Origin: an uncultured bacterium
GTDB taxonomy: Bacteria; Actinomycetota; Geothermincolia; Geothermincolales; Geothermincolaceae
Length of the DNA: 64,000 nt
Direction: 5' to 3'
Assembly: GCA_963765625.1 (NCBI GenBank)
Contig: CAVXXD010000005.1
Coordinates: 191,113 to 255,112, forward strand
In this document: positions 1-64,000 of the stretch, piece by piece
How the letters are laid out: each line of letters opens with the position of its first letter
Position numbering within the stretch: position 1 is the stretch's first letter
The notes under the pieces: model-generated
Told to the model about the DNA's origin: nothing
The model's input: only the letters and a program-made list of their open reading frames with translations
Database searches by the model: none
Translations under genes and position numbers: made by a program

Positions 1-68
1 ATCCCGCTCCTGGTTTCCGCTTCCCTGAAATCAAGCATCTCGTCGTAAAGACCTTCTTGCACCGGGCC

Positions 69-491
69 TTATTCGGGAGGGGCTTCGGGCTGGATGTCAC
101 GGATGAGGTGGCCAAGCACCCCATTGATGAACTTACCCGACTCCTCGGTTGAGAAGCGCTTGGCCAGCTCGACGCATTCGTTGACGGATACGCTGGGGGG
201 GATGTCCGGCCGGAATTGTATCTCGGCGATTCCCATGCGCAGCAGGCTGCGGTCGATGATGGGCATGCGCTGGATGGACCAGCGGTTGGCATACCCCTCG
301 ATGATCTCGTCTATACGGCTGCTCTGGCCCTCGATGAGGCGCAGCAGCTCAACCGTGTAAGAGGGAAGCCCTCCTCCCCCCGACAGCTCCTTCTGGAGCG
401 ACACGATCAACTCATCCAGTGACTCACCCGTCACTTCCCGGGTGTAGAGGATGCGCAACGCCAGGTACCTGGCTTTTCTCCGTTCTTTCAA
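69..491 (-). CDS. nusB: Transcription antitermination factor NusB
   Basis: 140 aa; NusB-family motifs (ARYLALRILY...VSVNECVELAKRF..GKFINGVLG); sits in the conserved efp-...-nusB neighbourhood. Confidence 0.85.
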   Translation of the reverse strand: MKERRKARYLALRILYTREVTGESLDELIVSLQKELSGGGGLPSYTVELLRLIEGQSSRIDEIIEGYANRWSIQRMPIIDRSLLRMGIAEIQFRPDIPPSVSVNECVELAKRFSTEESGKFINGVLGHLIRDIQPEAPPE

Positions 492-515
492 CCTGCCTTC
501 TCCTCCAGCGCCTTT

Positions 516-863
516 TCAGGGCGCGTTGACCCCGACCACGCTGACGTTTACTTCGCTGACGGAATATCCGGTCATGGCCTCCAGGGCATCGCGGGTAAGC
601 TCCTGAGCCCGGCTCGCCACTTTCAGGGCGTCCTGGCCGTAATCGACGTTAAGGTCGAGGAGCAGGCTCAGTTTCTCCCCCTCGGAAGTTACTTTAACCC
701 CTTTGACAAGGTTTTTCTTTTTCTGGCGGTCTTCCGGGTGGTCCATGCGCAGACCGCTCCCGCTCCCGCCCTCCAGCTTAAGAAGGGCCATCCCGGCGAT
801 CAGTTCCAGTATGCCGGCATGCAGCTTGAAACTCTCCTCTCCCACGACACCGTCCCCTTTCAC
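516..863 (-). CDS. Asp23/Gls24-family alkaline shock protein
   Basis: 115 aa; Asp23-like C-terminus (SEVNVSVVGV); conserved position immediately upstream of nusB as in Firmicutes and Actinobacteria. Confidence 0.75.
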   Translation of the reverse strand: MKGDGVVGEESFKLHAGILELIAGMALLKLEGGSGSGLRMDHPEDRQKKKNLVKGVKVTSEGEKLSLLLDLNVDYGQDALKVASRAQELTRDALEAMTGYSVSEVNVSVVGVNAP

Positions 864-869
864 TAGCCC

Positions 870-1430
870 TCAGGTAACCCGCTCCATGTATTCTCCGGTG
901 CGAGTGTCCACCTTGATAACGTTCCCAGCCTCCATGAACAGGGGCACCTGGACCGTGGCGCCGGTCTCCAGCACGGCAGGCTTGGTGCCCCCGCTGGCGG
1001 TGTCGCCTTTCACTCCCGGAGCGGCTTCCACTACCTCGAGCTCCACGAAGAAGGGCAGCTCCACCCCGATCGGTTTGCCCTCGTACAAGGAGATTTCCGC
1101 CACGGTCCCTTCCTTGAGGAAGCGGACCGCCTCCCCCAGGTCATCCGCGGTGACGGCCATCTGGTCGAAGGTCTCGTTGTCCATGAAATGGTAACTCCCG
1201 CCCTCCTCGTACAGGTACTGCATCTTGCGCTTGTCCAGCATCGCCTGCTCCACCTTCTCCCCGGCGCGGAAGGTCTTCTCGACCACCGCCCCCGTCTTGA
1301 GGTTCTTGAGCCGGCTGCGGACGAAGGCGCCTCCCTTGCCCGGTTTCACGTGTTGAAAATAGACGATGTTGTAAAGGGTCCCGTCCATCTCTATGGTCAT
1401 GCCGTTACGAAAATCCGCCGTCGAAGCCAT
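870..1430 (-). CDS. efp: Elongation factor P
   Basis: 186 aa; EF-P signature (KPGKGGAFVRSRLKNLKTG, GATVQVPLF). Confidence 0.92.
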   Translation of the reverse strand: MASTADFRNGMTIEMDGTLYNIVYFQHVKPGKGGAFVRSRLKNLKTGAVVEKTFRAGEKVEQAMLDKRKMQYLYEEGGSYHFMDNETFDQMAVTADDLGEAVRFLKEGTVAEISLYEGKPIGVELPFFVELEVVEAAPGVKGDTASGGTKPAVLETGATVQVPLFMEAGNVIKVDTRTGEYMERVT

Positions 1431-1442
1431 ATTCCTTCCTTT

Positions 1443-2528
1443 CTAGGTATACTCCATCTCCGTGGGCAGTGAAGTAAGCAGGCGAGGCCCGTCCGGGTCC
1501 AGCCTGACCATGTCTTCCACCCTGACCCCGCCCACGCCCGGCAGGTATACGCCCGGCTCCAGCGTGAAGACCATCCCCTCCCGCAGCCTTTCCTTGCTGT
1601 TGATGCTGAGGTAAGGAGGCTCGTGCACTTCCAGGCCGACGCCGTGCCCCAGAGAATGGGATATGAAGGCGCCAAACCCGGCTTTTTCGATTGTGTCGCG
1701 CGCCAGGCAGTCCATGTCCGCGGCTCGCACACCGGGACGCAGGGCCTCAAGCACTCTTTCCCTGCTTTCGAGAACGGCAGCGTAGGCTTTCCGCAAGCGC
1801 CCGCGCGGCCGCCCCAGCCAGATGGTACGGGTCAGGTCCGCCTGGTAGCCGTTGTACCCGGCTCCCCAGTCAATCAGCAATACCGTGCCCTCCTTCAAAC
1901 GGCTGGAAGTGCTGCGTCCGTGCGGCAGGGCGCTGCGGGGCCCGGACACGGCGATGGTGGGAAAAGCGCGGTCCTCCGCCCCCAGCCTTCTCATGCAGGC
2001 TTCCATCTCCGCCGCCACGTCCCTCTCGCGCCAGGTAAGCAGGTCTTTCTTTTCCAGTAGAGACTTTAGAGCCGCTTCGCTGAGGCGGGCCGCCTTGCGC
2101 ATCAGGTCGACTTCGCCTGCTTCCTTCAACGCTCGGGGCCTGGATGCCCTGCCGGGCATGGCCACCAGCCGCGCCCCGCCCTTGAGCTCCTTTCGCAGGG
2201 CCGAAAGAAAAGCGCAGCTGAGGGCGGCGGGTTCAAAGCCGATACGTCCATACCCTTTATCGGCGCAGACCTTCGCGATGGTGCCGTAGAGGCCGGTTTC
2301 GTATACAATTATTTCCGCTTGGTCCGCTTCTTCCGGCGCTTGCAGACGATAACGCGGATCGGTGATCAGGCATGCGCCCCCCGCGTCCACCAGCGAAAAA
2401 CCGGAGGATCCCGAGAAGCCGGTATAATACCTTACGCCTGGAGCATCGGCAAGCAGGAACGCGTCCAGACGCCGCCCCTCCAGCTCTTCCAGCAGCCTGG
2501 CACACCTGGCATTATGATCTAGCTTCAT
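1443..2528 (-). CDS. pepP: Xaa-Pro aminopeptidase (M24 family peptidase)
   Basis: 361 aa; M24 metal-binding motifs (HGVGLEVHEPPYL, GMVFTLEPG); conserved pepQ-efp pairing. Confidence 0.85.
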   Translation of the reverse strand: MKLDHNARCARLLEELEGRRLDAFLLADAPGVRYYTGFSGSSGFSLVDAGGACLITDPRYRLQAPEEADQAEIIVYETGLYGTIAKVCADKGYGRIGFEPAALSCAFLSALRKELKGGARLVAMPGRASRPRALKEAGEVDLMRKAARLSEAALKSLLEKKDLLTWRERDVAAEMEACMRRLGAEDRAFPTIAVSGPRSALPHGRSTSSRLKEGTVLLIDWGAGYNGYQADLTRTIWLGRPRGRLRKAYAAVLESRERVLEALRPGVRAADMDCLARDTIEKAGFGAFISHSLGHGVGLEVHEPPYLSINSKERLREGMVFTLEPGVYLPGVGGVRVEDMVRLDPDGPRLLTSLPTEMEYT

Positions 2529-2602
2529 GCCCGTATATTACCATAGAAAGGAGCGCGCCTTCCGGGCGCGCCCCTTTTATGGCCGTCTTCGGACATCGTG
2601 GA

Positions 2603-4222
2603 TCACTGAATGACTTTCCACGATTTTACCTGGAAGGGTATGGGGAAACCGGCGACCGGCACGGAAGGCCGGCGATAGGTGATGCCGGTGCCCGTCCAGA
2701 GGGACAGGTCCGCGTCGCGCAACATGATCGAGCCCTTGGCGGTGATCTGTCCCAGGATATCCTTGAAGAACTGCAGGGGATAGTCTACCGCATAATCGCT
2801 GCCGTTGTACCCCGAGTAGATGAAGAGGGTATCCATGGGGGACAGGTTCCAGTCGATGCCGCTGCTGAACCTGACCTTGCCCTGGGCGATAACCTGATAC
2901 TCGCAATTCTCCTCCATCCACCAGCCGGAATTTATGGTGACGTCCCCCAGCGCCACGAACACCCCCTTGGTGTTGGCCTTCAGATCCGTACTGTCGATCA
3001 ACAGGTTGCCCTCGCTGAAACATATCCAGCCGTTGAAGAGGGCCTGGGTGGACTCGTTGATCTCTATGGGGTCAGGAGTGGCGGTCCCGCCGTTGGAACT
3101 ATTCCAGTACTGGGCACTGTCGTCGGAGCTGAAATAGTGCTTCTCGGAATACCCGTTATCCTCCGCCCAGACGTCCTGTATCTTGGCCTGGGCGCGGTAC
3201 CAGTCCCAGTCAGGCTCGGGCAGGACGACTTCGGGCACGATGCTGCTGCCCTGATATTCGCTTCTAGTGCCCAGGATGGTCAGGTAGCCGCCGAGCTTTA
3301 TCCCGAATATCGAGATGGGATTGTCGATATCGGCCGTATCCAGGTCACCTCCGGCGATGCAGTTGCCGTCAATGGTTATGTAGGAAGATGCCAGAAGCCA
3401 TGTCTCGGCGTCCAGGTCTATCTCCCCGCCGGCAAAGACACCCTCCCCGAGGGCCTCGAACTGGGCCGAGTCGAAGGAACTGCCCCCGGTCACCCTCACC
3501 GCCGAGCTGGCGGCTATGCCGGAAAACGCCCTCAGGTGGCAGTAATCCCTGGCGTAGACGTTACCGTTGATCTGCAACCCCACGCCGAAGCCCAGGATCA
3601 GTTTTTCATTGAGAAAATCCAGGTTCCTGCCGTAGACGTTGCCGTTGACCTTGAAGTCCGTGTAGCCCAACAAGCCCCCGGAATCGAGGTATATGGTTCC
3701 GGACTCGGAAAAGAGCACGTAATTCAGGGCATCGAAATACTTGTCGGTCCCTGCGAAAGCCACCTTCTCCTCCAGTTTGCGGGTGAAGGTCGTGCCGTCG
3801 TCATTGGTGTAAGTGCCCGTGGAAGTGATCGTCCAGTCCTTGGAGCCGTTGAGGGGATCGCTGTTTTCGATGGTGGCGATGAAGTAAGGGTTGGCGTCGA
3901 GGCGCGGGTCGTCCGGATCCTCGGGGATCGTCTTTCCGGAAACGGGCACCAGTTCCCTGGACAACTCGGCATGAGCCGCCGATATGCCGCTCTCGGCTGC
4001 GTCGAAAGCCTTGCCGGACGCCATGAGGCCCTGGGCGTTCATCAGGGAGTAGAGGGCCATGATCATTGCCGTAGCGCCCAGAACGGCCAGCATGGAGATG
4101 ATAAAGAGCACCATGACCATGGCAAACCCCTCTTCACTCCGCTCAACTGTCCCCGTCCGGCCTTCTCGAGCCGGCGTCCGCGCCTGCGTGATCCTCTTGT
4201 ATCTTCTCATGTAGCCTCTCAT
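2603..4222 (-). CDS. PilX-like minor pilin / pilus-associated protein (PilX_N-type N-terminal TM segment)
   Basis: 539 aa; basic leader then hydrophobic EGFAMVMVLFIISMLAVLGATAMIMA segment typical of the PilX N-terminal domain; last gene of the minor-pilin operon. Confidence 0.55.
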   Translation of the reverse strand: MRGYMRRYKRITQARTPAREGRTGTVERSEEGFAMVMVLFIISMLAVLGATAMIMALYSLMNAQGLMASGKAFDAAESGISAAHAELSRELVPVSGKTIPEDPDDPRLDANPYFIATIENSDPLNGSKDWTITSTGTYTNDDGTTFTRKLEEKVAFAGTDKYFDALNYVLFSESGTIYLDSGGLLGYTDFKVNGNVYGRNLDFLNEKLILGFGVGLQINGNVYARDYCHLRAFSGIAASSAVRVTGGSSFDSAQFEALGEGVFAGGEIDLDAETWLLASSYITIDGNCIAGGDLDTADIDNPISIFGIKLGGYLTILGTRSEYQGSSIVPEVVLPEPDWDWYRAQAKIQDVWAEDNGYSEKHYFSSDDSAQYWNSSNGGTATPDPIEINESTQALFNGWICFSEGNLLIDSTDLKANTKGVFVALGDVTINSGWWMEENCEYQVIAQGKVRFSSGIDWNLSPMDTLFIYSGYNGSDYAVDYPLQFFKDILGQITAKGSIMLRDADLSLWTGTGITYRRPSVPVAGFPIPFQVKSWKVIQ

Positions 4223-4237
4223 CTTCCATCACTCCCT

Positions 4238-4900
4238 TTATGGGTACACTGCCAGCTGGTTGCGGATGGACACCGATTCAGTTCCTGAGGTGGTCACGTA
4301 TTGGTCGGATTCATACATCCTGTGGCCTTCCGAGCCTGAGCCTACCGCGATCTGGTAGCCGCGCGTGATGGTCATGTTGATCTCCACGCGCTCGATAACG
4401 GTGGTATCGACTACGCCATCTTCTCCGGTTTCGTACGCGGTTATTATTTTGCCGTCCGCATCGTAGTAACTAAAGGCGAGGCTCTCTACGTCAGTGACGA
4501 TGGTTTCCGCGGCTTCCCCTTCCGCCTGGGAGACCTGCAGTTCGGTCCCGTTCAGCGTGAAAGTGATCAGGCGGGTCTGGGTCGCATCGGCATACGCGTA
4601 GAAGCTGACGCTGCTCCCGCCCGGCACGCACCCTCCCGGCACGAAGTAATGGGCCACTCTCATCTGCCAGGTCATCTTATCCATGGCCTGGCGCCATTCC
4701 TGATTGATCTCGGCATTGTACATGGTCGTCCTGGTCAGAGAGACCCCGGTCTGCGAGAAGTTGAAGGCGGCGTAGGTGAGCACGAACAGGAGCATTATCC
4801 CGACCAGCAGCTCGGCTATGGAGAAGGCATCCTCTCGCGCCAGCCGCTCCCGGCAACCTGCCTTGACCGCCTGGAACCTGTTCACTTTCGCGTCTTTCAT
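4238..4900 (-). CDS. PilW-like minor pilin (prepilin-type N-terminal domain)
   Basis: 220 aa; EDAFSIAELLVGIMLLFVL resembles the prepilin cleavage/methylation segment, with Glu at +5 but Ala instead of Gly at -1. Confidence 0.5.
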   Translation of the reverse strand: MKDAKVNRFQAVKAGCRERLAREDAFSIAELLVGIMLLFVLTYAAFNFSQTGVSLTRTTMYNAEINQEWRQAMDKMTWQMRVAHYFVPGGCVPGGSSVSFYAYADATQTRLITFTLNGTELQVSQAEGEAAETIVTDVESLAFSYYDADGKIITAYETGEDGVVDTTVIERVEINMTITRGYQIAVGSGSEGHRMYESDQYVTTSGTESVSIRNQLAVYP

Positions 4901-4913
4901 ATCCTCACTTCCC

Positions 4914-7724
4914 CTACCATGTCTGCCCGCTCGGGTTACCAGAGGTCAGACTCTTTATCGTCCACCGGTTGGTGTACGGCGTAGACTGACTGTCGATACT
5001 ATTCGTCAAGGTGATGTCGTAGTCGCCCGTGCCGGAGTTCACGTTCCAGTTCGGGCTGAAAGAACCGTGGCTGTTCCAGTTCGCCAGTGTGCTGTCGGGC
5101 ACCGTGTAGAGCAGCACACTGTGGTTGACGCGATCGACGATCGCCACATACTGCCCGGTCATGTCCACCCCGTTGCTGCCGTCAGCTTCTATGTTGATAC
5201 TGGTATTGGAGCCCGTAGTGGAGTCGAGAAAACCCTTGCCCTTGAGCATCATCTTGATGTCACCATAACGTTTGCCCCAGGCTTTGGCGGACGCCGTTTC
5301 GACAGTATAGTAGTAGTTGTTCGCGAAAAGCCAGTAGTAATACCTTATGGTCACCGCGCCGGAGCTGGCGGCAAGAAGTGTCGGTGCGCCATATTGCACC
5401 GTGAAGGTCGACCCCACGTACTCCCCTGGCTCGTAAGGGTCCACGACCCATAGTTTATACAGAGTCCCGCCAACCACACAGGGGACCTGGATGAGATTGA
5501 GTTCTCCCGCCACGGTTGTCGTCGTAATGGCCGCTGCCGCTTCCCCGTCACCTACCCCGATCTCGTAACGCGTCCCGGTGCCGTCGTTCTTCTGGTAGTA
5601 GACCTTGTCCGTAGGCAGGAACCCGGTGCCGGTCACCGCCAGCCCCAGGTCGTAGTAGTTATAGTACCAGCCGGAATTAGCACCGGTTGCAGTGTTCCTG
5701 ATAGTAGTGATCGTCGGCTTGTTGCGCACCAGGTAGGCGTATGTCGTCGTGCTGTCCATAACGGCATCCAGATAGGCCTGCTGGTGTGTCACGGTATTAT
5801 ACAGGTACAGCCAGCACTCGGAAGGCGATACCTGCGCGTTGAACCCGTTAAGGTTGAAGTTCGCCTCAATCAGATCGGAGCTCAGGTACTGGATGTCACC
5901 TGCCGCGACGTACTCCGGCAGCGTGCCTCCCCATTCGTCGATAGGCTCCCAGGTCTCAGGGTCGTATCCCACCGACGGCAAGGGCATGTCCACGATTCCC
6001 GCCGCCCCGAGGTAGACCTTTACCTCGTCCCAGTTATCCTGCACGTCCAGGCTCTTGCCCTCGATGGTCAGGTTGTACGTCTTGTTCTTGAAGCCCCAGT
6101 TGCGCCTGAACCCGCCAAAAGCAGTATAAACACTCGTGTCGTACATACGATAGACGCTCAGCTGCGGCTCCTCCACGTCGACATAGAACGTGGAGATACC
6201 CACCCTGTCCCCGAGTTGCCCGACCCTGTCGTAGTCCCGGCAGTTCCAGACCTCGACGTAGTACCGCTGGTAATTCTTGGTCGTGACGACGCCATCTTCA
6301 TCCACCACGGTCTTCTCGAAGGGGTAGTCCCAGCCTTCAGTCGAACGTCCCCTGAGGTTGAACTGGTCGGTGATGGTGTCGCTGTCCGCGCCGCCCGTGT
6401 AATTATTGCCGCTGACGATGCTGGTCGGGGTGGATTGGATGTCTTCCTTGCTCAGGTAGCGGTCCTGGATCACCCTGGTGCGGTCTACGGTACCGTCGGC
6501 ATTGCACCAGACCAGTTGCATCACCGCATAGCATCGCCGCAGGCGGACGGGGTACGTCGCGCTGCTGTTCCAGGCCAGTATGGGATTGCCCTTGATGGTA
6601 GCCGCGAAACTGCCTACACTTCCGGCGACATCCTGGAAATTACCCTCCGCGGTGACGGGGAAGATCTCCCCGTTGGTCTCGCTGCTCACGGCCTCATCTA
6701 TCACGGGTTCGGGGAACTCCACCACGAATCCCTGGTAGAGTATGGCATAAGCCGATTCCTTGTCGAGCCTCACATCCCATCCCCCCGGCTCGGCGTAGCT
6801 GCCGAAACTCGCCCAGGGCATGGTCTCGAGATTGTTGACGCTCGCAAGGTTGACGGACCCCCACAGAATGCCGTCCTGCACCTCGCTGGTATCCGTCAGG
6901 GTGATCGGGATGTCATCGTGACCCTGCATCGTCAAGCAGGCCGTGCTGCTGGCATCGAACCCGTATCCGGTTATCTTCAAGGGTATGCTGTTGACGTTAT
7001 GCGGCGCGGAGTTGGAAGTGGAGCCCTGCTTGCTCGTATCCCCGCCCTGGCTGATAACCTCGATCGCGGATACGCCCAGGTTGGCCTGGGCCTGGGTCCG
7101 CGTCATGACCGACGTGGTCGAATTGCTCTTCTCCGCTCCGTTGTCATCCATGTAGTAAGCCTTCACCTCGAACTTGATGAGGTTGATGGGCATGTTCGTA
7201 TCGTCACTCGGATCGTCGGTATTGGCGCTGGCGTAGGTGCTGCTCTTGCCTTTTGGCCCCCAGTATCCCCACATGGACGCCAGGGTCATGTCGTCATTGA
7301 GGAAGGCCATGTTGACGGTAATGCGGAATTGGGGATAGGGATCCTGATCGTAATCCTTGACCTCGACTTCGTACTGGTCGTCCCACGAGTTATCGAGGCC
7401 CCTGGACCCGGAGACCGCTTCCCAGTAGAAATCGTCCATATCCGTTTCCCCTACTTCTGAGTTGTAGGGCGTGTAGAACGACCTTGACCAGACGATTTCC
7501 GAGTAGTTGCGCAGGCACACCTCGGCCTTGTTCAGGTCCGCGGCCGTGGAAGATAACCTGATGGAAGTACCAAAGAGCTGCATCAGGGGCAGGGTGACCA
7601 TGGTCAGCACCAGCCCGGCTACGAGCACTTCAACGATGCTGAAGCCTCCCTGGTTGCGCCCAGGCGTCATCGTCTTTCTGAGCATCCTTTTCCAGCGCTT
7701 CATCTGTCTCACCCTTCCACTCAA
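4914..7724 (-). CDS. Giant modular type IV pilin-like protein (class III signal peptide + ~880-aa C-terminal module), putative pilus-tip adhesin
   Basis: 936 aa; basic leader ...GRNQG|FSIVEVLVAGLVL with Gly-1/Phe+1/Glu+5. ORF-track start 7724 is TTG; ATG at 7703 preceded by an AGGGTGAG SD is an alternative. Large Ser/Thr/Asn/Tyr/Trp-rich extracellular portion. Confidence 0.65.
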   Translation of the reverse strand: MSGRVRQMKRWKRMLRKTMTPGRNQGGFSIVEVLVAGLVLTMVTLPLMQLFGTSIRLSSTAADLNKAEVCLRNYSEIVWSRSFYTPYNSEVGETDMDDFYWEAVSGSRGLDNSWDDQYEVEVKDYDQDPYPQFRITVNMAFLNDDMTLASMWGYWGPKGKSSTYASANTDDPSDDTNMPINLIKFEVKAYYMDDNGAEKSNSTTSVMTRTQAQANLGVSAIEVISQGGDTSKQGSTSNSAPHNVNSIPLKITGYGFDASSTACLTMQGHDDIPITLTDTSEVQDGILWGSVNLASVNNLETMPWASFGSYAEPGGWDVRLDKESAYAILYQGFVVEFPEPVIDEAVSSETNGEIFPVTAEGNFQDVAGSVGSFAATIKGNPILAWNSSATYPVRLRRCYAVMQLVWCNADGTVDRTRVIQDRYLSKEDIQSTPTSIVSGNNYTGGADSDTITDQFNLRGRSTEGWDYPFEKTVVDEDGVVTTKNYQRYYVEVWNCRDYDRVGQLGDRVGISTFYVDVEEPQLSVYRMYDTSVYTAFGGFRRNWGFKNKTYNLTIEGKSLDVQDNWDEVKVYLGAAGIVDMPLPSVGYDPETWEPIDEWGGTLPEYVAAGDIQYLSSDLIEANFNLNGFNAQVSPSECWLYLYNTVTHQQAYLDAVMDSTTTYAYLVRNKPTITTIRNTATGANSGWYYNYYDLGLAVTGTGFLPTDKVYYQKNDGTGTRYEIGVGDGEAAAAITTTTVAGELNLIQVPCVVGGTLYKLWVVDPYEPGEYVGSTFTVQYGAPTLLAASSGAVTIRYYYWLFANNYYYTVETASAKAWGKRYGDIKMMLKGKGFLDSTTGSNTSINIEADGSNGVDMTGQYVAIVDRVNHSVLLYTVPDSTLANWNSHGSFSPNWNVNSGTGDYDITLTNSIDSQSTPYTNRWTIKSLTSGNPSGQTW

Positions 7725-8269
7725 TATGTGACATTACCCAGTTCGTTGATGCTTACCGTCTTGGATTTACCACCACAACTTATCGTAACCGACGCGGGTG
7801 TGATGTTCATGAGGACGCCCTGAGGCTGGATGACGATGGTAGCTGCGCTTTCGATGCTCAAATCAGACTGGCCATCCAGTAATTTGTTGATGTATTTGCC
7901 GCCCTCTTCGTCATAGGAAACACCGGCGGGCGGTTGTTCCGAGGTAGTGATAGTCGTGCCGTAGGGATCGACATACGAAGTGCTCACCTCGTAGGTGTTA
8001 TTACTATCGTTGAAGGTCAATGTAACCGTGCGATTCTGGTTGACGGCCAGGTTCACCGCATTGTCCATGGCTGCCTTGACCTGTTCGGCCGCGGCGTTGA
8101 GCTGGCTGGTTTCCCGCATGTTCATGTAGTTGAATACCGCGAGGCCGCTGATGATGGAAAGAATGAGGATGTAGGCTATCAGTTCGACCAGGGTGAATCC
8201 GCTTTCTTCCCTGGACCTGGCAGACAGTTTCTCGATCACGTTTTCCTCCCCCGGTTTATATCCAACCAT
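7721..8269 (-). CDS. FimT/GspH-like minor pilin (prepilin-type N-terminal cleavage/methylation domain)
   Basis: 182 aa; ...REESG|FTLVELIAYILILSII canonical G/FTLxE prepilin motif; first gene of the operon; stop overlaps next gene start. Confidence 0.6.
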   Translation of the reverse strand: MVGYKPGEENVIEKLSARSREESGFTLVELIAYILILSIISGLAVFNYMNMRETSQLNAAAEQVKAAMDNAVNLAVNQNRTVTLTFNDSNNTYEVSTSYVDPYGTTITTSEQPPAGVSYDEEGGKYINKLLDGQSDLSIESAATIVIQPQGVLMNITPASVTISCGGKSKTVSINELGNVTY

Positions 8270-8520
8270 TACCTATATTTTACCATTTCGCCTGATAGGC
8301 CTTTTGTGGGTAGACTTGCCTGAAAAGCCGCTCCGTTTCCGCTCTAACCAGTACTTTTATCGTCACGATCACTCTGTTTCCTTTAGCTCAATCAATATAT
8401 AGCAATGCAAAAGCTGTGCAAAGTATGTTACGTTTATGTTACGCTCAAATTATAATACCTGTTCAATGGCGGTTTTATCAATATTCTTACACTATCCCTA
8501 TTATATTAGTATATTATTTC
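8270..8520 (-). promoter_or_regulatory. AT-rich intergenic island, presumed promoter region of minor-pilin operon
   Basis: ~250 bp at ~30% GC inside a ~65% GC genome, directly upstream (minus strand) of the FimT-like gene; no convincing -35/-10 pair resolved by eye. Confidence 0.3.
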
Positions 8521-8964
8521 TTACAGCTTTTTTCCCTGTAATATCGCCTCCAGTGCAAGCAGGTAGGAAAGGTGCCCGAAACCGCTGATCACGCCGTATG
8601 CCGCCGGGGATATCACCGACCTGCTCCGCCACTCCTCCCGGGAGAAGATGTTACTGAGGTGCACCTCCACCACCGGAACGGAGATAGCGCGCACCGCATC
8701 ATGCAGGGCATAGCTGTAATGGGTCAGGGCTCCGGGGTTCAGTATCACTCCCGCATAACCTTCCCGGGCTTCCTGCAGCCAGTCTACCAGGGTTCCTTCA
8801 TGATTACTCTGGCGGATGTCGATCTCGCATCCCAGTTCCTCTGCCCGGCGGAAAAGCCCTTCCTCCATCTCCACCCAGGAAACCAGGCCGTAAAGTTCCG
8901 GCTCCCGCTCTCCCAGCAGGTTGAGATTCGGGCCGTTCAACAGCATCACCTTCAATGAGCCCAC
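8521..8964 (-). CDS. aroQ: 3-dehydroquinate dehydratase, type II
   Basis: 147 aa; type II DHQase motifs (LLNGPNLNLLG, HLSNI). Confidence 0.9.
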   Translation of the reverse strand: MGSLKVMLLNGPNLNLLGEREPELYGLVSWVEMEEGLFRRAEELGCEIDIRQSNHEGTLVDWLQEAREGYAGVILNPGALTHYSYALHDAVRAISVPVVEVHLSNIFSREEWRSRSVISPAAYGVISGFGHLSYLLALEAILQGKKL

Positions 8965-10112
8965 TTCCCGTCACCCCTTTCCTCGATGATCCCGGCATCC
9001 TCCTCCAGGACCGTCCGGATGGCTGAGACCATCTCCCGGTCCGGGTTCCGGCATAAAGTCACAGGTTGGCCGATGTTCTCGAGCAGCACCAGGCGCAGTC
9101 CTCCTTCTTCCCGCTTCTTGTCGAAGGACATGCTTTTCACCATGTCCCCGGCAAGCCCTTCCGCGTCAGGCCCCTGTTGTATCAGGCCGGTCAGGCCCAG
9201 GCTTCTCAGCAATTCCATATGATTCAGATAAAGCCCTCTTCCGGCCAACTCGAGTGACTCCGACAGTCGCGCGGCCATGCGCATTCCCACCGCCACGGCT
9301 TCCCCGTGCAGGAAAGAAGAGAAGGCCGTGGCCGTTTCCAGCGCGTGGGCAAAGGTGTGCCCGTAGTTCAGCAGGATGCGGCGCCCACTCATATCTCGCT
9401 CGTCCTCCTCGACGAGCCTGGCTTTGATGGCGGCGCAAGCCGATATGGCCCTGACCAGCTCCACCTCCCGCCGATCCAGGAGCGCCGTCCCCTTCTCCTT
9501 CAGCCAGGCATGAAAGGCAGGGTCGAATACCATGGCATATTTCGCCACTTCTCCGAAGCCTGAGACATATTCCCGCTCCGGCAGGGTGGAAAGGAGGGCG
9601 GTGTCGCAAAAGACGCCGGCCGGCTGGTAAAAAAACCCCACCAGATTCTTCCCCTGAGGCATGTCCACTCCCACCTTACCCCCGATGCTTGAATCCACCA
9701 TGGCCATGAGAGTGGTCGGCACCTGGAAGTATCTGATCCCGCGCAGATAGGAAGCGGCAACGAATCCGCCCAGGTCGCCCGCTACTCCCCCGCCCCAGGT
9801 TATCAGGGCGTCGGAGCGTTCCACCCCCAGGCCCAGCATTTCACGGTATATACGGTTGACGGTGTTGAGGTTCTTGTGTTTTTCACCGGGCGGGAAAAGC
9901 ACCGGGTGGAGACTCCGCCCTCCCGCCCCCAGCCGTTCAGCCAGTTCGCTCCATTGACGGCGGTGCTTCTTCTCCAATGTAGTGTGGCTGATCAGAACGA
10001 CCTTCCGGCATCCGGCCAGGCCTGTCACCGAACCAGACAGGTGCTCCAGCATGCCCGAGCCGATGGTTACGTCGTACTCTCGTCCCGGCAGGTTTACCGC
10101 GATCTTCTCCAT
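8952..10112 (-). CDS. aroB: 3-dehydroquinate synthase
   Basis: 386 aa; DHQ synthase family, Gly-rich NAD-binding region. Confidence 0.9.
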   Translation of the reverse strand: MEKIAVNLPGREYDVTIGSGMLEHLSGSVTGLAGCRKVVLISHTTLEKKHRRQWSELAERLGAGGRSLHPVLFPPGEKHKNLNTVNRIYREMLGLGVERSDALITWGGGVAGDLGGFVAASYLRGIRYFQVPTTLMAMVDSSIGGKVGVDMPQGKNLVGFFYQPAGVFCDTALLSTLPEREYVSGFGEVAKYAMVFDPAFHAWLKEKGTALLDRREVELVRAISACAAIKARLVEEDERDMSGRRILLNYGHTFAHALETATAFSSFLHGEAVAVGMRMAARLSESLELAGRGLYLNHMELLRSLGLTGLIQQGPDAEGLAGDMVKSMSFDKKREEGGLRLVLLENIGQPVTLCRNPDREMVSAIRTVLEEDAGIIEERGDGKWAH

Positions 10113-10603
10113 ATTTCCTCGATCTCCGCCGCTACTTCCCCGGGTTCCCTGCCGTCCGTATCGATGGAATGGTCGGCTGTCTCCCGGTAATACGGTTCTC
10201 TCTCTTCGAGCATCTTCCTGATCTTGTCAAGCCGCCCGTCTCCCGCCAGTAAGGGGCGGGTATTGTCTTTTTCGAGCCGGCGCAGTATCGCCTCCGGTGA
10301 TGCCAGGAGATGGAACACTTCTCCCGAGTTTCGAAGGGCCACCCGGTTGCCGGCCCGCAGTACCGCTCCGCCTCCACAGGAGACGACTTTCGGAGCTTCT
10401 TCGATCAGGCCGTGGATGACCTCGCCCTCCTTATCCCGGAAGGTTTCTTCACCCAGGTCCCGGAATATGTCAGCCACCGTCATGCCCGTGTCTTCCTCCA
10501 CCCTGGAGTCCGTGTCCGCGAAAGGCATTCCCAGGCGGTCAGCCAGGTCCCTGCCCACGCTGCTCTTTCCGGTCCCCATGAAGCCTATGAGAATCAGGTG
10601 CAC
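10094..10603 (-). CDS. aroK: Shikimate kinase
   Basis: P-loop LILIGFMGTGKSSVGRDLA plus shikimate kinase core. The ORF-track 371-aa form runs out of frame through aroC and is rejected. GTG at 10603 gives ~170 aa just after the aroC stop. Confidence 0.8.
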   Translation of the reverse strand: MHLILIGFMGTGKSSVGRDLADRLGMPFADTDSRVEEDTGMTVADIFRDLGEETFRDKEGEVIHGLIEEAPKVVSCGGGAVLRAGNRVALRNSGEVFHLLASPEAILRRLEKDNTRPLLAGDGRLDKIRKMLEEREPYYRETADHSIDTDGREPGEVAAEIEEIWRRSR

Positions 10604-10611
10604 CCCGCGCC

Positions 10612-11772
10612 TCAGAAGGCTCTCAGTGTTTCCAGGTAATGGCGGTACCTGCTTTCCACTTCTTCCATGCAGTCGCCCCCGGTCTTCTCCAGCAAGGCGT
10701 CGGCCAGGACCCAGGCAACCATACTCTCGGCCACGACCCCCCCGGCAGGGACCGCGCAGACATCGGAGCGCTCGGGTAATGCCCCGGCTGCTTCTTTCGT
10801 CTCGATATCCACGGTAGGAGCGGGCTTGCCAAGGGTAGGTATGGGCTTCATGGCCGCCCGAACCCGTATAGTCTCGCCGTTGCTTACACCGCCCTCTATG
10901 CCGCCGCCGTGGTTTTCCAGGCGGTGAAACCCTTCGCCCCGGGTGTAAGCAATCAGGTCCAGAGAAGAGCTCCCTGGAGACAGCGCGAGAGTAAGGCCGT
11001 CTCCTATCCCTACTTCTTTCACGGACTGGATGGACAATAGCGCTTGCCCCATCAATCCGTCCAGCCGCCGGTCCCAGTGAACATGGCTCCCGAGGCCGGG
11101 GGGCACGCTGAATGCAAGCACCTCGAAAACACCGCCCAAAGTATCCCCCGCTTCGGCCGCCTGGTCGATACTCTTTATCATCTCCCGCGACGCACTCTCG
11201 TCCAGGCATCGCAGATCGTTTTCTTCCGCTTTAGCCAGGTCCTCCAGTCCGGGGGCCCGGTTCAGGTCAGCCGCAATGCCTCCGATGGACAGTACGTGTG
11301 AGCGTACCTCGATCCCTAGCCGGCGCAGGATGAGCCTGGCCACGCTGCCGGCGCATACTCTGCCCACGGTTTCCCTGGCCGAAGCTCTCTCCAGGATGTC
11401 CCGGATGTCCCTGGTGCCATATTTCTGTGCTCCCGCCAGGTCGGCATGTCCGGGCCGGGGAGCAGTGACTTTCTTCCCTGTCTTCCCCATCTCCCGGGGT
11501 TCTGCCCCCATCAGCTCGAGCCAGTTGGCGTGGTCCCGGTTCTCAACCCATAAAGTGATGGGGCTTCCCAGCGTGTTTCCGTGACGGACTCCGCTCAAAA
11601 TCTCCACCCGGTCCCCTTCAATGGCCATACGCTTGCCGCGTCCATAACCGCGCCGCCGGCGATCCAGTTCTTCATCGATGTACTCATGCCGCACCCCCAG
11701 GGATGCCGGGCAACCTTCAACGATGGTGCAGACGCCGCGTCCGTGCGACTCTCCCGCGTCAAGAAACCTCAC
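10612..11772 (-). CDS. aroC: Chorismate synthase
   Basis: 386 aa; MRFLDAGESHGRG N-terminus and chorismate synthase signatures. Confidence 0.92.
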   Translation of the reverse strand: MRFLDAGESHGRGVCTIVEGCPASLGVRHEYIDEELDRRRRGYGRGKRMAIEGDRVEILSGVRHGNTLGSPITLWVENRDHANWLELMGAEPREMGKTGKKVTAPRPGHADLAGAQKYGTRDIRDILERASARETVGRVCAGSVARLILRRLGIEVRSHVLSIGGIAADLNRAPGLEDLAKAEENDLRCLDESASREMIKSIDQAAEAGDTLGGVFEVLAFSVPPGLGSHVHWDRRLDGLMGQALLSIQSVKEVGIGDGLTLALSPGSSSLDLIAYTRGEGFHRLENHGGGIEGGVSNGETIRVRAAMKPIPTLGKPAPTVDIETKEAAGALPERSDVCAVPAGGVVAESMVAWVLADALLEKTGGDCMEEVESRYRHYLETLRAF

Positions 11773-11842
11773 TTAACAAGCTCCTCCAAAATAATAAGGC
11801 GGCATTACCGGTAATGCCGCCCCGCCTAGCGTTTTCCGGTTT

Positions 11843-12559
11843 TCAGATCCTTCTCAGCTGGCCTTTCTGCAGTTCGTAGGTCTCGTCTCCGCACATCAGC
11901 ACGAGAACGGTGCTGGACTTGAACTCTACGATCTTATAATTGTTGCCGAAGCTCACGCCCGCTTTTATGTTCTCGTAGCTCGTGTCCCCGACCTTTATCT
12001 TGGCGTATTTGATGCCGCGGCTCTCGAAGATGTCCTGAACCAGTATGACCTGCCCGCTGCTGACCTCCGCCGTCACCGGTACGGTCGAAGAAGGAGTGGT
12101 GGTTGGAGCTGTTGATGAACCTGCCGTTCCCTCGTCCAGATCACGGTTCAGTATCAAGCCTAGTTTTGAGTCCAGTGTCCCTTCGTTATCGACCAGCGCC
12201 CCCACATCACCCATCAGCGGCATGAAGGGGTCGTTCAACACCCACACGTCCGAATAAGGTATCTCTCCCGGATAGGACGACTCGACCAGCTGGATGTTGA
12301 AGTGCTGTTCGATCGTCCGGGATACTATGGCATCCGACTCCAGCGCTCCGGCATTCTGGCCGGGCGCTAAAGACTGCGCGAGCGACCTGTCGATCGTCGT
12401 GTTGTCATTGTCGCCGAAGCTGGTTGAAAGGAACAGGAGTGACGCTATCAGAGCAACGGCAAGACTGCCGAACAGCCTTATCCTTCTGTTGGCCTCGACC
12501 TCCATGGCTTCCTGCTTCTTTCTATTCGCGCTGTTTTCGGTTCTTTTCATCATATCCAC
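11843..12559 (-). CDS. Membrane-anchored hypothetical protein, possible PilP-like pilus assembly component
   Basis: 238 aa; one N-terminal TM helix, Ser/Thr/Pro linker, C-terminal beta-rich ~80 aa; directly follows pilM-pilN-pilO in what looks like the same operon. Confidence 0.35.
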   Translation of the reverse strand: MDMMKRTENSANRKKQEAMEVEANRRIRLFGSLAVALIASLLFLSTSFGDNDNTTIDRSLAQSLAPGQNAGALESDAIVSRTIEQHFNIQLVESSYPGEIPYSDVWVLNDPFMPLMGDVGALVDNEGTLDSKLGLILNRDLDEGTAGSSTAPTTTPSSTVPVTAEVSSGQVILVQDIFESRGIKYAKIKVGDTSYENIKAGVSFGNNYKIVEFKSSTVLVLMCGDETYELQKGQLRRI

Positions 12560-12574
12560 CTCGGCTATACGATT

Positions 12575-13138
12575 CTACTTGGTCAAGAGCAGCTCGACGC
12601 CGTTGGGCGTTGTAAAGAATATCTTGAAAGTAACGGTTATTTGCAGGTAGGGCAAGGTATCTTCGCCGGCCGAGACGGCCAGGATCACTGGCTTTATGGA
12701 GCGAGGCAGTTTTTCAACCTGGTTGAAAAACTCAACCATGTTGAAATAACGGCCGTTTAAAACCGTTGCGATCGAGGATACGTAGAACTTTCCCTGCTGT
12801 ACAGGCATTTCCGGCGTAAGGCTGAAGAAATCCAGCCCTGCTTTTTCCGCGGCGTAGTCCAGCTGCTGGACGACGTCGGCCAGGTCGACGTTCTCGGGTA
12901 TCTTGCCGTCCAGGGCGCTGATCTGGCGCGTGAACTGCTCAGGGTCCTTGTTGTATGCTTCCAGCTGGGCTTGACGGCCCTGTTCTTTGCTGTATTCGGA
13001 TTTTACGCTGCTGATCTGTCCATCAAGGTCGCTGACTTTGTTCTTTTCAGGCAATACGATAAACGCCACTCCGATCGCCAGAAGTATTATGGCTACGACT
13101 ACCACGATAATCAGGTAAAAGCGCGGATTGATTTTCAT
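12575..13138 (-). CDS. pilO: Type IV pilus assembly protein PilO
   Basis: 187 aa; N-terminal TM + coiled coil + PilO-like C-terminal domain; position after pilN. Confidence 0.7.
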   Translation of the reverse strand: MKINPRFYLIIVVVVAIILLAIGVAFIVLPEKNKVSDLDGQISSVKSEYSKEQGRQAQLEAYNKDPEQFTRQISALDGKIPENVDLADVVQQLDYAAEKAGLDFFSLTPEMPVQQGKFYVSSIATVLNGRYFNMVEFFNQVEKLPRSIKPVILAVSAGEDTLPYLQITVTFKIFFTTPNGVELLLTK

Positions 13139-13974
13139 TTCCCACTACCTCCGGTGGTGGTTCCCGTTTCTTCGGCATTCTTAGACTTGAGGTCCCATGG
13201 CGCCTTTTCAGTATTCCAGTAACCATCGATCTCGAAGGCGATGGCCCAGTCCTGATAAGATTCATCCACAACGGTCTGGGTGCCGTTTTCGTCCACTTCT
13301 TCGTGCTGCACCGTTATGGTCACCGGCTCCTGGGTGGAACTCACTATCCACAGGTTGCTCCATTCCTCCATGTTTTGCAGCCTGACATAGAATTCAGCTA
13401 CCTTTGGCTGGCCACGGAAATAGTAGTAGTAGGGATAGGCGTCAAGAAAGCCGTGAGCCTTGAAGTCGCTGGCCCGGGGCAGCCATGTTTGAATGCAGAG
13501 CCAGGCCGGAGCAGCGTATCCAGTCATGGTTATCGAGGGTGACGAACTAGTCTCGGCTCCTCCCTCGAGTGGCGTCGCATCGATATTCAGGCTGGTCAGC
13601 CAGATGGCCGGTGCGCGCGAATTGCTCGCGGTAGTCAAACCTTCAGGCACATAAAGTGCCAGGTCGTTCAGCATGCTCGCCCAGCCGACCCTGCCGACGT
13701 TACAGGCTGCGTAAAGATCCTGGATGCTCTGGAGTTCGGCAGCCTGCTCTTCATAGACCTGGAGCGGCTCCTCGACCTTTTTCTGAAGTTCCTGCAACTC
13801 GGCTTCCTGGTCCTTGAGATCTGCCTCCTTACTGGTAACCTGGTTATGGAAGAAGAGCCAGCCCACTCCCACCAGTACCACTACCGCCAGCAGCGATATA
13901 ACGATCCAGGGAATGAGGTTTACCCTTTCGGCCTTTCCCTTTATCTCGGGAGGAAGCAGGTTTATGCGCGTCAT
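13135..13974 (-). CDS. pilN: Type IV pilus assembly protein PilN (with C-terminal extension)
   Basis: 279 aa; conserved N-terminal INLLPPE motif, TM helix, coiled coil. Confidence 0.75.
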   Translation of the reverse strand: MTRINLLPPEIKGKAERVNLIPWIVISLLAVVVLVGVGWLFFHNQVTSKEADLKDQEAELQELQKKVEEPLQVYEEQAAELQSIQDLYAACNVGRVGWASMLNDLALYVPEGLTTASNSRAPAIWLTSLNIDATPLEGGAETSSSPSITMTGYAAPAWLCIQTWLPRASDFKAHGFLDAYPYYYYFRGQPKVAEFYVRLQNMEEWSNLWIVSSTQEPVTITVQHEEVDENGTQTVVDESYQDWAIAFEIDGYWNTEKAPWDLKSKNAEETGTTTGGSGK

Positions 13975-15044
13975 TATTCCATCACCTCTCTGAGGGCAAG
14001 GCCGATACAGACGGCAACTGAAGGTTCGATGTCGGCCAGCTCTTCAGCCGCGAAGGGAAGCTTGCCCATCTGGAGATTCTGGAAAGGTTTCCCCATCTCC
14101 ACCGGAATCCGCAGCCCGCGGTTCATCTCCTGAGAGAGGTTGAGGGTTTTTGACCCGCTTCCGGAGAGAATGACCTTCGAGAGGTTTCTCTCCTGGGTCT
14201 GCGCGACATAGTAATCGATGGATCGACGGACTTCACCGACGAAATTGAAGATCTCCTGCTGGAGTATCTTGTTCGCCTCTTCGTGGACCTGTTTGCCGGT
14301 CCTGATCTCTTCCGCTTCTCCTGCATCCATGTTCATGCGGTCCATGATGATGGAGGTAAAGTCGTTCCCTCCCCGCAGCAGGAAGCGCGCGAACCTGGGT
14401 ATCCGGTCCTTGAGAATGACTATATTGGTGATACCGGCTCCGATATTGACGATGCAGACGCTCTCTTCCTCCCCCGCCTCTTCCATCAGCTGCACCTCTC
14501 TCTTGATGAGGGAGCGGGGCAGGGCGAACGCCTTGAGGTCGATCGCCACCGGCACCAGGCCGGCGCTCTGCAGGACCCCGACGAAGCTCTGGATCATGTC
14601 CCGGTGGGCTGCCACCAGAAGCACCGTGAGCATCCGTTCTTCTTCGGCCGTCATGAACTCCTCGATGACTTCGAAATCAAGGACGGCATCCTCGGTGGGG
14701 ATGGGTATGAATTCCTGCACCTGGAAGCGGAGAGCCGAATCCAGCTCTTCCCTCTCCATGTACGGCAGTTCGATGGGGCGGACTATCACCTTCTGGTTGG
14801 CGATTCCCAGGATGACCTTTTTCCCTTTCAAGCCGGACCGGGTCCAGAGCTCCTTGAGCAGGTTGGAAAGGGACTCCGGGTCCTCGATCTCGCCGTCACG
14901 GATCACGCCTTCAGGGAGTTGGATGAACCCCAGGTTCGATAGAATGGCATCTCCCCGGTCGATCTCGACCTCCGAGACCTTGACCGAGCTATTGCTGATG
15001 TCCAGGCCAATTGCAGTCGTCTTCTTCTTTGGACTCATCATCAT
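13974..15044 (-). CDS. pilM: Type IV pilus assembly ATPase-like protein PilM (actin/FtsA fold)
   Basis: 356 aa; IGLDISNSSVKV N-terminus and actin-like ATPase fold motifs. Confidence 0.85.
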   Translation of the reverse strand: MMMSPKKKTTAIGLDISNSSVKVSEVEIDRGDAILSNLGFIQLPEGVIRDGEIEDPESLSNLLKELWTRSGLKGKKVILGIANQKVIVRPIELPYMEREELDSALRFQVQEFIPIPTEDAVLDFEVIEEFMTAEEERMLTVLLVAAHRDMIQSFVGVLQSAGLVPVAIDLKAFALPRSLIKREVQLMEEAGEEESVCIVNIGAGITNIVILKDRIPRFARFLLRGGNDFTSIIMDRMNMDAGEAEEIRTGKQVHEEANKILQQEIFNFVGEVRRSIDYYVAQTQERNLSKVILSGSGSKTLNLSQEMNRGLRIPVEMGKPFQNLQMGKLPFAAEELADIEPSVAVCIGLALREVME

Positions 15045-15062
15045 CCCCCGCTATCGGCGTCC

Positions 15063-15242
15063 TCACGAACCCTTGGTGAGGTATTTATTGACATCGCTCT
15101 CTTTGATCCGGTAATTCTTGCCTACACGAATGGCCGGGATCTGGCCTCCCTTTACCAGGCGGTAGACCGTCATATTGGATACCCTTAGTATATCGGCCAC
15201 TTCGTTCACCGTCAGCAGTTTGTTGCTAATCTTTTCTCTCAT
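15063..15242 (-). CDS. Small helix-turn-helix DNA-binding protein, excisionase/MerR-like HTH_17 family (not in ORF track)
   Basis: 59 aa translated by hand: MREKISNKLLTVNEVADILRVSNMTVYRLVKGGQIPAIRVGKNYRIKESDVNKYLTKGS; GGAG SD 7 nt upstream; stop 18 nt before pilM. Confidence 0.7.
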   Translation of the reverse strand: MREKISNKLLTVNEVADILRVSNMTVYRLVKGGQIPAIRVGKNYRIKESDVNKYLTKGS

Positions 15243-15450
15243 CTCTCAACTCCACGTTCTTGTCGATGTGAGCTGGTACAATGCCCGATCTATTTTACCT
15301 TCGCCTCGTATGAAAAACCCGAACCGATCACATGCCGTAATGAGAGAATCTTAAACTAACACGAATCTATTCAAATTGTCAATACTATCTTTCGTCAACT
15401 ACAGTTACATCCTTTAGCACAATTTACATTCTTCAACATTACTATACACT

Positions 15451-15479
15451 ATTATAATTTAATATCAGTAGTTGTCAAT
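15451..15479 (-). promoter_or_regulatory. Sigma70-type promoter (TTGACA-17-TATAAT) for the HTH-pilMNO operon
   Basis: Minus-strand -35 TTGACA (plus coords 15474-15479), 17-nt spacer, perfect TATAAT (15451-15456), in an AT-rich island. Confidence 0.5.
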
Positions 15480-15490
15480 AGTTTATTTTA

Positions 15491-16270
15491 CTACCGCATC
15501 ATTGAGCGATATAGCTCGATTATCCACCCCCCCACAAATATCGATATCCAACTTCCTGCGATCAGATACGGTCCAAATGGTATCTTCGACTTCCACTCCT
15601 TTTTCCCTGTAAGAATTGGTGGGATTGACGCAATGCTTCCCAGAAGGAAACCGAGAAAGAGCGCGGGGATGACGTCCCAGCCCAGCACAACGCCTGAAAA
15701 TGCCATCAACTTGGCGTCACCCATGCCCATCCCTTTCGGATACAGCAGAGAGATCAGGCCCAGCGGCCCCCCGCCGATGAGCAGGCCGGCCCCCTGTTCC
15801 ACCAGGACCTGGCTGTCCCAACGGACCAGGGCGATCACTCCCACGTAGACCACGGCGATCAGAAGGGAAGGAAGGATGATGGCATTGGGGATTATCAGCT
15901 CCTTCAGGTCGATCATGCCGACCATCAGGGTCACCGTGACGAAAAAGAGATAGAGCGGCAGGAAGGCGTCCCATCCGAACCCGAAATGGGCGAAGACCGC
16001 CACGTACATGGCCGCGTTGGTGAACTCGACCAGGAGGTATACGGGGGAGATGCGGCAACCGCAACGGCGGCAGCGTCCGCGCAGTAACAGCCAGCTCAGC
16101 AGGGGTATATTGTCGTACCATTCGATGGGCGTGTCGCAACCCGGGCAGAACGACCTCGGCTTGACCACGGACAGGCCGCGAGGAACCCGGTAGATCACGA
16201 CATTGGCGAAACTGCCGATGGCCGAGCCCAGCAGGAACAGAACCACTGAAAAAAAGATAGCAGGTAACAT
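15491..16270 (-). CDS. pilD: Prepilin peptidase PilD (A24 family) with tetracysteine zinc motif
   Basis: CPGC...CRRCGC motif and 8 TM core. The ORF-track start 16348 (TTG) lies inside the pilA1 terminator hairpin, so the start is set at ATG 16270 (MLPAIFF...). TATAAT sits 9 nt upstream of that ATG, suggesting a leaderless mRNA. Confidence 0.85.
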   Translation of the reverse strand: MLPAIFFSVVLFLLGSAIGSFANVVIYRVPRGLSVVKPRSFCPGCDTPIEWYDNIPLLSWLLLRGRCRRCGCRISPVYLLVEFTNAAMYVAVFAHFGFGWDAFLPLYLFFVTVTLMVGMIDLKELIIPNAIILPSLLIAVVYVGVIALVRWDSQVLVEQGAGLLIGGGPLGLISLLYPKGMGMGDAKLMAFSGVVLGWDVIPALFLGFLLGSIASIPPILTGKKEWKSKIPFGPYLIAGSWISIFVGGWIIELYRSMMR

Positions 16271-16310
16271 GTTGGCCCAATTATAAGGAGGGCAGGTGAC
16301 AAAATCCCTG

Positions 16311-16338
16311 GCATCGAAAAGGGCCCCTGGGTGGGGCC
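16311..16338 (-). terminator. Rho-independent terminator downstream of pilA copy 1
   Basis: Minus-strand GGGCCCC-ACCCA-GGGGCCC hairpin followed by TTTTCG. Confidence 0.5.
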
Positions 16339-16374
16339 CTTTCTTCAATAACCGTTCTTCACACTCATCAGCTC

Positions 16375-16698
16375 TTAATCGCCATAAGTGTGTCCCAGAT
16401 CACAGACCGCGTACGGCGGCGTGCCGGTTACGACTTCGTAGGTGCCCCCAGCGGGGCACTCCGGCCAGTCCTTGAGGAGCTCGGGCACGTAGTCGGCGGA
16501 ATCCAGGGAGTAATCGTCAGCCCCCGCCCGATACTGTATGACGCAGCCGTCGATGGTCCTAAGGTTGTCCTTGCAGGCGCCTTCCTCCGCATTGCTCTGC
16601 GCGCTGAAGAACACCGGCACGGCAATGGCTACCAGTATACCGATGATAAGAATAACGACCATCAACTCGATGAGGGTGAACCCTTCCTGCTTTTTCAT
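16375..16698 (-). CDS. pilA: Type IV major pilin PilA, copy 1
   Basis: 107 aa; MKKQEG|FTLIELMVVILIIGILVAIAVP canonical prepilin signal; Cys pairs in C-terminal globular domain; strong GGAGGTG SD. Confidence 0.88.
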   Translation of the reverse strand: MKKQEGFTLIELMVVILIIGILVAIAVPVFFSAQSNAEEGACKDNLRTIDGCVIQYRAGADDYSLDSADYVPELLKDWPECPAGGTYEVVTGTPPYAVCDLGHTYGD

Positions 16699-16726
16699 AT
16701 CTCTTTCACCTCCTCCCTCTAGCCTT

Positions 16727-16755
16727 CAAACAGAAAAGGCCCCTAAATGGGGCCC
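16727..16755 (-). terminator. Rho-independent terminator downstream of pilA copy 2
   Basis: Minus-strand GGGCCCC-ATTTA-GGGGCC hairpin followed by TTTTCTGTTT. Confidence 0.5.
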
Positions 16756-16790
16756 TTCCTTCAATAACCGTTCTTCACACTCATCAGCTC

Positions 16791-17114
16791 TTAATCGCCA
16801 TAAGTGTGTCCCAGATCACAGACCGCGTACGGCGGAGTGCCGGTAACGATCTCATAGGTGCCGCCAGCGGGGCACTCCGGCCAGTCCTTGAGGAGCTCGG
16901 GCACGTAGTCACCGGAATCCAGTGAGTAATCGTCAGCCCCGGCACGGTACTGCATTACGCAGCCGTCGATGGTCCTCAGGTTGTCCTTGCAGGCGCCTTC
17001 CTCCGCATTGCTCTGCGCGCTGAAGAACACCGGCACGGCAATGGCTACCAGGATACCGATGATAAGAATAACGACCATCAACTCGATGAGGGTGAACCCT
17101 TCCTGCTTTTTCAT
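16791..17114 (-). CDS. pilA: Type IV major pilin PilA, copy 2
   Basis: 107 aa from ATG 17114 with the same GGAGGTG SD; the ORF-track upstream extension is ignored; 3 aa substitutions relative to copy 1 (V/M, A/G, V/I). Confidence 0.88.
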   Translation of the reverse strand: MKKQEGFTLIELMVVILIIGILVAIAVPVFFSAQSNAEEGACKDNLRTIDGCVMQYRAGADDYSLDSGDYVPELLKDWPECPAGGTYEIVTGTPPYAVCDLGHTYGD

Positions 17115-17233
17115 ATCTCTTTCACCTCCTCCCGTCACAATCTCTTTCCTGTTCACTTTCTTTAATAACAATATCGGGCTTGCCAGGAAATACCTTTAGG
17201 GTATTTTTCGTCTTCTGGTGAGACTAGACCCAT

Positions 17234-18460
17234 CTAGCTGCCGCCGGCGAACTGGCCGATGAGGGAGAAAATGGGCATGTAAAGGGAGATGACGATGGTT
17301 CCGACAACCCCTCCCAGGAGGACCATCATCAGGGGCTCCATCAGGGAGGTCAGAGACTCCACCGCTGCTTCGATCTCGGAGTCATAGAAGTCGGCGACCT
17401 TGTTGAGCATGGTATCCAACGCCCCGGTCTCTTCGCCGATGGCCAGCATCTGGGTGACCATGGGTGGGAACAGCGGGTTAGTTGCCAGCGGCTGTGCGAT
17501 GGACTCTCCCTCCTTGACGCCCATGCGAACGCTTTCGACGGCATCCGCGACCAGCCTGTTCCCGACGGTCTCGGAGGTGATCTCGAGGGCTTGCAGGATG
17601 GGTACGCCGGAAGAGACCAGGGTTCCCAGGGTACGGGAGAACCGGGACATGGCCATCTTGTGGAAGAGCGTGCCGAACACCGGCATTTTCAGCTTGAAAG
17701 CGTCCACTTTCCTTCTGCCGCTATCGGTTTTCTTCCATCTCCTGAAGAAATAGATGCTGAAGCCTACCACGAAGTAGAAGACCAGGCCGGCTAGGCTCTT
17801 GATGAAGTTGCTCAGGTTGATGATGAACTTGGTCAGTGCCGGCAGCGTCGCCCCCATCTGCTCGAACATGTTCACGAAGGTGGGGACCACCACTACCAGC
17901 ATGACTACCAGCAGATGCATGGAGATACCCAGCATGGCGATGGGGTAGGTCATGGCTGATTTTATTTTACGCCTGATGTTGTCTTCGTTCTCCAGGGTCA
18001 GGGCTACACGCAGCAGGACGTCGTCGAGCACGCCGCCGATCTCGCCGGCCTTGACCATGCTGGTATAAAGCTGTTTGAAGGTGTCGGGGTGCTTGCTCAT
18101 GGCCTCGGACAGGGAACGGCCCATCTCCACCTCGTGCTGGACATCCTGCACGACGCTGGCCAGTACCGGGCTGTCTGTCTGCTCGGCCAGAATGGCCAGG
18201 CATTTTACCAGCGGCAGGCCGGCATTGATCATGGTCGCGAACTGGCGGGTGAATACCGTTACGTCCTTGCCCTTGACCTTGGGCTTGAAGATGTGGAGTT
18301 CCTTCTTGCCCATGGCTGCCTTTTCCTTGTCTACCCCGATGACGAAGTAGCCCATCTGGCGCAGCCGCTGCGATACGTTGGCTTCGCTGTCCGCTTCCAG
18401 GGTGCCGGTTATGATCTTTCCCTGGCGGTCTCTCACCCTATAGGAATAAGTATCTGCCAT
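17234..18460 (-). CDS. pilC: Type IV pilus inner-membrane platform protein PilC (GspF family)
   Basis: 408 aa; two GspF-like repeats and TM segments. Confidence 0.9.
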   Translation of the reverse strand: MADTYSYRVRDRQGKIITGTLEADSEANVSQRLRQMGYFVIGVDKEKAAMGKKELHIFKPKVKGKDVTVFTRQFATMINAGLPLVKCLAILAEQTDSPVLASVVQDVQHEVEMGRSLSEAMSKHPDTFKQLYTSMVKAGEIGGVLDDVLLRVALTLENEDNIRRKIKSAMTYPIAMLGISMHLLVVMLVVVVPTFVNMFEQMGATLPALTKFIINLSNFIKSLAGLVFYFVVGFSIYFFRRWKKTDSGRRKVDAFKLKMPVFGTLFHKMAMSRFSRTLGTLVSSGVPILQALEITSETVGNRLVADAVESVRMGVKEGESIAQPLATNPLFPPMVTQMLAIGEETGALDTMLNKVADFYDSEIEAAVESLTSLMEPLMMVLLGGVVGTIVISLYMPIFSLIGQFAGGS

Positions 18461-18532
18461 GCGCCTTTACATCCCCTTTCAAACACATTTTAGATAGGTA
18501 ATCGGCCCTGGCGCAAAGGAACTTTAGTTAAC

Positions 18533-18561
18533 ATCTAAACCAATAATATCACTTTTGTCAA
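18533..18561 (-). promoter_or_regulatory. Putative promoter/operator upstream of pilC sharing the TAAACTATTGACAA..TGATATTA motif with the pilM-operon promoter
   Basis: Minus-strand TTGACA (plus 18556-18561) with a weak -10 (TTAGAT) 17 nt downstream; 14/14 identity to the motif at 15472-15485. Confidence 0.3.
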
Positions 18562-18614
18562 TAGTTTACAAAATCAACAGAATTTTCAGGGCCGCAACGG
18601 TTTCTTTGTTTATT

Positions 18615-19358
18615 CTAGTCACCTGCTTGATCTTCCTCCCCGGAAACAGGTTCAGCAATGGTTTTCCGCAATTCACTGATCCGGTCCTCCAGAAGATTGA
18701 TCTTGGTGACAACGAACTTCCTGGCGGCCTGGTCCAGCCCTTCACGCATCAAGGCCAAACGGTAGTAGTCCAGTTGCTCCCGCAGGGCAGCAATGGCTCC
18801 GGCCGGGTCTCCCAGGGCGTTGCTGGTCACGGCGATCCCGGCGGTCAGGTACATCATGTCCACGAATTCCAGCCGCTTGCCGATGGCTTCCCGGTAGGCC
18901 TCCCGGGCTTGTTGGTATTTTTCCTGCCTCATGTAGAGGTCGGCCAGGCTGGCGTAAAGATCGCCGTTGTCCGGGTTGTTGGCTATCCCCTCCAGGGTGA
19001 AATCTATGGCCTCCTGCTCGCTGCCGGCGTAGAAGATGGTCGCTCCGCCCACGTAATACGCGTCGATATAGTGGGGGTCGAGGTAGCTTATCAGCTTATA
19101 ATACGGGATCAGCTCGGATTCAGAGCTGAGGCTTTCATAATAGCCGTGATGGAGGCTTTCCGTCCTGATCCAGAGGACGTAGGCCAGGAACTGCCTGACA
19201 CCACCGAGAAAGTCCAGGTAGTTGACGCTGGCGGAAGCCCCCTCGCCGGCCCGGCTTTCCTCGCCGCCCAGGTCCGACCGCCCCAAAGCCACCTGTGCGA
19301 AAGAGCCCGCCAGGATAAGAGCGGCCAGGATGACGCAGAGAACAGCCCTCTTCCTCAA
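18615..19358 (-). CDS. Secreted TPR-repeat protein (PilG-like accessory partner of the ABC transporter?)
   Basis: 247 aa; signal peptide (MRKRAVLCVILAALILAGSFAQVALG), TPR-like Tyr/Ala-rich helical repeats; start overlaps the permease stop. Confidence 0.55.
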   Translation of the reverse strand: MRKRAVLCVILAALILAGSFAQVALGRSDLGGEESRAGEGASASVNYLDFLGGVRQFLAYVLWIRTESLHHGYYESLSSESELIPYYKLISYLDPHYIDAYYVGGATIFYAGSEQEAIDFTLEGIANNPDNGDLYASLADLYMRQEKYQQAREAYREAIGKRLEFVDMMYLTAGIAVTSNALGDPAGAIAALREQLDYYRLALMREGLDQAARKFVVTKINLLEDRISELRKTIAEPVSGEEDQAGD

Positions 19359-20140
19359 ATCTCCTTCCTCCGGAATATCTCTCCACCGATGAGGATGAAG
19401 ACGGTGGAGAAGACGGCTGCCAGGATGGCCAGCATGAGCATGTCCAGGGCGGTGACGGGGTAGGTCCTCTCCCCGTGCGCCACCGTCTCGTTTATGTTGA
19501 AGAAGCTCAGGTTGGGCAGGATGTAATAGAAGAGCCCGGCTATCCCCCGCAGCAGGAAGTTGTGGGCACCGTCGGCCATTATGTCGTGCAGGAACTCACC
19601 TTTCAGGTGGCAGACCACGTAGAAGGCGGTGGTCCCGAAGAAGGAGACCACCGGGCTGGCGAAGGTGGTCAGCATGAGGGTGAAGGCCGCCAGTATGGCC
19701 GACTCCATGTATATGGCCAGCACTGCTTTGTACAGCCCGGGGTTGAAGACGTTGAACTTGAGATAGATAAAAGCCACCGCCACCAGCCAGGAGAAGGCCA
19801 GGGTGACCGCCATCACCAGCATCACCCCGGTATAACGGCCAGTGTAATACGTCCAGCGGGAGATCGGCTTGGAGAGGATGTAGTAGACGGCCCGCCGCTC
19901 GACTTCCACGGAGATGGCCATTGCCGCCAGGACCACGGTCAGCACCAGGGACATCAGGGAGATGAGGCCGAGGAAGCCGTCGCGCATGAGGTCTATCTGC
20001 ACGCCCACCCGCGCGCTGGGCAGGACCGGCACCATCAGGACCAGTATCAGGGTAATGGCCACCAGCGCATAATAGAGCTTGCGGTGTACGGCATCTTCGA
20101 TGACGCTGCGCACGATGGCGGTGAAAGCCCGGAGCCTCAT
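19355..20140 (-). CDS. ABC-2 type transporter permease (PilI-like)
   Basis: 262 aa from ATG 20140 (MRLRAFTAIV...), ATGA overlap with the ATPase stop; 6 TM; the ORF-track 364-aa N-terminal extension is rejected. Confidence 0.7.
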   Translation of the reverse strand: MRLRAFTAIVRSVIEDAVHRKLYYALVAITLILVLMVPVLPSARVGVQIDLMRDGFLGLISLMSLVLTVVLAAMAISVEVERRAVYYILSKPISRWTYYTGRYTGVMLVMAVTLAFSWLVAVAFIYLKFNVFNPGLYKAVLAIYMESAILAAFTLMLTTFASPVVSFFGTTAFYVVCHLKGEFLHDIMADGAHNFLLRGIAGLFYYILPNLSFFNINETVAHGERTYPVTALDMLMLAILAAVFSTVFILIGGEIFRRKEI

Positions 20141-21066
20141 TCCCTTTCCCTCCTGCTGCTGACGTGCGCCAGAAAATACTCCTCCAGGGTGATCCTTCGA
20201 GGCTTGACCTCGAGGATGCGCGCCGGCTTCGTCGACAGTTCCCGCAGGAATAGATCGAGATTGGGGCGGGGCACGATGAACCCGGGAGCGCCTTCCGTCT
20301 TCCTGGCCCCCAGCAGCTCGAGCTTTTCTGCCTCCAGTTCTTCTTCTCCATCCAGGGTGACCTGATAAGTCTCCTCCCGGCCCAGCAGGTCGGATATGGA
20401 GCCCTGGGCCACCTCCCTGCCCCGGTCGATGATGCAGAGGTGGTCGCATATCTCTTCCACTTCGGAGAGCTGGTGGGAGCTTAAAAGAATGGTGGTCCCC
20501 TGCTCACTGGTATCCTGCAGGATCTTCCGGACCTCCATCTTTCCCAGGGGATCAAGCCCGGTGGAGGGTTCATCCAGGATCAGCAGCGAGGGCTGGTTTA
20601 ACAGCGCCTGGGCGATGCCCAGCCTCTGCAGCATACCTTTGGAGAAACGGCTGAGTGCCAGGTCGCGCTCCCTGGAAAGCCCTACTAGAGACAGTAGGTG
20701 GGAGACACGCACGTCAATCTCGGGATCCGGCATGTACATCAGCCTGCCCAGGTAGCGCAGGATACGGTTGGGCGTCAGGTAATAATAGAAATACGGCTGT
20801 TCCGGCAGGAACCCCATGCGCTGCCGCGCCCGGGGCTCGCGCCAGTCGTCCCCGAAGATGCGCACCTCCCCTTCGTCTGGAACGAGGAAGTCCATGATTA
20901 TCTTGAGGGTGGTGGTTTTACCCGCTCCGTTGGGGCCCAGCAAGCCCATCACCTTTCCGGCAGGCAGAGTGAAGCTCAGCCCGTTCAAGGCCTGACGGCG
21001 CTCCTTGTGAAAACCTATGCGATAGCTCTTGCCCAGGCTCTTGACGTCAAGTGCCACATCGGACAT
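20137..21066 (-). CDS. ABC transporter ATP-binding protein (PilH-like)
   Basis: 309 aa; Walker A GPNGAGKTT, ABC signature, Walker B ILDEP. Confidence 0.88.
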   Translation of the reverse strand: MSDVALDVKSLGKSYRIGFHKERRQALNGLSFTLPAGKVMGLLGPNGAGKTTTLKIIMDFLVPDEGEVRIFGDDWREPRARQRMGFLPEQPYFYYYLTPNRILRYLGRLMYMPDPEIDVRVSHLLSLVGLSRERDLALSRFSKGMLQRLGIAQALLNQPSLLILDEPSTGLDPLGKMEVRKILQDTSEQGTTILLSSHQLSEVEEICDHLCIIDRGREVAQGSISDLLGREETYQVTLDGEEELEAEKLELLGARKTEGAPGFIVPRPNLDLFLRELSTKPARILEVKPRRITLEEYFLAHVSSRRERE

Positions 21067-21083
21067 CCAGGTTTGCCTCCCGA

Positions 21084-22208
21084 TCAGCCGATCAGACGTT
21101 GCATCTCGTCACGGTTGGCGCAGCGGGCCATGGCTACCTCGAAAGATACGATGCCGTTCTTGTAGAGAGCGGCGATAGAGTGGTCCATAGTCTGCATGCG
21201 ATATTGTCCGCCCGCCTGCATGGCTGAGTAGATCTGGTGGGTTTTGCCTTCCCGGATCATGTTGCGGATGGCCGAGGTGGCGATCATGATCTCCACCGCC
21301 GGAACCCGGCCCTTGCCGTCACGTGTAGGCAGGAGCTGCTGGGTGATGATGGCCTGCGTCGTGCCCGCGAGCTGGATGCGCACTTGCGCTTGCTGGTAGG
21401 TGGGGAAGACGTCGATGATGCGGTCGATGGTCTGGGGGGCATCCTGGGTATGCAGGGTGGCGAATACCAGGTGGCCGGTTTCCGCCGAGGTTAAAGCGGT
21501 GGATATGGTTTCCAGGTCTCGCATCTCACCCACCAGGATAACATCGGGGTCCTGGCGCAATACATACTTCAAGGCATTGCCGAAAGAATGGGTGTCCGCG
21601 CCGACTTCGCGCTGGTTGATGATGCAGCGTTTGTGAACGTGGAGGAACTCGATAGGGTCCTCGACGGTGATGATGTGGTCGTTGCGGGTCTCGTTGATCA
21701 GGTCGATAATGGCGGCCAGCGTGGTGGATTTGCCCTGGCCGGTGGGCCCCGTGACCAGGACGAAACCGCGTGGCAACTGGGTGAGGTCCTTGATTACCGG
21801 AGGCATGTTTAGCTCCTCCACCGTCTTGATGCGATAAGGGATGATGCGGAAGGCGGCGCCCAGGCTGTTTCTCTGGAAGTAGGCGTTGACCCTGAACCGG
21901 GCGCTGCCCGGCACCGAGTAGGAGAGGTCGTATTCCAGGTTGGCTTCCAGCTGCTCCCTCTGGCGGGCCGTGAGGATGCTGTAGATCATGTCCCGCGTGT
22001 CGTTGCCGGTAAGCCTGGGGTACTCCTCGATCCGCTGCAGTACGCCGTTGATGCGCATGACCGGTGGTGCTCCCACGGTTATGTGTAGGTCGGAAGCCCC
22101 ACGGACCAGGACTTCTTCCAGCATTTCGTTGATATCGATCTTCTTCTTGGTCGTGGTCAATTCAAAAACCTCCCTTATCCGGCAAGCCGCCTCGAAGACA
22201 TTCGACAA
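21084..22208 (-). CDS. pilT: Twitching motility / pilus retraction ATPase PilT
   Basis: 374 aa; ASDLHI, Walker A GPTGQGKSTT, PilT family motifs. Start could instead be the internal MLEEVL... Confidence 0.9.
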   Translation of the reverse strand: MSNVFEAACRIREVFELTTTKKKIDINEMLEEVLVRGASDLHITVGAPPVMRINGVLQRIEEYPRLTGNDTRDMIYSILTARQREQLEANLEYDLSYSVPGSARFRVNAYFQRNSLGAAFRIIPYRIKTVEELNMPPVIKDLTQLPRGFVLVTGPTGQGKSTTLAAIIDLINETRNDHIITVEDPIEFLHVHKRCIINQREVGADTHSFGNALKYVLRQDPDVILVGEMRDLETISTALTSAETGHLVFATLHTQDAPQTIDRIIDVFPTYQQAQVRIQLAGTTQAIITQQLLPTRDGKGRVPAVEIMIATSAIRNMIREGKTHQIYSAMQAGGQYRMQTMDHSIAALYKNGIVSFEVAMARCANRDEMQRLIG

Positions 22209-22251
22209 TCCGTAGAAATATTATAAACCAATCTCCCTCGTAAAGCATGGG

Positions 22252-23910
22252 CTACATAACAACCCTCAACACTTCATCCAGTGAAGTCACGCCCTGCAGC
22301 ACCTTGGCAAAACCGTCCTCTCTCAGGGTTACCATTCCCTCGGCTTTCGCCAGTTTGGCGATCTCGATATGCGGAGCGTTCTTGGCCACCAGTTTCTCGA
22401 TCTCCTCGCTGACCCTCAATATCTCGTAGACTCCGACCCGCCCCTTGAACCCGGTATTGTTGCAGGCTGCGCAACCGACCGGTTTATAGAGCGTCATTTT
22501 TTCCTGTATGGGAAACCTGATCTCCTGGAGGTATTTCTCCTCCGGCTCGATGGGCTCCTTGCAGCGCTCGCATAACCTGCGGGTAAGACGCTGAGAGGTG
22601 ATGCAATCGATGGCTGAGGCGATGAGGAAAGGTTCGATGCCCATCTCCAGCAGGCGGGTCAGGGCGCTGGGGGCATCATTGGTGTGCAGGGTAGCCAGCA
22701 CCAGGTGCCCGGTGAGGGCCGACTCGATGGCGATCTGGGCCGATTCCTGGTCACGGATCTCACCAACCAGGATGATGTCGGGGTCACAGCGGAGGAAAGA
22801 GCGCAGGGCTCCCGCGAAGGTCAGCCCGGCCTGGTAATGCACCTGCACCTGGTTGATAAGGGGAAGCCGGTACTCCACCGGGTCCTCCACCGTCATGATG
22901 TTCTTGGCGATATCGTTCAGGACGTTAAGGGTGGCGTACAGGGTGGTGGTCTTGCCGCTGCCCGTAGGCCCGGTGACCATGATGGCGCCATAGGGCTTGG
23001 TAAAGCTTTCCTTGAAGTTGTCGAGAGATTCGGGCGTAAAGCCCAGGTCCGACAGGGTCAACAGCGCATTGCTCTTGTCCAGGATGCGCAGCACCACTTT
23101 CTCGCCGTGGATGGTGGGGAGAGACGCGACACGGATATCCACGGGCTTCCCCAGCACGTCCATGGCGGCCCTGCCGTCCTGGGGCAGTCGCTTCTCGGCG
23201 ATGTTCATGTCCGCCATGACCTTGATCCTGGCAACCACGCCCGGCTGGAGCTTCTTGGGAGAACGCCTGATCTGGTGGAGCACGCCGTCTATGCGGTAGC
23301 GGATACGTACGTCGTCCTCCATGGGCTCGATGTGGATGTCGCTGGCCCTTTCCCGAACGCCCTCGCTGATCAGCAGGTTCACGTACTTGACGATCGGGGC
23401 CTCAGCCGCCGCGTCGTCGCTCTCGTCGATATCTTCGATGTCGTCATCAAGCTCGCTCAGGTCGATGTTGGTATCGGTTCGGCAGAATCGATTGATGGCG
23501 CCGATGATGTCGTCCTTGGTGCTGACGGCAGGCTCGACTTCCAGGCCGGTCATGATACGTATGTCGTCCAGGGCAAAGACGTTGGTGGGGTCGGCCATGG
23601 CCACCAGCAGCTTGCCGTCCTCTATGGAGATGGGGATTATGTTGTATTTGCGGGCCGTCTCGGCGTCCACCAGGGACGTGGCGGCGATGTCCACCTGGTA
23701 ACTGCTGAGGTCGACGTACTTCATGCCGATCTGCTGTGCCAGGATGGCGGTGAGTGCCCCTTCGCTGACTATCTTCAGCTCTATGAGTACGCGGCCCAGA
23801 GACTTGCCGCTGGCTTGCTGCTTCTCCAGCGCTTCGGCCAGCTGGTCTTCGTTTATGATCTGGTTCTGAAGCAGGATCTGTCCGAGTTTGTCCTGTTTAG
23901 GCTTTTCCAT
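22252..23910 (-). CDS. pilB: Type IV pilus assembly ATPase PilB (GspE family, N-terminal GSPII domain)
   Basis: 552 aa; N-terminal GSPII-type domain, Walker A GPTGSGKTTT, tetracysteine motif. Confidence 0.92.
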   Translation of the reverse strand: MEKPKQDKLGQILLQNQIINEDQLAEALEKQQASGKSLGRVLIELKIVSEGALTAILAQQIGMKYVDLSSYQVDIAATSLVDAETARKYNIIPISIEDGKLLVAMADPTNVFALDDIRIMTGLEVEPAVSTKDDIIGAINRFCRTDTNIDLSELDDDIEDIDESDDAAAEAPIVKYVNLLISEGVRERASDIHIEPMEDDVRIRYRIDGVLHQIRRSPKKLQPGVVARIKVMADMNIAEKRLPQDGRAAMDVLGKPVDIRVASLPTIHGEKVVLRILDKSNALLTLSDLGFTPESLDNFKESFTKPYGAIMVTGPTGSGKTTTLYATLNVLNDIAKNIMTVEDPVEYRLPLINQVQVHYQAGLTFAGALRSFLRCDPDIILVGEIRDQESAQIAIESALTGHLVLATLHTNDAPSALTRLLEMGIEPFLIASAIDCITSQRLTRRLCERCKEPIEPEEKYLQEIRFPIQEKMTLYKPVGCAACNNTGFKGRVGVYEILRVSEEIEKLVAKNAPHIEIAKLAKAEGMVTLREDGFAKVLQGVTSLDEVLRVVM

Positions 23911-24784
23911 CCCGTCCTCCCGCGCACAACCTTCCGCTCATCAATTCCTCCTCGAGGGCACGACGCATCTTGGCCAGGGGCGGCTCTGTCCCCGTCCATA
24001 TGCGGAAAGATCCCGCCGCCTGGTACAGGAGCATGGGGCGGCCGTTCACGGCCATCGCCCCCCTCTTCTCGGCCTCCCGCAAGAAGGCCGAGCGGTGCGC
24101 CAGGTAGCCCAGGTCCAGTGCTACCTGCCCCGGAGTGAACATGCCGTAGTCGACGGGCAGTTCACCCGGTACGTCCCGATCAAGGGGAGTGGAGTTCACT
24201 ATACAGGAGCATTCCCGCAATACGCGAGCTCCAGCTTCCTCATATTCCTGGATGTATATTTCGTCAAAGATGCCTTTACTCTTTAAGATTCCTCGCAATT
24301 CCTCCGCCCTTTCCCTGCTGCGGTTGAAAATATGGAGCGAGTCGGCCCCCATTCGGGATAGCGCCAGGGCGGCCGCCCTGGCCGCTCCGCCCGCGCCGAT
24401 CAGGAACGCCGGCCCCGCCGGGTCGGCCCCTGCTTCCCGCAGAGAGCGCAGGAGGCCTTCGGCGTCGGTGTTGTAACCGATCATCATGTCCCCCTCGTAA
24501 CTGACGGTGTTCACTGCGCCCAGGACCAGGGCGTCATCTCTCACCTCGTCCACCAGCCCACAGGCTTCCACCTTATGGGGGATGGTTACGTTCAAGCCGC
24601 GGAAGCCGGAGGAGCGCAACCCCTCAAGCGCCGGCTTCAGACAACCCGGCTCCACCCTGAGGGGCAGGTAGGCCCAGTTCAGGCCGAGAGCCTCGAAGGC
24701 GGCATTGTGCATGGCGGGAGAAGGCGATCTGCCGATATCCCCGCCCACCAGGCCCGTCAGAACCGTCTGTCCGTCTATCCTCAT
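23897..24784 (-). CDS. aroE: Shikimate dehydrogenase
   Basis: ~295 aa from ATG 24784 (MRIDGQTVLTGLVGGDIGRSPSPAMHN...). The ORF-track 363-aa form overlaps the GTPase gene and is rejected. NADP-binding GAGGAARA. Confidence 0.8.
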   Translation of the reverse strand: MRIDGQTVLTGLVGGDIGRSPSPAMHNAAFEALGLNWAYLPLRVEPGCLKPALEGLRSSGFRGLNVTIPHKVEACGLVDEVRDDALVLGAVNTVSYEGDMMIGYNTDAEGLLRSLREAGADPAGPAFLIGAGGAARAAALALSRMGADSLHIFNRSRERAEELRGILKSKGIFDEIYIQEYEEAGARVLRECSCIVNSTPLDRDVPGELPVDYGMFTPGQVALDLGYLAHRSAFLREAEKRGAMAVNGRPMLLYQAAGSFRIWTGTEPPLAKMRRALEEELMSGRLCAGGRDGKA

Positions 24785-24884
24785 GTGGTACTCCGGGTTC
24801 CTTTCTTTCCTTTGATTATACTCTCCGAGCACAGCCCGGCAGACCGGAGAAATAGCGGTCACGGTACGAGATTTTCCGGAGGTC

Positions 24885-25418
24885 TTACTTGTCGAGGGTC
24901 TTGAGGATGTCGTACAGCAGGCCAAGGAGGACCTTCTTGACGTCTTCCTTTTCCTTGGCATCGCAGGCGATGATCTGGATCTCTCCATCCATGTTCAGTT
25001 CCTTGCGGATCTTCTCGATGATGGAGTCCTTGTCGTTCTCGGGAATGCTCCTGGCCCCGATCACGTATGGGGTATCGGACAGTGTGGCAAAGAACTCCAG
25101 GATGCGCCGGGCTTCCGCGAAGGTCTCGTCCCTGCTGGCATCGACCATGATGATGTAACCCAGCATGCCTTCGGAGAGGATCTGCCACATGAAATCGAAA
25201 CGCTCCTGTCCTGGAGTTCCGAAGAGGTACAGGACGATGTCCTTGGATATGGTGATGCGGCCGAAGTCCATGGCCACGGTGGTTTCCTGTTTTACGGAAC
25301 GGGTATGGTCGGATATCGACCTCTCAGTGGAGACTATGGCGATCTCCGAGATGGTCTTGATGAATGTCGTCTTACCGGCACTGAAGGGACCGGTCACAAC
25401 GATCTTGAATGAACGCAA
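24885..25418 (-). CDS. Small Ras-like GTPase of the roadblock-associated MglA/CvnD (conservon GTPase) family
   Basis: 177 aa; G1 GPFSAGKTTF, TVAMDFGRI, G3 LYLFGTPGQERF; close match to Streptomyces CvnD-type GTP-binding proteins. Confidence 0.8.
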   Translation of the reverse strand: MRSFKIVVTGPFSAGKTTFIKTISEIAIVSTERSISDHTRSVKQETTVAMDFGRITISKDIVLYLFGTPGQERFDFMWQILSEGMLGYIIMVDASRDETFAEARRILEFFATLSDTPYVIGARSIPENDKDSIIEKIRKELNMDGEIQIIACDAKEKEDVKKVLLGLLYDILKTLDK

Positions 25419-25430
25419 TTACCCTACTCC

Positions 25431-28400
25431 TTACAGTTTCTTGATCCCATCGATGATGCGCACGATGATGCCCTTGGTGACAGTCTTGTCGCGCTTCACC
25501 TTGGGGACCGGTTTTCCCTTGGCCATTTCCTGCATAGGGCTCTCTCCTTCCTTTACGGGCGTCCCGGGCTTGACCGGGATCTTGATCTTCTTGGTCGGCT
25601 GAGGGGCTCCGGCACCGGTCAGTTCCGCCAGTTCCCTCTCCAGCGAGAAGGAGCCTGTGTCATAAGACTTCTGTCCTCCCGGAGCAGCCTCTTCAAACTC
25701 AAGAGCCTGTTCCATGGCCGGCGACGCGGTCGCAGCCACCTGGGGCTCCTCTAATGTTTTCGGCACGACATCCTCTTTCACCTCGGGGATATTTGCCGTG
25801 GGGGGTGCGCCTGCCGCAGCGGAAGGCCGGGCCACCGCCCTGGGCGCAGCCGTCGGCCTGGGCGCAGCGGCCACAGGCGGGGCCTCAATGGGCGGCACGG
25901 GCGTGGGTACGGTGGCGGCGGGCGCTACGGGCTCCGGCCTCGGCGCAGCGGCCACAGGCGGGGCCTCCATGGGCGGCACGGGCGTGGGTACGGTGGCGGC
26001 GGGCGCTACGGGCTCCGGCATAGGCGCAGCGGCCACAGGCGGGGCCTCCATGGGCGGCACGGGCGTGGGTACGGTGGCGGCGGGCGCTACGGGCTCCGGC
26101 ATAGGCGCAGCGGCCACAGGCGGGGCCTCCAGCTCGGGCTCCGGCATAGGCGCAGCGGCCACAGGCGGGGCCTCCATGGCCGGCACGGGCGTGGGTACGG
26201 TGGCGGCGGGCGCTACGGGCTCCGGCATAGGCGCAGCGGCCACAGGCGGGGCCTCCAGCGAGCGCTCCAGCAACTCCAACTCCATCTCGGTAGTCTGTGG
26301 CGCGGCGGGAGCCGGGGCCTCTTCAACCGTCTCCGTAGCCCCCAGGAGGTTCTCCAGCATGTCCAGCTCGCCGGCCTGTGGCGCGGTAGGAGCCTCTGCC
26401 TCCTCCACCGCTTCCGGCATATCGATTATGCGTTCCAGCATGTCCAATTCGGAGGGCTGGGGCCCGGTGGCAACCGGTGTTTCCTCCTCCACCGTTTCCG
26501 GCGCCTCCAGGAGGTGCTCCAGCATGTCCATGTCGTAGGGGGCAGGCGCGGCATAAGGTGAAGGTTCGGGAGAAACGGTGGGTGCGCTGGGCGCTTCCGC
26601 CACTTCCGGCGCTCCCATCAGGTGTTCCAGCATGTCCAATTCGGAGGGCTGCGCGGCAGGTTCGGGCTCTTCGAAGACCACGGCCCTCTCCGGCGCCTCC
26701 TCCGTTACTTCCGCCGCTTCCATGAACTGTTCCATCATCTCGGTCTCGGACGGTCCGGTTACAGCGGGGGCCGCCGGCTCAGATTCCTCGAGGACGACGG
26801 CCGGCTCAGGGACCTCCTCTGCCGTCTCCTCTTCCGCCAGGCTCTTCTCGATCTCTTCTATGTCGGTGAGGATATCCTCCTCGAGGGCGATTTCTTCTCC
26901 AGAAAACAGCTCCTTCTCCAGAGCGGCTAGATCGTCTTCCAGCCCTTCCAATCCTTCCAGCTCTTCAGGCAGCCGGGCGACTTTCTCTTCAGCTTCCTCG
27001 ACGGCCGGGGCAGCCCCGGAGATGGCTTCTCCGGCTTCGTAGTCGACCAGCATGTCGTCTTCCAGTTCCTTGATGCTCAAGCTCTCCGATGGCGCGCCGG
27101 CAGCCGTAGCCCCTACCTCCACGGGTACCCTGGCTTCTTCCATGGGCTCTGTCACTTCTTCTAACCTGGTGGCCGCATCTGCCGCCGTCTCCAGCTCGAC
27201 CAGGTCCTCCTCGATCACTCCCTCCAGCATATCCATCTCGAGTTCCTCGATGCGGAGGAAGGTGTCGTCGATGACAGGCGCTTTGGCCTTTTCAGCCCCG
27301 GCCTGTTCCGCTTCCTCGGTCACGGACGCCGGCGCGGCCACAGCTGGTTCCAACGGCTCCGCCTCTTCCCCAACGTCCTCGAGCATCTCTTCTTCGAGCA
27401 GCTCGATGGGGTCCCGGGTGGAAGTGAAACCGGCTGCGCGAGGATGCCCTTCGGCTATTCCGGTCCCCTCCAGGGCTTCCTCGTCCTCGATCGTGCCGGT
27501 GCCATAATCTCGCGACGTCCTCTCCGCCATGGCGACGGATGCTTCCGTGTCCCCCATGCGGTCCCTGAGGCTCTCGGCCATGTCCGGCCCCAGTTCTTCC
27601 ACCAACTTCTCGATGGAGATACTGCCGGTGGGCCTCTTCAGGCTGACGACGTTCTCGCCGTAGACATTCTCGCCTTCTTCTTCCCCCTGTTCGCCGCCCC
27701 GGAACGCGGCGCCCAGGATTTTGGTGGGGTCGATGCCGCGCCCTCCCGGGACGCCTATCTCCGCCTTGCCGGACGGCAGTCCCCCCACCAGGTCGTCCTC
27801 AGCTTCATGCCGGTGGGATATACGGTCAAGGTGTCCGCTCCACTCCATGGGGATCTCTTCCGGCTCCATCTCGGCCGGGCTTTCCTGGTCCGCGAGCTTG
27901 CCGATCTTCCCGTATCTTTTCTCGAGGTAGGCGCGTTTGGCCGCCTGGGCCTCGATGCTCTCTTCGGTTATGCTCTTGTGGTGGTAGGAAGGCGGCTGCT
28001 TCTCTCCGGCAGCGGCGTCCGCGCCAGGCGCCTCCTCCTCTTTTTCCCCGAGGCCCATGCCTTCCGGCAGGAGGGAGATGATCTTTTCCTTGAGGATGTT
28101 CAGTTCTTCTTCCTTTTCCCCCAGCTTTATCTCGGCGACGGCTTCCTGGCTGTCTTCAAGGGTAGCCCCCCTCATCTCGCTTATCGCGCTGGTCTCTTCC
28201 GCCTCTATCTCCTCAAGCAACTTCTTGCCCACGCCTGGCAGGTCACCCAGACCTTCCAGCGGTATCTCCTCCAAGGCTCCTTCTACCCCGGCGGGAGCTT
28301 CGGCCTCCTCTTCCGTTTCCAGCACGTCCGACAGCATATCCGCTTCAAGTTCTTCCACCTGGCCCAACGGCTCGGACGCCGCCTGTTCGGTCAAGGCAGT

Positions 28401-29828
28401 CACGTCGACGGCTTGTTCCACCATTCCGAAATCCACTACCTGCTCGGCGGCTTCCGCCACCAGGTCCTCCAGCTCAACGACAGGCTCTTCTACTGCAATC
28501 GGCTCCTCGACCACCGGCAGTTCCGCAACGACCGCCTCTTCCGGAACCTGCGTTTCGGCCTCTTCTTCTTCAGCCAGGACGTCCTCGGCTATCTCTTCGC
28601 TGATCTCTTCGATGCCCTCTACTTCCTCGGCTTCCTCGATCCCGATGATCTCTTCGTCGACCGGGATTTCCTCTATGAGGATCTCCCCTTCCATGTCTTC
28701 TTCGATCTCGACTTCCATTGCTTCCGCAAAGGACTCTTCCGGCTCGACGGCAACGACCTTCTCCATTGCCGGAGAGGCTTCGACGGTTTCTTCCTCGATC
28801 TCTTCGACGACTTCTTCCCCGATCTCTGCAGCAGCCTCTGGTTCGGTTTCTTCCGAAACCGGGGTCCCGACTTCGACCATCAGTTCCTGAACCTGTTCCA
28901 GCAAGGTGGTCTTGGATACCTCTCTGACCGGCTTGGTCGGCGGTGCTTCTTCAGCCGCGGTGAAGTCCACTTCAGGCTCTTCCGCTACTATGGGGGCCAG
29001 CTCTTCCTCACTGGGAGCGGGAAAGACGGGTTTCACGTCCGCCTTCTCTTCGAGCTGCATCAACTCTTCGGCCATCCGCTCCAGTTCCTGCTCCACCTTG
29101 GCGTCGGTCTTGTCGGGGGAGACGTTCTCCAGCAACCCCGAAGAGATCAGTCCGTAGACTATCTTGCAGGTCTGCAGGGTGCCCATGCCGGCCATGTCCA
29201 CGATGTCCTTGACCGTACGCTCTCCGTCCACGAAGGTGAGGACCATCCACTCCTCCGGGGTCAGGCTGATCTGCGCGGCTAGCCTCTCATTCATGGACTT
29301 CATCTTGAAGATGACGTCAAGGTCGGGGATTTTCTTCTCTATGCGGTTCCACTCGTCCAACCGGCGGGACCCCTCCATGATCAGCTCCTCGGTGCTGATG
29401 GACAGGCCGATGTCTTCCTCCGGGAAGACCACGCCGGGCTGGAATTCGAATTCGCCTTCCGTCCAGCGCAACAGTTCAAAGACGGCATCCTGGATCTGCT
29501 CCTGCACGAAAAGCTCGAGTTTGTCCTTGGTCAGATAGCCCAGGCGGATGAGCAACTGCCCCAGGCGTTGACCGCGGGCGGTGGTCCTCTGCAGTTCGAG
29601 GGCCTCGTCCACCTGTGCCTTGGTCACGATACCTACCTGCAGCAGCTTTACGCCCAGTGGCTTCCTCTTCCAGTTGGTGGTAGCGAAGAACACCTCCCCG
29701 TTCCGGAAACAGACATAGCCCCTGGCATTGCCGCGCAGCAAGTTGAGGGTTCCGTTCTTCTTGCTGAAATTGAGCAGCTGGAAGAGGTCTGGCAAGCTGA
29801 AATCCTTGAGGCTACCTTTTAAGGCCAT
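25431..29828 (-). CDS. Giant DUF4388 (PATAN-like, MglA-partner) domain protein with ~1200-aa acidic repetitive low-complexity region
   Basis: 1465 aa single ORF; N-terminal SLKDFSLPDLFQLLNFSKKNGTL...ELLRWTEGEFEF matches the DUF4388 consensus. The remainder is E/A/P/V-rich with 27-aa APPVAAAPMPEPVAPAATVPTPVPPME tandem repeats and recurrent ELDMLExLL motifs; short basic C-terminus. Confidence 0.75.
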   Translation of the reverse strand: MALKGSLKDFSLPDLFQLLNFSKKNGTLNLLRGNARGYVCFRNGEVFFATTNWKRKPLGVKLLQVGIVTKAQVDEALELQRTTARGQRLGQLLIRLGYLTKDKLELFVQEQIQDAVFELLRWTEGEFEFQPGVVFPEEDIGLSISTEELIMEGSRRLDEWNRIEKKIPDLDVIFKMKSMNERLAAQISLTPEEWMVLTFVDGERTVKDIVDMAGMGTLQTCKIVYGLISSGLLENVSPDKTDAKVEQELERMAEELMQLEEKADVKPVFPAPSEEELAPIVAEEPEVDFTAAEEAPPTKPVREVSKTTLLEQVQELMVEVGTPVSEETEPEAAAEIGEEVVEEIEEETVEASPAMEKVVAVEPEESFAEAMEVEIEEDMEGEILIEEIPVDEEIIGIEEAEEVEGIEEISEEIAEDVLAEEEEAETQVPEEAVVAELPVVEEPIAVEEPVVELEDLVAEAAEQVVDFGMVEQAVDVTALTEQAASEPLGQVEELEADMLSDVLETEEEAEAPAGVEGALEEIPLEGLGDLPGVGKKLLEEIEAEETSAISEMRGATLEDSQEAVAEIKLGEKEEELNILKEKIISLLPEGMGLGEKEEEAPGADAAAGEKQPPSYHHKSITEESIEAQAAKRAYLEKRYGKIGKLADQESPAEMEPEEIPMEWSGHLDRISHRHEAEDDLVGGLPSGKAEIGVPGGRGIDPTKILGAAFRGGEQGEEEGENVYGENVVSLKRPTGSISIEKLVEELGPDMAESLRDRMGDTEASVAMAERTSRDYGTGTIEDEEALEGTGIAEGHPRAAGFTSTRDPIELLEEEMLEDVGEEAEPLEPAVAAPASVTEEAEQAGAEKAKAPVIDDTFLRIEELEMDMLEGVIEEDLVELETAADAATRLEEVTEPMEEARVPVEVGATAAGAPSESLSIKELEDDMLVDYEAGEAISGAAPAVEEAEEKVARLPEELEGLEGLEDDLAALEKELFSGEEIALEEDILTDIEEIEKSLAEEETAEEVPEPAVVLEESEPAAPAVTGPSETEMMEQFMEAAEVTEEAPERAVVFEEPEPAAQPSELDMLEHLMGAPEVAEAPSAPTVSPEPSPYAAPAPYDMDMLEHLLEAPETVEEETPVATGPQPSELDMLERIIDMPEAVEEAEAPTAPQAGELDMLENLLGATETVEEAPAPAAPQTTEMELELLERSLEAPPVAAAPMPEPVAPAATVPTPVPAMEAPPVAAAPMPEPELEAPPVAAAPMPEPVAPAATVPTPVPPMEAPPVAAAPMPEPVAPAATVPTPVPPMEAPPVAAAPRPEPVAPAATVPTPVPPIEAPPVAAAPRPTAAPRAVARPSAAAGAPPTANIPEVKEDVVPKTLEEPQVAATASPAMEQALEFEEAAPGGQKSYDTGSFSLERELAELTGAGAPQPTKKIKIPVKPGTPVKEGESPMQEMAKGKPVPKVKRDKTVTKGIIVRIIDGIKKL
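25864..26260 (-). repeat. 81-bp tandem repeat array (4 full + 1 partial + degenerate units) inside the giant gene
   Basis: Unit gcagcggccacaggcggggcctccatgggcggcacgggcgtgggtacggtggcggcgggcgctacgggctccggcataggc repeats at 25864, 25945, 26026, 26152; 45-bp partial unit at 26107. Confidence 0.85.
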
Positions 29829-29868
29829 ACTGCATCATCTTCCGGTAAGGGTTGGTATCCACATTTCT

Positions 29869-30264
29869 CTACTCATATTCGATACGAAACTCCTGCTTGA
29901 TGATCTCCGCGATCTTTGTCGCGGCTCCCTTGACGTCGTACAGGACCAGCCCCAGCTTGCTACCCTTGCGCACCAGGGCGGTCAGCACCGCATCCTCCCC
30001 GGCGGACATCAGGAAGACGTAACCCGCCTTCCCTTCCACGAAGACCTGGGCCAACTCACCCCTGCCCAGTTCCTCGGAGGTACGTTCACCAAGGCTGAGG
30101 AGTGCGGCGGACATCGCTCCGAGTCGATCCTCTTCCAGGGTATTGGGGAGCACCGAGGCCATGACCAGGCCATCCATGCTCACAACCGCGGCGGCATCGA
30201 CTTCAGCGGAACGTTGAATCAGCTCGGTTAGAGCGCTTCGCAGCATTTCCTCTCTATCTGCCAA
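29869..30264 (-). CDS. Roadblock/LC7 (MglB/CvnB-like) domain protein, paralog 1
   Basis: 131 aa; Roadblock/LC7 fold pattern (AAVVSMDGLVMAS...GYVFLMSAGEDAVLTALV). Confidence 0.7.
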   Translation of the reverse strand: MADREEMLRSALTELIQRSAEVDAAAVVSMDGLVMASVLPNTLEEDRLGAMSAALLSLGERTSEELGRGELAQVFVEGKAGYVFLMSAGEDAVLTALVRKGSKLGLVLYDVKGAATKIAEIIKQEFRIEYE

Positions 30265-30293
30265 ACAGCTACCTCCTGCCTATAACGCCTTGA

Positions 30294-30668
30294 TCATGCC
30301 GAAAACAGTTCCGCCAGTTCGTCGGCGGTTTTTTTAGTCTCCATGAAGAGCACGCCCAGTTTCGCTGAAAGGTTGACCAGTACCGCCAGGATGGCTTCGG
30401 GCCCGCAGTTCATGACCAGGAGATAGCCCAGGTCTCCCTTGATGTATACCTGGTCCAGCACACCCCGCTTCAACTCCCTGGCGGCCCTTTCCCCCAAGCT
30501 CAGCACGGAGGCGGCCATGGCACTGATCTGGTCCTCGTTCAGGTCCCCCCCGACATCCGACGCCAGGGCCATGGCGTCGCCGCTCAACAGCACCGCGGCT
30601 TCCACGTCCGCGATGTTGGCCCTGAGGTCGTGAAGGATGGTATTCATTTTCTCGACTTTGTCCGCCAA
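30294..30668 (-). CDS. Roadblock/LC7 domain protein, paralog 2
   Basis: 124 aa; same fold pattern (AAVLLSGDAMALAS...GYLLVMNCGPEAILAVLV). Confidence 0.7.
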   Translation of the reverse strand: MADKVEKMNTILHDLRANIADVEAAVLLSGDAMALASDVGGDLNEDQISAMAASVLSLGERAARELKRGVLDQVYIKGDLGYLLVMNCGPEAILAVLVNLSAKLGVLFMETKKTADELAELFSA

Positions 30669-30750
30669 CGTTTCACCTCCAAAACCGGTTCATCGATAAT
30701 GCCCGCGGGCACCGCCCGGGAGCACCGAGTCTGTTCCTTGCCTCGTCCAG

Positions 30751-31104
30751 CTACAGGGATTTCTCAATGGCGGGGAGAAATTTCCTGAGATCGTAACGCG
30801 CTTTCCCCAGGTTCGCGGCTGAGGGCAGGATGGAGACCAGTATGGCATCAGACCCTACCGCGCTCATCAGGATGGCCCCCTTCTCAAACTCGAACATCGC
30901 CTGGGCCATGGGGCCCTGGGACAGTTCCAGCCCGATCACTTCAGCCGCTCCCAGCGAGCTCGGCGCGATAGCTCCGACCGCCTCCAACTGGCCGGACTCG
31001 TCTCCGGCAGTCTCGATTATAAAGCCGTCTCTCCCGACAACCAGGCAGGACCGCACCGTACCGGCAGTAACCAGTTCCTCGAGGATCCTTCTTAGATCTG
31101 CCAA
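30751..31104 (-). CDS. Roadblock/LC7 domain protein, paralog 3
   Basis: 117 aa; same fold pattern (SCLVVGRDGFIIETAG...ILMSAVGSDAILVSIL). Confidence 0.7.
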   Translation of the reverse strand: MADLRRILEELVTAGTVRSCLVVGRDGFIIETAGDESGQLEAVGAIAPSSLGAAEVIGLELSQGPMAQAMFEFEKGAILMSAVGSDAILVSILPSAANLGKARYDLRKFLPAIEKSL

Positions 31105-31231
31105 TCCACACCATCTCCTTCCGCCAAAAGAGGGTTTCTCATGAATCAGACTCTCTTCCGAATAATTGCTCCTTGTAGGATATATTCATCTTATACAAAT
31201 TTAAAGTGCTTGCTGTTGTTTCTGTTGTTTA

Positions 31232-31260
31232 ATTATACAAAAGTTAATTATTCTTGCCAA
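31232..31260 (-). promoter_or_regulatory. Sigma70-type promoter (TTGGCA-17-TATAAT) upstream of the roadblock x3/DUF4388/GTPase operon
   Basis: Minus-strand -35 TTGGCA (plus 31255-31260), 17-nt spacer, perfect TATAAT (31232-31237) in an AT-rich island between the ferredoxin stop and the roadblock start. Confidence 0.5.
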
Positions 31261-31278
31261 CATCCAGTAACTATTTCT

Positions 31279-31563
31279 TCAATACTCGCCCCTTACCTTT
31301 CGTAAGACCTCAGGATCCTGCGATGAAAGGAGTATCCTTCTTGTGCCCTCGATGCTGATGGCACGGCCCCGGCATGCTTCGACGCAACTGAAGCACCGTA
31401 TGCAGTTTTCCGGATGCACCACCCTTGCGGTCTCACCCTTTCCCCCTTGCAGCACTGGCTTCTCAAGCCCTTTCACCTGCGGGCACGCATCCACACACTC
31501 ACCACATTTGCGGCAGAAGGATTCTCTTATCTCGATGCTGACCAGAGATATTTCCTCTTCCAT
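31279..31563 (-). CDS. 2x[4Fe-4S] ferredoxin
   Basis: 94 aa; two CxxCxxCxxxCP-type motifs (CRKCGECVDACP, CIRCFSCVEACR). Confidence 0.75.
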   Translation of the reverse strand: MEEEISLVSIEIRESFCRKCGECVDACPQVKGLEKPVLQGGKGETARVVHPENCIRCFSCVEACRGRAISIEGTRRILLSSQDPEVLRKVRGEY

Positions 31564-31604
31564 GGGCTTATCGTCATTGCCTCCTGATCACTTTATGCTT
31601 CGAA

Positions 31605-32930
31605 CTAATGTATTCCACACGGCAGGCAGGGGGCATAGGCCCGCACCACCATTTCCAACCGGTTGCGCATCACTTCCTGGGCCTCCAGGACTCCTCCCAT
31701 CTGGCTTGCGCCGCTCTTCAGGCTCTCCTGCAGGGAAAGCAGGTTGCACTGGAGGGGCGAAAGGATGTTGAGCCTTTCCAGCACGCCATTTTCGCTTATC
31801 TCGATGTAGTAAGCCATGGTGCCTTCGGGTGATTCGACCACTCCCACGCCGGTTCCGGCAGCCGCTTTAACCGGTGCCTTTACTTCCCCGCCCGAGATGG
31901 AGGCGTCACCCAATAGCGCCACCATGCGTTCCCATGCATAAGTCATCTCGATCATGCGGGCAGCGTGGTTAAGAAGAATTTTCTGTAGCTTACCGCCCCA
32001 CTGGGCCTTGAGCTCCTCGAGTTCCGCCTCGGCCTGGGGCGTTCCCAGCCGGGTGGCCACGTTAAGCCTGGAGAGGGGGCCGACCCGGAAAGTGGTCCCG
32101 TCCGCCAGGCGGGCCGTCTTGACCTGAGTGTACGGCTGTGGCTCCTCGACTAGGTGCTCGAACACAGCGTGTTCCGCTATTTCCTCCTTGACCTCTCCGT
32201 TGGCACCGACCAGCCGGAGTTTCCCTCCCTCCAGCGCCAGCCCATCTTCCCTGTGGAGGGCCAAGTGGCATGTTTCGATATCGCCCAGTGACTGTACCAG
32301 CTCGGAGTTGCGTTTGAGGAGCATCTTGACGAGCCGGGACATCTCGTCCAGCAGCGATTCCGACCTGGTCAGCAGCTCCAGCAGCTGCAGCCTCTTGTCT
32401 TCAGCCAGGGGCTTGAGCACCCCTCCCGGGACGATGTTCACTGGATGGACGGGGTTTCCCCCCGCCGCCTCAACTACCATGACTCCGAGGGCACGGAGAG
32501 AAAACACCTTGCGGACGATCTCTTCCTCCACGCGATAGATGGAGAGCATGTTACGCACGGTCACGTCGGACGTGGGAAAGAGCAGGTCAGGCAGGCTGTG
32601 CATGGTGAGGGAGAGGGCGTGGCTGCCCAGCAGCTGGCCCAGCATGATGAGCTCTCTCAACTTTACCGCCGTCTCCGGCACCTTCACTCCCAGCGCGTTC
32701 TCGACGGCCCGGGCGGCAGCCTCCTGGTGTGAGACTGCGCAGGTCCCGCAGATGCGGGAGACCAGGGGCACTACGTTTTCGAGTCGCGCGCCCTGCACCA
32801 GGCGCTCGAAGCCCCGGAAACCGGATGCGCGGAAATGGACATCCCCCAGGCTGCCGGCCTCATCGAAGATGATTTCGATGGCGGCATCCCCGGTTATCCG
32901 GGTCACCGGGTCTATCCTGATGGGGTCCAA
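31605..32930 (-). CDS. [NiFe]-hydrogenase large subunit (group 3-like, e.g. MvhA/FrhA-type)
   Basis: 441 aa; N-terminal RICGTCAVSH (RxCGxCxxxH) and C-terminal APCLPCGIH (CxxCxxH) Ni-binding motifs. The protein ends at the His, so there is no C-terminal maturation peptide. Confidence 0.8.
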   Translation of the reverse strand: MDPIRIDPVTRITGDAAIEIIFDEAGSLGDVHFRASGFRGFERLVQGARLENVVPLVSRICGTCAVSHQEAAARAVENALGVKVPETAVKLRELIMLGQLLGSHALSLTMHSLPDLLFPTSDVTVRNMLSIYRVEEEIVRKVFSLRALGVMVVEAAGGNPVHPVNIVPGGVLKPLAEDKRLQLLELLTRSESLLDEMSRLVKMLLKRNSELVQSLGDIETCHLALHREDGLALEGGKLRLVGANGEVKEEIAEHAVFEHLVEEPQPYTQVKTARLADGTTFRVGPLSRLNVATRLGTPQAEAELEELKAQWGGKLQKILLNHAARMIEMTYAWERMVALLGDASISGGEVKAPVKAAAGTGVGVVESPEGTMAYYIEISENGVLERLNILSPLQCNLLSLQESLKSGASQMGGVLEAQEVMRNRLEMVVRAYAPCLPCGIH

Positions 32931-32972
32931 CCTCTCTCCTTCCCTGTTCCGTATGGTCTAAAGGCCCGCGCT

Positions 32973-33890
32973 TCAGCGTACGGTCTCGCCCAGCCTCTTC
33001 AGGTAACGGGCCGTTCCTCCCTGCCCCTTCTTCCGCTGCAGCGGCTCGGCGAAGACGTATTTAAAAAATGTGTGCGGCGTGTCGGTCACGGCGGTCTCGA
33101 GCTCCTTGCGGGTCAGTTTGCCAGCCCTGGCCACACGGCGCAGGATATCGATGCTTATGCTGCGTATGGGCTCCAGTAGTACCTGGAGAGAGGGGCCCCG
33201 GCATCCCGTGCAGGGTGAACCCCATTCCGTGGTGCAGGCCGCGTGGCATCCACCCCGCGTCACCGGCCCAAGGCATATGAACCCCTGCTCCAGCAGGCAT
33301 TCGCCGGGGCTGGGACGGTCGGCAAGGATATCTTTGAGCCCTCCTCCCCCAGAGGTACCGCAATCCAGCCGGCACTCCGAGCAGACGTTCATCTCCTCGT
33401 CGGCGAACGGCGCCGCCAGCCCCTCCCCTTTGCCGGAAAGTTTGAGCAGGATCCAGGCCAGCGCGTCCCGGGGAGGCGGACAGCCCGGCAGCTTCAGGTC
33501 CACGTCCATGTAAGAATCAAGCGGGAGCAGCCTTCCGTACCCCTCCGGCAGGCCGACAAAACGGTGGTCGTCGTAGGAGCGCCGGAAGAGCCCTGCTTCG
33601 GAGATCTGGTTGCCCAGACCGGGAACGCCGCCGTAAACGGCGCAGCTTCCCAAGGCTATGACGCGCGAAGCCGCGGCGCGCAGGGCCAGGGCAGCCTCCA
33701 GCTGCCTCTCGTCCCGTATGCCGCCCTCGATGATGGCCAGATCGCACTCGGTCGGGCTTTTCTTGTCCATGAGGAAAGGTACGTATACCAGCTGGTTCTC
33801 CCCGATGATCTGGAAGAGCGTCTCCCCCATGTCCAGCATTGTCAACTGGCAGCCCAGGCAGGCGCTGAATGATGCTATCGCTATCTTCAT
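32973..33890 (-). CDS. [NiFe]-hydrogenase small subunit (NuoB-like fold with C-terminal Fe-S cluster domain)
   Basis: 305 aa; N-terminal FSACLGCQ and GSCAVYGG motifs, Cys-rich C-terminus. Confidence 0.7.
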   Translation of the reverse strand: MKIAIASFSACLGCQLTMLDMGETLFQIIGENQLVYVPFLMDKKSPTECDLAIIEGGIRDERQLEAALALRAAASRVIALGSCAVYGGVPGLGNQISEAGLFRRSYDDHRFVGLPEGYGRLLPLDSYMDVDLKLPGCPPPRDALAWILLKLSGKGEGLAAPFADEEMNVCSECRLDCGTSGGGGLKDILADRPSPGECLLEQGFICLGPVTRGGCHAACTTEWGSPCTGCRGPSLQVLLEPIRSISIDILRRVARAGKLTRKELETAVTDTPHTFFKYVFAEPLQRKKGQGGTARYLKRLGETVR

Positions 33891-33908
33891 CCCGTCTTCT
33901 CTCTCGCT

Positions 33909-34436
33909 TTAATCCAGGGTGGTCTCGAATACGAGCATGCAGGCACCCGGCCCCGCATGATCGGTCCTGATATCGACCTTGCGTTCAAAGATCCGCTCCA
34001 GGGCTCCGGCCAGGTACCCGTGGGTGATCTGGCAGACCACTCCGTCCATGCGTACCCCGGATGCCAGGCAGGCTTCACGAATCGGGCAGGCCGAGAAGAG
34101 GAGGTGCATCTTCATCTCCAGGCCCTCGCCGAAGACGTATTCCTCGTCTTCCGCGTTTTTCCACAGCGTAGCGTGCCAGACCTCTCCGGGCGGCCCATAG
34201 ATGGACTCCAGGGCTTCCTCGATGTCTTCGGTGGCGTCAAGCCTGTTCCCTTCCTCCCTGCCCAGGTCCTTGCCGGTGATGTACATGAGGTGAGGGGCGG
34301 CCTTGCCGATTACTTCCTTGCTGGCCAGGTCGACGTAAGAGAGGGTGCGCATCAGAGCGAGCATACTCTCCTGGAGGGTCTCTTCTTCCAAGCTTTTCTC
34401 CCTTACTTGCCACCTGCCCGAGGCGCGCCAGCCCAC
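33909..34436 (-). CDS. V4R (4-vinyl reductase-like) domain protein
   Basis: 175 aa; C-terminal FSACPIREAC...CQITHGYLAGALERI...GPGACMLVFE matches the V4R Cys/Gly pattern. Start uncertain; internal MLALMRT... is possible. Confidence 0.5.
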   Translation of the reverse strand: MGWRASGRWQVREKSLEEETLQESMLALMRTLSYVDLASKEVIGKAAPHLMYITGKDLGREEGNRLDATEDIEEALESIYGPPGEVWHATLWKNAEDEEYVFGEGLEMKMHLLFSACPIREACLASGVRMDGVVCQITHGYLAGALERIFERKVDIRTDHAGPGACMLVFETTLD

Positions 34437-34524
34437 GGCCGTCCGTACGTATCCGCCTTCTTTTTTACAACTACCATCTTTTTCTTATTCTACCTTGAAA
34501 AAGCGGTGGAAGGTATAGCATCCG

Positions 34525-35517
34525 TCAGTTATTCCGGGCTTCGCCTTTGGCTTTGAGAAACTCATTGTAATCGGCGGTGAAGAAGTGGCGGTTTCCTTCT
34601 CCCGTGGCCACGAAATAGAGGTATTCCACCTGGGCGGGGTAGAGGGCGGCCTCGATACTGGCGAGGCCGGGATTGCAGATGGGGGCCGGCGGCAGGCCGT
34701 TGTGCAGGTAGGTATTATACGGTGAGGGTATCTCGAGGTCATCGTAGGTGAGCACGTCCTTCTGTTCGGGCAGAAGGTATTCCACGGTGGAGCACATCTG
34801 CAGGCGCATCCCCTTGTCAAGACGGTTGTAGATGACCGCGGCCACCAGTGAACGCTCCTCGGGCAGCACCGCTTCCCGTTCGATGATGGAGGCGGCTATC
34901 AACACCTGGTAGGGGGTGACCCCCAGCGCTTCCGCCCGGGACCAGTCGAGATCGGCGGTCTCCGCCTGGAACTGCGTCAGAAGCATGCTTACCAGGTCAG
35001 CCGGCTGCATCCCCTCCGTAAGGTCGTAGGTTTTGGGGAAGAGGTAGCCCTCGAGGTTGTTCTGTTGTTCGGGCGGCAGGTTCGGCACCTCATAGTCGCC
35101 CCGCGCCGCCGCGGCGAGGAATTCTTCGGCGGTCACGGTCCCGGCCGATGCCACCCGGGTGGCGGTCTGCCGGTTGGTGAAACCCTCCGGTACGGTGACC
35201 CGGGCAACCACCACCGGGCTCTTCTCAAGCTCCTCGAACACCTCTCCGTAATGCATTCCACTGAAAAGGACGTGGTCGCCGGCCTTGATCTTATCCCCCT
35301 TGCCCTCCAGCCAGGCCAGGAAGCGAAAGACGGTCGCGCTGGTCACGATGTCCTGCCCGGCCAACCGGGAAGCTATGGAGGACACGCTCTCGCCTTCCGA
35401 GACGTTGAAGTGGATGGGCTGATCGCCCCGGCTGGGGTTGAAGTAGTGGAAAATTAGAGGGATCGAGATCACCAGCAGCAGCAATACGGCGATGATGGCG
35501 AAGAATCTTTTTTTCAC
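34525..35517 (-). CDS. mltG: Endolytic murein transglycosylase MltG (YceG-like)
   Basis: 330 aa; N-terminal TM, LysM-like region, YceG catalytic core (LIAASIIEREA...YNTYLHNGLPPAPICNPG). Confidence 0.85.
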   Translation of the reverse strand: MKKRFFAIIAVLLLLVISIPLIFHYFNPSRGDQPIHFNVSEGESVSSIASRLAGQDIVTSATVFRFLAWLEGKGDKIKAGDHVLFSGMHYGEVFEELEKSPVVVARVTVPEGFTNRQTATRVASAGTVTAEEFLAAAARGDYEVPNLPPEQQNNLEGYLFPKTYDLTEGMQPADLVSMLLTQFQAETADLDWSRAEALGVTPYQVLIAASIIEREAVLPEERSLVAAVIYNRLDKGMRLQMCSTVEYLLPEQKDVLTYDDLEIPSPYNTYLHNGLPPAPICNPGLASIEAALYPAQVEYLYFVATGEGNRHFFTADYNEFLKAKGEARNN

Positions 35518-35557
35518 TATGTATTTTTTTCCGGCTATCTTCAGGCTGGCTATGTCG

Positions 35558-35971
35558 TCATCCCCTTTCCGAGCGCAAGTACGCCTCCAGCAGGAGCGCT
35601 GCGGCGGCGCTGTCCATTTTGACGCGCGCGCCCCGTCCCGACGTTCCCGCTTCCCGCAGGCGTCGAGCGGCTTCGGTGCTGGTGTAACGTTCGTCTACGA
35701 AGGTCACTTTGACACCGGGAAGCCCTTCGAGACAGGCAGCATAGTCCCGCACCCAGCCTGCCTGCTGGCCTTCCTGCCCCTTCAGGGTATAGGGCATGCC
35801 GACGACAACTTCGTCCACGCCCTCGAGGGCGATGAGTTGTTCCAGGTAGGCACGGAGACCGGGGGGGTCGGTGCCGGTCAGCACCTCCAGGGGAGAGGCC
35901 AGTATGCCCAGGGGGTCGGTGATGGCCACCCCGATGCGCTTGCTCCCCAGGTCCAGGCCGACCTTACGCAT
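35558..35971 (-). CDS. ruvX: Holliday junction resolvase-like protein RuvX/YqgF
   Basis: 137 aa; GLDLGSKRIGVAITD RNase H-like motif. Confidence 0.88.
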   Translation of the reverse strand: MRKVGLDLGSKRIGVAITDPLGILASPLEVLTGTDPPGLRAYLEQLIALEGVDEVVVGMPYTLKGQEGQQAGWVRDYAACLEGLPGVKVTFVDERYTSTEAARRLREAGTSGRGARVKMDSAAAALLLEAYLRSERG

Positions 35972-38612
35972 CTCCAGCGGCGAGTACCGCGGCGGCCGCC
36001 TGCGTCACCTTCTCTAGCGCTTCATCGATGCCTTCGCGGCGGGTGCCGCCGCCCACCGCCATGTGCGGCTTACCGCCGCCACTGCCCCCCAGGGAGGCGG
36101 AACCGGTTTTCACCAGATCCCCCGCCTTCAACCCCGACGCTACCAGTTCCTTCGATACCGCCACCACCATGTCGATCTTTTCACCTTCGGCGACCAGTGC
36201 GACCACGCCGGGCTTGATCCTTTCGAGGGCCCGGTCCGCCAGGTCACGCAGGAGGTCCTTGGGGACCCCGCCGGCCCGCGCCGTGAGGATAGTGGCCTTG
36301 CCGTCCGTCCATCGGCCGCCCTTTTCCAGCACTTCCTCCAGGACGCCGGACAGGGCCTGCACCGAACTCTTCTCAATTTCCTTCTCCAACTCACGCTGGT
36401 GCTGGAGGAGTTTTTCCAGGCGGGACAGTACCTGCCCGCTATCCGCCTTGATCAGGCCGGAAACGCCGTCCAGTACCGCGGCCGTCTCTTTGACCCGGAG
36501 GTAGGCGGCCGTCCCGGTGACGGCCTCCAGGCGGCGGAGGTTGGCCCCCACGCTGCCTTCGGAGGTGAAGAGACAGAGGCCGATCTCGCCAGTGCGGCCG
36601 ACATGGGTGCCGCCACACAGTTCGCGGCTGAGTTCGTCCACCTCCACCACGCGCACCTGGTCCTCGTACTTCTCCCCGAAGAGAGCGACGGCGTCGATGC
36701 TCCGGGCGTAGTCATAGGTGGTGATATAGGCGCGCACGGGGTAGTCGGCGATGATCATGCGGTTGACCCGGGCTTCCATATCACTCAACTCTTCCGGGGT
36801 GGGCTGGGCGTAGTGGGTAAAGTCGAAGCGCAGGTGCTCCGGGTCGACCAGGGAACCCGCCTGGCGGGCGTGTTCCCCCAGCACTTCTCGCAGCGCCCTG
36901 TGGATAAGGTGAGTGGCGGTGTGGTTGCGCCGGATGGCGTCGCGGCGTTCCTCGTCCACCTCCACGCAGACTTCCTGTTCAGGCTCCAGGACACCGCGGA
37001 CCACGCGCCCACGGTGTACGGTGAGGCCCTTGACGGGGTGCTGGGCGTCGGTGACCTCCACCTCCACCCGGTCCGATGAAAACTTTCCGTGATCGCCTAC
37101 CTGGCCACCCATCTCCCCGTAGAAGGGGGTGCGGTCCAGGACCACTTCCACTTCCTCGCCCTGGGCGGCGGAAGAGACGAAGCGGTCCCTGACGATGACC
37201 GCCTTGACGCGGGCGTTCTCCGCTGTCACCTGGTAGCCGTCGAAGAGGGTGGTGCCGAAGTTGTCCAGCACCTCGAGGTAGACTTCCTTCTCGGCCACGG
37301 AGTAGCCTTCTTCCACCCTGGCCTGGCGGGCCCGCTCCTTCTGCTGGCGCATCAGCCCGGTAAAGCCTTCCTCGTCCAGGCTGAAGCCCTGCTCCAGAGC
37401 TATCTCCCGTGTCAGCTCCAGGGGGAACCCCAGGGTGTCGTGGAGGTGAAAGACTATCTCTCCCGGCACGGCCGCCGCGCCGTCTTCTTTTAAAGAAGAC
37501 AGGGAGTCCTCGAGGTAGGAGAGCCCGCCGCGCAGGGTCTCGAGAAAACGCTCTTCCTCGCTTCGGACCATACTGACGATGAAGGCCCGGTTGCGTTTGA
37601 GATCGGGGTAGGCCTCGCCCATCAGCTCGACGACAGCCTCCACCATCTCCGGCAGGAAGACCTTGTCCGCCCCCAGGCTCCGCCCGTGGCGAACGGCCCG
37701 GCGGATGATGCGGCGCAGGATGTAACCTCGCTCCTCGTTGGAGGGAAGGACGCCGTCGCTGATAAGGAAAGTCATGGCCCGGGCATGGTCGGCCACGATA
37801 CGCAGGGAGGTGTCGGTGGTGGCGTCCCTGCCGTAGGCCGTCCCGGCCAGGCCGGCCATGCGATCCATGAGCGAACGGAGCTGGTCCGTCTCGAAATTAT
37901 TGGGCACTCCCTGCAGGACCGAGGCCACCCGCTCCAGGCCCATGCCGGTATCGATGTTTTTTCTGGGCAGGGGGGTCAGGCCGCCCTGCTGATCACGGTC
38001 ATACTGCATGAAGACCAGGTTCCAGAGCTCCAGGTAGCGATCGCAGTCGCAGCCGGGCGCGCACTCAGGGCGTCCGCAGCCGGCCTCGGGGCCCTGGTCG
38101 TAGAGTATCTCGGAACAGGGGCCGCAGGGGCCGGTCTCCCCCATGTCCCAGAAGTTGTCTTCCTTACCCAGCTTGACGACACGGTCGGCGGGAACGCCCA
38201 CCTCGTCGCGCCAGATGGCCAGCGCCTCGTCGTCCTCCTCGTAGACGGTGAAGTAGAGGCGCTCCAGGGGGAGGCCCAGTTCGCCCACCAGGAAGTCGTA
38301 GGCGAAACGAGCGGCTTCGCTTTTGTAATAGTCGCCGAAGCTGAAGTTGCCCAGCATCTCGAAGAAGGTCAGGTGGCGCGCGGTATGGCCCACGCGGTCG
38401 ATGTCAGTGGTGCGCACGCATTTCTGGGCCGAGGTGGCACGGGTGAACTCCGGGGTCAGTTCTCCCAGGAAATAGGGCTTGAACTGGACCATGCCCGCGG
38501 TGGTCAGCAGGAGGGTGGGGTCGTCGGGGATGAGGGAGGAACTCTCCACCACCCGGCACCCCCGCTCCGCGAAGAACTCCAGGAACCTGCGCTTGATGTC
38601 GTCGCTCTTCAA
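35964..38612 (-). CDS. alaS: Alanine--tRNA ligase
   Basis: 882 aa; class II aaRS motifs, editing HxxxH, C-terminal DHHA1 GGGKPHMAVGGG. Confidence 0.95.
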   Translation of the reverse strand: MKSDDIKRRFLEFFAERGCRVVESSSLIPDDPTLLLTTAGMVQFKPYFLGELTPEFTRATSAQKCVRTTDIDRVGHTARHLTFFEMLGNFSFGDYYKSEAARFAYDFLVGELGLPLERLYFTVYEEDDEALAIWRDEVGVPADRVVKLGKEDNFWDMGETGPCGPCSEILYDQGPEAGCGRPECAPGCDCDRYLELWNLVFMQYDRDQQGGLTPLPRKNIDTGMGLERVASVLQGVPNNFETDQLRSLMDRMAGLAGTAYGRDATTDTSLRIVADHARAMTFLISDGVLPSNEERGYILRRIIRRAVRHGRSLGADKVFLPEMVEAVVELMGEAYPDLKRNRAFIVSMVRSEEERFLETLRGGLSYLEDSLSSLKEDGAAAVPGEIVFHLHDTLGFPLELTREIALEQGFSLDEEGFTGLMRQQKERARQARVEEGYSVAEKEVYLEVLDNFGTTLFDGYQVTAENARVKAVIVRDRFVSSAAQGEEVEVVLDRTPFYGEMGGQVGDHGKFSSDRVEVEVTDAQHPVKGLTVHRGRVVRGVLEPEQEVCVEVDEERRDAIRRNHTATHLIHRALREVLGEHARQAGSLVDPEHLRFDFTHYAQPTPEELSDMEARVNRMIIADYPVRAYITTYDYARSIDAVALFGEKYEDQVRVVEVDELSRELCGGTHVGRTGEIGLCLFTSEGSVGANLRRLEAVTGTAAYLRVKETAAVLDGVSGLIKADSGQVLSRLEKLLQHQRELEKEIEKSSVQALSGVLEEVLEKGGRWTDGKATILTARAGGVPKDLLRDLADRALERIKPGVVALVAEGEKIDMVVAVSKELVASGLKAGDLVKTGSASLGGSGGGKPHMAVGGGTRREGIDEALEKVTQAAAAVLAAGDA

Positions 38613-38702
38613 CTGTGTATTCCTCCAAATTTAAAGGGGTTCCGGCCCGCGCCGGAACCCCACTATTCTAGCATACGGATAAATGTAGATGGCCGGGCGG
38701 TT

Positions 38703-39122
38703 TTACTCCGCGGCCTCCTCCGCCGCGGGTGCCGCGGCCTCCACCGCTTCTTCTTCCTCCTTTTTCCCGCCGGGAGAGATGGCCTTCTGGATGCCCGCGC
38801 CCACCCCGATTATTTTCACCACGGGTGAGGAAACCACCTGCTGGGCCAACTTGGTCATGGAGTTAACGCGGTTGGTGATGGACTCCCCGGTGGACACCAC
38901 CCGCTCGACCATCTCCAACTCGGTGTTGACGTGGTCCATGGTGGTCTGGAAGCGCGTCATCAGCGGGATGGTCTGCTTGCGTACGTCGTCCAGGAAGTTA
39001 TTGGTGATGGAGAGGGTCTTGGCCAGCTTGAGCATGACCCATGTGGCTGTGAGCATGAACAGGGTAAAAGAAATTGCGATGGCCAGCCAGGTGATGGCAC
39101 CTGCCACAGTAACTCCGAGCAT
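38703..39122 (-). CDS. DUF948 family membrane protein
   Basis: 139 aa; N-terminal TM + coiled-coil pattern typical of DUF948; acidic Ala/Glu C-terminus. Confidence 0.55.
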   Translation of the reverse strand: MLGVTVAGAITWLAIAISFTLFMLTATWVMLKLAKTLSITNNFLDDVRKQTIPLMTRFQTTMDHVNTELEMVERVVSTGESITNRVNSMTKLAQQVVSSPVVKIIGVGAGIQKAISPGGKKEEEEAVEAAAPAAEEAAE

Positions 39123-39160
39123 CGAACTACCTCCCTTGCCTTGAAAAGATCGGGGGCCCG

Positions 39161-39532
39161 TTATTCGCCCTTCCTGGAGCGGTAATCCTCGATGGCGGCA
39201 CGTATGCCGTCCGCTGCCAGGTTGGAGCAGTGCATCTTCTCGGGGGGCAGCCCGCCCAGGGCTTCCGCCACCGTGGAGTTGGTGATCTCCAGGGCTTCGT
39301 CCAGGGTTTTACCTATGACCATCTCCGTCCCCATGGAACCCGAAGCCACCGCCGCCGTGCACCCGAAGGTCTTGAACTTCACATCGGCCAGGCAGTCATC
39401 CTGTACCTTGATGGATATACGGATCATGTCGCCGCAGACGGGGTTGCCGATCTCGCCGATCCCGTCGGCGTCCTCAATCTCCCCCACGTTGCGAGGATTT
39501 TTAAAATGGTCGATCACTGCATCACTATACAT
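39161..39532 (-). CDS. Fe-S cluster assembly scaffold NifU/IscU-like
   Basis: 123 aa; conserved Cys ligands (GNPVCGD, FGCTAAVAS, HCSNLA). Confidence 0.85.
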   Translation of the reverse strand: MYSDAVIDHFKNPRNVGEIEDADGIGEIGNPVCGDMIRISIKVQDDCLADVKFKTFGCTAAVASGSMGTEMVIGKTLDEALEITNSTVAEALGGLPPEKMHCSNLAADGIRAAIEDYRSRKGE

Positions 39533-39564
39533 GCATCAAAACATATCAAACGGCCTGTTGGGTG

Positions 39565-40875
39565 TCAATGAAGCAGGCGGCGCCATTTCTCGGTCATGGC
39601 CGCTTCCTGCCCGTTCTCCGAGGACTCGTAGAAGACCTTGCCCCGCAGGTTCTCCGGCAGATAAGCCTGCTCCACGTAATGGCCCGGATAGTTGTGCGGG
39701 TAGAGGTAGCCCGCGCCGTGGCCGAGCTCCTCCGCCCCGCTATAGTTGGATCCGCGCAGATGGAGAGGGACGGTAGCGACCTCCCCCTGTTTGACCTCGC
39801 GCATGGCCAGGCCCAGGGCTACGGTGGTGGAGTTACTTTTGGGAGCGAGGGCCAGGTAGGTGGTGGCGTGGGCCAGGTTGAGCTGGGCCTCGGGCAGGCC
39901 GACGAACTCCACCGCCCGGGCCGCCGCATCCGCCACCAGCAGAGCCCGGCTGTCGGCCAGCCCCACGTCCTCGGAAGCGAAGATGACCATCCGGCGGGCG
40001 ATGAAACGGGCGTCCTCCCCGGCATAGAGCATGCGGGCCAGCCAGTAGAGGGCTGCCTGGGGGTCGGAGCCGCGCATGGATTTGATGAAGGCGGAGATGG
40101 TGTCGTAGTGGTTGTCCCCCCACTTGTCGTAGAGGAGGGCTTTGCGCTGGGCCGCCTCTTCGGCAACTTCCAGGGTGATACGGCCGCATTTCCCTTCCCG
40201 GGCCAGGAAGGCGGCTGCCTCCAGGGTGTTCAGGGCCACCCGGGCGTCTCCCCCGGACAGGTCGATCATGTGCTCGAAGGCGTCGTCGTCCACCTCGAGG
40301 TGGAGGTCCCCCAGCCCCCTCTCGCTGTCGGTGAGGGCTGAGCGCAGTACCCGCGCCAGGTCTTCTTTTGAAAGAGATTCCAGCCGGAAGATCTTGGAGC
40401 GGGAAACCAGGGCCGGGTTGACCTCGAAATAGGGGTTCTCGGTGGTGGCGCCGATGAGGACGATGATGCCGTCCTCCACCGCGGGAAGGAGGGCGTCCTG
40501 CTGGGCTTTGTTGAAGCGGTGTATCTCGTCGATGAAGAGGATGGTGCGGGTGGTGTACATGGACTTGCGCTCCGCCGCCTCGGCGATGACTTTGCGCACG
40601 TCCGCCACCCCGCTGGTCACCGCCGAGAGTTGCTGGAAATGGGCGCGGGTAAGGTTGGCGACGATGCGCGCCAGGGTGGTCTTCCCCGTGCCGGGAGGAC
40701 CCCAGAAGATGGCAGTCCGCAGCATGTCCGCCTCTATGGCGTTGCGCAGGAAGGTGCCCTCCCCCACCACGGCCTGCTGACCCGCGAATTCGTCCAGGGT
40801 GCGGGGGCGCATGCGCACGGCCAGGGGGGCGTCGCGCTTTATCGATTCCTCGAGGTTGTTCTCGAAAAGGTCCAT
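39565..40875 (-). CDS. rarA: Replication-associated recombination protein A (RarA/MgsA AAA+ ATPase)
   Basis: 436 aa; Walker [14 protein letters not shown], MgsA helical lid and C-terminal domains. Confidence 0.9.
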
Positions 40876-41219
40876 TTCTTTTCTTCTCTCATCATTACCG
40901 GGGGGTGTTCGTGTCTTATTTCATTACACCGCCAGGCGACGACAAAACCCTTTTCTCGCGGCTTTGTCAACGGCTATCAAGCCTGCATGTGGAGTGATAG
41001 TATGATGGAGAGAAGTTTGAAAAAGGCTCTGCCTTGTACGTTATTCCCTGTGATTATCTTTGAGCCAACACCTTGAACAAGCGGGACCGGAATCCGCGAG
41101 TGGACGTAATGCCCCCGCCCGGGTGGGGGACCACGGAAGCGAGTGGCAGGTCCCCACCTGCTTTTAAAGCAGGTTCAAAGATAACGGAGGAGACGGCAAG
41201 GCGGAGTTTTGCTTTGGGG

Positions 41220-44204
41220 TCAGGGAGAGTAGCCGATGGAGTCGTGGGCCCAGGACCTGCCATTGCCGTAGACGGCCCGCTCGCAGATGACCGCCCCGCT
41301 CGCTTCCACCCGGGTGGAGACGTCCCAGTCGGTGACGTAGTCGTTGGCCTTGAAGGTGCGGCGGCTTCCGGCGGGAATGATGGCGTCCCGCGGCCCGGTC
41401 TGCTCACCCGCCGAAGTCATGAAGGTGAGGTTCGCGCTCACCTCGGTGTCCCCGGGGTTCTGGACCAGGATGAAGGTCTCGAAGTCCCCGCCGGTGCAGC
41501 CTTCGGCCAGATACCAGTCCCGCGCTGCCCACGCCGCCCCTATCGATTCGTGCGCCCAGGTACGGTCGTTGCCGTACATGGCCCGCTCGCAAACCACCGC
41601 TCCGCTAGTCGCGGTAACGCGGGTGGAGACGTTGTAGGTGGCAACGTAGTCGTTCACCCTCAAGGTCACGCGAGATCCCTTCGCGACGTTCAAACCTTGC
41701 AGGGTTAACGGCGCCACTTCTCCATTATCAGTCTGAAAAACAACGTCCACGACGGCATCGGTTCTGGGGTCGGGAGCCTGTATGAGGACGTAAGTCTCCA
41801 TGCCCCCGTCAGTCGAACCTTCCGCCAGGTACCATTCCCTGGCGGCTTGCGTCGTCCCGATGCTGTCATGCGCCCATACGCCTCCCGGCCCGTACATGGC
41901 CCGCTCGCAGACCACCGGCAAGCCCGCCGCCATGACCGTGGTGGAGACATTGTAGTCGGTCACATAGTCGTTGAGCCTGAACGAGCGGCGGGAATTGGCG
42001 GGGACCTGGTCATCGACTGCGATGTATTCCGAAGAAGTGCCCAGTGCCAGTATTACGTCGACCGCTTCCGCATTGGGATTCTGCACCAGTATCCAGGTCT
42101 CCATGCCTCCATCGGTACATCCTTCGGCGAAGTTCCAGCCGATGGACGGGACGGTCACCCCGATGGAGTCGTGGGCCCAGGACCTGCCATTGCCGTAGAC
42201 GGCCCGCTCGCAGATGACCGCCCCGCTCGCTTCCACCCGGGTGGAGACGTCCCAGTCGGTGACGTAGTCGTTGGCCTTGAAGGTGCGGCGGCTTCCGGCG
42301 GGAATGATGGCGTCCCGCGGCCCGGTCTGCTCACCCGCCGAAGTCATGAAGGTGAGGTTCGCGCTCACCTCGGTGTCCCCGGGGTTCTGGACCAGGATGA
42401 AGGTCTCGAAGTCCCCGCCGGTGCAGCCTTCGGCCAGGTACCAGGTGGTTGGCTCTATCGTGAATGCTCCCGGCAGAGTGGCTGCCTGGCCGTCGGGATT
42501 GGTGACCACCACGTCCCAGGCCCCCGGCGCGGCACCGGCGAGGTCGAAGGCGCAGTTGACCCGGGTGGGCGAGGCCACCGTCACGCCCGTCGCCACTACG
42601 TCCGGCTGGCCGGATTTTCTCAAGATGACTACCGGAACGCCCCCCACGTCGAAGAAGCCTGTGCCGGCCAGGTCGGTGATGCCGACAACGGTCCCGTTCG
42701 GAGCGGCTACGGGGGTGATGCCGGTCACCGTGGGCGCCTGCCGGGAGACCCGCTGAGCGTAGATGTCGGACCTGGAACCGGAGCGAAGGTCTTCCCAGGC
42801 GACTATGGCACCTCCGGCGCCGTCGGCGGCCATGTTCACCGAGAACTGGTCATCGACGGCGCCACAGACCACCAGGCCGCTCGCGGGCCAGTTCGGGTAG
42901 AGCGTCCCATCGGCCAGCACCCGCTGGGCGTAGATATCGTAGTTGGGTGCAGGGCGGTCATCTTCCCAGACGATGATGGCACCGCCGGAACCGTCGGATG
43001 CTATGTCGGGGGCATACTGGTTGCTGGCGGCGTCGCAGACCGCGCGTCCGTTCGCCGGCCAGGCCGGGTCCACCGTCCCTCCCGCCAGCAACCGCTGGGC
43101 ATACACGTCATAGTTGCCCGAACGTTTGTCCCTCCAGGTGATGACGGCTCCCGTGGAGCCATCGGATGTAATACGGGGTCCGGACTGCTCATCGGCGGTG
43201 TCACAGACAGCCCGCCCGTTAACCGGCCAGGCCGGGTCCACCGTGCCACTCGCGAGCACTCGCTGGGCGTAGACGTCGGGGTTGGGGCCTGAGCGATGGT
43301 CCTCCCAGGTGATGATGGCGCCGCCGGAGCCGTCCGGGATCATCCGTGGTCCGAACTGACCGTTCGCCGCTATGCACACCGCCCGCCCGTTAACCGGCCA
43401 GGCCGGGTCCACCGTGCCACTCGCGAGCACTCGCTGGGCGTAGATGTCGTCACCAAGCATGGAGCGTCCGTCCTCGTAGGCGATGATGGCGCCGCCGGAA
43501 CCATCCGGGGTTATCCGGGGGTTACCCTGGCCGTTGGGCAGGGCGGTGCAGACCGCCAGGCCGTTGGCGGGCCAGGCTGGGTCCACCGTGCCGCTCGCGA
43601 GCACCCTCTGGGCGTAGATATTGTAGTTGGTGGTAGAGCGGCGGTCCGGCCAGGTGATGATGGCGCCGCCCAGGCCGTCGGAAGCCAATTGAGGACCGTT
43701 CTGGTAATCGGGGTCGGTGCAGACGGACAGGCCGTTAGCGGGCCAGGCCGGGTCCACCGTCCCGTTGGCGAGCACCCGCTGAGCATAGATATCGGGGATG
43801 CCCGCCCGGTTGTCATCCCAGGTGATGATGGCTCCGCCCGAGCCGTCAGCTATTATCTGGGGGCTGCCCGCATCGCCCGAGAGGCCGCTGCCGCGGACCT
43901 CCACTCCGTTGGCAGTCCAGGCCGGGTCCACCGTCCCGTTGGCGAGCACCCGTTGAGCGTAGATATCCGACTGGCCGTTGCGCTTATCCGCCCAGGTGAT
44001 GATGGCCCCGCCGGAGCCGTCCGAGAGTACCCGGTGTGAATACGCGTCCCCGATGAGACCGGTGCCCCGCACCTCTATGCCGTCGGCGGTCCATCTTACC
44101 CCGGCCGGGCAGGCCGTTGCCAGCACCAGCATCAGTAACACCAGCACCATCACTGGTAGTATTTTACGAATATAACTGTGGCTCGCGTTGGTTGATAGCC
44201 TCAT
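41220..44204 (-). CDS. Secreted multi-repeat surface protein: signal peptide + 8 x ~55-aa beta-propeller-like repeats + IPT/TIG-like domain + 4 x ~93-aa C-terminal repeat modules
   Basis: ~994 aa from ATG 44204 (MRLSTNASHSYIRKILPVMVLVLLMLVLATA), GGAGG SD. N-terminal YAQRVLA.GTVDPAWPANG..VC repeats; C-terminal WYLAEGCTGGDFETFILVQNP...WAHDSIG modules. Confidence 0.6.
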   Translation of the reverse strand: MRLSTNASHSYIRKILPVMVLVLLMLVLATACPAGVRWTADGIEVRGTGLIGDAYSHRVLSDGSGGAIITWADKRNGQSDIYAQRVLANGTVDPAWTANGVEVRGSGLSGDAGSPQIIADGSGGAIITWDDNRAGIPDIYAQRVLANGTVDPAWPANGLSVCTDPDYQNGPQLASDGLGGAIITWPDRRSTTNYNIYAQRVLASGTVDPAWPANGLAVCTALPNGQGNPRITPDGSGGAIIAYEDGRSMLGDDIYAQRVLASGTVDPAWPVNGRAVCIAANGQFGPRMIPDGSGGAIITWEDHRSGPNPDVYAQRVLASGTVDPAWPVNGRAVCDTADEQSGPRITSDGSTGAVITWRDKRSGNYDVYAQRLLAGGTVDPAWPANGRAVCDAASNQYAPDIASDGSGGAIIVWEDDRPAPNYDIYAQRVLADGTLYPNWPASGLVVCGAVDDQFSVNMAADGAGGAIVAWEDLRSGSRSDIYAQRVSRQAPTVTGITPVAAPNGTVVGITDLAGTGFFDVGGVPVVILRKSGQPDVVATGVTVASPTRVNCAFDLAGAAPGAWDVVVTNPDGQAATLPGAFTIEPTTWYLAEGCTGGDFETFILVQNPGDTEVSANLTFMTSAGEQTGPRDAIIPAGSRRTFKANDYVTDWDVSTRVEASGAVICERAVYGNGRSWAHDSIGVTVPSIGWNFAEGCTDGGMETWILVQNPNAEAVDVILALGTSSEYIAVDDQVPANSRRSFRLNDYVTDYNVSTTVMAAGLPVVCERAMYGPGGVWAHDSIGTTQAAREWYLAEGSTDGGMETYVLIQAPDPRTDAVVDVVFQTDNGEVAPLTLQGLNVAKGSRVTLRVNDYVATYNVSTRVTATSGAVVCERAMYGNDRTWAHESIGAAWAARDWYLAEGCTGGDFETFILVQNPGDTEVSANLTFMTSAGEQTGPRDAIIPAGSRRTFKANDYVTDWDVSTRVEASGAVICERAVYGNGRSWAHDSIGYSP
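41234..41511 (-). repeat. 278-bp perfect direct repeat, copy A (inside the repeat-protein gene)
   Basis: Identical to 42162-42439; encodes an identical ~93-aa module. Confidence 0.85.
42162..42439 (-). repeat. 278-bp perfect direct repeat, copy B
   Basis: Identical to 41234-41511. Confidence 0.85.
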
Positions 44205-44273
44205 AGCCTCCCCCTTCGGCTTCGGCAGAAACGGCGCCATATGTCCTGATTCTAACACCAGGACCATCGTTAT

Positions 44274-46031
44274 CTATAAAATCTTGAGGTGGAGTTCGCG
44301 CATCTGCTGCGGGTAGAGCACGTCGGGGGCGCCGGTGAGCAGGCAGGCGCCCGACTGGGTCTTGGGAAAAGCGATGACGTCGCGGATGTTGTCCCGGCCG
44401 GCCAGCAGCATCACCAGGCGGTCCAGCCCGAAGGCCAGCCCGCCGTGGGGCGGCGCGCCGAACTCAAGGGCCTCGAGCAGGTGTCCGAACTTCTCCCGCG
44501 CCTCCGCCTCGTCTAAGCCCAGCAGTTTGAAGATGCGCTCCTGCACGTCGCGGCGGTGGATACGGATACTTCCGCCTCCCACCTCGTTGCCGTTCATCAC
44601 CAGGTCGTAGGAGTCGGAGAGGGCCGCGGTGGGGTCCTCTTCCAGCTTGTCCAGGAACTCGGGTGAGGGGCTGGTAAAGGGGTGGTGGTTGGACTTGTAG
44701 CGCTTTTCCTCCTCGTCCCACTCAAAGAGGGGGAAATCCACCACCCAGAGGAAGGACCATTCCGTCGAGGGCTCGAGGGAGAACTTCTCCACACAGTGCT
44801 TGCGCAGCCGTGCCAGCCATTCGGAGGTCTTGCGGAAATTGCCCACCATCAGCAGGCCGACGTCCCCGGTTTCCAGGGCCAGGGCCTCACGGAGCGCGGC
44901 TTTCTCTCCGTCCGAGAAGAACTTGGCCATGGGCGATCGCAGTTCCGTGCCTTGGTCCGCGACCACCCAGATGAGGCCGGAGGCACCCAGGCCCTTGGCG
45001 TAGTCCACCAGTTCGTCCAGGACCTTGCGGGAGGGCGCCTTGGCCCCCTCCACCTTGAAGCCCCGGATGAGTTCGCCGGCGGCCAGGGCCGACTGGAAGA
45101 GCTGCACGCCGCTCTGGTCGAAGACAGCGGTCAGGTCTGAGATGAGCATGCCGTAGCGGGGGTCGGGGCGATCGTCGCCGTAGAGTTCCATGGAACGCTG
45201 CCAGGTGATGCGCTCGATGGGCAGGGGGAGTTCCTCTCCCTTGACCTCTCGGAAGAGGTGGGCGAACATCCCCTCCATGCAGGAGATAACGTCGCCTGCG
45301 TCGACGAAGGACATCTCCAGGTCGATCTGGGTGAACTCGGGCTGCCGGTCGGCCCGCAGGTCCTCGTCACGAAAGCACTTTACGATCTGGTAGTAACGGT
45401 CGTATCCGGCTACCATCAGCAGCTGCTTGTACAGCTGAGGAGACTGGGGAAGGGCGTAGAAATGACCGGCCTGCAGGCGGGAGGGAACCACGAAGTCGCG
45501 GGCGCCTTCCGGGGTGCTCTTGCCCAGCACCGGTGTCTCGATGTCGATGAAGCCCTCGCCGTCGAGGTAGTTGCGGACGGCGCGGGTCACCGCGGCGCGC
45601 AGCATCATAACCTGCTGCATCTCGGGGCGGCGCAGGTCCAGGAAACGGTGGCGCAGGCGCACGGATTCGTCCACCCCGACGCCGTCCAGGATCTCGAAGG
45701 GCGGGGTGCGGGATTCGGAGAGCACCTCCACCTCCGACACCCACAGCTCGACTGAGCCGGTGCCCAGGTTGGGGTTGACCGCGTCGGCCGGACGCGCCTT
45801 GACTTCGCCGCGGCACGCCAGCACGTACTCGCCGCGCACGCCGTGAGCCATGCCGTGCGCCGTCTCGCTGGCCGCGGGATTGAAGACCACCTGCACCAGC
45901 CCGGTGCGGTCGCGCAGGTCGATAAAGATGACCCCACCGTGATCGCGCCTGGTGTGGACCCAGCCGCAGACCGTTACTTCCTGCCCGGTATGATCGGAGC
46001 GCAGTTCCCCGCACATCAGTGTTCTTTTCAT
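44274..46031 (-). CDS. aspS: Aspartate--tRNA ligase
   Basis: 585 aa; OB-fold N-terminus, class II motifs (FRDEDLRADRQPEFTQID, GGGSIRIH). Confidence 0.95.
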   Translation of the reverse strand: MKRTLMCGELRSDHTGQEVTVCGWVHTRRDHGGVIFIDLRDRTGLVQVVFNPAASETAHGMAHGVRGEYVLACRGEVKARPADAVNPNLGTGSVELWVSEVEVLSESRTPPFEILDGVGVDESVRLRHRFLDLRRPEMQQVMMLRAAVTRAVRNYLDGEGFIDIETPVLGKSTPEGARDFVVPSRLQAGHFYALPQSPQLYKQLLMVAGYDRYYQIVKCFRDEDLRADRQPEFTQIDLEMSFVDAGDVISCMEGMFAHLFREVKGEELPLPIERITWQRSMELYGDDRPDPRYGMLISDLTAVFDQSGVQLFQSALAAGELIRGFKVEGAKAPSRKVLDELVDYAKGLGASGLIWVVADQGTELRSPMAKFFSDGEKAALREALALETGDVGLLMVGNFRKTSEWLARLRKHCVEKFSLEPSTEWSFLWVVDFPLFEWDEEEKRYKSNHHPFTSPSPEFLDKLEEDPTAALSDSYDLVMNGNEVGGGSIRIHRRDVQERIFKLLGLDEAEAREKFGHLLEALEFGAPPHGGLAFGLDRLVMLLAGRDNIRDVIAFPKTQSGACLLTGAPDVLYPQQMRELHLKIL

Positions 46032-46068
46032 GATCGGATCTTTCTCGCTAATCTTGCTACGTACTTCC

Positions 46069-47307
46069 CTACATTATATGGTCCCACAAGGACTCGTGGG
46101 AGACCTGCTCCTGGCTCGAGGACACCATGTCGCGAACACTGTAGAACCCGCTGGCCAGTTCGTCCTCACCGATCACCACTACCCAGCGGTAACCGGAACG
46201 GTCCGCCGCCTTCATCTGTGCTTTGACGCTTCGCTCCAGGCTGTCGAGCTCCGCCGGCAGGCCGCGCCGGTGGGCTTCCTCCAGCAGGGCGAAAGCGCGG
46301 TGCCGGGGCTCACCGGGCATGGCTACTATGTAAGCGCCCTCGAGGGTCTCTTCTTCTTCCTTCTCGAGATGCTCCACCACACGCTCGATGCCGATGGAGA
46401 ATCCGGTGGAGGGGGTGTCTTTGCCGCCGTAGGAAGCGATGAGATCGTTGTAGCGCCCGCCAGCCGCCAGGGTGTTCTGAGCGCCCTCGCCGGGGCGTTG
46501 GAATTCGAAGACGGTGCGGGTATAGTAGTCGAGGCCGCGCACCAGCCCGGGCTCCAAGGTGTAGTCCACTCCGGCCATGTCCAGATAACCCCGGAGGTCC
46601 TCCAGGTGCTCACGGCATGCTTCGCAAAGGTGCCCGGTGATACGGGGGGCGTCCCCGATGGCCTTGCGGCAGGCCTCCACCTTGCAGTCGAAGATGCGAA
46701 GGGGATTGACCTCCAGGCGCCGCTTGCAGTCACCGCAGAGATCTCCGCTGATGCCCGAGAAATAGTCGCGCAGGGCCGCGACGTAGGCGGGGCGACACTC
46801 GCGGTCTCCGACGCTGTTGACCAGGAGCCTGAGGTCCCCGATACCCAGTTGCTTGAAGAAGCGGTCGCAGAGAGCGATGACCTCGGCGTCGGCCACGGCC
46901 TGGGCGCTGCCGATGAGCTCCACGCCCAGCTGATGGAACTGGCGGTAGCGGCCGGCCTGGGGACGTTCGTGCCTGAACATGGGCCCGTGGTAATAGAGTT
47001 TCACGGGCAGGCCCCGCTCGGCCAGGTTGTGTTCGACGAAGGCGCGCGCCACTCCCGCCGTGGCTTCCGGCCGCAGGGTCAGGGAGCGGCCCCCTTTGTC
47101 TTCGAAGGTAAACATCTCCTTGGAGACGATGTCGGAGCCTTCGCCTATGCCGCGGACGAAGACCTCGGTGGCCTCCATAACCGGCAGGATGATCTCGCGA
47201 AAGCCATATAACCGGAAGAGTTCCTGCGCCGTGCCCATGACCCGGCGCCAGGCCTCACTCTCGGGGGGGAGTACGTCCTTGATCCCCTTGGGCGCCGACC
47301 ACTTCAC
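46069..47307 (-). CDS. hisS: Histidine--tRNA ligase
   Basis: 412 aa; HisRS motifs (YHGPMFRHERPQAGRYRQFHQ). Confidence 0.92.
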   Translation of the reverse strand: MKWSAPKGIKDVLPPESEAWRRVMGTAQELFRLYGFREIILPVMEATEVFVRGIGEGSDIVSKEMFTFEDKGGRSLTLRPEATAGVARAFVEHNLAERGLPVKLYYHGPMFRHERPQAGRYRQFHQLGVELIGSAQAVADAEVIALCDRFFKQLGIGDLRLLVNSVGDRECRPAYVAALRDYFSGISGDLCGDCKRRLEVNPLRIFDCKVEACRKAIGDAPRITGHLCEACREHLEDLRGYLDMAGVDYTLEPGLVRGLDYYTRTVFEFQRPGEGAQNTLAAGGRYNDLIASYGGKDTPSTGFSIGIERVVEHLEKEEEETLEGAYIVAMPGEPRHRAFALLEEAHRRGLPAELDSLERSVKAQMKAADRSGYRWVVVIGEDELASGFYSVRDMVSSSQEQVSHESLWDHIM

Positions 47308-47951
47308 GACAGCCTCCTGCGGTCCAGCCCCACCAGGTAGGGATTGCTCTTCTTCTCCTTGCCCAGGGTGGTCTCCGGACCGTGCCCGGGATGGATGACG
47401 GTGTCGGGGGGCATGTCCCAGACTTTTTCGTAAACTGCGTCCAGCAAGGCCTCCAGTGAACCGCCGCGTAGGTCGGTCCGGCCGATGGAACCTTCGAAGA
47501 TGAAGTCGCCGCAGAAGAGATGGCCGGGCAGGTGGAACGATACGCCACCCGGGGTGTGGCCGGGCGTGTAAAGCGTCTTCAGCACCAGCTGCCCTACCAT
47601 GAACTCGTCACCTTCCTGTAGTTCCTGCACTTCCCGGGGGCGGTTGGGTATGACCCCGGCCTGCAACCCCAGCAGGAGGTGCCGGCGACTGGCCACCCCG
47701 CTCGCGTCCAGCGGGTGTATGAAGACAGGCGCCCCGGTGGATTCGGACAGGGACCCGGCCCCGGCAGCGTGGTCGGCATGGCCGTGGGTGAGCAGGATGG
47801 CCTTGAGCTTGAGGTCGTGCTCCCGCAAGGCCGCGGATATCCTCTTCACTTCACCCGCCGGGTCGATGACCACAGACTCTCCGCCCGGCGTGTCCGCCAG
47901 GACGTAGCAATTGGTCTCGAGCATGCCCAGCACCAGGCGCTTTAATATCAC
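47304..47951 (-). CDS. MBL-fold metallo-hydrolase (glyoxalase II-like)
   Basis: 215 aa; THGHADHAAG metal-binding motif. Confidence 0.75.
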   Translation of the reverse strand: MILKRLVLGMLETNCYVLADTPGGESVVIDPAGEVKRISAALREHDLKLKAILLTHGHADHAAGAGSLSESTGAPVFIHPLDASGVASRRHLLLGLQAGVIPNRPREVQELQEGDEFMVGQLVLKTLYTPGHTPGGVSFHLPGHLFCGDFIFEGSIGRTDLRGGSLEALLDAVYEKVWDMPPDTVIHPGHGPETTLGKEKKSNPYLVGLDRRRLS

Positions 47952-47985
47952 TTTTTCCTCCGTTCACCGTCCGGGTTCTGGATAA

Positions 47986-48447
47986 TTATAAACCAACCCC
48001 CGGTTGCTGTCTGCTGTCGAGCATGAGGGTGACCGGGCCGTCGTTGACCAGCTCCACCCGCATGTGGGCGCCGAAAACACCGGCCGCGGGCTCGAGCCCT
48101 CGTTCGCGCAGCTTCTCCAGGAAGAGCAGGTAGAAGGGTTCCGATTTTTCCGCCGGGGCCGCCCGGACATAGCTGGGGCGGCGGCCTTTGCGGGCATCGC
48201 CGTACAGGGTGAACTGTGACACCACCATGATCTCGCCTTCCACGTCGGCCAGGGAGAGGTTCATCTTCCCCTCGCCGTCTCCGAAAACGCGGAGGGAGAG
48301 TATCTTTTCGACCATCCAATCCAGGTCTCTCTCTTCATCTTCGACGGAGACCCCCAGCAGTACCAGCAGCCCCGGCCCGATGCGGGAGATCTCTTCCCCG
48401 TCCACCGCGACGGTACTATTACTTACACGTTGTAATAATGCTCGCAT
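47986..48447 (-). CDS. dtd: D-aminoacyl-tRNA deacylase
   Basis: ~153 aa from ATG 48447 (MRALLQRV...) with GAAGGAG SD; SQFTLYGD motif. The ORF-track upstream extension overlaps rel and is rejected. Confidence 0.85.
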   Translation of the reverse strand: MRALLQRVSNSTVAVDGEEISRIGPGLLVLLGVSVEDEERDLDWMVEKILSLRVFGDGEGKMNLSLADVEGEIMVVSQFTLYGDARKGRRPSYVRAAPAEKSEPFYLLFLEKLRERGLEPAAGVFGAHMRVELVNDGPVTLMLDSRQQPGVGL

Positions 48448-48460
48448 GGGCGCTCCTTCG

Positions 48461-50626
48461 TCACTTGGAGGGGATAACGCGGTAGGCACTGAAGATGTTC
48501 TCGATCTTGGTGATGTTGCGCAGGATGTCTTCCAGGTGTGCGATATTGCCCAGCTCGAAGGTGAAGCGGCTGATGGAGAGGCCCTCCCGGTTAATGGTCA
48601 TGGTGGCGGAGATGATGTTGACGTGGAACTCCCCCATCACCGTGGTGATGTCGCGCAGCAGGCGCGGCCGGTCCATGGCCTCGACCTTGATCTCCACCTG
48701 GAAGGTGGTGGACTGCGCCGCATCCCAGCTGACGTCGATCTCGCGGTAGTCCTGCTCGCGCATGTGCATGGCATTGGGGCAGTCGCCGCGGTGTACGCTC
48801 ACCCCGCTGCCGCGGGTGACAAATCCGACGATCTGGTCGGGAGGGACGGGGTTGCAGCAGCGCGCGATGCGCACCAGCACGTTTTCCACTTCCTCCACCT
48901 TGACCCCGCGGCTGAAGGCGGGGAGCTTGTGGGGCAGGATGGGCTTGGACGGCTGCGGCTCCTCCACCTCTTCCGGCAGAAGCCGGGAGCCGATGCGGGC
49001 CGAGACCTGTATGGGGGAGGTCTTGCCCGCCCCGATACTGGCCAGGAGATCGTCTGTGGAGAGGAAGTTGTAATCGTCTTTGGCCACTTCCCCCAGGAGG
49101 CCGCCGGTAAAGACCTTCTGCAGGGGCAGGTGAGCCTTGCGCAGGGCCTTCTGGAGCATCTCACGGCCCTCCGCCGCATCCTCCACCTTGCGATCCCGGC
49201 TGAACCACTGGCGGATCTTGGTCCTTGCCCGGGGGGAGACAGCTATTTTCATCCAGTCCTGGGAGGGGCCGGTGGAGGTCTTGGAGGTGATGATCTGGAC
49301 GATGTCGCCGTTGTTGAGCTGGTATTCCAGGGAGACGATGCGATCGTTGACCTTCGCTCCCACCAGGGCGTGACCTACCTCGGTATGGATGGCGTAGGCG
49401 AAGTCGATGGGGGTGGAACCACGCGGCAGGGTAACCACGTCCCCCTTGGGGGTAAAGACGAAGACCTCCGCCTGGAAGAGGTCCATCTTCAGGCCCTCCA
49501 TGAACTCCCGGGGGTCGCGCAGGTCGCTCTGCCACTCCAGTATACCCTTGAGCCAGCCGAGCCTCTCCTTGATCTGGTCACGCGAGCGCTGGGTCTCCTT
49601 GTACTTCCAATGGGCGGCGATGCCGTATTCCGCCGTGCGGTGCATCTCCTCGGTGCGTATCTGTATCTCCAGGGGGCGCCCTTGCGGCCCCACCACCGTG
49701 GTGTGCAGGGACTGGTACATGTTGAACTTGGGCATGGCGATGTAGTCCTTGAACCGCCCGGGCAGGGGTTTCCAGAGGGCATGGGCCACCCCCAGCACCG
49801 CGTAGCAATCCTTGACGTTGCGGGTTATCACCCTCACCGCGAAAAGGTCGTAGATCTCGTCGAACTCCAGTCCGCTGGTTATCATCTTGTTGTAGATGCT
49901 GTAGAAATGCTTGACCCGGCCGCTGATCTCCGCATCGATCTTTAAGGACTTGAGCTGCTTCTGGAGGTTCTCGGCAACTTCCTTGACGTAGGCCTCCCGC
50001 TCCGGCCGCCGCTGATTGACCATCTGCTGGATCTCCTGGTAACGCAGTGGGAAGAGGGTGGCGAAGGCCAGGTCCTCGAGCTGCCAACGTAACTGGGTGA
50101 TACCCAGGCGGTGGGCGATGGGGGCATAGATGTCCAGGGTCTCGCGCGCCTTCTGCCGCTGCTTCTCCTCCGACAGGTGATATATAGTGCGCATGTTGTG
50201 CAGGCGGTCAGCCAGTTTTATAAGGATGACCCGGGTGTCCTCGGCCATGGCCACGAAGAGTTTGCGCAGGGTCTCGGCCTGGGCCGCCTCCCTGCTCTCG
50301 AAGTTGATCTGCTCCAGCTTGGTGACCCCGTCGATGATGGAGGCGACCTCCTCGCCGAAGAGCTCGCGGACATCGTCCAGACCCGCGCTGGTGTCCTCCA
50401 CCACGTCGTGCAGGAGGGCCGCAGCGATGGTGATGGAGTCCAGGTGAAGGTCGGCCAGAGTCATGGCCACCTCCAGGGGGTGCTGGATGAAGTCCTCGCC
50501 ACTGTAGCGGTACTGGTTCTGGTGATGAGTGCTGGCGTACTCGAAGGCCTCCTTTATCAGTCGGAGGTCACCTTTGCTGTCGTATGACTTGACCTTGCCG
50601 GTAAGGCTCTCGATGGTCTGGGGCAC
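48461..50626 (-). CDS. rel: Bifunctional (p)ppGpp synthetase/hydrolase Rel
   Basis: 721 aa; HD hydrolase, synthetase, TGS and ACT domains. Confidence 0.92.
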   Translation of the reverse strand: MPQTIESLTGKVKSYDSKGDLRLIKEAFEYASTHHQNQYRYSGEDFIQHPLEVAMTLADLHLDSITIAAALLHDVVEDTSAGLDDVRELFGEEVASIIDGVTKLEQINFESREAAQAETLRKLFVAMAEDTRVILIKLADRLHNMRTIYHLSEEKQRQKARETLDIYAPIAHRLGITQLRWQLEDLAFATLFPLRYQEIQQMVNQRRPEREAYVKEVAENLQKQLKSLKIDAEISGRVKHFYSIYNKMITSGLEFDEIYDLFAVRVITRNVKDCYAVLGVAHALWKPLPGRFKDYIAMPKFNMYQSLHTTVVGPQGRPLEIQIRTEEMHRTAEYGIAAHWKYKETQRSRDQIKERLGWLKGILEWQSDLRDPREFMEGLKMDLFQAEVFVFTPKGDVVTLPRGSTPIDFAYAIHTEVGHALVGAKVNDRIVSLEYQLNNGDIVQIITSKTSTGPSQDWMKIAVSPRARTKIRQWFSRDRKVEDAAEGREMLQKALRKAHLPLQKVFTGGLLGEVAKDDYNFLSTDDLLASIGAGKTSPIQVSARIGSRLLPEEVEEPQPSKPILPHKLPAFSRGVKVEEVENVLVRIARCCNPVPPDQIVGFVTRGSGVSVHRGDCPNAMHMREQDYREIDVSWDAAQSTTFQVEIKVEAMDRPRLLRDITTVMGEFHVNIISATMTINREGLSISRFTFELGNIAHLEDILRNITKIENIFSAYRVIPSK

Positions 50627-50727
50627 CGCCGCACCTTCTTCTAACGCAATATTGTTACAGTATGAATAATTTTAGCTCTTTTTATCTATGATACCCCATA
50701 AGTAAAGGTTCGTCCCTGACGCTTATG

Positions 50728-50755
50728 TTGACCCATGAGTAACTTATGTGATAAT
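50728..50755 (+). promoter_or_regulatory. Putative sigma70 promoter for the plus-strand acyl-CoA dehydrogenase pair
   Basis: TTGACC (50728-50733), 16-nt spacer, TGtGATAAT extended -10 (50750-50755) in the divergent AT-rich region between rel and the first ACAD. Confidence 0.4.
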
Positions 50756-50872
50756 ATTTCTTCGTCGTGTTGCAAGGAAGTAGCTTATCAGGCATATTAA
50801 TTGGGTATATTGATCGGGTAATAAGGCTGTTCCGCACTTTTAACAACGAGGGAAGAAAAGGAGGGAGTGTTT

Positions 50873-51982
50873 ATGGTTTCGTTCGATCTTAGCGACGAAC
50901 AACGCATGGTTCAGGAGACCGTGGCCTCATTCGCTGTCGACCAGATCGAGCCGCTGGCGCACGAGAGCGAGGAGGGGCACGCGGTCCCCGAGGAGGTCAT
51001 CGCCAAGGGATGGGAGCTCGGCCTGGTGGGCGGCTGCATCCCCGAGGAATACGAGGGCTTCGGTGATGGTTTGTCGGCCCTCACCAACATCATCGCCATG
51101 GAGGAACTGGCCGCCGGGGACATGGCCATCGCCATGCACCTGATGTCCCCCACCGCCTTCGCCTACGCCGTGCTGGACCAGGGCACCGAGGAGCAGAAGA
51201 AGGAATTCCTCCCCGGTTTCTGCGGCGAGGCCTTCAAGCCCTCCAGTTGCGCCCTGGTTGAGCCCAAGTACGACTTCTGCCCTTCCGCCATCTTCACCAC
51301 GGCGGAGAGGGAATATGGCGAATACGTCCTCAACGGCCAGAAGTGCCTGGCCGTGCTGGCCGCCGAGTCCGACCTGCTGCTGGTCTTCGCGGCGACCGCC
51401 CCGGGCATGGGCTTCGCCGGTGTGGATGCCTTCATCCTGCCGGGCGGCACCAAGGGCATGGAGATCGGCGAGCGCGAAAAGAACATGGGCCTGAACGCCC
51501 TCTCCACCTACCCCGTCACCTTCAAGGACTGCCGCGTCCCCGCCACGTCCAAACTGGGCGGCGAGTCCGGCAGCGACTTCCTGCGGCTTCTTTCCCGCTC
51601 CCGCCTGGCCCTGGCCGGCCTGGCGGTGGGCATGAGTAAAAGAGCCGTGGCCCACTCCCGCGATTACGCCCGCGACCGCGTGGCCTTCGGAGAGCCCATC
51701 GGCAGCCGCCAGGCCATCGCCTTCATGCTGGCGGAGATGGCCATCGAAGTTGACGCTACCCGCTTGCTCGCCTGGGAAGCTGCCTGGCGGGCCGACGGCG
51801 GTATGGACTTCACCAGGGAAGCAGCCATCGCCAAGAACTACGCGGCGGACATGGCCATGATGGTGGGCGACCGCAGTGTGCAGATCATGGGCGGCCACGG
51901 CTACATCCGGGAGAATCCGGTGGAGTTGTGGTTCCGCAACGCACGCGGCATGGCCACCTTCGAAGGCATGGTAATGGTATAA
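50873..51982 (+). CDS. Acyl-CoA dehydrogenase family protein (subunit 1)
   Basis: ~369 aa from ATG 50873 (GGAGGGAG SD 6 nt upstream; ORF-track GTG 50867 less likely); ACAD N-terminal, middle and C-terminal signatures. Confidence 0.8.
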   Translation: MVSFDLSDEQRMVQETVASFAVDQIEPLAHESEEGHAVPEEVIAKGWELGLVGGCIPEEYEGFGDGLSALTNIIAMEELAAGDMAIAMHLMSPTAFAYAVLDQGTEEQKKEFLPGFCGEAFKPSSCALVEPKYDFCPSAIFTTAEREYGEYVLNGQKCLAVLAAESDLLLVFAATAPGMGFAGVDAFILPGGTKGMEIGEREKNMGLNALSTYPVTFKDCRVPATSKLGGESGSDFLRLLSRSRLALAGLAVGMSKRAVAHSRDYARDRVAFGEPIGSRQAIAFMLAEMAIEVDATRLLAWEAAWRADGGMDFTREAAIAKNYAADMAMMVGDRSVQIMGGHGYIRENPVELWFRNARGMATFEGMVMV

Positions 51983-51999
51983 GGGAGGGGGATGGAATA

Positions 52000-53250
52000 A
52001 TGATAGATTTCGAACAATCACCGAAGATCCGCGCCACCAAGAACATGATCCACATGTTCGCCGAAGGCGCCATGCGTCCCGTCGCCCGCCAGTACGACGA
52101 GCAGGAGCATGAAAAGCCCCGCGAACTCTTCAAGATGGTCCAACAGGTTATGAAGGGCGGCCTGGGCGGAATGGGCGGCGGAGGCGACAAGAAGGCCGAG
52201 GGCGATAAGCCCGAAGGGCCGAGGAAGCCCCGCGAAACCCAGATGCTCAATTCCATCACCGTGGAGGAGATATTCTGGGGAGACGCCGGCATCGCCCTGG
52301 CCATCCCAGGCGGCGGCCTGGGCGGCGCGGCGGTGGAAACCAGCGGCACCCCGGAGCAGAAGGAGAAGTTCCTGGCCCGCTTCGCGGGGGACGAACCCTG
52401 CTGGGGCGCCATGGCCATCACCGAGCCCGAAGCAGGTTCCGACTCCGCCGCCATCAAGGCCACCGCGGTACTGGACGGCGACGAGTGGGTGCTCAACGGC
52501 GAGAAGATCTTCGTCACCTCGGGCAAGAGCGCCCTGGAGGACTCCGAGGGCTTCGTGGTAGTCTGGGCCACCATCGACCGTTCGGCCGGCCGCGCCGGCA
52601 TCAAGCCCTTCATCGTGGAAGGCGGCGCCCCGGGACTGCAGATAACCAAGATCGAGGACAAGATGGGCATCCGCTGCTCGGACACCGTCTCCCTCTCCCT
52701 GATGGACTGCCGCATCCCCAAGGAGAACATCCTGGGGAGCGCGGAGGTAATGGACAAGACCAAGACGGAAGGCTTCAAGAAAGTCATGGCCACCTTCGAC
52801 GCCACCCGCCCCATGGTGGCGGCCATGGCCATCGGGGTGGGACGCGCCGCGCTCGACTTCCTCAAGGCGCACCTCTCGGAGCAGGGAGTGGAGATCCGCT
52901 ACGGCATCAACCCCAACAACATGACCGTGCTGGAGCGGGAGATCATCCAGATGGAGGCTAACCTCAAGGCGGCCCGCCTGCTGACCTGGCGGGCGGTGTG
53001 GATGCTGGACAACGGCATCCGCAACGACCTGGAGGCTTCCATGGCCAAGGCCAAGGCGGGTTCGGCCGTCTCCCACATCACCCAGAAAGCGGTGGAGCTG
53101 ATGGGGCCGCTGGGCTACTCCCGCGAGCTGCTGCTGGAGAAATGGATGCGCGACTCCAAGATCAACGACATCTTCGAGGGCACCGGCCAGATCCAGTTGC
53201 TGATCACCGCCCGCCGCCTGCTGGACTTCGGACGCGACCAGTTGAAGTAA
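52000..53250 (+). CDS. Acyl-CoA dehydrogenase family protein (subunit 2, with Gly-rich insertion)
   Basis: ~416 aa from ATG 52000 (MIDFEQSPKI..., AGGGAGGGGGA SD). The ORF-track N-terminal extension overlaps the upstream gene. ACAD fold with inserted GGLGGMGGGGDKKAEGDKPEGPRKP segment. Confidence 0.8.
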   Translation: MIDFEQSPKIRATKNMIHMFAEGAMRPVARQYDEQEHEKPRELFKMVQQVMKGGLGGMGGGGDKKAEGDKPEGPRKPRETQMLNSITVEEIFWGDAGIALAIPGGGLGGAAVETSGTPEQKEKFLARFAGDEPCWGAMAITEPEAGSDSAAIKATAVLDGDEWVLNGEKIFVTSGKSALEDSEGFVVVWATIDRSAGRAGIKPFIVEGGAPGLQITKIEDKMGIRCSDTVSLSLMDCRIPKENILGSAEVMDKTKTEGFKKVMATFDATRPMVAAMAIGVGRAALDFLKAHLSEQGVEIRYGINPNNMTVLEREIIQMEANLKAARLLTWRAVWMLDNGIRNDLEASMAKAKAGSAVSHITQKAVELMGPLGYSRELLLEKWMRDSKINDIFEGTGQIQLLITARRLLDFGRDQLK

Positions 53251-53261
53251 ACGACGCGGAT

Positions 53262-53295
53262 ACGAGAGAGGCGGGCCGGAAGGCCCGCCTCTTTT
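53262..53295. terminator. Bidirectional rho-independent terminator between convergent ACAD operon and secF
   Basis: AGGCGGGCC-GGAA-GGCCCGCCT hairpin followed by TTTTCTTT on the plus strand; lies between the plus-strand stop (53250) and the minus-strand secF stop (53340). Confidence 0.45.
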
Positions 53296-53339
53296 CTTTG
53301 TGATATTCTCTCCCCGCGAGGACTCTCGCCCCGTAAGGG

Positions 53340-54833
53340 TTATTTCTTCTTTTTCTTCTTCTTCTTGGAAGAAGACGTCGGCCCCTTGGTGGTCTTTTTA
53401 GTTCCGGGCTTGGCGGCAGGCTTCTTGGTGGTGGCCTTGGGCGCGCTCTGGGAAGCCGGCTTCTTCTTTGCGACCGCTTCCGTCTCTTCTTCGTCAGGTA
53501 CCATCTCCGCCTTGGTGGCCGACGGCGGTTTTGCGCTTACTTTCTCACCCTTCTTGTTCAGCACCACCTCGCGGGCGCCATGCTTTTCGGCCTTGGCCTT
53601 GAGCGAGGCGTACTTGGGCTCGGTCTCCTTCCAGAAGGTCAGGATGGGCGGGGCTACGAAGATGGACGAGTAGGCCCCCAACATGACCCCGATGAAGAGG
53701 GCGAAGGCGAAGTCCTTCAAGGTGTCCCCGCCGAAGATGAGGATGGTGAAGATGGGCAGCAGGGTGGTGAGGGTGGTGCCGATGGAGCGCATCAGGGTCT
53801 GGTTGATGCTGTCGTTGACCACGTCGCGGTAGGTCCGCCGCCCGGTGCGGTCCATGAGGTTGGCGTTCTCAGCGATGCGGTCGAAGACCACGATGGTGTC
53901 ATAGAGGGAGTACCCCATGATGGTGAGGAAGGCAATGACCGTGGCCGGCGTCACCTGCCTCCCGGTGAGGGCGTAGATGCCCACGGTGATCACTATGTCG
54001 TGGACCAGGGCCACGATGGACGGGACGGCCATCTTGAACTCGAAGCGGAAGGAGATGTAGATGAGGATAACGGCCAGGAAGACGGCCAGGCTGATGAGGG
54101 CCTTGCGGCTGACCTCCTTGCCCCATTCCGATCCCACCTGCTCCTCCGACTTGGTGATGATGTTGTAGGGGCTGCTGGTCAGGTCCTCGACCAGGGCCGC
54201 CTGAACCTGTTCGGCTTGGGCCGCCTGGTCGGCCGAGGCAGCCTCGCCGGTCAGGTCGAAGGTGACGATGATGTATTCACGGTCTTCGCCATTGACGCTC
54301 TCGGAGCCGCTGCTCACGCTGTACTGGCCGACACCCAGGTCGGTGTATCCGGCCATCAGGTCCTCCACGTAAGACGCGGGCGTGACGCTCTTCATGAACA
54401 CCTTGAGTACCCACTGGCCGTTCTCGTTCGGGGCCAGGGAGGCTACCTCCGGAGCATTCTCGTATCTGGCGATGAGGTCGTTCTTGACGCCGGAGATGAT
54501 GGCGCTGCGCGCCGCCTCGTCCTCGATGTAGGGCATGCGGATGGTGAGGGTGGTGCCGTCCTCGGAGACCTGAACGATGTGCTCGCTCAGCCCCTGATCG
54601 CTGTAGGTTTCGAGCAAGTCGTTGATCTCCGGCACGGTGGTGGGATTGTCCAGCTCCACCTTGAGCAGGTAGCCGCCCTCGAACTCGATGCCGAAATTTA
54701 TACCCTTGAAAGAGAGAGCCAGGATGGCCACCAGCAGGGCCACCGCGGAGAACATGAGGCCTTTCCAGATCAGGCCGGAGAACTTCTCCCGGCCGATGAA
54801 GTTGAACTTGTGCTCCTTCCCCTTGATGTACAT
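53340..54833 (-). CDS. secF: Protein translocase subunit SecF (with enlarged periplasmic domain and Lys-rich C-terminal tail)
   Basis: 497 aa; SecF TM core; C-terminus ends KKKKKKKK after a Lys/Pro/Thr-rich tail. Confidence 0.85.
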   Translation of the reverse strand: MYIKGKEHKFNFIGREKFSGLIWKGLMFSAVALLVAILALSFKGINFGIEFEGGYLLKVELDNPTTVPEINDLLETYSDQGLSEHIVQVSEDGTTLTIRMPYIEDEAARSAIISGVKNDLIARYENAPEVASLAPNENGQWVLKVFMKSVTPASYVEDLMAGYTDLGVGQYSVSSGSESVNGEDREYIIVTFDLTGEAASADQAAQAEQVQAALVEDLTSSPYNIITKSEEQVGSEWGKEVSRKALISLAVFLAVILIYISFRFEFKMAVPSIVALVHDIVITVGIYALTGRQVTPATVIAFLTIMGYSLYDTIVVFDRIAENANLMDRTGRRTYRDVVNDSINQTLMRSIGTTLTTLLPIFTILIFGGDTLKDFAFALFIGVMLGAYSSIFVAPPILTFWKETEPKYASLKAKAEKHGAREVVLNKKGEKVSAKPPSATKAEMVPDEEETEAVAKKKPASQSAPKATTKKPAAKPGTKKTTKGPTSSSKKKKKKKK

Positions 54834-56231
54834 CTAGGCCTCCTCCCCCTGTGCTTCCCGTCCCACGCCGAGCATGGCGGGCTTGCGGAAGATGTCCAGG
54901 CGGCCCAGCAGCACTACCACGTTGTGGGTGAAGCAGTAATTGATGAAGACATCCAGGACGGTGGAGAGGCCCAGGGTGAAGGCGAAGCCGCGCACCGGGC
55001 CGATGGCCAGCATCCACAGGATGAGGGCGGCGATGAAAGTGGAAAAGTCGGCGGCGATGACCGTGCGGAAGGAGTTCTTAAAGGCACGGTCGGCGGAAGA
55101 GCGCATGGTCTTGCCCATGCGTACTTCCTCCTTCAGCCGTTCGAAATAGACCACGCTGGAGTCGGCGGCGATACCGACGGAGACTATGATACCGGCGATA
55201 CCGGCCAGGGTCAGGGTCCAGCCGGCCCACTCGCCCAGCAGGCAGATGATGCCGTAGGTGAGGGCGCCGAAGAGGGCCATCTGCCCGATGGCCACCATGC
55301 CCAGGCCGCGATAGATGATCAGCATGTAGAGGAGCACGAGGATAAGGCCGGCGAGGCCGGCCAGCAGGGCCTTGTCGAGGGATTCGCGTCCCAGGGTGGG
55401 GCTGACCACCTCGGAAACCGGCATGGTGAAGTCCACCGGCAGGGCGCCAAGCTTGAGCACCAGGGCCAGGTCCTGCGCATGCTGCTTGTCAAAATCTCCG
55501 GTGATCTCCCCTTTGCCGTCGGTGATGGCGCTCTGAACCGCCGGATGCGACTCGATACTGTAGTCCAGCACGATGGCCAGCTGGTTCATGGGGGAGGTCT
55601 GCGGCTGCAGCTCAGTGGTCAGGTCGCCGAACTGCTTGGTGGCGGCGTCGGTCAGGGTGAAATTGATGAGCCAGCCGTTCTCGTTCTGGTTAACCGCCGC
55701 GGTGGCTGTGTTGATGACGTCGCCGGTGAGTCGGGTGGGCCCCAGCTTTATTTTGTAAACGTTGCCGTTTTCCTCTTTCTCCAGCACGATCTCCTGGTCC
55801 TTGAGGGCCTGGTAGGCCTGTTCGTCGGTGGAGTCGACCTGGGTGACTTCGGTGGTATCGTAGGCCGCGTCGCCCGCGGCCAGTATCTCCAGCACCTGGC
55901 GGAACTGGAGCTGAGCGGTGGAGCCGATGATCTTTTTGACGCGGTCGACATCCTTCTCGCCGGGTATCTGCACCAGCACACGGTTCTCTCCCTCCGCCGC
56001 CACCACCGGTTCGGTGAGGCCCAGGGCATTGATACGGTTGCGGATGATCTCCGCCGCTTTTTCCATGGTGTCGGCGTCGGTCTCCCCCACCGCCTGCATG
56101 GTGATGCTGATGCCGCCCTCCAGGTCCAGGCCCAGCTTGGGGCTCATATCCCCGATGATGACGGGGATATAGATGGCCAGCAGCACTCCCAGCACCAGCA
56201 CCAGCCATCCGACGTTATTTTTCAGCTTCAC
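54834..56231 (-). CDS. secD: Protein translocase subunit SecD
   Basis: 465 aa; SecD periplasmic domain and 6-TM RND-like core. Confidence 0.9.
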   Translation of the reverse strand: MKLKNNVGWLVLVLGVLLAIYIPVIIGDMSPKLGLDLEGGISITMQAVGETDADTMEKAAEIIRNRINALGLTEPVVAAEGENRVLVQIPGEKDVDRVKKIIGSTAQLQFRQVLEILAAGDAAYDTTEVTQVDSTDEQAYQALKDQEIVLEKEENGNVYKIKLGPTRLTGDVINTATAAVNQNENGWLINFTLTDAATKQFGDLTTELQPQTSPMNQLAIVLDYSIESHPAVQSAITDGKGEITGDFDKQHAQDLALVLKLGALPVDFTMPVSEVVSPTLGRESLDKALLAGLAGLILVLLYMLIIYRGLGMVAIGQMALFGALTYGIICLLGEWAGWTLTLAGIAGIIVSVGIAADSSVVYFERLKEEVRMGKTMRSSADRAFKNSFRTVIAADFSTFIAALILWMLAIGPVRGFAFTLGLSTVLDVFINYCFTHNVVVLLGRLDIFRKPAMLGVGREAQGEEA

Positions 56232-56317
56232 TGTGCACCTCCGTCTATCCCTCCATAATCGATGACCGGGTGATTGACCCGGCCATGGATGTAAACCATT
56301 CCAAGGACATCTCCGCC

Positions 56318-56848
56318 CTAGGCTTTGCCGCCCTTTTTGTTCTGCTTCCCGGCCTTCTCTTCGTCCCCGGCCGGTTCCGCTTCCACGGCATCCTCTTCCG
56401 GAACTTCCTCCGCTTCCTCGAGAGCCGCGGCTTCTGTCTCCTCGACGGGCTCTTCCTCGGACTCTTCAGCCTCTTCTTCTTTCGCCTGCTCCTTCTCCGC
56501 CTGCCTCTCGGCCTTCCTCTCCAGGGCGGTGAGGTTGCGGGCGACGGAACTCTTGGCGATGCGGACCTCCACTCCTTCGCTCACCTCGATGAGCATGGTG
56601 TCGTCCTCGAGCTCGGTGATGAACCCGTAGATCCCGCCCTGGATGATGACCTCGTCACCCGTCTTGGCGGTGTCGATAAGCTCCGCCTGGTCGCGCATGC
56701 GCTTCTGCTGCGGGCGCCAGAGCATGAAATAGAAGATCACCGCGAAGAGCACGATGATGATGATGAAGCTGTAGGAACTGGAACCGCCCGAGGTTTCTTC
56801 TTGAGCGAGCACCATGGCCTGCTGAGCCAGTAACATGGCCGTTAACAT
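56318..56848 (-). CDS. yajC: Preprotein translocase subunit YajC (with long acidic C-terminal extension)
   Basis: 176 aa; single TM + YajC core (GDEVIIQGGIYGFITELED) followed by a ~70-aa Glu/Ala-rich tail. Confidence 0.8.
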   Translation of the reverse strand: MLTAMLLAQQAMVLAQEETSGGSSSYSFIIIIVLFAVIFYFMLWRPQQKRMRDQAELIDTAKTGDEVIIQGGIYGFITELEDDTMLIEVSEGVEVRIAKSSVARNLTALERKAERQAEKEQAKEEEAEESEEEPVEETEAAALEEAEEVPEEDAVEAEPAGDEEKAGKQNKKGGKA

Positions 56849-56899
56849 CCGTATGTACCACCTTTCATTCCCGAGCCGCCTACGCTTGAGACGGCCGAA

Positions 56900-58003
56900 T
56901 TATTCCGCACGGTTCCAGCCTTTCCAGGCGGAAACGAACTGGTCCATTCTACCAGCTTTTATCGCGCTTCTGCAATCCGTCAGAAGTGCCTGCATAAAGG
57001 CGAGGTTGTGCTCCGTTAAAAGCATGTGGGCGAGGATCTCATTGTTTAAGAAGAGGTGGCGGATGTAAGCCCGGCTGAAGCCCCGGCAGGCGGCGCACCC
57101 GCAACCATCCTCCAGGGGCGAGAAGTTGTCGCGATGGATGGAATTACGCAGGTTGAGACGGCCCTGCCGGGTGAGAGCGGACCCGTTGCGGGCCAGGCGG
57201 GTGGGGAGGACGGAGTCGAACATGTCCACTCCCTGGGCGACGGCCTCCACCAGGCCCTCGGGGTCCCCCACCCCCATGAGGTAACGGGGCTTCCCGGCCG
57301 GCAGGTACCCGATCTGACCAGCCAGCGTTTCCAGCATCAGCTCCCGCGGCTCACCTACGCTCAGGCCGCCAATACCGTAGCCGGGGAAATCGAGCTCCAC
57401 CGTGAGCTCGGCCGAGCGCCGCCGCTCCGCCGGCCAGGTGCCTCCCTGCACTATGGCGAAGAGAGCCTGCCGGGGATGGCGATGAGCCTGCCGGCAGCGC
57501 TTGGCCCAGCGCCAGGTGAGGTCCACCGAGTCCCGAACGTAGGCCTGCTCGCAGGGCCAGGGGGCGCATTCGTCCAGCACCATGGCGATGTCGGAGCCGA
57601 AGGCCTCCTGGGCCCGCACCGCTTCCTCGGGGGAGAAGAAGACCTCCGCGCCGTCGTAGACCGATCGGAAAGTCACGCCTTCTTCCGAGAGCTTAAGAGT
57701 TTTAGAGAGAGAGAAGACCTGGTAGCCACCGGAGTCGGTGAGGAGGGCACCGCTCCAGCCGTTGAAGGCGTGCAACCCGCCGGCCGCCTCGATGACCTCG
57801 AGGCCGGGGCGGAGGTAGAGGTGGTAGGTGTTGGCCAGCACCAGGCCGTATCCCATCTCCCTCACCCGCTCCGGCATGACCGCCTTGACCGAGCCGCGTG
57901 TGCCCACCGGCATGAACACCGGGGTTTCCACGTCGCCGTGGGCGGTGTGGAGTACGCCGCAGCGGGCGGCCGTTCTGCTGTCTTTCGCGGTTATGGTAAA
58001 CAT
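56900..58003 (-). CDS. tgt: Queuine tRNA-ribosyltransferase
   Basis: 367 aa; TGT catalytic motifs and zinc site CGCAAC. Confidence 0.92.
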   Translation of the reverse strand: MFTITAKDSRTAARCGVLHTAHGDVETPVFMPVGTRGSVKAVMPERVREMGYGLVLANTYHLYLRPGLEVIEAAGGLHAFNGWSGALLTDSGGYQVFSLSKTLKLSEEGVTFRSVYDGAEVFFSPEEAVRAQEAFGSDIAMVLDECAPWPCEQAYVRDSVDLTWRWAKRCRQAHRHPRQALFAIVQGGTWPAERRRSAELTVELDFPGYGIGGLSVGEPRELMLETLAGQIGYLPAGKPRYLMGVGDPEGLVEAVAQGVDMFDSVLPTRLARNGSALTRQGRLNLRNSIHRDNFSPLEDGCGCAACRGFSRAYIRHLFLNNEILAHMLLTEHNLAFMQALLTDCRSAIKAGRMDQFVSAWKGWNRAE

Positions 58004-58007
58004 GTTT

Positions 58008-59038
58008 TCACATTATAAGCATGGCGTCGCCGAAGCTGAAGAAGCGATAACATTCTTCGACCGCTTCACGGTAGGCGCGCATCACCAGTTCCCGCCCCCG
58101 AAGGCGCAGGCCAGCATGAGCAGCGTGGAGCGCGGCAGGTGGAAGTTGGTGAGCAGCACGTCGACGGTGCCAAAGGAATATCCCGGGTAGATGAAGAGGC
58201 TGGTGCCGCCGCGGAAGGGCCGCAGCGCCCCCTCGCTCCAGGCCGTCTCCAGGGAGCGCACCACCGTCGTGCCCACCGCCACCACCCGGCCGCCCTCCCG
58301 GCGTGTCCGGTTTACCAGGGAGCATGTCTCCTCCCCCACTTCTACCTCCTCGGAGTGCATGGGATGGTCCTCCACTATCTCGGACCGCACCGGGCGGAAG
58401 GTGTCCAGGCCGATCTCCAGGTCGACGTAGCCCGTCTCCACCCCCATGGCCCGCGCTTCCTCGAGGGTGCCCGGGGTAAAGTGGAGACCGGCGGTGGGGG
58501 CGGCCACCGACCCGGTGCGCGCGGCGTAGACGGTCTGGTAGCGCTCCCCATCCTCGAGTTCTTCTTTGACATAAGGGGGCAGGGGCACCCGGCCCAGTTC
58601 CTCGATGAGCTCATCCGGCGGCTCCCCGGACCTGGGAAGAAGCTCCACCCGCAGCTCACCCGAGCCCAGGTTCTCCGCCACCCTGACCTCGAGACGCCCA
58701 GCTTCCACCACCACGATGTCACCGGAGCGCAGGCGGCGGGAAGGCCGCCCCAGAGCCTCCCACTTCAGGTGGGCCCGGTCCAGGGGGCGCAGCAGGAGTA
58801 TCTCCGCCCGCCCTCCTCCGCGCAGCTTGCCGGGCAAGCGTGCCTTACGCACCCGGTTGCGGTTGAGGACCAGGGCGTCGCCCTTAGCCAGGTGGGACGC
58901 GAAATCCGTGAAGGCAAGGTGCTCGATACTGCCCCCGTCCCGCCTGACCACCAGCAGCCGTGAGGCGTCCCTGGGCTCGACGGGGTGCTGGGCGATGAGC
59001 TCGGGGGGCAGCTCGTAGTCGAACAGGTCTACCCGCAT
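58008..59038 (-). CDS. queA: S-adenosylmethionine:tRNA ribosyltransferase-isomerase QueA (reading frame interrupted by an apparent 1-nt indel near 58085-58100)
   Basis: N-terminal 318 aa in one frame (58082-59038, MRVDLFDYELPPELIAQHP...LACAFGGGNW*). The conserved QueA C-terminus ...GRELVMRAYREAVEECYRFFSFGDAMLIM continues in another frame (58008-58325). The shift lies in a gggggcggg run. Confidence 0.75.
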
Positions 59039-59574
59039 GTTTTTTTCTTGTCGTAACGCTCCCGCTCACTGAAGATACAGCCGCAGTAAGGCTGGGCGTA
59101 GAGGGCGCGCGAACGCGCATCCTGCAGGCCTTCGCGGTAGTAACCGCGGCCGTCCCAGGCCAGGAAGCGCTGGCCCCGGCTGGCCGCGATGGACTCGCCC
59201 AGCAGCTTGAGCATGTCGTGCTTCTGCCAGGGGCTGGCCAGCAGGGTGGTGGTGAAGGTGTTGAAGCCTTCCTCCATGGCATAGTCGGCCGTCCTCCGCA
59301 GGCGCAGGCGGTAGCACATCTCGCAGCGGTTCTCCTCACGGAAGGAGACGGCGCGGATCCAGTCCTCCGGTTCCCACGGGAGCACTTCGTAGCTGAAGCC
59401 CTCCGAGTCCATGTAGGACTGGAAGGAATCGAGCCGCATCTTGTATTCGCTCCAGGGGTGGATGTTGGGGTTGTAGAAGATGAACCGGGTAGTGTCGCGC
59501 TCCACCGCCATCTCGTGGTCGAGGACGAGGGAGCAAGGCCCGCAACAAGCGTCGATGAGCAATCTCTCCGCCAC
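59029..59574 (-). CDS. queH: Epoxyqueuosine reductase QueH (DUF208)
   Basis: 181 aa; IDACCGPCS Cys cluster and DUF208 core. Confidence 0.8.
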   Translation of the reverse strand: MAERLLIDACCGPCSLVLDHEMAVERDTTRFIFYNPNIHPWSEYKMRLDSFQSYMDSEGFSYEVLPWEPEDWIRAVSFREENRCEMCYRLRLRRTADYAMEEGFNTFTTTLLASPWQKHDMLKLLGESIAASRGQRFLAWDGRGYYREGLQDARSRALYAQPYCGCIFSERERYDKKKTCG

Positions 59575-59576
59575 GT

Positions 59577-60599
59577 TCAGAAGAGCCTTTCTCTTTCCGC
59601 CCCGCCGCCGCCCGCCAGTCCCAGGTGGCGGTAGGCGTTCTCGGTCACCACCCGGCCCCGCGGGGTGCGCTGCAGGAAGCCCTCCTGCATGAGGAAGGGC
59701 TCGTAGACCTCCTCGATGGTGTCGATCTCCTCGCCCACCGAGGCCGCCAGGGTGTTGATGCCCACCGGCCCCCCGCCGAACTTGACGATGATGGCCTCGA
59801 GGATCATTTTGTCCACCTTGTCCAGGCCGCGGGCGTCCACCTCGAACAGCTCCAGGGCCTCGTCGGCCACCTTGCGGTCGATGAAACCCTCCGCCTTCAC
59901 CTGGGCATAATCCCGCACCCGTCGCAGCAGCCGGTTGGCGATGCGCGGCGTGCCGCGCGAACGCAGGGCTATCTCCCCCGCACCTTCGACATCGGCATCC
60001 ACGCCCAGGATGCGCGCCGAACGCTCGACGATGCGGGCCATCTCGGCGTGGTTATAGTAGTCGAAGCGGGAATGGACGCCGAAGCGGTCGCGCAGTGGGG
60101 CCGTAAGCAGGCCGGAACGGGTGGTGGCGCCCACCAGTGTGAAGCTGGGGAGGTCCAGCCGGATGGAGCGGGCCGCCGGCCCCTTGCCGATGATGATGTC
60201 CAGTTTGCGGTCCTCCATGGCCGGGTAGAGCACTTCCTCCACCGTACGGTTGATGCGATGGATCTCGTCGATGAAGAGGACGTCACCGTCGACCAGGTTG
60301 GTGAGGATGGCCGCCAGGTCGCCTGCCCGCTCCATGGCCGGCCCCGAGGTCTGCTTCATCCCCGCCCCCATCTCGTTGGCGATGATCGTCGCCATGGTGG
60401 TTTTACCCAGTCCCGGGGGGCCGGAGAGGAGGACGTGGTCCAGGCTCTCTCCCCGTTCCCGCGCCGCCGAGATGAATATGTGGAAATGCTCGCGCAGGCG
60501 GTCCTGGCCGATGAACTCGTCCAGGTGGCGCGGACGCAGGGTGAGGTCGAGCTCGCGTTCTTCTTCGGTCAGCTGGGGGTCGAGGAGGCGGTCTTCCAT
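59577..60599 (-). CDS. ruvB: Holliday junction branch migration ATPase RuvB
   Basis: 340 aa; AAA+ Walker [10 protein letters not shown] and RuvB C-terminal domain. Confidence 0.95.
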
Positions 60600-60611
60600 G
60601 GCTCCTGCCCC

Positions 60612-61205
60612 TTACTCCCCGCCCAGGTGGGTCAGGGCGTAGCGGATGAGCTGCTCGACCTCGGGCTCCCCGTCGCCGGTGTAGCCCTCCAGGGCCTTTG
60701 CCGCCTCGGCCGGGGAGTAACCCAGGCCACGCAGGGCTTCGCGAGCGTCCCGCAGCGTCTCGCCGGAGACCGGGCCGGCCATCCCGGCCAGTTCCTCGGG
60801 GAAAGGGCCCAGCCTGTCCTTCAACTCCATCAGCAGGCGCTGGCCGGACTTTTTCCCCACCCCGGGGATGGTGGTAAGGGAGTCCAGGTCCCCGGTGGCC
60901 ACCACCCTCAACAGGTCGTCCGGCTTGAAGGCCGAGAGTATGACCAGGGCCATGCGCGGCCCCACTCCGCTGACGCAGATGAGCTGGAGGAAGAATTCCT
61001 TCTCGCGGGGGTCGGCGAAACCGTAGAGTTGCAACAGGTCCTCCCGCACGTGGAGGTGGCTTAAGAGCCTGACCTTCGACCCGAGCTGCGGCAGGCTCTC
61101 CAGAGTGCGGCCGGAGACGAAGAGCTGCAGGCCCAGGCCACCCACTTCCACCACGGCCGAGTCCTCCCGCTTTTCTGCCAGCTTTCCTTCCACCGAGGCT
61201 ATCAA
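60612..61205 (-). CDS. ruvA: Holliday junction DNA helicase RuvA
   Basis: 197 aa; OB + HhH2 + C-terminal domain III pattern. Confidence 0.9.
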   Translation of the reverse strand: MIASVEGKLAEKREDSAVVEVGGLGLQLFVSGRTLESLPQLGSKVRLLSHLHVREDLLQLYGFADPREKEFFLQLICVSGVGPRMALVILSAFKPDDLLRVVATGDLDSLTTIPGVGKKSGQRLLMELKDRLGPFPEELAGMAGPVSGETLRDAREALRGLGYSPAEAAKALEGYTGDGEPEVEQLIRYALTHLGGE

Positions 61206-61233
61206 TACTCCGTTGCTCCTTATCCCGGCAGGG

Positions 61234-61731
61234 CTAGGTCGCCCCGTCGATATACTTTTTCATATTGGCGGACTGCAGGTGGCAAAGGGCCAGGGCCAGG
61301 GCGTCCGAAGCATGGGAGGAAGGCAGCTTGCCTTCGATCCCCAGCAGGGCCTTGACCATGTACCCGACCTGGTCCTTGCTGGCCCGCCCGTTGCCCACCA
61401 TGGACATCTTTACCTCCAGGGGCGTGTACTCGCCCACCTCCACCCCGGCGCGCTGAGCGGCCAGGATGATGACGCCCCGGGCCTGGCCCACGTTCATGGC
61501 GCTACGGACATTGGCATTGAAGAAGAGCTGCTCCACTGCCACTGCCTGAGGGGCGTAGGTGCGCAGCAGTTCCTCGGTCTCCGTGAATATCTTATCCAGG
61601 CGCTCCGACAAAAGGGCCCCGGGGGAGGTCTGGATGCCTCCGTATCCCAGGGTCCGTACGCGGTTTCCTTCCGACTCCACCACCCCGTAGCCGGTGTTGG
61701 CCAGGCCGGGGTCGATGCCCATGACTATCAC
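61234..61731 (-). CDS. ruvC: Crossover junction endodeoxyribonuclease RuvC
   Basis: 165 aa; MIVMGIDPGLANTGYGV RNase H-like catalytic motif. Confidence 0.9.
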   Translation of the reverse strand: MIVMGIDPGLANTGYGVVESEGNRVRTLGYGGIQTSPGALLSERLDKIFTETEELLRTYAPQAVAVEQLFFNANVRSAMNVGQARGVIILAAQRAGVEVGEYTPLEVKMSMVGNGRASKDQVGYMVKALLGIEGKLPSSHASDALALALCHLQSANMKKYIDGAT

Positions 61732-61737
61732 CAGCGG

Positions 61738-62496
61738 TTACCCTTCCTGCGAGAGCTCCTCCATCACTTCGTCGGAGATGTCGAAGTTGGAGTAGACCTC
61801 CTGCACGTCGTCGTTTTCTTCCAGGGCGTCGATGAGCCTGAGGATCTTCTTGGCCGTGTCCTTTTCCAGCTGGACGGTGTTTTTAGGCAACATGGTGATC
61901 TCGGCCGAGGCGAAGGCGATATCCCTGGCCTGCAGGCTCTCCAGCACCCCCCGAAAACTCTCGGAGTCGGTGGTGATCTCAAAGAGGTCGTCTTCGGCGC
62001 TCATGTCCTCTGCTCCCGCCTCCAGGGCGATCTCCAGCAGGTCGTCCTCTTCCACCCCGGTGTCCCGGTTCACGGTGATTACCCCCTTGCGCTCGAACAT
62101 CCAGGCGACGCTTCCGGTGGTACCCAGGGAGCCCCCGGCCCGGTTGAAGATGCGCCGGACGTCGGCGGCGGCGCGGTTGCGGTTGTCGGTCATGACGTCG
62201 ACCATCACCGCCACGCCGTTGACGCCGTAACCCTCGTAGGTGATGTTCTCGAAGATGACCCCGCCGGACTCCCCGGTGCCCCGCTTGATGGCCCGCTCGA
62301 TGTTTTCCTTGGGCATGGAGTAGCTCTTGGCTTTTTCGATGGCGTTGGCCAGCGAGACGTTCATGTCCGGATTGCCCCCGCCGTCCTTCGCCGCCACCAT
62401 GATGGCGCGGGAAAGCTTCGAGAACAACTGCCCCCGCTTGGCGTCTTCGGCGCCTTTCTTGTGCTTGATGGATGACCACTTGGAATGTCCGGACAT
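61738..62496 (-). CDS. yebC: YebC/PmpR family DNA-binding transcriptional regulator
   Basis: 252 aa; MSGHSKWSSIKHKKG signature N-terminus. Confidence 0.88.
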   Translation of the reverse strand: MSGHSKWSSIKHKKGAEDAKRGQLFSKLSRAIMVAAKDGGGNPDMNVSLANAIEKAKSYSMPKENIERAIKRGTGESGGVIFENITYEGYGVNGVAVMVDVMTDNRNRAAADVRRIFNRAGGSLGTTGSVAWMFERKGVITVNRDTGVEEDDLLEIALEAGAEDMSAEDDLFEITTDSESFRGVLESLQARDIAFASAEITMLPKNTVQLEKDTAKKILRLIDALEENDDVQEVYSNFDISDEVMEELSQEG

Positions 62497-63101
62497 GACT
62501 CCTCCTTCTTATGCTTATACTCCTCCACCATGTGGATGAAATAGCGGTGTATCCGGTCGTCGTCGGTGAGCTCGGGGTGGAAAGCGCCGGCCAGCAACCG
62601 CCCCTGGCGCGCCATGACCACACGGTCCCGGCAGATTGAGAGCACTTCCACGCCCTCTCCCGTCTCTTCTATCCAGGGAGCCCTTATGAAGATCGCCCGG
62701 AAGGGACGGTCCGCCTGTTCTATTCCTTTGACTTCCAGGTCGGCCTCGAAGCTGTCCACCTGCCGCCCGAAGGCATTGCGGCGGGCTACCATGTCCATCA
62801 GGCCCAGAAGCGGCTGCTCACCTTCGGCCACCCGTTTCGCCAGCACGATGAGGCCGGCGCAGGTGCCGAAGATGGGCAGGCCGTCCGCCGCGCGCTCCCG
62901 CAGCTTGTCACCGAAGCCGTCCCGCACGATGAGCTTGCCGATGGTGGTGCTCTCCCCGCCCGGGATGATCAGGCCATCACAGGAAAGAAGCTCTGAGGGA
63001 TACTTGACCTCGGTCCCTCGAGCTCCGCAGCGCTTGAGCATGTTCAGGTGCTCGCGCACCGCCCCCTGCAGGGCCAGCACGCCGATGGTCGTTACGCTCA
63101 T
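62361..63101 (-). CDS. pdxT: Pyridoxal 5'-phosphate synthase glutaminase subunit PdxT (3' end uncertain)
   Basis: Class I glutamine amidotransferase (GTCAGLIVL, HPELT). Homology ends near ...MVEEYKHKKEE at ~62490, but the ORF runs a further ~45 codons with no stop, overlapping the yebC start by ~136 nt. Confidence 0.75.
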   Translation of the reverse strand: MSVTTIGVLALQGAVREHLNMLKRCGARGTEVKYPSELLSCDGLIIPGGESTTIGKLIVRDGFGDKLRERAADGLPIFGTCAGLIVLAKRVAEGEQPLLGLMDMVARRNAFGRQVDSFEADLEVKGIEQADRPFRAIFIRAPWIEETGEGVEVLSICRDRVVMARQGRLLAGAFHPELTDDDRIHRYFIHMVEEYKHKKEESCPDIPSGHPSSTRKAPKTPSGGSCSRSFPAPSWWRRRTAGAIRT

Positions 63102-63129
63102 GTGCCTCCCGCGTTTCTCGCCCCGCGGC

Positions 63130-63996
<867 letters not shown>

Positions 63997-64000
63997 GGTC

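Follow-up and report, generated by a model that had tools for sequence, protein, structure and literature searches.

The solo proteins TM1070 and ASRT are homotetramers in which the ligand cleft is partly walled by the dimer interface, and related ASRAH domains that are secreted come as dyads or tetrads, with a sugar or peptidoglycan element as their predicted ligand (PMC2739507). Their hallmarks are a Trp opening strand 1 and a near-invariant Asn closing strand 2 (PMC2739507). The closest described family, mainly from Chloroflexi, carries four tandem modules with the hallmark Trp and Asn, has a predicted sugar/peptidoglycan ligand, and is described as fused in every case to an N-acetylmuramoyl-L-alanine amidase (PMC2739507). 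A literature search returned no paper mentioning DUF5719, and for ASRAH returned only this 2009 paper (PMC2739507).

The gene described here lies on the minus strand of a 64-kb stretch of DNA (the window). It encodes a secreted surface protein with a propeller head and four modules of a known, putatively sugar-binding type, and is fairly ordinary as such. Four tandem modules, the hallmark residues and the predicted kind of ligand are common to the amidase-associated tetrads and the window protein, but here the tetrad follows a propeller and a TIG-like domain. No amidase domain was found in Pfam/NCBIfam scans of the whole protein or a Pfam scan of its C-terminal region, in contrast to the close relatives P0003, P0008 and P0032, which carry Amidase_3.

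A propeller protein in the aspS-rarA slot

44249..44276, minus strand: promoter-like TAGATA-16-TAGAAT with TG, immediately past the aspS stop codon
44207..44216, minus strand: Shine-Dalgarno-like AAGGGGGAGG, just 5' of the ATG at 44204 (read from the sequence)
41220..44204, minus strand: complete gene, 994 aa plus stop (ORF list; stop codon 41220-41222)
44112..44204, minus strand: predicted signal peptide, aa 1-31 (read from the translation)
42747..44099, minus strand: eight-bladed beta-propeller, aa 36-486 (~57-aa repeats; AF2 model)
42450..42737, minus strand: IPT/TIG-like beta-sandwich spacer, aa 490-585 (weak assignment)

The open reading frame, which extends over 41220..44267 when counted from the first ATG, was unbroken, so the gene is intact; the initial annotation had named a disrupted gene as a refuting outcome. 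The public collection has the exact 994-aa product as a singleton, from a single contig of 460,508 bp. The promoter-like site is a consensus match only, a consensus scan having found 1 site against 0.6 expected in shuffles.

The initial annotation had described a multi-repeat secreted protein with an N-terminal beta-propeller, and the repeat layout and the AF2 model agree with this. The signal peptide, read from the sequence, has a basic n-region (R2, R13, K14) and a hydrophobic stretch, ILPVMVLVLLMLVLA (aa 15-29), followed by ATA and Cys32. Such a Sec signal peptide would export the protein of this probable Geothermincolia-type actinobacterium, and either signal peptidase I or, if a lipobox is present, signal peptidase II could cleave it. 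The permissive lipobox pattern, a PROSITE rule, is matched by L-A-T-A-C32; a relative of 89% identity has A-A-L-C at this position, and the Cys is absent from a 978-aa relative (the L081 protein).

The propeller repeats follow a ~57-aa pattern, 'DGxGGAIxxWxDxR...DIYAQRV'. Eight repeats were recovered, as had been claimed: seven full YAQR-initiated units of 56-58 aa and one split first blade, which is completed by the terminal YAQRV strand (aa 482) in a velcro closure. In the AF2 model, aa 36-486 formed eight four-stranded blades in a closed ring (pLDDT 93-98). No Pfam model covered the propeller, and the nearest NCBIfam/Pfam repeat models stayed below their curated cut-offs in whole-protein scans (TIGR04275 beta_prop_Msarc, 51.1 vs 85; TIGR02608 delta-60, 34.3 vs 76.5; Pfam DUF5122, 22.3 vs 27); the whole protein, searched against PDB sequences, gave no match. 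Similar DIYAQR propellers were found in Eisenbacteria/Krumholzibacteria-type metagenome bins, in what are likewise secreted surface proteins, at identities of 42-59%; the alignments covered no less than 75% of the query and mostly nearly all of it. Those proteins, of ~580 aa, close with a C-terminal T9SS sorting or FlgD_ig domain, whereas the window protein ends in the TIG-like domain and the ASRAH tetrad. The whole architecture recurs in the 978-aa L081 protein, at 51% identity. The L081 protein is a paralogue-type relative.

The segment at aa 490-585 may be an IPT/TIG-like domain, a weakly supported assignment. Pfam, including PF01833, gave no match on this segment at E up to 10, and BLASTP of the segment against 120 tetrad homologues gave none. 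A two-sequence profile aligned over its full length with its best PDB match, the Sec5 Ral-binding domain, at a weak E of 0.16; this domain has the IPT fold. Beta-strands were predicted, the AF2 pLDDT was low (37-60), and identity to the equivalent segment of the L081 protein was 58%.

The gene had been described as inserted between rarA and aspS. The conserved backbone, hisS-aspS-rarA-alaS, was recovered, but not the implied recent foreign arrival. Two of the 11 backbone-keeping loci, drawn from a RarA scan of genome contigs with a best identity of 60% and no close relative, so that they speak to broad synteny only, have aspS and rarA directly adjacent (gaps of 79 nt in L041 and 109 nt in L080); in the remaining relatives the slot is filled by 0.5-3.7 kb of unrelated genes. 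Recent horizontal insertion was considered but rejected, GC being 0.60-0.685 in the gene and 0.62-0.67 in the flanks.

The C-terminal ASRAH/DUF5719 tetrad

42138..42443, minus strand: ASRAH/DUF5719 module 1, aa 588-689
41835..42137, minus strand: ASRAH/DUF5719 module 2, aa 690-790
41517..41834, minus strand: ASRAH/DUF5719 module 3, aa 791-896
41223..41516, minus strand: ASRAH/DUF5719 module 4, aa 897-994, the protein's C-terminus
(all four from Pfam, module alignment, AF2 and Foldseek)

Four C-terminal modules of ~93 aa had been proposed; the number holds, and the modules are 98-106 aa long. They had also been thought unlike any common annotated domain, yet they belong to the published ASRAH/ASRT superfamily, and the 409-aa C-terminal region matched Pfam DUF5719 (PF18986) in four stretches, scoring 46.8 bits where the cut-off is 26.2. 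This match is visible only when the C-terminal region is scanned alone, the whole-protein Pfam/NCBIfam scans having returned only sub-threshold propeller repeats. Relatives are publicly labelled 'DUF5719 family protein' (NCBI). Each module aligned to about positions 48-132 of the DUF5719 model, which has 319 positions and no assigned function, and which describes neither the four-module unit nor the architecture found here. To our knowledge, none of the secreted ASRAH/DUF5719 domains has an experimentally demonstrated ligand.

The AF2 model of the 409-aa tetrad (pLDDT 97.2, pTM 0.93) has the TM1070/ASRT-type beta-sandwich fold, and a Foldseek search, a method that the initial annotation had recommended for the module, gave a probability of 1.00 for TM1070 and ASRT only. 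At the sequence level, a tetrad profile against PDB sequences found only ASRT, at E 0.8, and the window protein stayed below the threshold of PF07100 (ASRT) both as a whole and in its C-terminal region, while the homologues P0033 (41.3 bits vs 25) and P0319 (26.9 vs 25) passed it. The fold is widespread, the tetrad profile having matched 8982 clusters at the 50% identity level. No further ASRAH module was present in the 64-kb window outside the gene.

Across 94 sequences of the family, W3, W105, W206, W312, N22, N124, N225 and N331 were conserved to 90% or more, or invariant. Other conserved positions of each module are E7, T10, E15, T16, R54, E81, R82 and Y85. In the window protein the Trp of W[YN][LF]AEG and the Asn of (V/I)QNP are found in modules 1, 2 and 4; IQAP replaces QNP in module 3, which is thus without the hallmark Asn.

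Modules came in fixed numbers. Exactly four were found in nearly all of the best 120 homologues, although a query of four modules favours, among its best-scoring matches, proteins that have four or more. The initial annotation had suggested looking for homologues with variable repeat counts; of a further 135 representatives, 118 had four modules, 7 had eight and only 4 had five to seven, and runs of four numbered 127 and runs of eight numbered 4.

This fixed count matches the tetrameric state in which solo ASRT and TM1070 act. Because the pTM was 0.93, the modules take a fixed relative arrangement, and we infer from the model that the four probably fold as one compact unit, a single-chain version of the TM1070/ASRT homotetramer; their packing would be ring-like, the AF2 model as examined not directly separating a closed ring from a rigid rod. 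The solo proteins differ in being single-domain, intracellular, ~14-kDa homotetramers, whereas the window protein is multi-domain with a signal peptide, and sequence identity between them and the modules is only 14-20%. The TM1070 ligand signature SHEshChhN, with its His and Cys, is replaced by FETFILVQN, and therefore the ligand may differ.

Partner domains and putative wall anchoring

In this lineage, tetrads were fused to four peptidoglycan-type enzyme kinds (M23, Amidase_3, M99/AstE-like and Beta-lactamase2), as well as to S8 protease, DUF362, a GH116-like enzyme, and BNR, Vgb_lyase and RCC1 propellers. Among the best 120 homologues, M23 occurred about 20 times and Amidase_3 five times. 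Of 127 cases, 115 had the tetrad at the C-terminus. A crude filter picked out signal-peptide-like N-termini in 159 of 250 relatives, most of the others being truncated gene calls. In the Eisenbacteria/Krumholzibacteria-type relatives of the DIYAQR propeller, a FlgD_ig or T9SS sorting domain occupies the tetrad's position.

These partner domains fit the surface-attachment role that had been suggested for the C-terminal modules, and point to the following reading. The DIYAQR-type eight-bladed propeller would be the functional head and the TIG-like sandwich a spacer, and the prediction for the tetrad is that its clefts bind a sugar-containing polymer belonging to the organism's own wall, either peptidoglycan or an attached glycan. 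Wall binding would retain the protein on the cell surface, as SLH, LysM and CWB2 modules do elsewhere. The analogy with these and with SH3b is that of a repeated, non-catalytic, terminal module on wall hydrolases and unrelated surface proteins; they have no sequence or fold kinship with the tetrad, and none was detected in the window protein. A literature search on Geothermincolia found nothing about the envelope. Domain identities, fold, the constant count of four, the repeated homogenisation of modules and the partner domains are shown by the data; the wall-glycan binding and the anchoring role we infer.

Counted against anchoring is at least one tetrad partner that is glycoside-hydrolase-like with a malectin domain, which a substrate-binding module would fit too. 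The tetrad could then be a substrate-targeting carbohydrate-binding module that directs the propeller or enzymes to an external polysaccharide or glycoconjugate, and not to the cell's own wall. General sugar binding was predicted by de Souza et al. (PMC2739507), and one representative has both a malectin domain and a GH116-like catalytic region besides the tetrad. We nonetheless consider such targeting unlikely: no glycoside hydrolase was among the partners listed for the best 120 homologues, and unrelated partners such as proteases, a beta-lactamase-like domain, DUF362 and several propellers better suit a generic retention module. Wall hydrolases as partners do not tell one reading from the other, since their substrate is also the anchor polymer.

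That the tetrad instead associates with itself, forming a surface layer or oligomeric scaffold by protein-protein contacts and without a glycan ligand, seems improbable. Solo ASRAH proteins do oligomerise (PMC2739507), the literature gives ASRT the non-sugar partners rhodopsin and DNA, and the homologue P0089 matched the S-layer protein Slr4 weakly, below threshold (19.9 bits vs a cut-off of 25). However, the tetramer interfaces are already satisfied within a single-chain tetrad, which has no obvious drive to assemble further, no S-layer family reached threshold in the Pfam scans, and the peptidoglycan hydrolase fusions are better explained by wall binding.

The 278-nt repeat and its bearing on the family

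42160..42437, unstranded: perfect 278-nt repeat, copy A, inside module 1 (exact-match scan; repeat search, family D2)
41233..41510, unstranded: perfect 278-nt repeat, copy B, inside module 4 (exact-match scan; repeat search)

The initial annotation had reported a perfect 278-nt repeat at 41234-41511 and 42162-42439; the length was confirmed but the coordinates were not, as these two intervals differ from each other at 197 of 278 positions. The two copies are offset by 927 nt, or 309 codons, and so are in frame, and identity reaches 285 nt when one synonymous mismatch (Tyr TAT/TAC) is allowed. In the protein, aa 588-682 equal aa 897-991, from the W to the final G of modules 1 and 4. Other module pairs were only ~67-72% identical, over one 64-nt segment, and 50-56% identical in protein, so that the module 1/4 pair is a clear outlier and not due to chance. 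Identity stops where the modules do, and a synonymous difference marks either end.

Identical or near-identical modules were also found in P0008, P0022, P0027, P0032, P0012, P0096 and P0001, and in L082 all four modules were 98-99% identical in DNA. Together with the exact repeat and its outlier identity, these relatives are in line with the very recent copying or concerted evolution that had been proposed; 'duplication' describes it less well than gene conversion, because the module count is unchanged. On this reading, modules 1 and 4 owe their identity to a very recent gene conversion within the gene, in which one was copied over the other. Position-specific HMMs gave no direction (module 1 over 4, or the reverse), scores being 142-149 bits at all positions. 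Such conversions recur across the family, with a structural constraint holding the module number at four.

It is highly improbable that assembly or polishing of the metagenome-assembled contig created the repeat, with reads of one module built into the other, or that the true module number is not four. In favour of an artefact, only one contig is known to carry the protein and its neighbours (an independent assembly was looked for and not found), and an exact 278-nt repeat exceeds typical assembly k-mers, so that the path relies on read pairing. Against it, other paths through the repeat would yield 1, 7 or 10 modules where four is the canonical family count, exact repeats are usually collapsed by assemblers and not created, the reading frame is unbroken through the repeat, identity that ends at module edges with synonymous differences is expected of a conversion tract, and near-identical modules, adjacent tandem ones included, recur in independent assemblies. 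The earlier worry about module number is thereby weakened. For genome curation, a perfect intragenic repeat in this position is a normal family trait and not the sign of a broken assembly.

Returning to wall anchoring, the explanation as a whole, an exported propeller held by a compact ASRAH pseudo-tetramer that binds the cell's own wall glycan, with recent gene conversion between modules, is in our judgement moderately probable. A broader proposal is more tentative and falls slightly short of an even chance: that Geothermincolia-type actinobacteria, together with related bacteria, generally anchor proteins to the wall with the tetrad, a hitherto unrecognised device in which one chain forms a pseudo-tetramer offering up to four glycan clefts. 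If true, units of four or eight modules would serve this purpose in thousands of secreted proteins, among them wall hydrolases, proteases and propellers, the modules would be kept alike by gene conversion, and the tetrad would be a new wall-targeting class beside SLH, LysM and CWB2. The packaging in fours, the peptidoglycan-type fusions and the exchange with T9SS sorting domains offer a testable hypothesis for surface attachment in an uncultured actinobacterial class.

The 994-aa gene and its domains

The features considered were:
41220-44204, minus strand: gene for the 994-aa window protein
40876-41219: intergenic region of 344 nt, 3' of this gene and upstream of rarA

A single long ORF was found in the region (41220..44267, minus strand), and its start is likely the ATG at 44204, preceded by AAGGGGGAGG at 44216-44207, with a product of 994 aa. 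A promoter-like TAGATA-16-TAGAAT lay ahead of the gene, directly 3' of the aspS stop codon. The 344-nt intergenic region contained two short hairpins, near 41172-41154 (ACCTGCTT-TAAA-AGCAGGT) and near 41130-41113 (CCCCCACCCGGGCGGGGG); neither had a T-tract nor was flagged by a simple terminator scan.

At the N-terminus, basic residues (R2, R13, K14) formed the n-region, aa 15-29 were hydrophobic, and A-T-A then led to Cys32. By its sequence this is a Sec signal peptide. Signal peptidase I could cleave it, or it could serve as a lipobox, with lipidation uncertain because Cys32 was not kept in a full-length relative. Between the propeller (aa 36-486) and the C-terminal modules, aa 490-585 look like an IPT/TIG sandwich, on thin evidence: the segment gave zero matches in a Pfam scan and was of low confidence in the structure model, while the top match of its two-sequence profile against the PDB, aligned end to end (E 0.16), was the Sec5 Ral-binding domain, an IPT fold.

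Residues 588-994 comprised four modules of 98-106 aa. The initial annotation regarded the module as unlike common annotated domains, which was contradicted by a DUF5719 Pfam score of 46.8 bits (cut-off 26.2) over four stretches when the 409-aa C-terminal region was scanned alone, and by precomputed PF18986 assignments on 120/120 homologues listed for that region. In an hmmscan of the full 994-aa protein, DUF5719 was missing from the matches even with the limit at E <= 1; repeat-rich long proteins can mask genuine domain matches. The profile of the four-module region (tetrad) matched only ASRT among PDB sequences, weakly (E 0.8), with VQN aligned to ILN, and two homologues (P0033 and P0319) passed the Pfam ASRT threshold.

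The ASRAH superfamily, as defined by De Souza, Iyer and Aravind (PMC2739507), includes solo intracellular ASRT-like members, which are tetrameric and whose dimer interface forms part of the cleft wall, secreted Chloroflexi tetrads with a fused N-acetylmuramoyl-L-alanine amidase, and dyads in actinobacterial lipoproteins; sugar binding was predicted for every group (PMC2739507). Two hallmark residues define it, a Trp that opens strand 1 and an Asn that closes strand 2 (PMC2739507), and in the family alignment they were invariant or at least 90% conserved in each of the four modules. Both were present in modules 1, 2 and 4 of the window protein, whereas module 3 reads IQAP and therefore lacks the Asn. 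Where the solo family has its His/Cys ligand signature, the window protein has FETFILVQN, and such differences in non-solo families were foreseen in 2009 (PMC2739507).

Module number and the perfect repeat

With a module HMM, almost every one of the best 120 homologues showed four tandem modules, neither more nor fewer, the exceptions being N-terminally truncated calls. A full HMMER search with the tetrad profile against 1.84 billion cluster representatives matched 8982 proteins at E <= 0.001, of which 3871 reached E <= 1e-30. Among 135 new best representatives, four modules were counted in 118, eight in 7, three in 6 and 5-7 in 4; the four-module query was biased toward matches with at least four modules, a bias that does not account for 5-7 modules being rarer than eight. 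Uninterrupted runs had a length of four in 127 cases (C-terminal in 115/127) and of eight in 4. The pTM of 0.93 for the modelled tetrad implies that the modules are fixed relative to one another. This, the packaging in fours and the homotetramers formed by the solo proteins point to a probable single-chain pseudo-tetramer, for which we infer a ring geometry.

The 278-nt perfect repeat reported initially does exist, although its coordinates were slightly off (the two intervals given mismatch at 197/278 positions). The longest exact match was 41233-41510 = 42160-42437, with an in-frame offset of 927 nt (309 codons), reaching 285 nt if one synonymous Tyr mismatch is allowed. The two copies encode aa 588-682 and aa 897-991, i.e., modules 1 and 4 from first Trp to last Gly, and the remaining module pairs had ~67-72% DNA identity (64-nt segment) and 50-56% protein identity. 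Gene conversion is the best reading of this identity and was preferred over a module-adding duplication because the module count is canonical; its direction was undetectable with position-specific HMMs.

Only one assembly contains the gene, so that an assembly artefact is conceivable: in the public protein collection the identical product came from one 460,508-bp contig, as a singleton at 90% identity. An artefact is nevertheless unlikely, as any other route across the repeat would yield 1, 7 or 10 modules, the reading frame is intact, and assemblers tend to collapse exact repeats, not to generate them. The perfect repeat is a recurrent trait of the tetrad family. Module pairs were 99-100% identical in protein in P0008, P0022, P0027, P0032 and P0012, and 87-92% in P0096, P0001, P0003, P0002 and P0010. 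Homogenisation was far more extreme than in the window protein in the amidase P0032 (L082:6145-7353, GCA_936416865.1, CAKYSJ010000009.1), where all four 303-nt modules were 98-99% DNA-identical.

Genomic slot and relatives

The window gene order was hisS-aspS-[994-aa gene]-rarA-iscU-...-alaS, and hisS-aspS-rarA was kept in 11/80 rarA loci (Actinomycetota, Bacillota and unclassified bins). The distance between aspS and rarA was 79 nt in L041, 109 nt in L080, 2.3-3.7 kb in L004 and L001, and 0.5-1.6 kb in six other loci; long gaps were filled by unrelated genes, none of which carried ASRAH modules. The 994-aa gene has a GC content (0.60-0.685) like that of its flanks. It therefore sits at a variable position within a conserved backbone and shows no sign of having arrived recently from a foreign source.

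Other features of the window were:
35964-48489: dtd - MBL-fold hydrolase - hisS - aspS - X - rarA - iscU - ... - alaS
38703-39122, minus strand: 139-aa ORF between iscU and alaS, with a membrane helix at its N-terminus
25431-29828, minus strand: 1465-aa ORF, the largest of the window

The order from dtd to alaS resembles the relA-dtd-hisS-aspS-...-rarA-...-alaS region of Bacillus subtilis, which suggests an old backbone shared across Terrabacteria. Homologues of the 139-aa ORF (34% identity) occupied the rarA-alaS interval of two actinobacterial loci, L005 and L041, and it may be a small conserved backbone gene. No ASRAH module was found in the 1465-aa ORF or anywhere in the 64-kb window outside the 994-aa gene.

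Tetrad homologues came from sources named Candidatus Geothermincolia, Anoxymicrobiaceae (a family within class Geothermincolia), Actinomycetota or Actinobacteria. One locus encoded a close relative:
L081:9170-12274 (GCA_936416865.1, contig CAKYSJ010000016.1): P0131

The propeller of P0131 was 89% identical to that of the window protein, with four modules directly after it and no TIG-like segment. It was called from an internal Met; its signal peptide and first blades are encoded upstream in another frame, the mark of either a frameshift or a sequencing error. The adjacent gene encoded a 978-aa protein with the full window-protein architecture (51% identity). Neighbours included a DDE transposase and AbiEi/AbiEii genes, without aspS or rarA. 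A fragment of another module end (…GNDRTWGTDSIGYAP*) lay still further upstream of P0131.

Partner domains and proposed role

Tetrad partners identified with Pfam were Peptidase_M23 (about 20 of the 120 best matches), Amidase_3 (5), M99/AstE-like carboxypeptidase, Beta-lactamase2, S8 protease, DUF362, TIG and Big_7, a GH116-like enzyme with malectin, and BNR, Vgb_lyase and RCC1 propellers. By a crude filter, 159/250 tetrad relatives had signal-peptide-like N-termini, and most negatives were visibly truncated. Propeller relatives were very numerous (7854/8000 candidates scored), typically ~580 aa, from Eisenbacteria or Krumholzibacteria-type bins, and ending in a FlgD_ig or T9SS sorting domain; the same propeller head is therefore joined, in bacteria with another type of envelope, to another device for retention at the surface.

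On the combined evidence, the tetrad most likely retains secreted proteins at the wall: it would bind a wall glycan of its own cell and, in the window protein, would display the propeller. Binding of an external polysaccharide substrate, or a role as a protein-protein self-assembly module, is less well supported than own-wall retention. The initial observation was confirmed with corrected coordinates and its interpretation was right in part, and the window protein is a new domain architecture inside the known, curated ASRAH superfamily. The main gain is a hypothesis open to testing, that the ASRAH tetrad may be a general wall-anchoring module in the Geothermincolia-type lineage.
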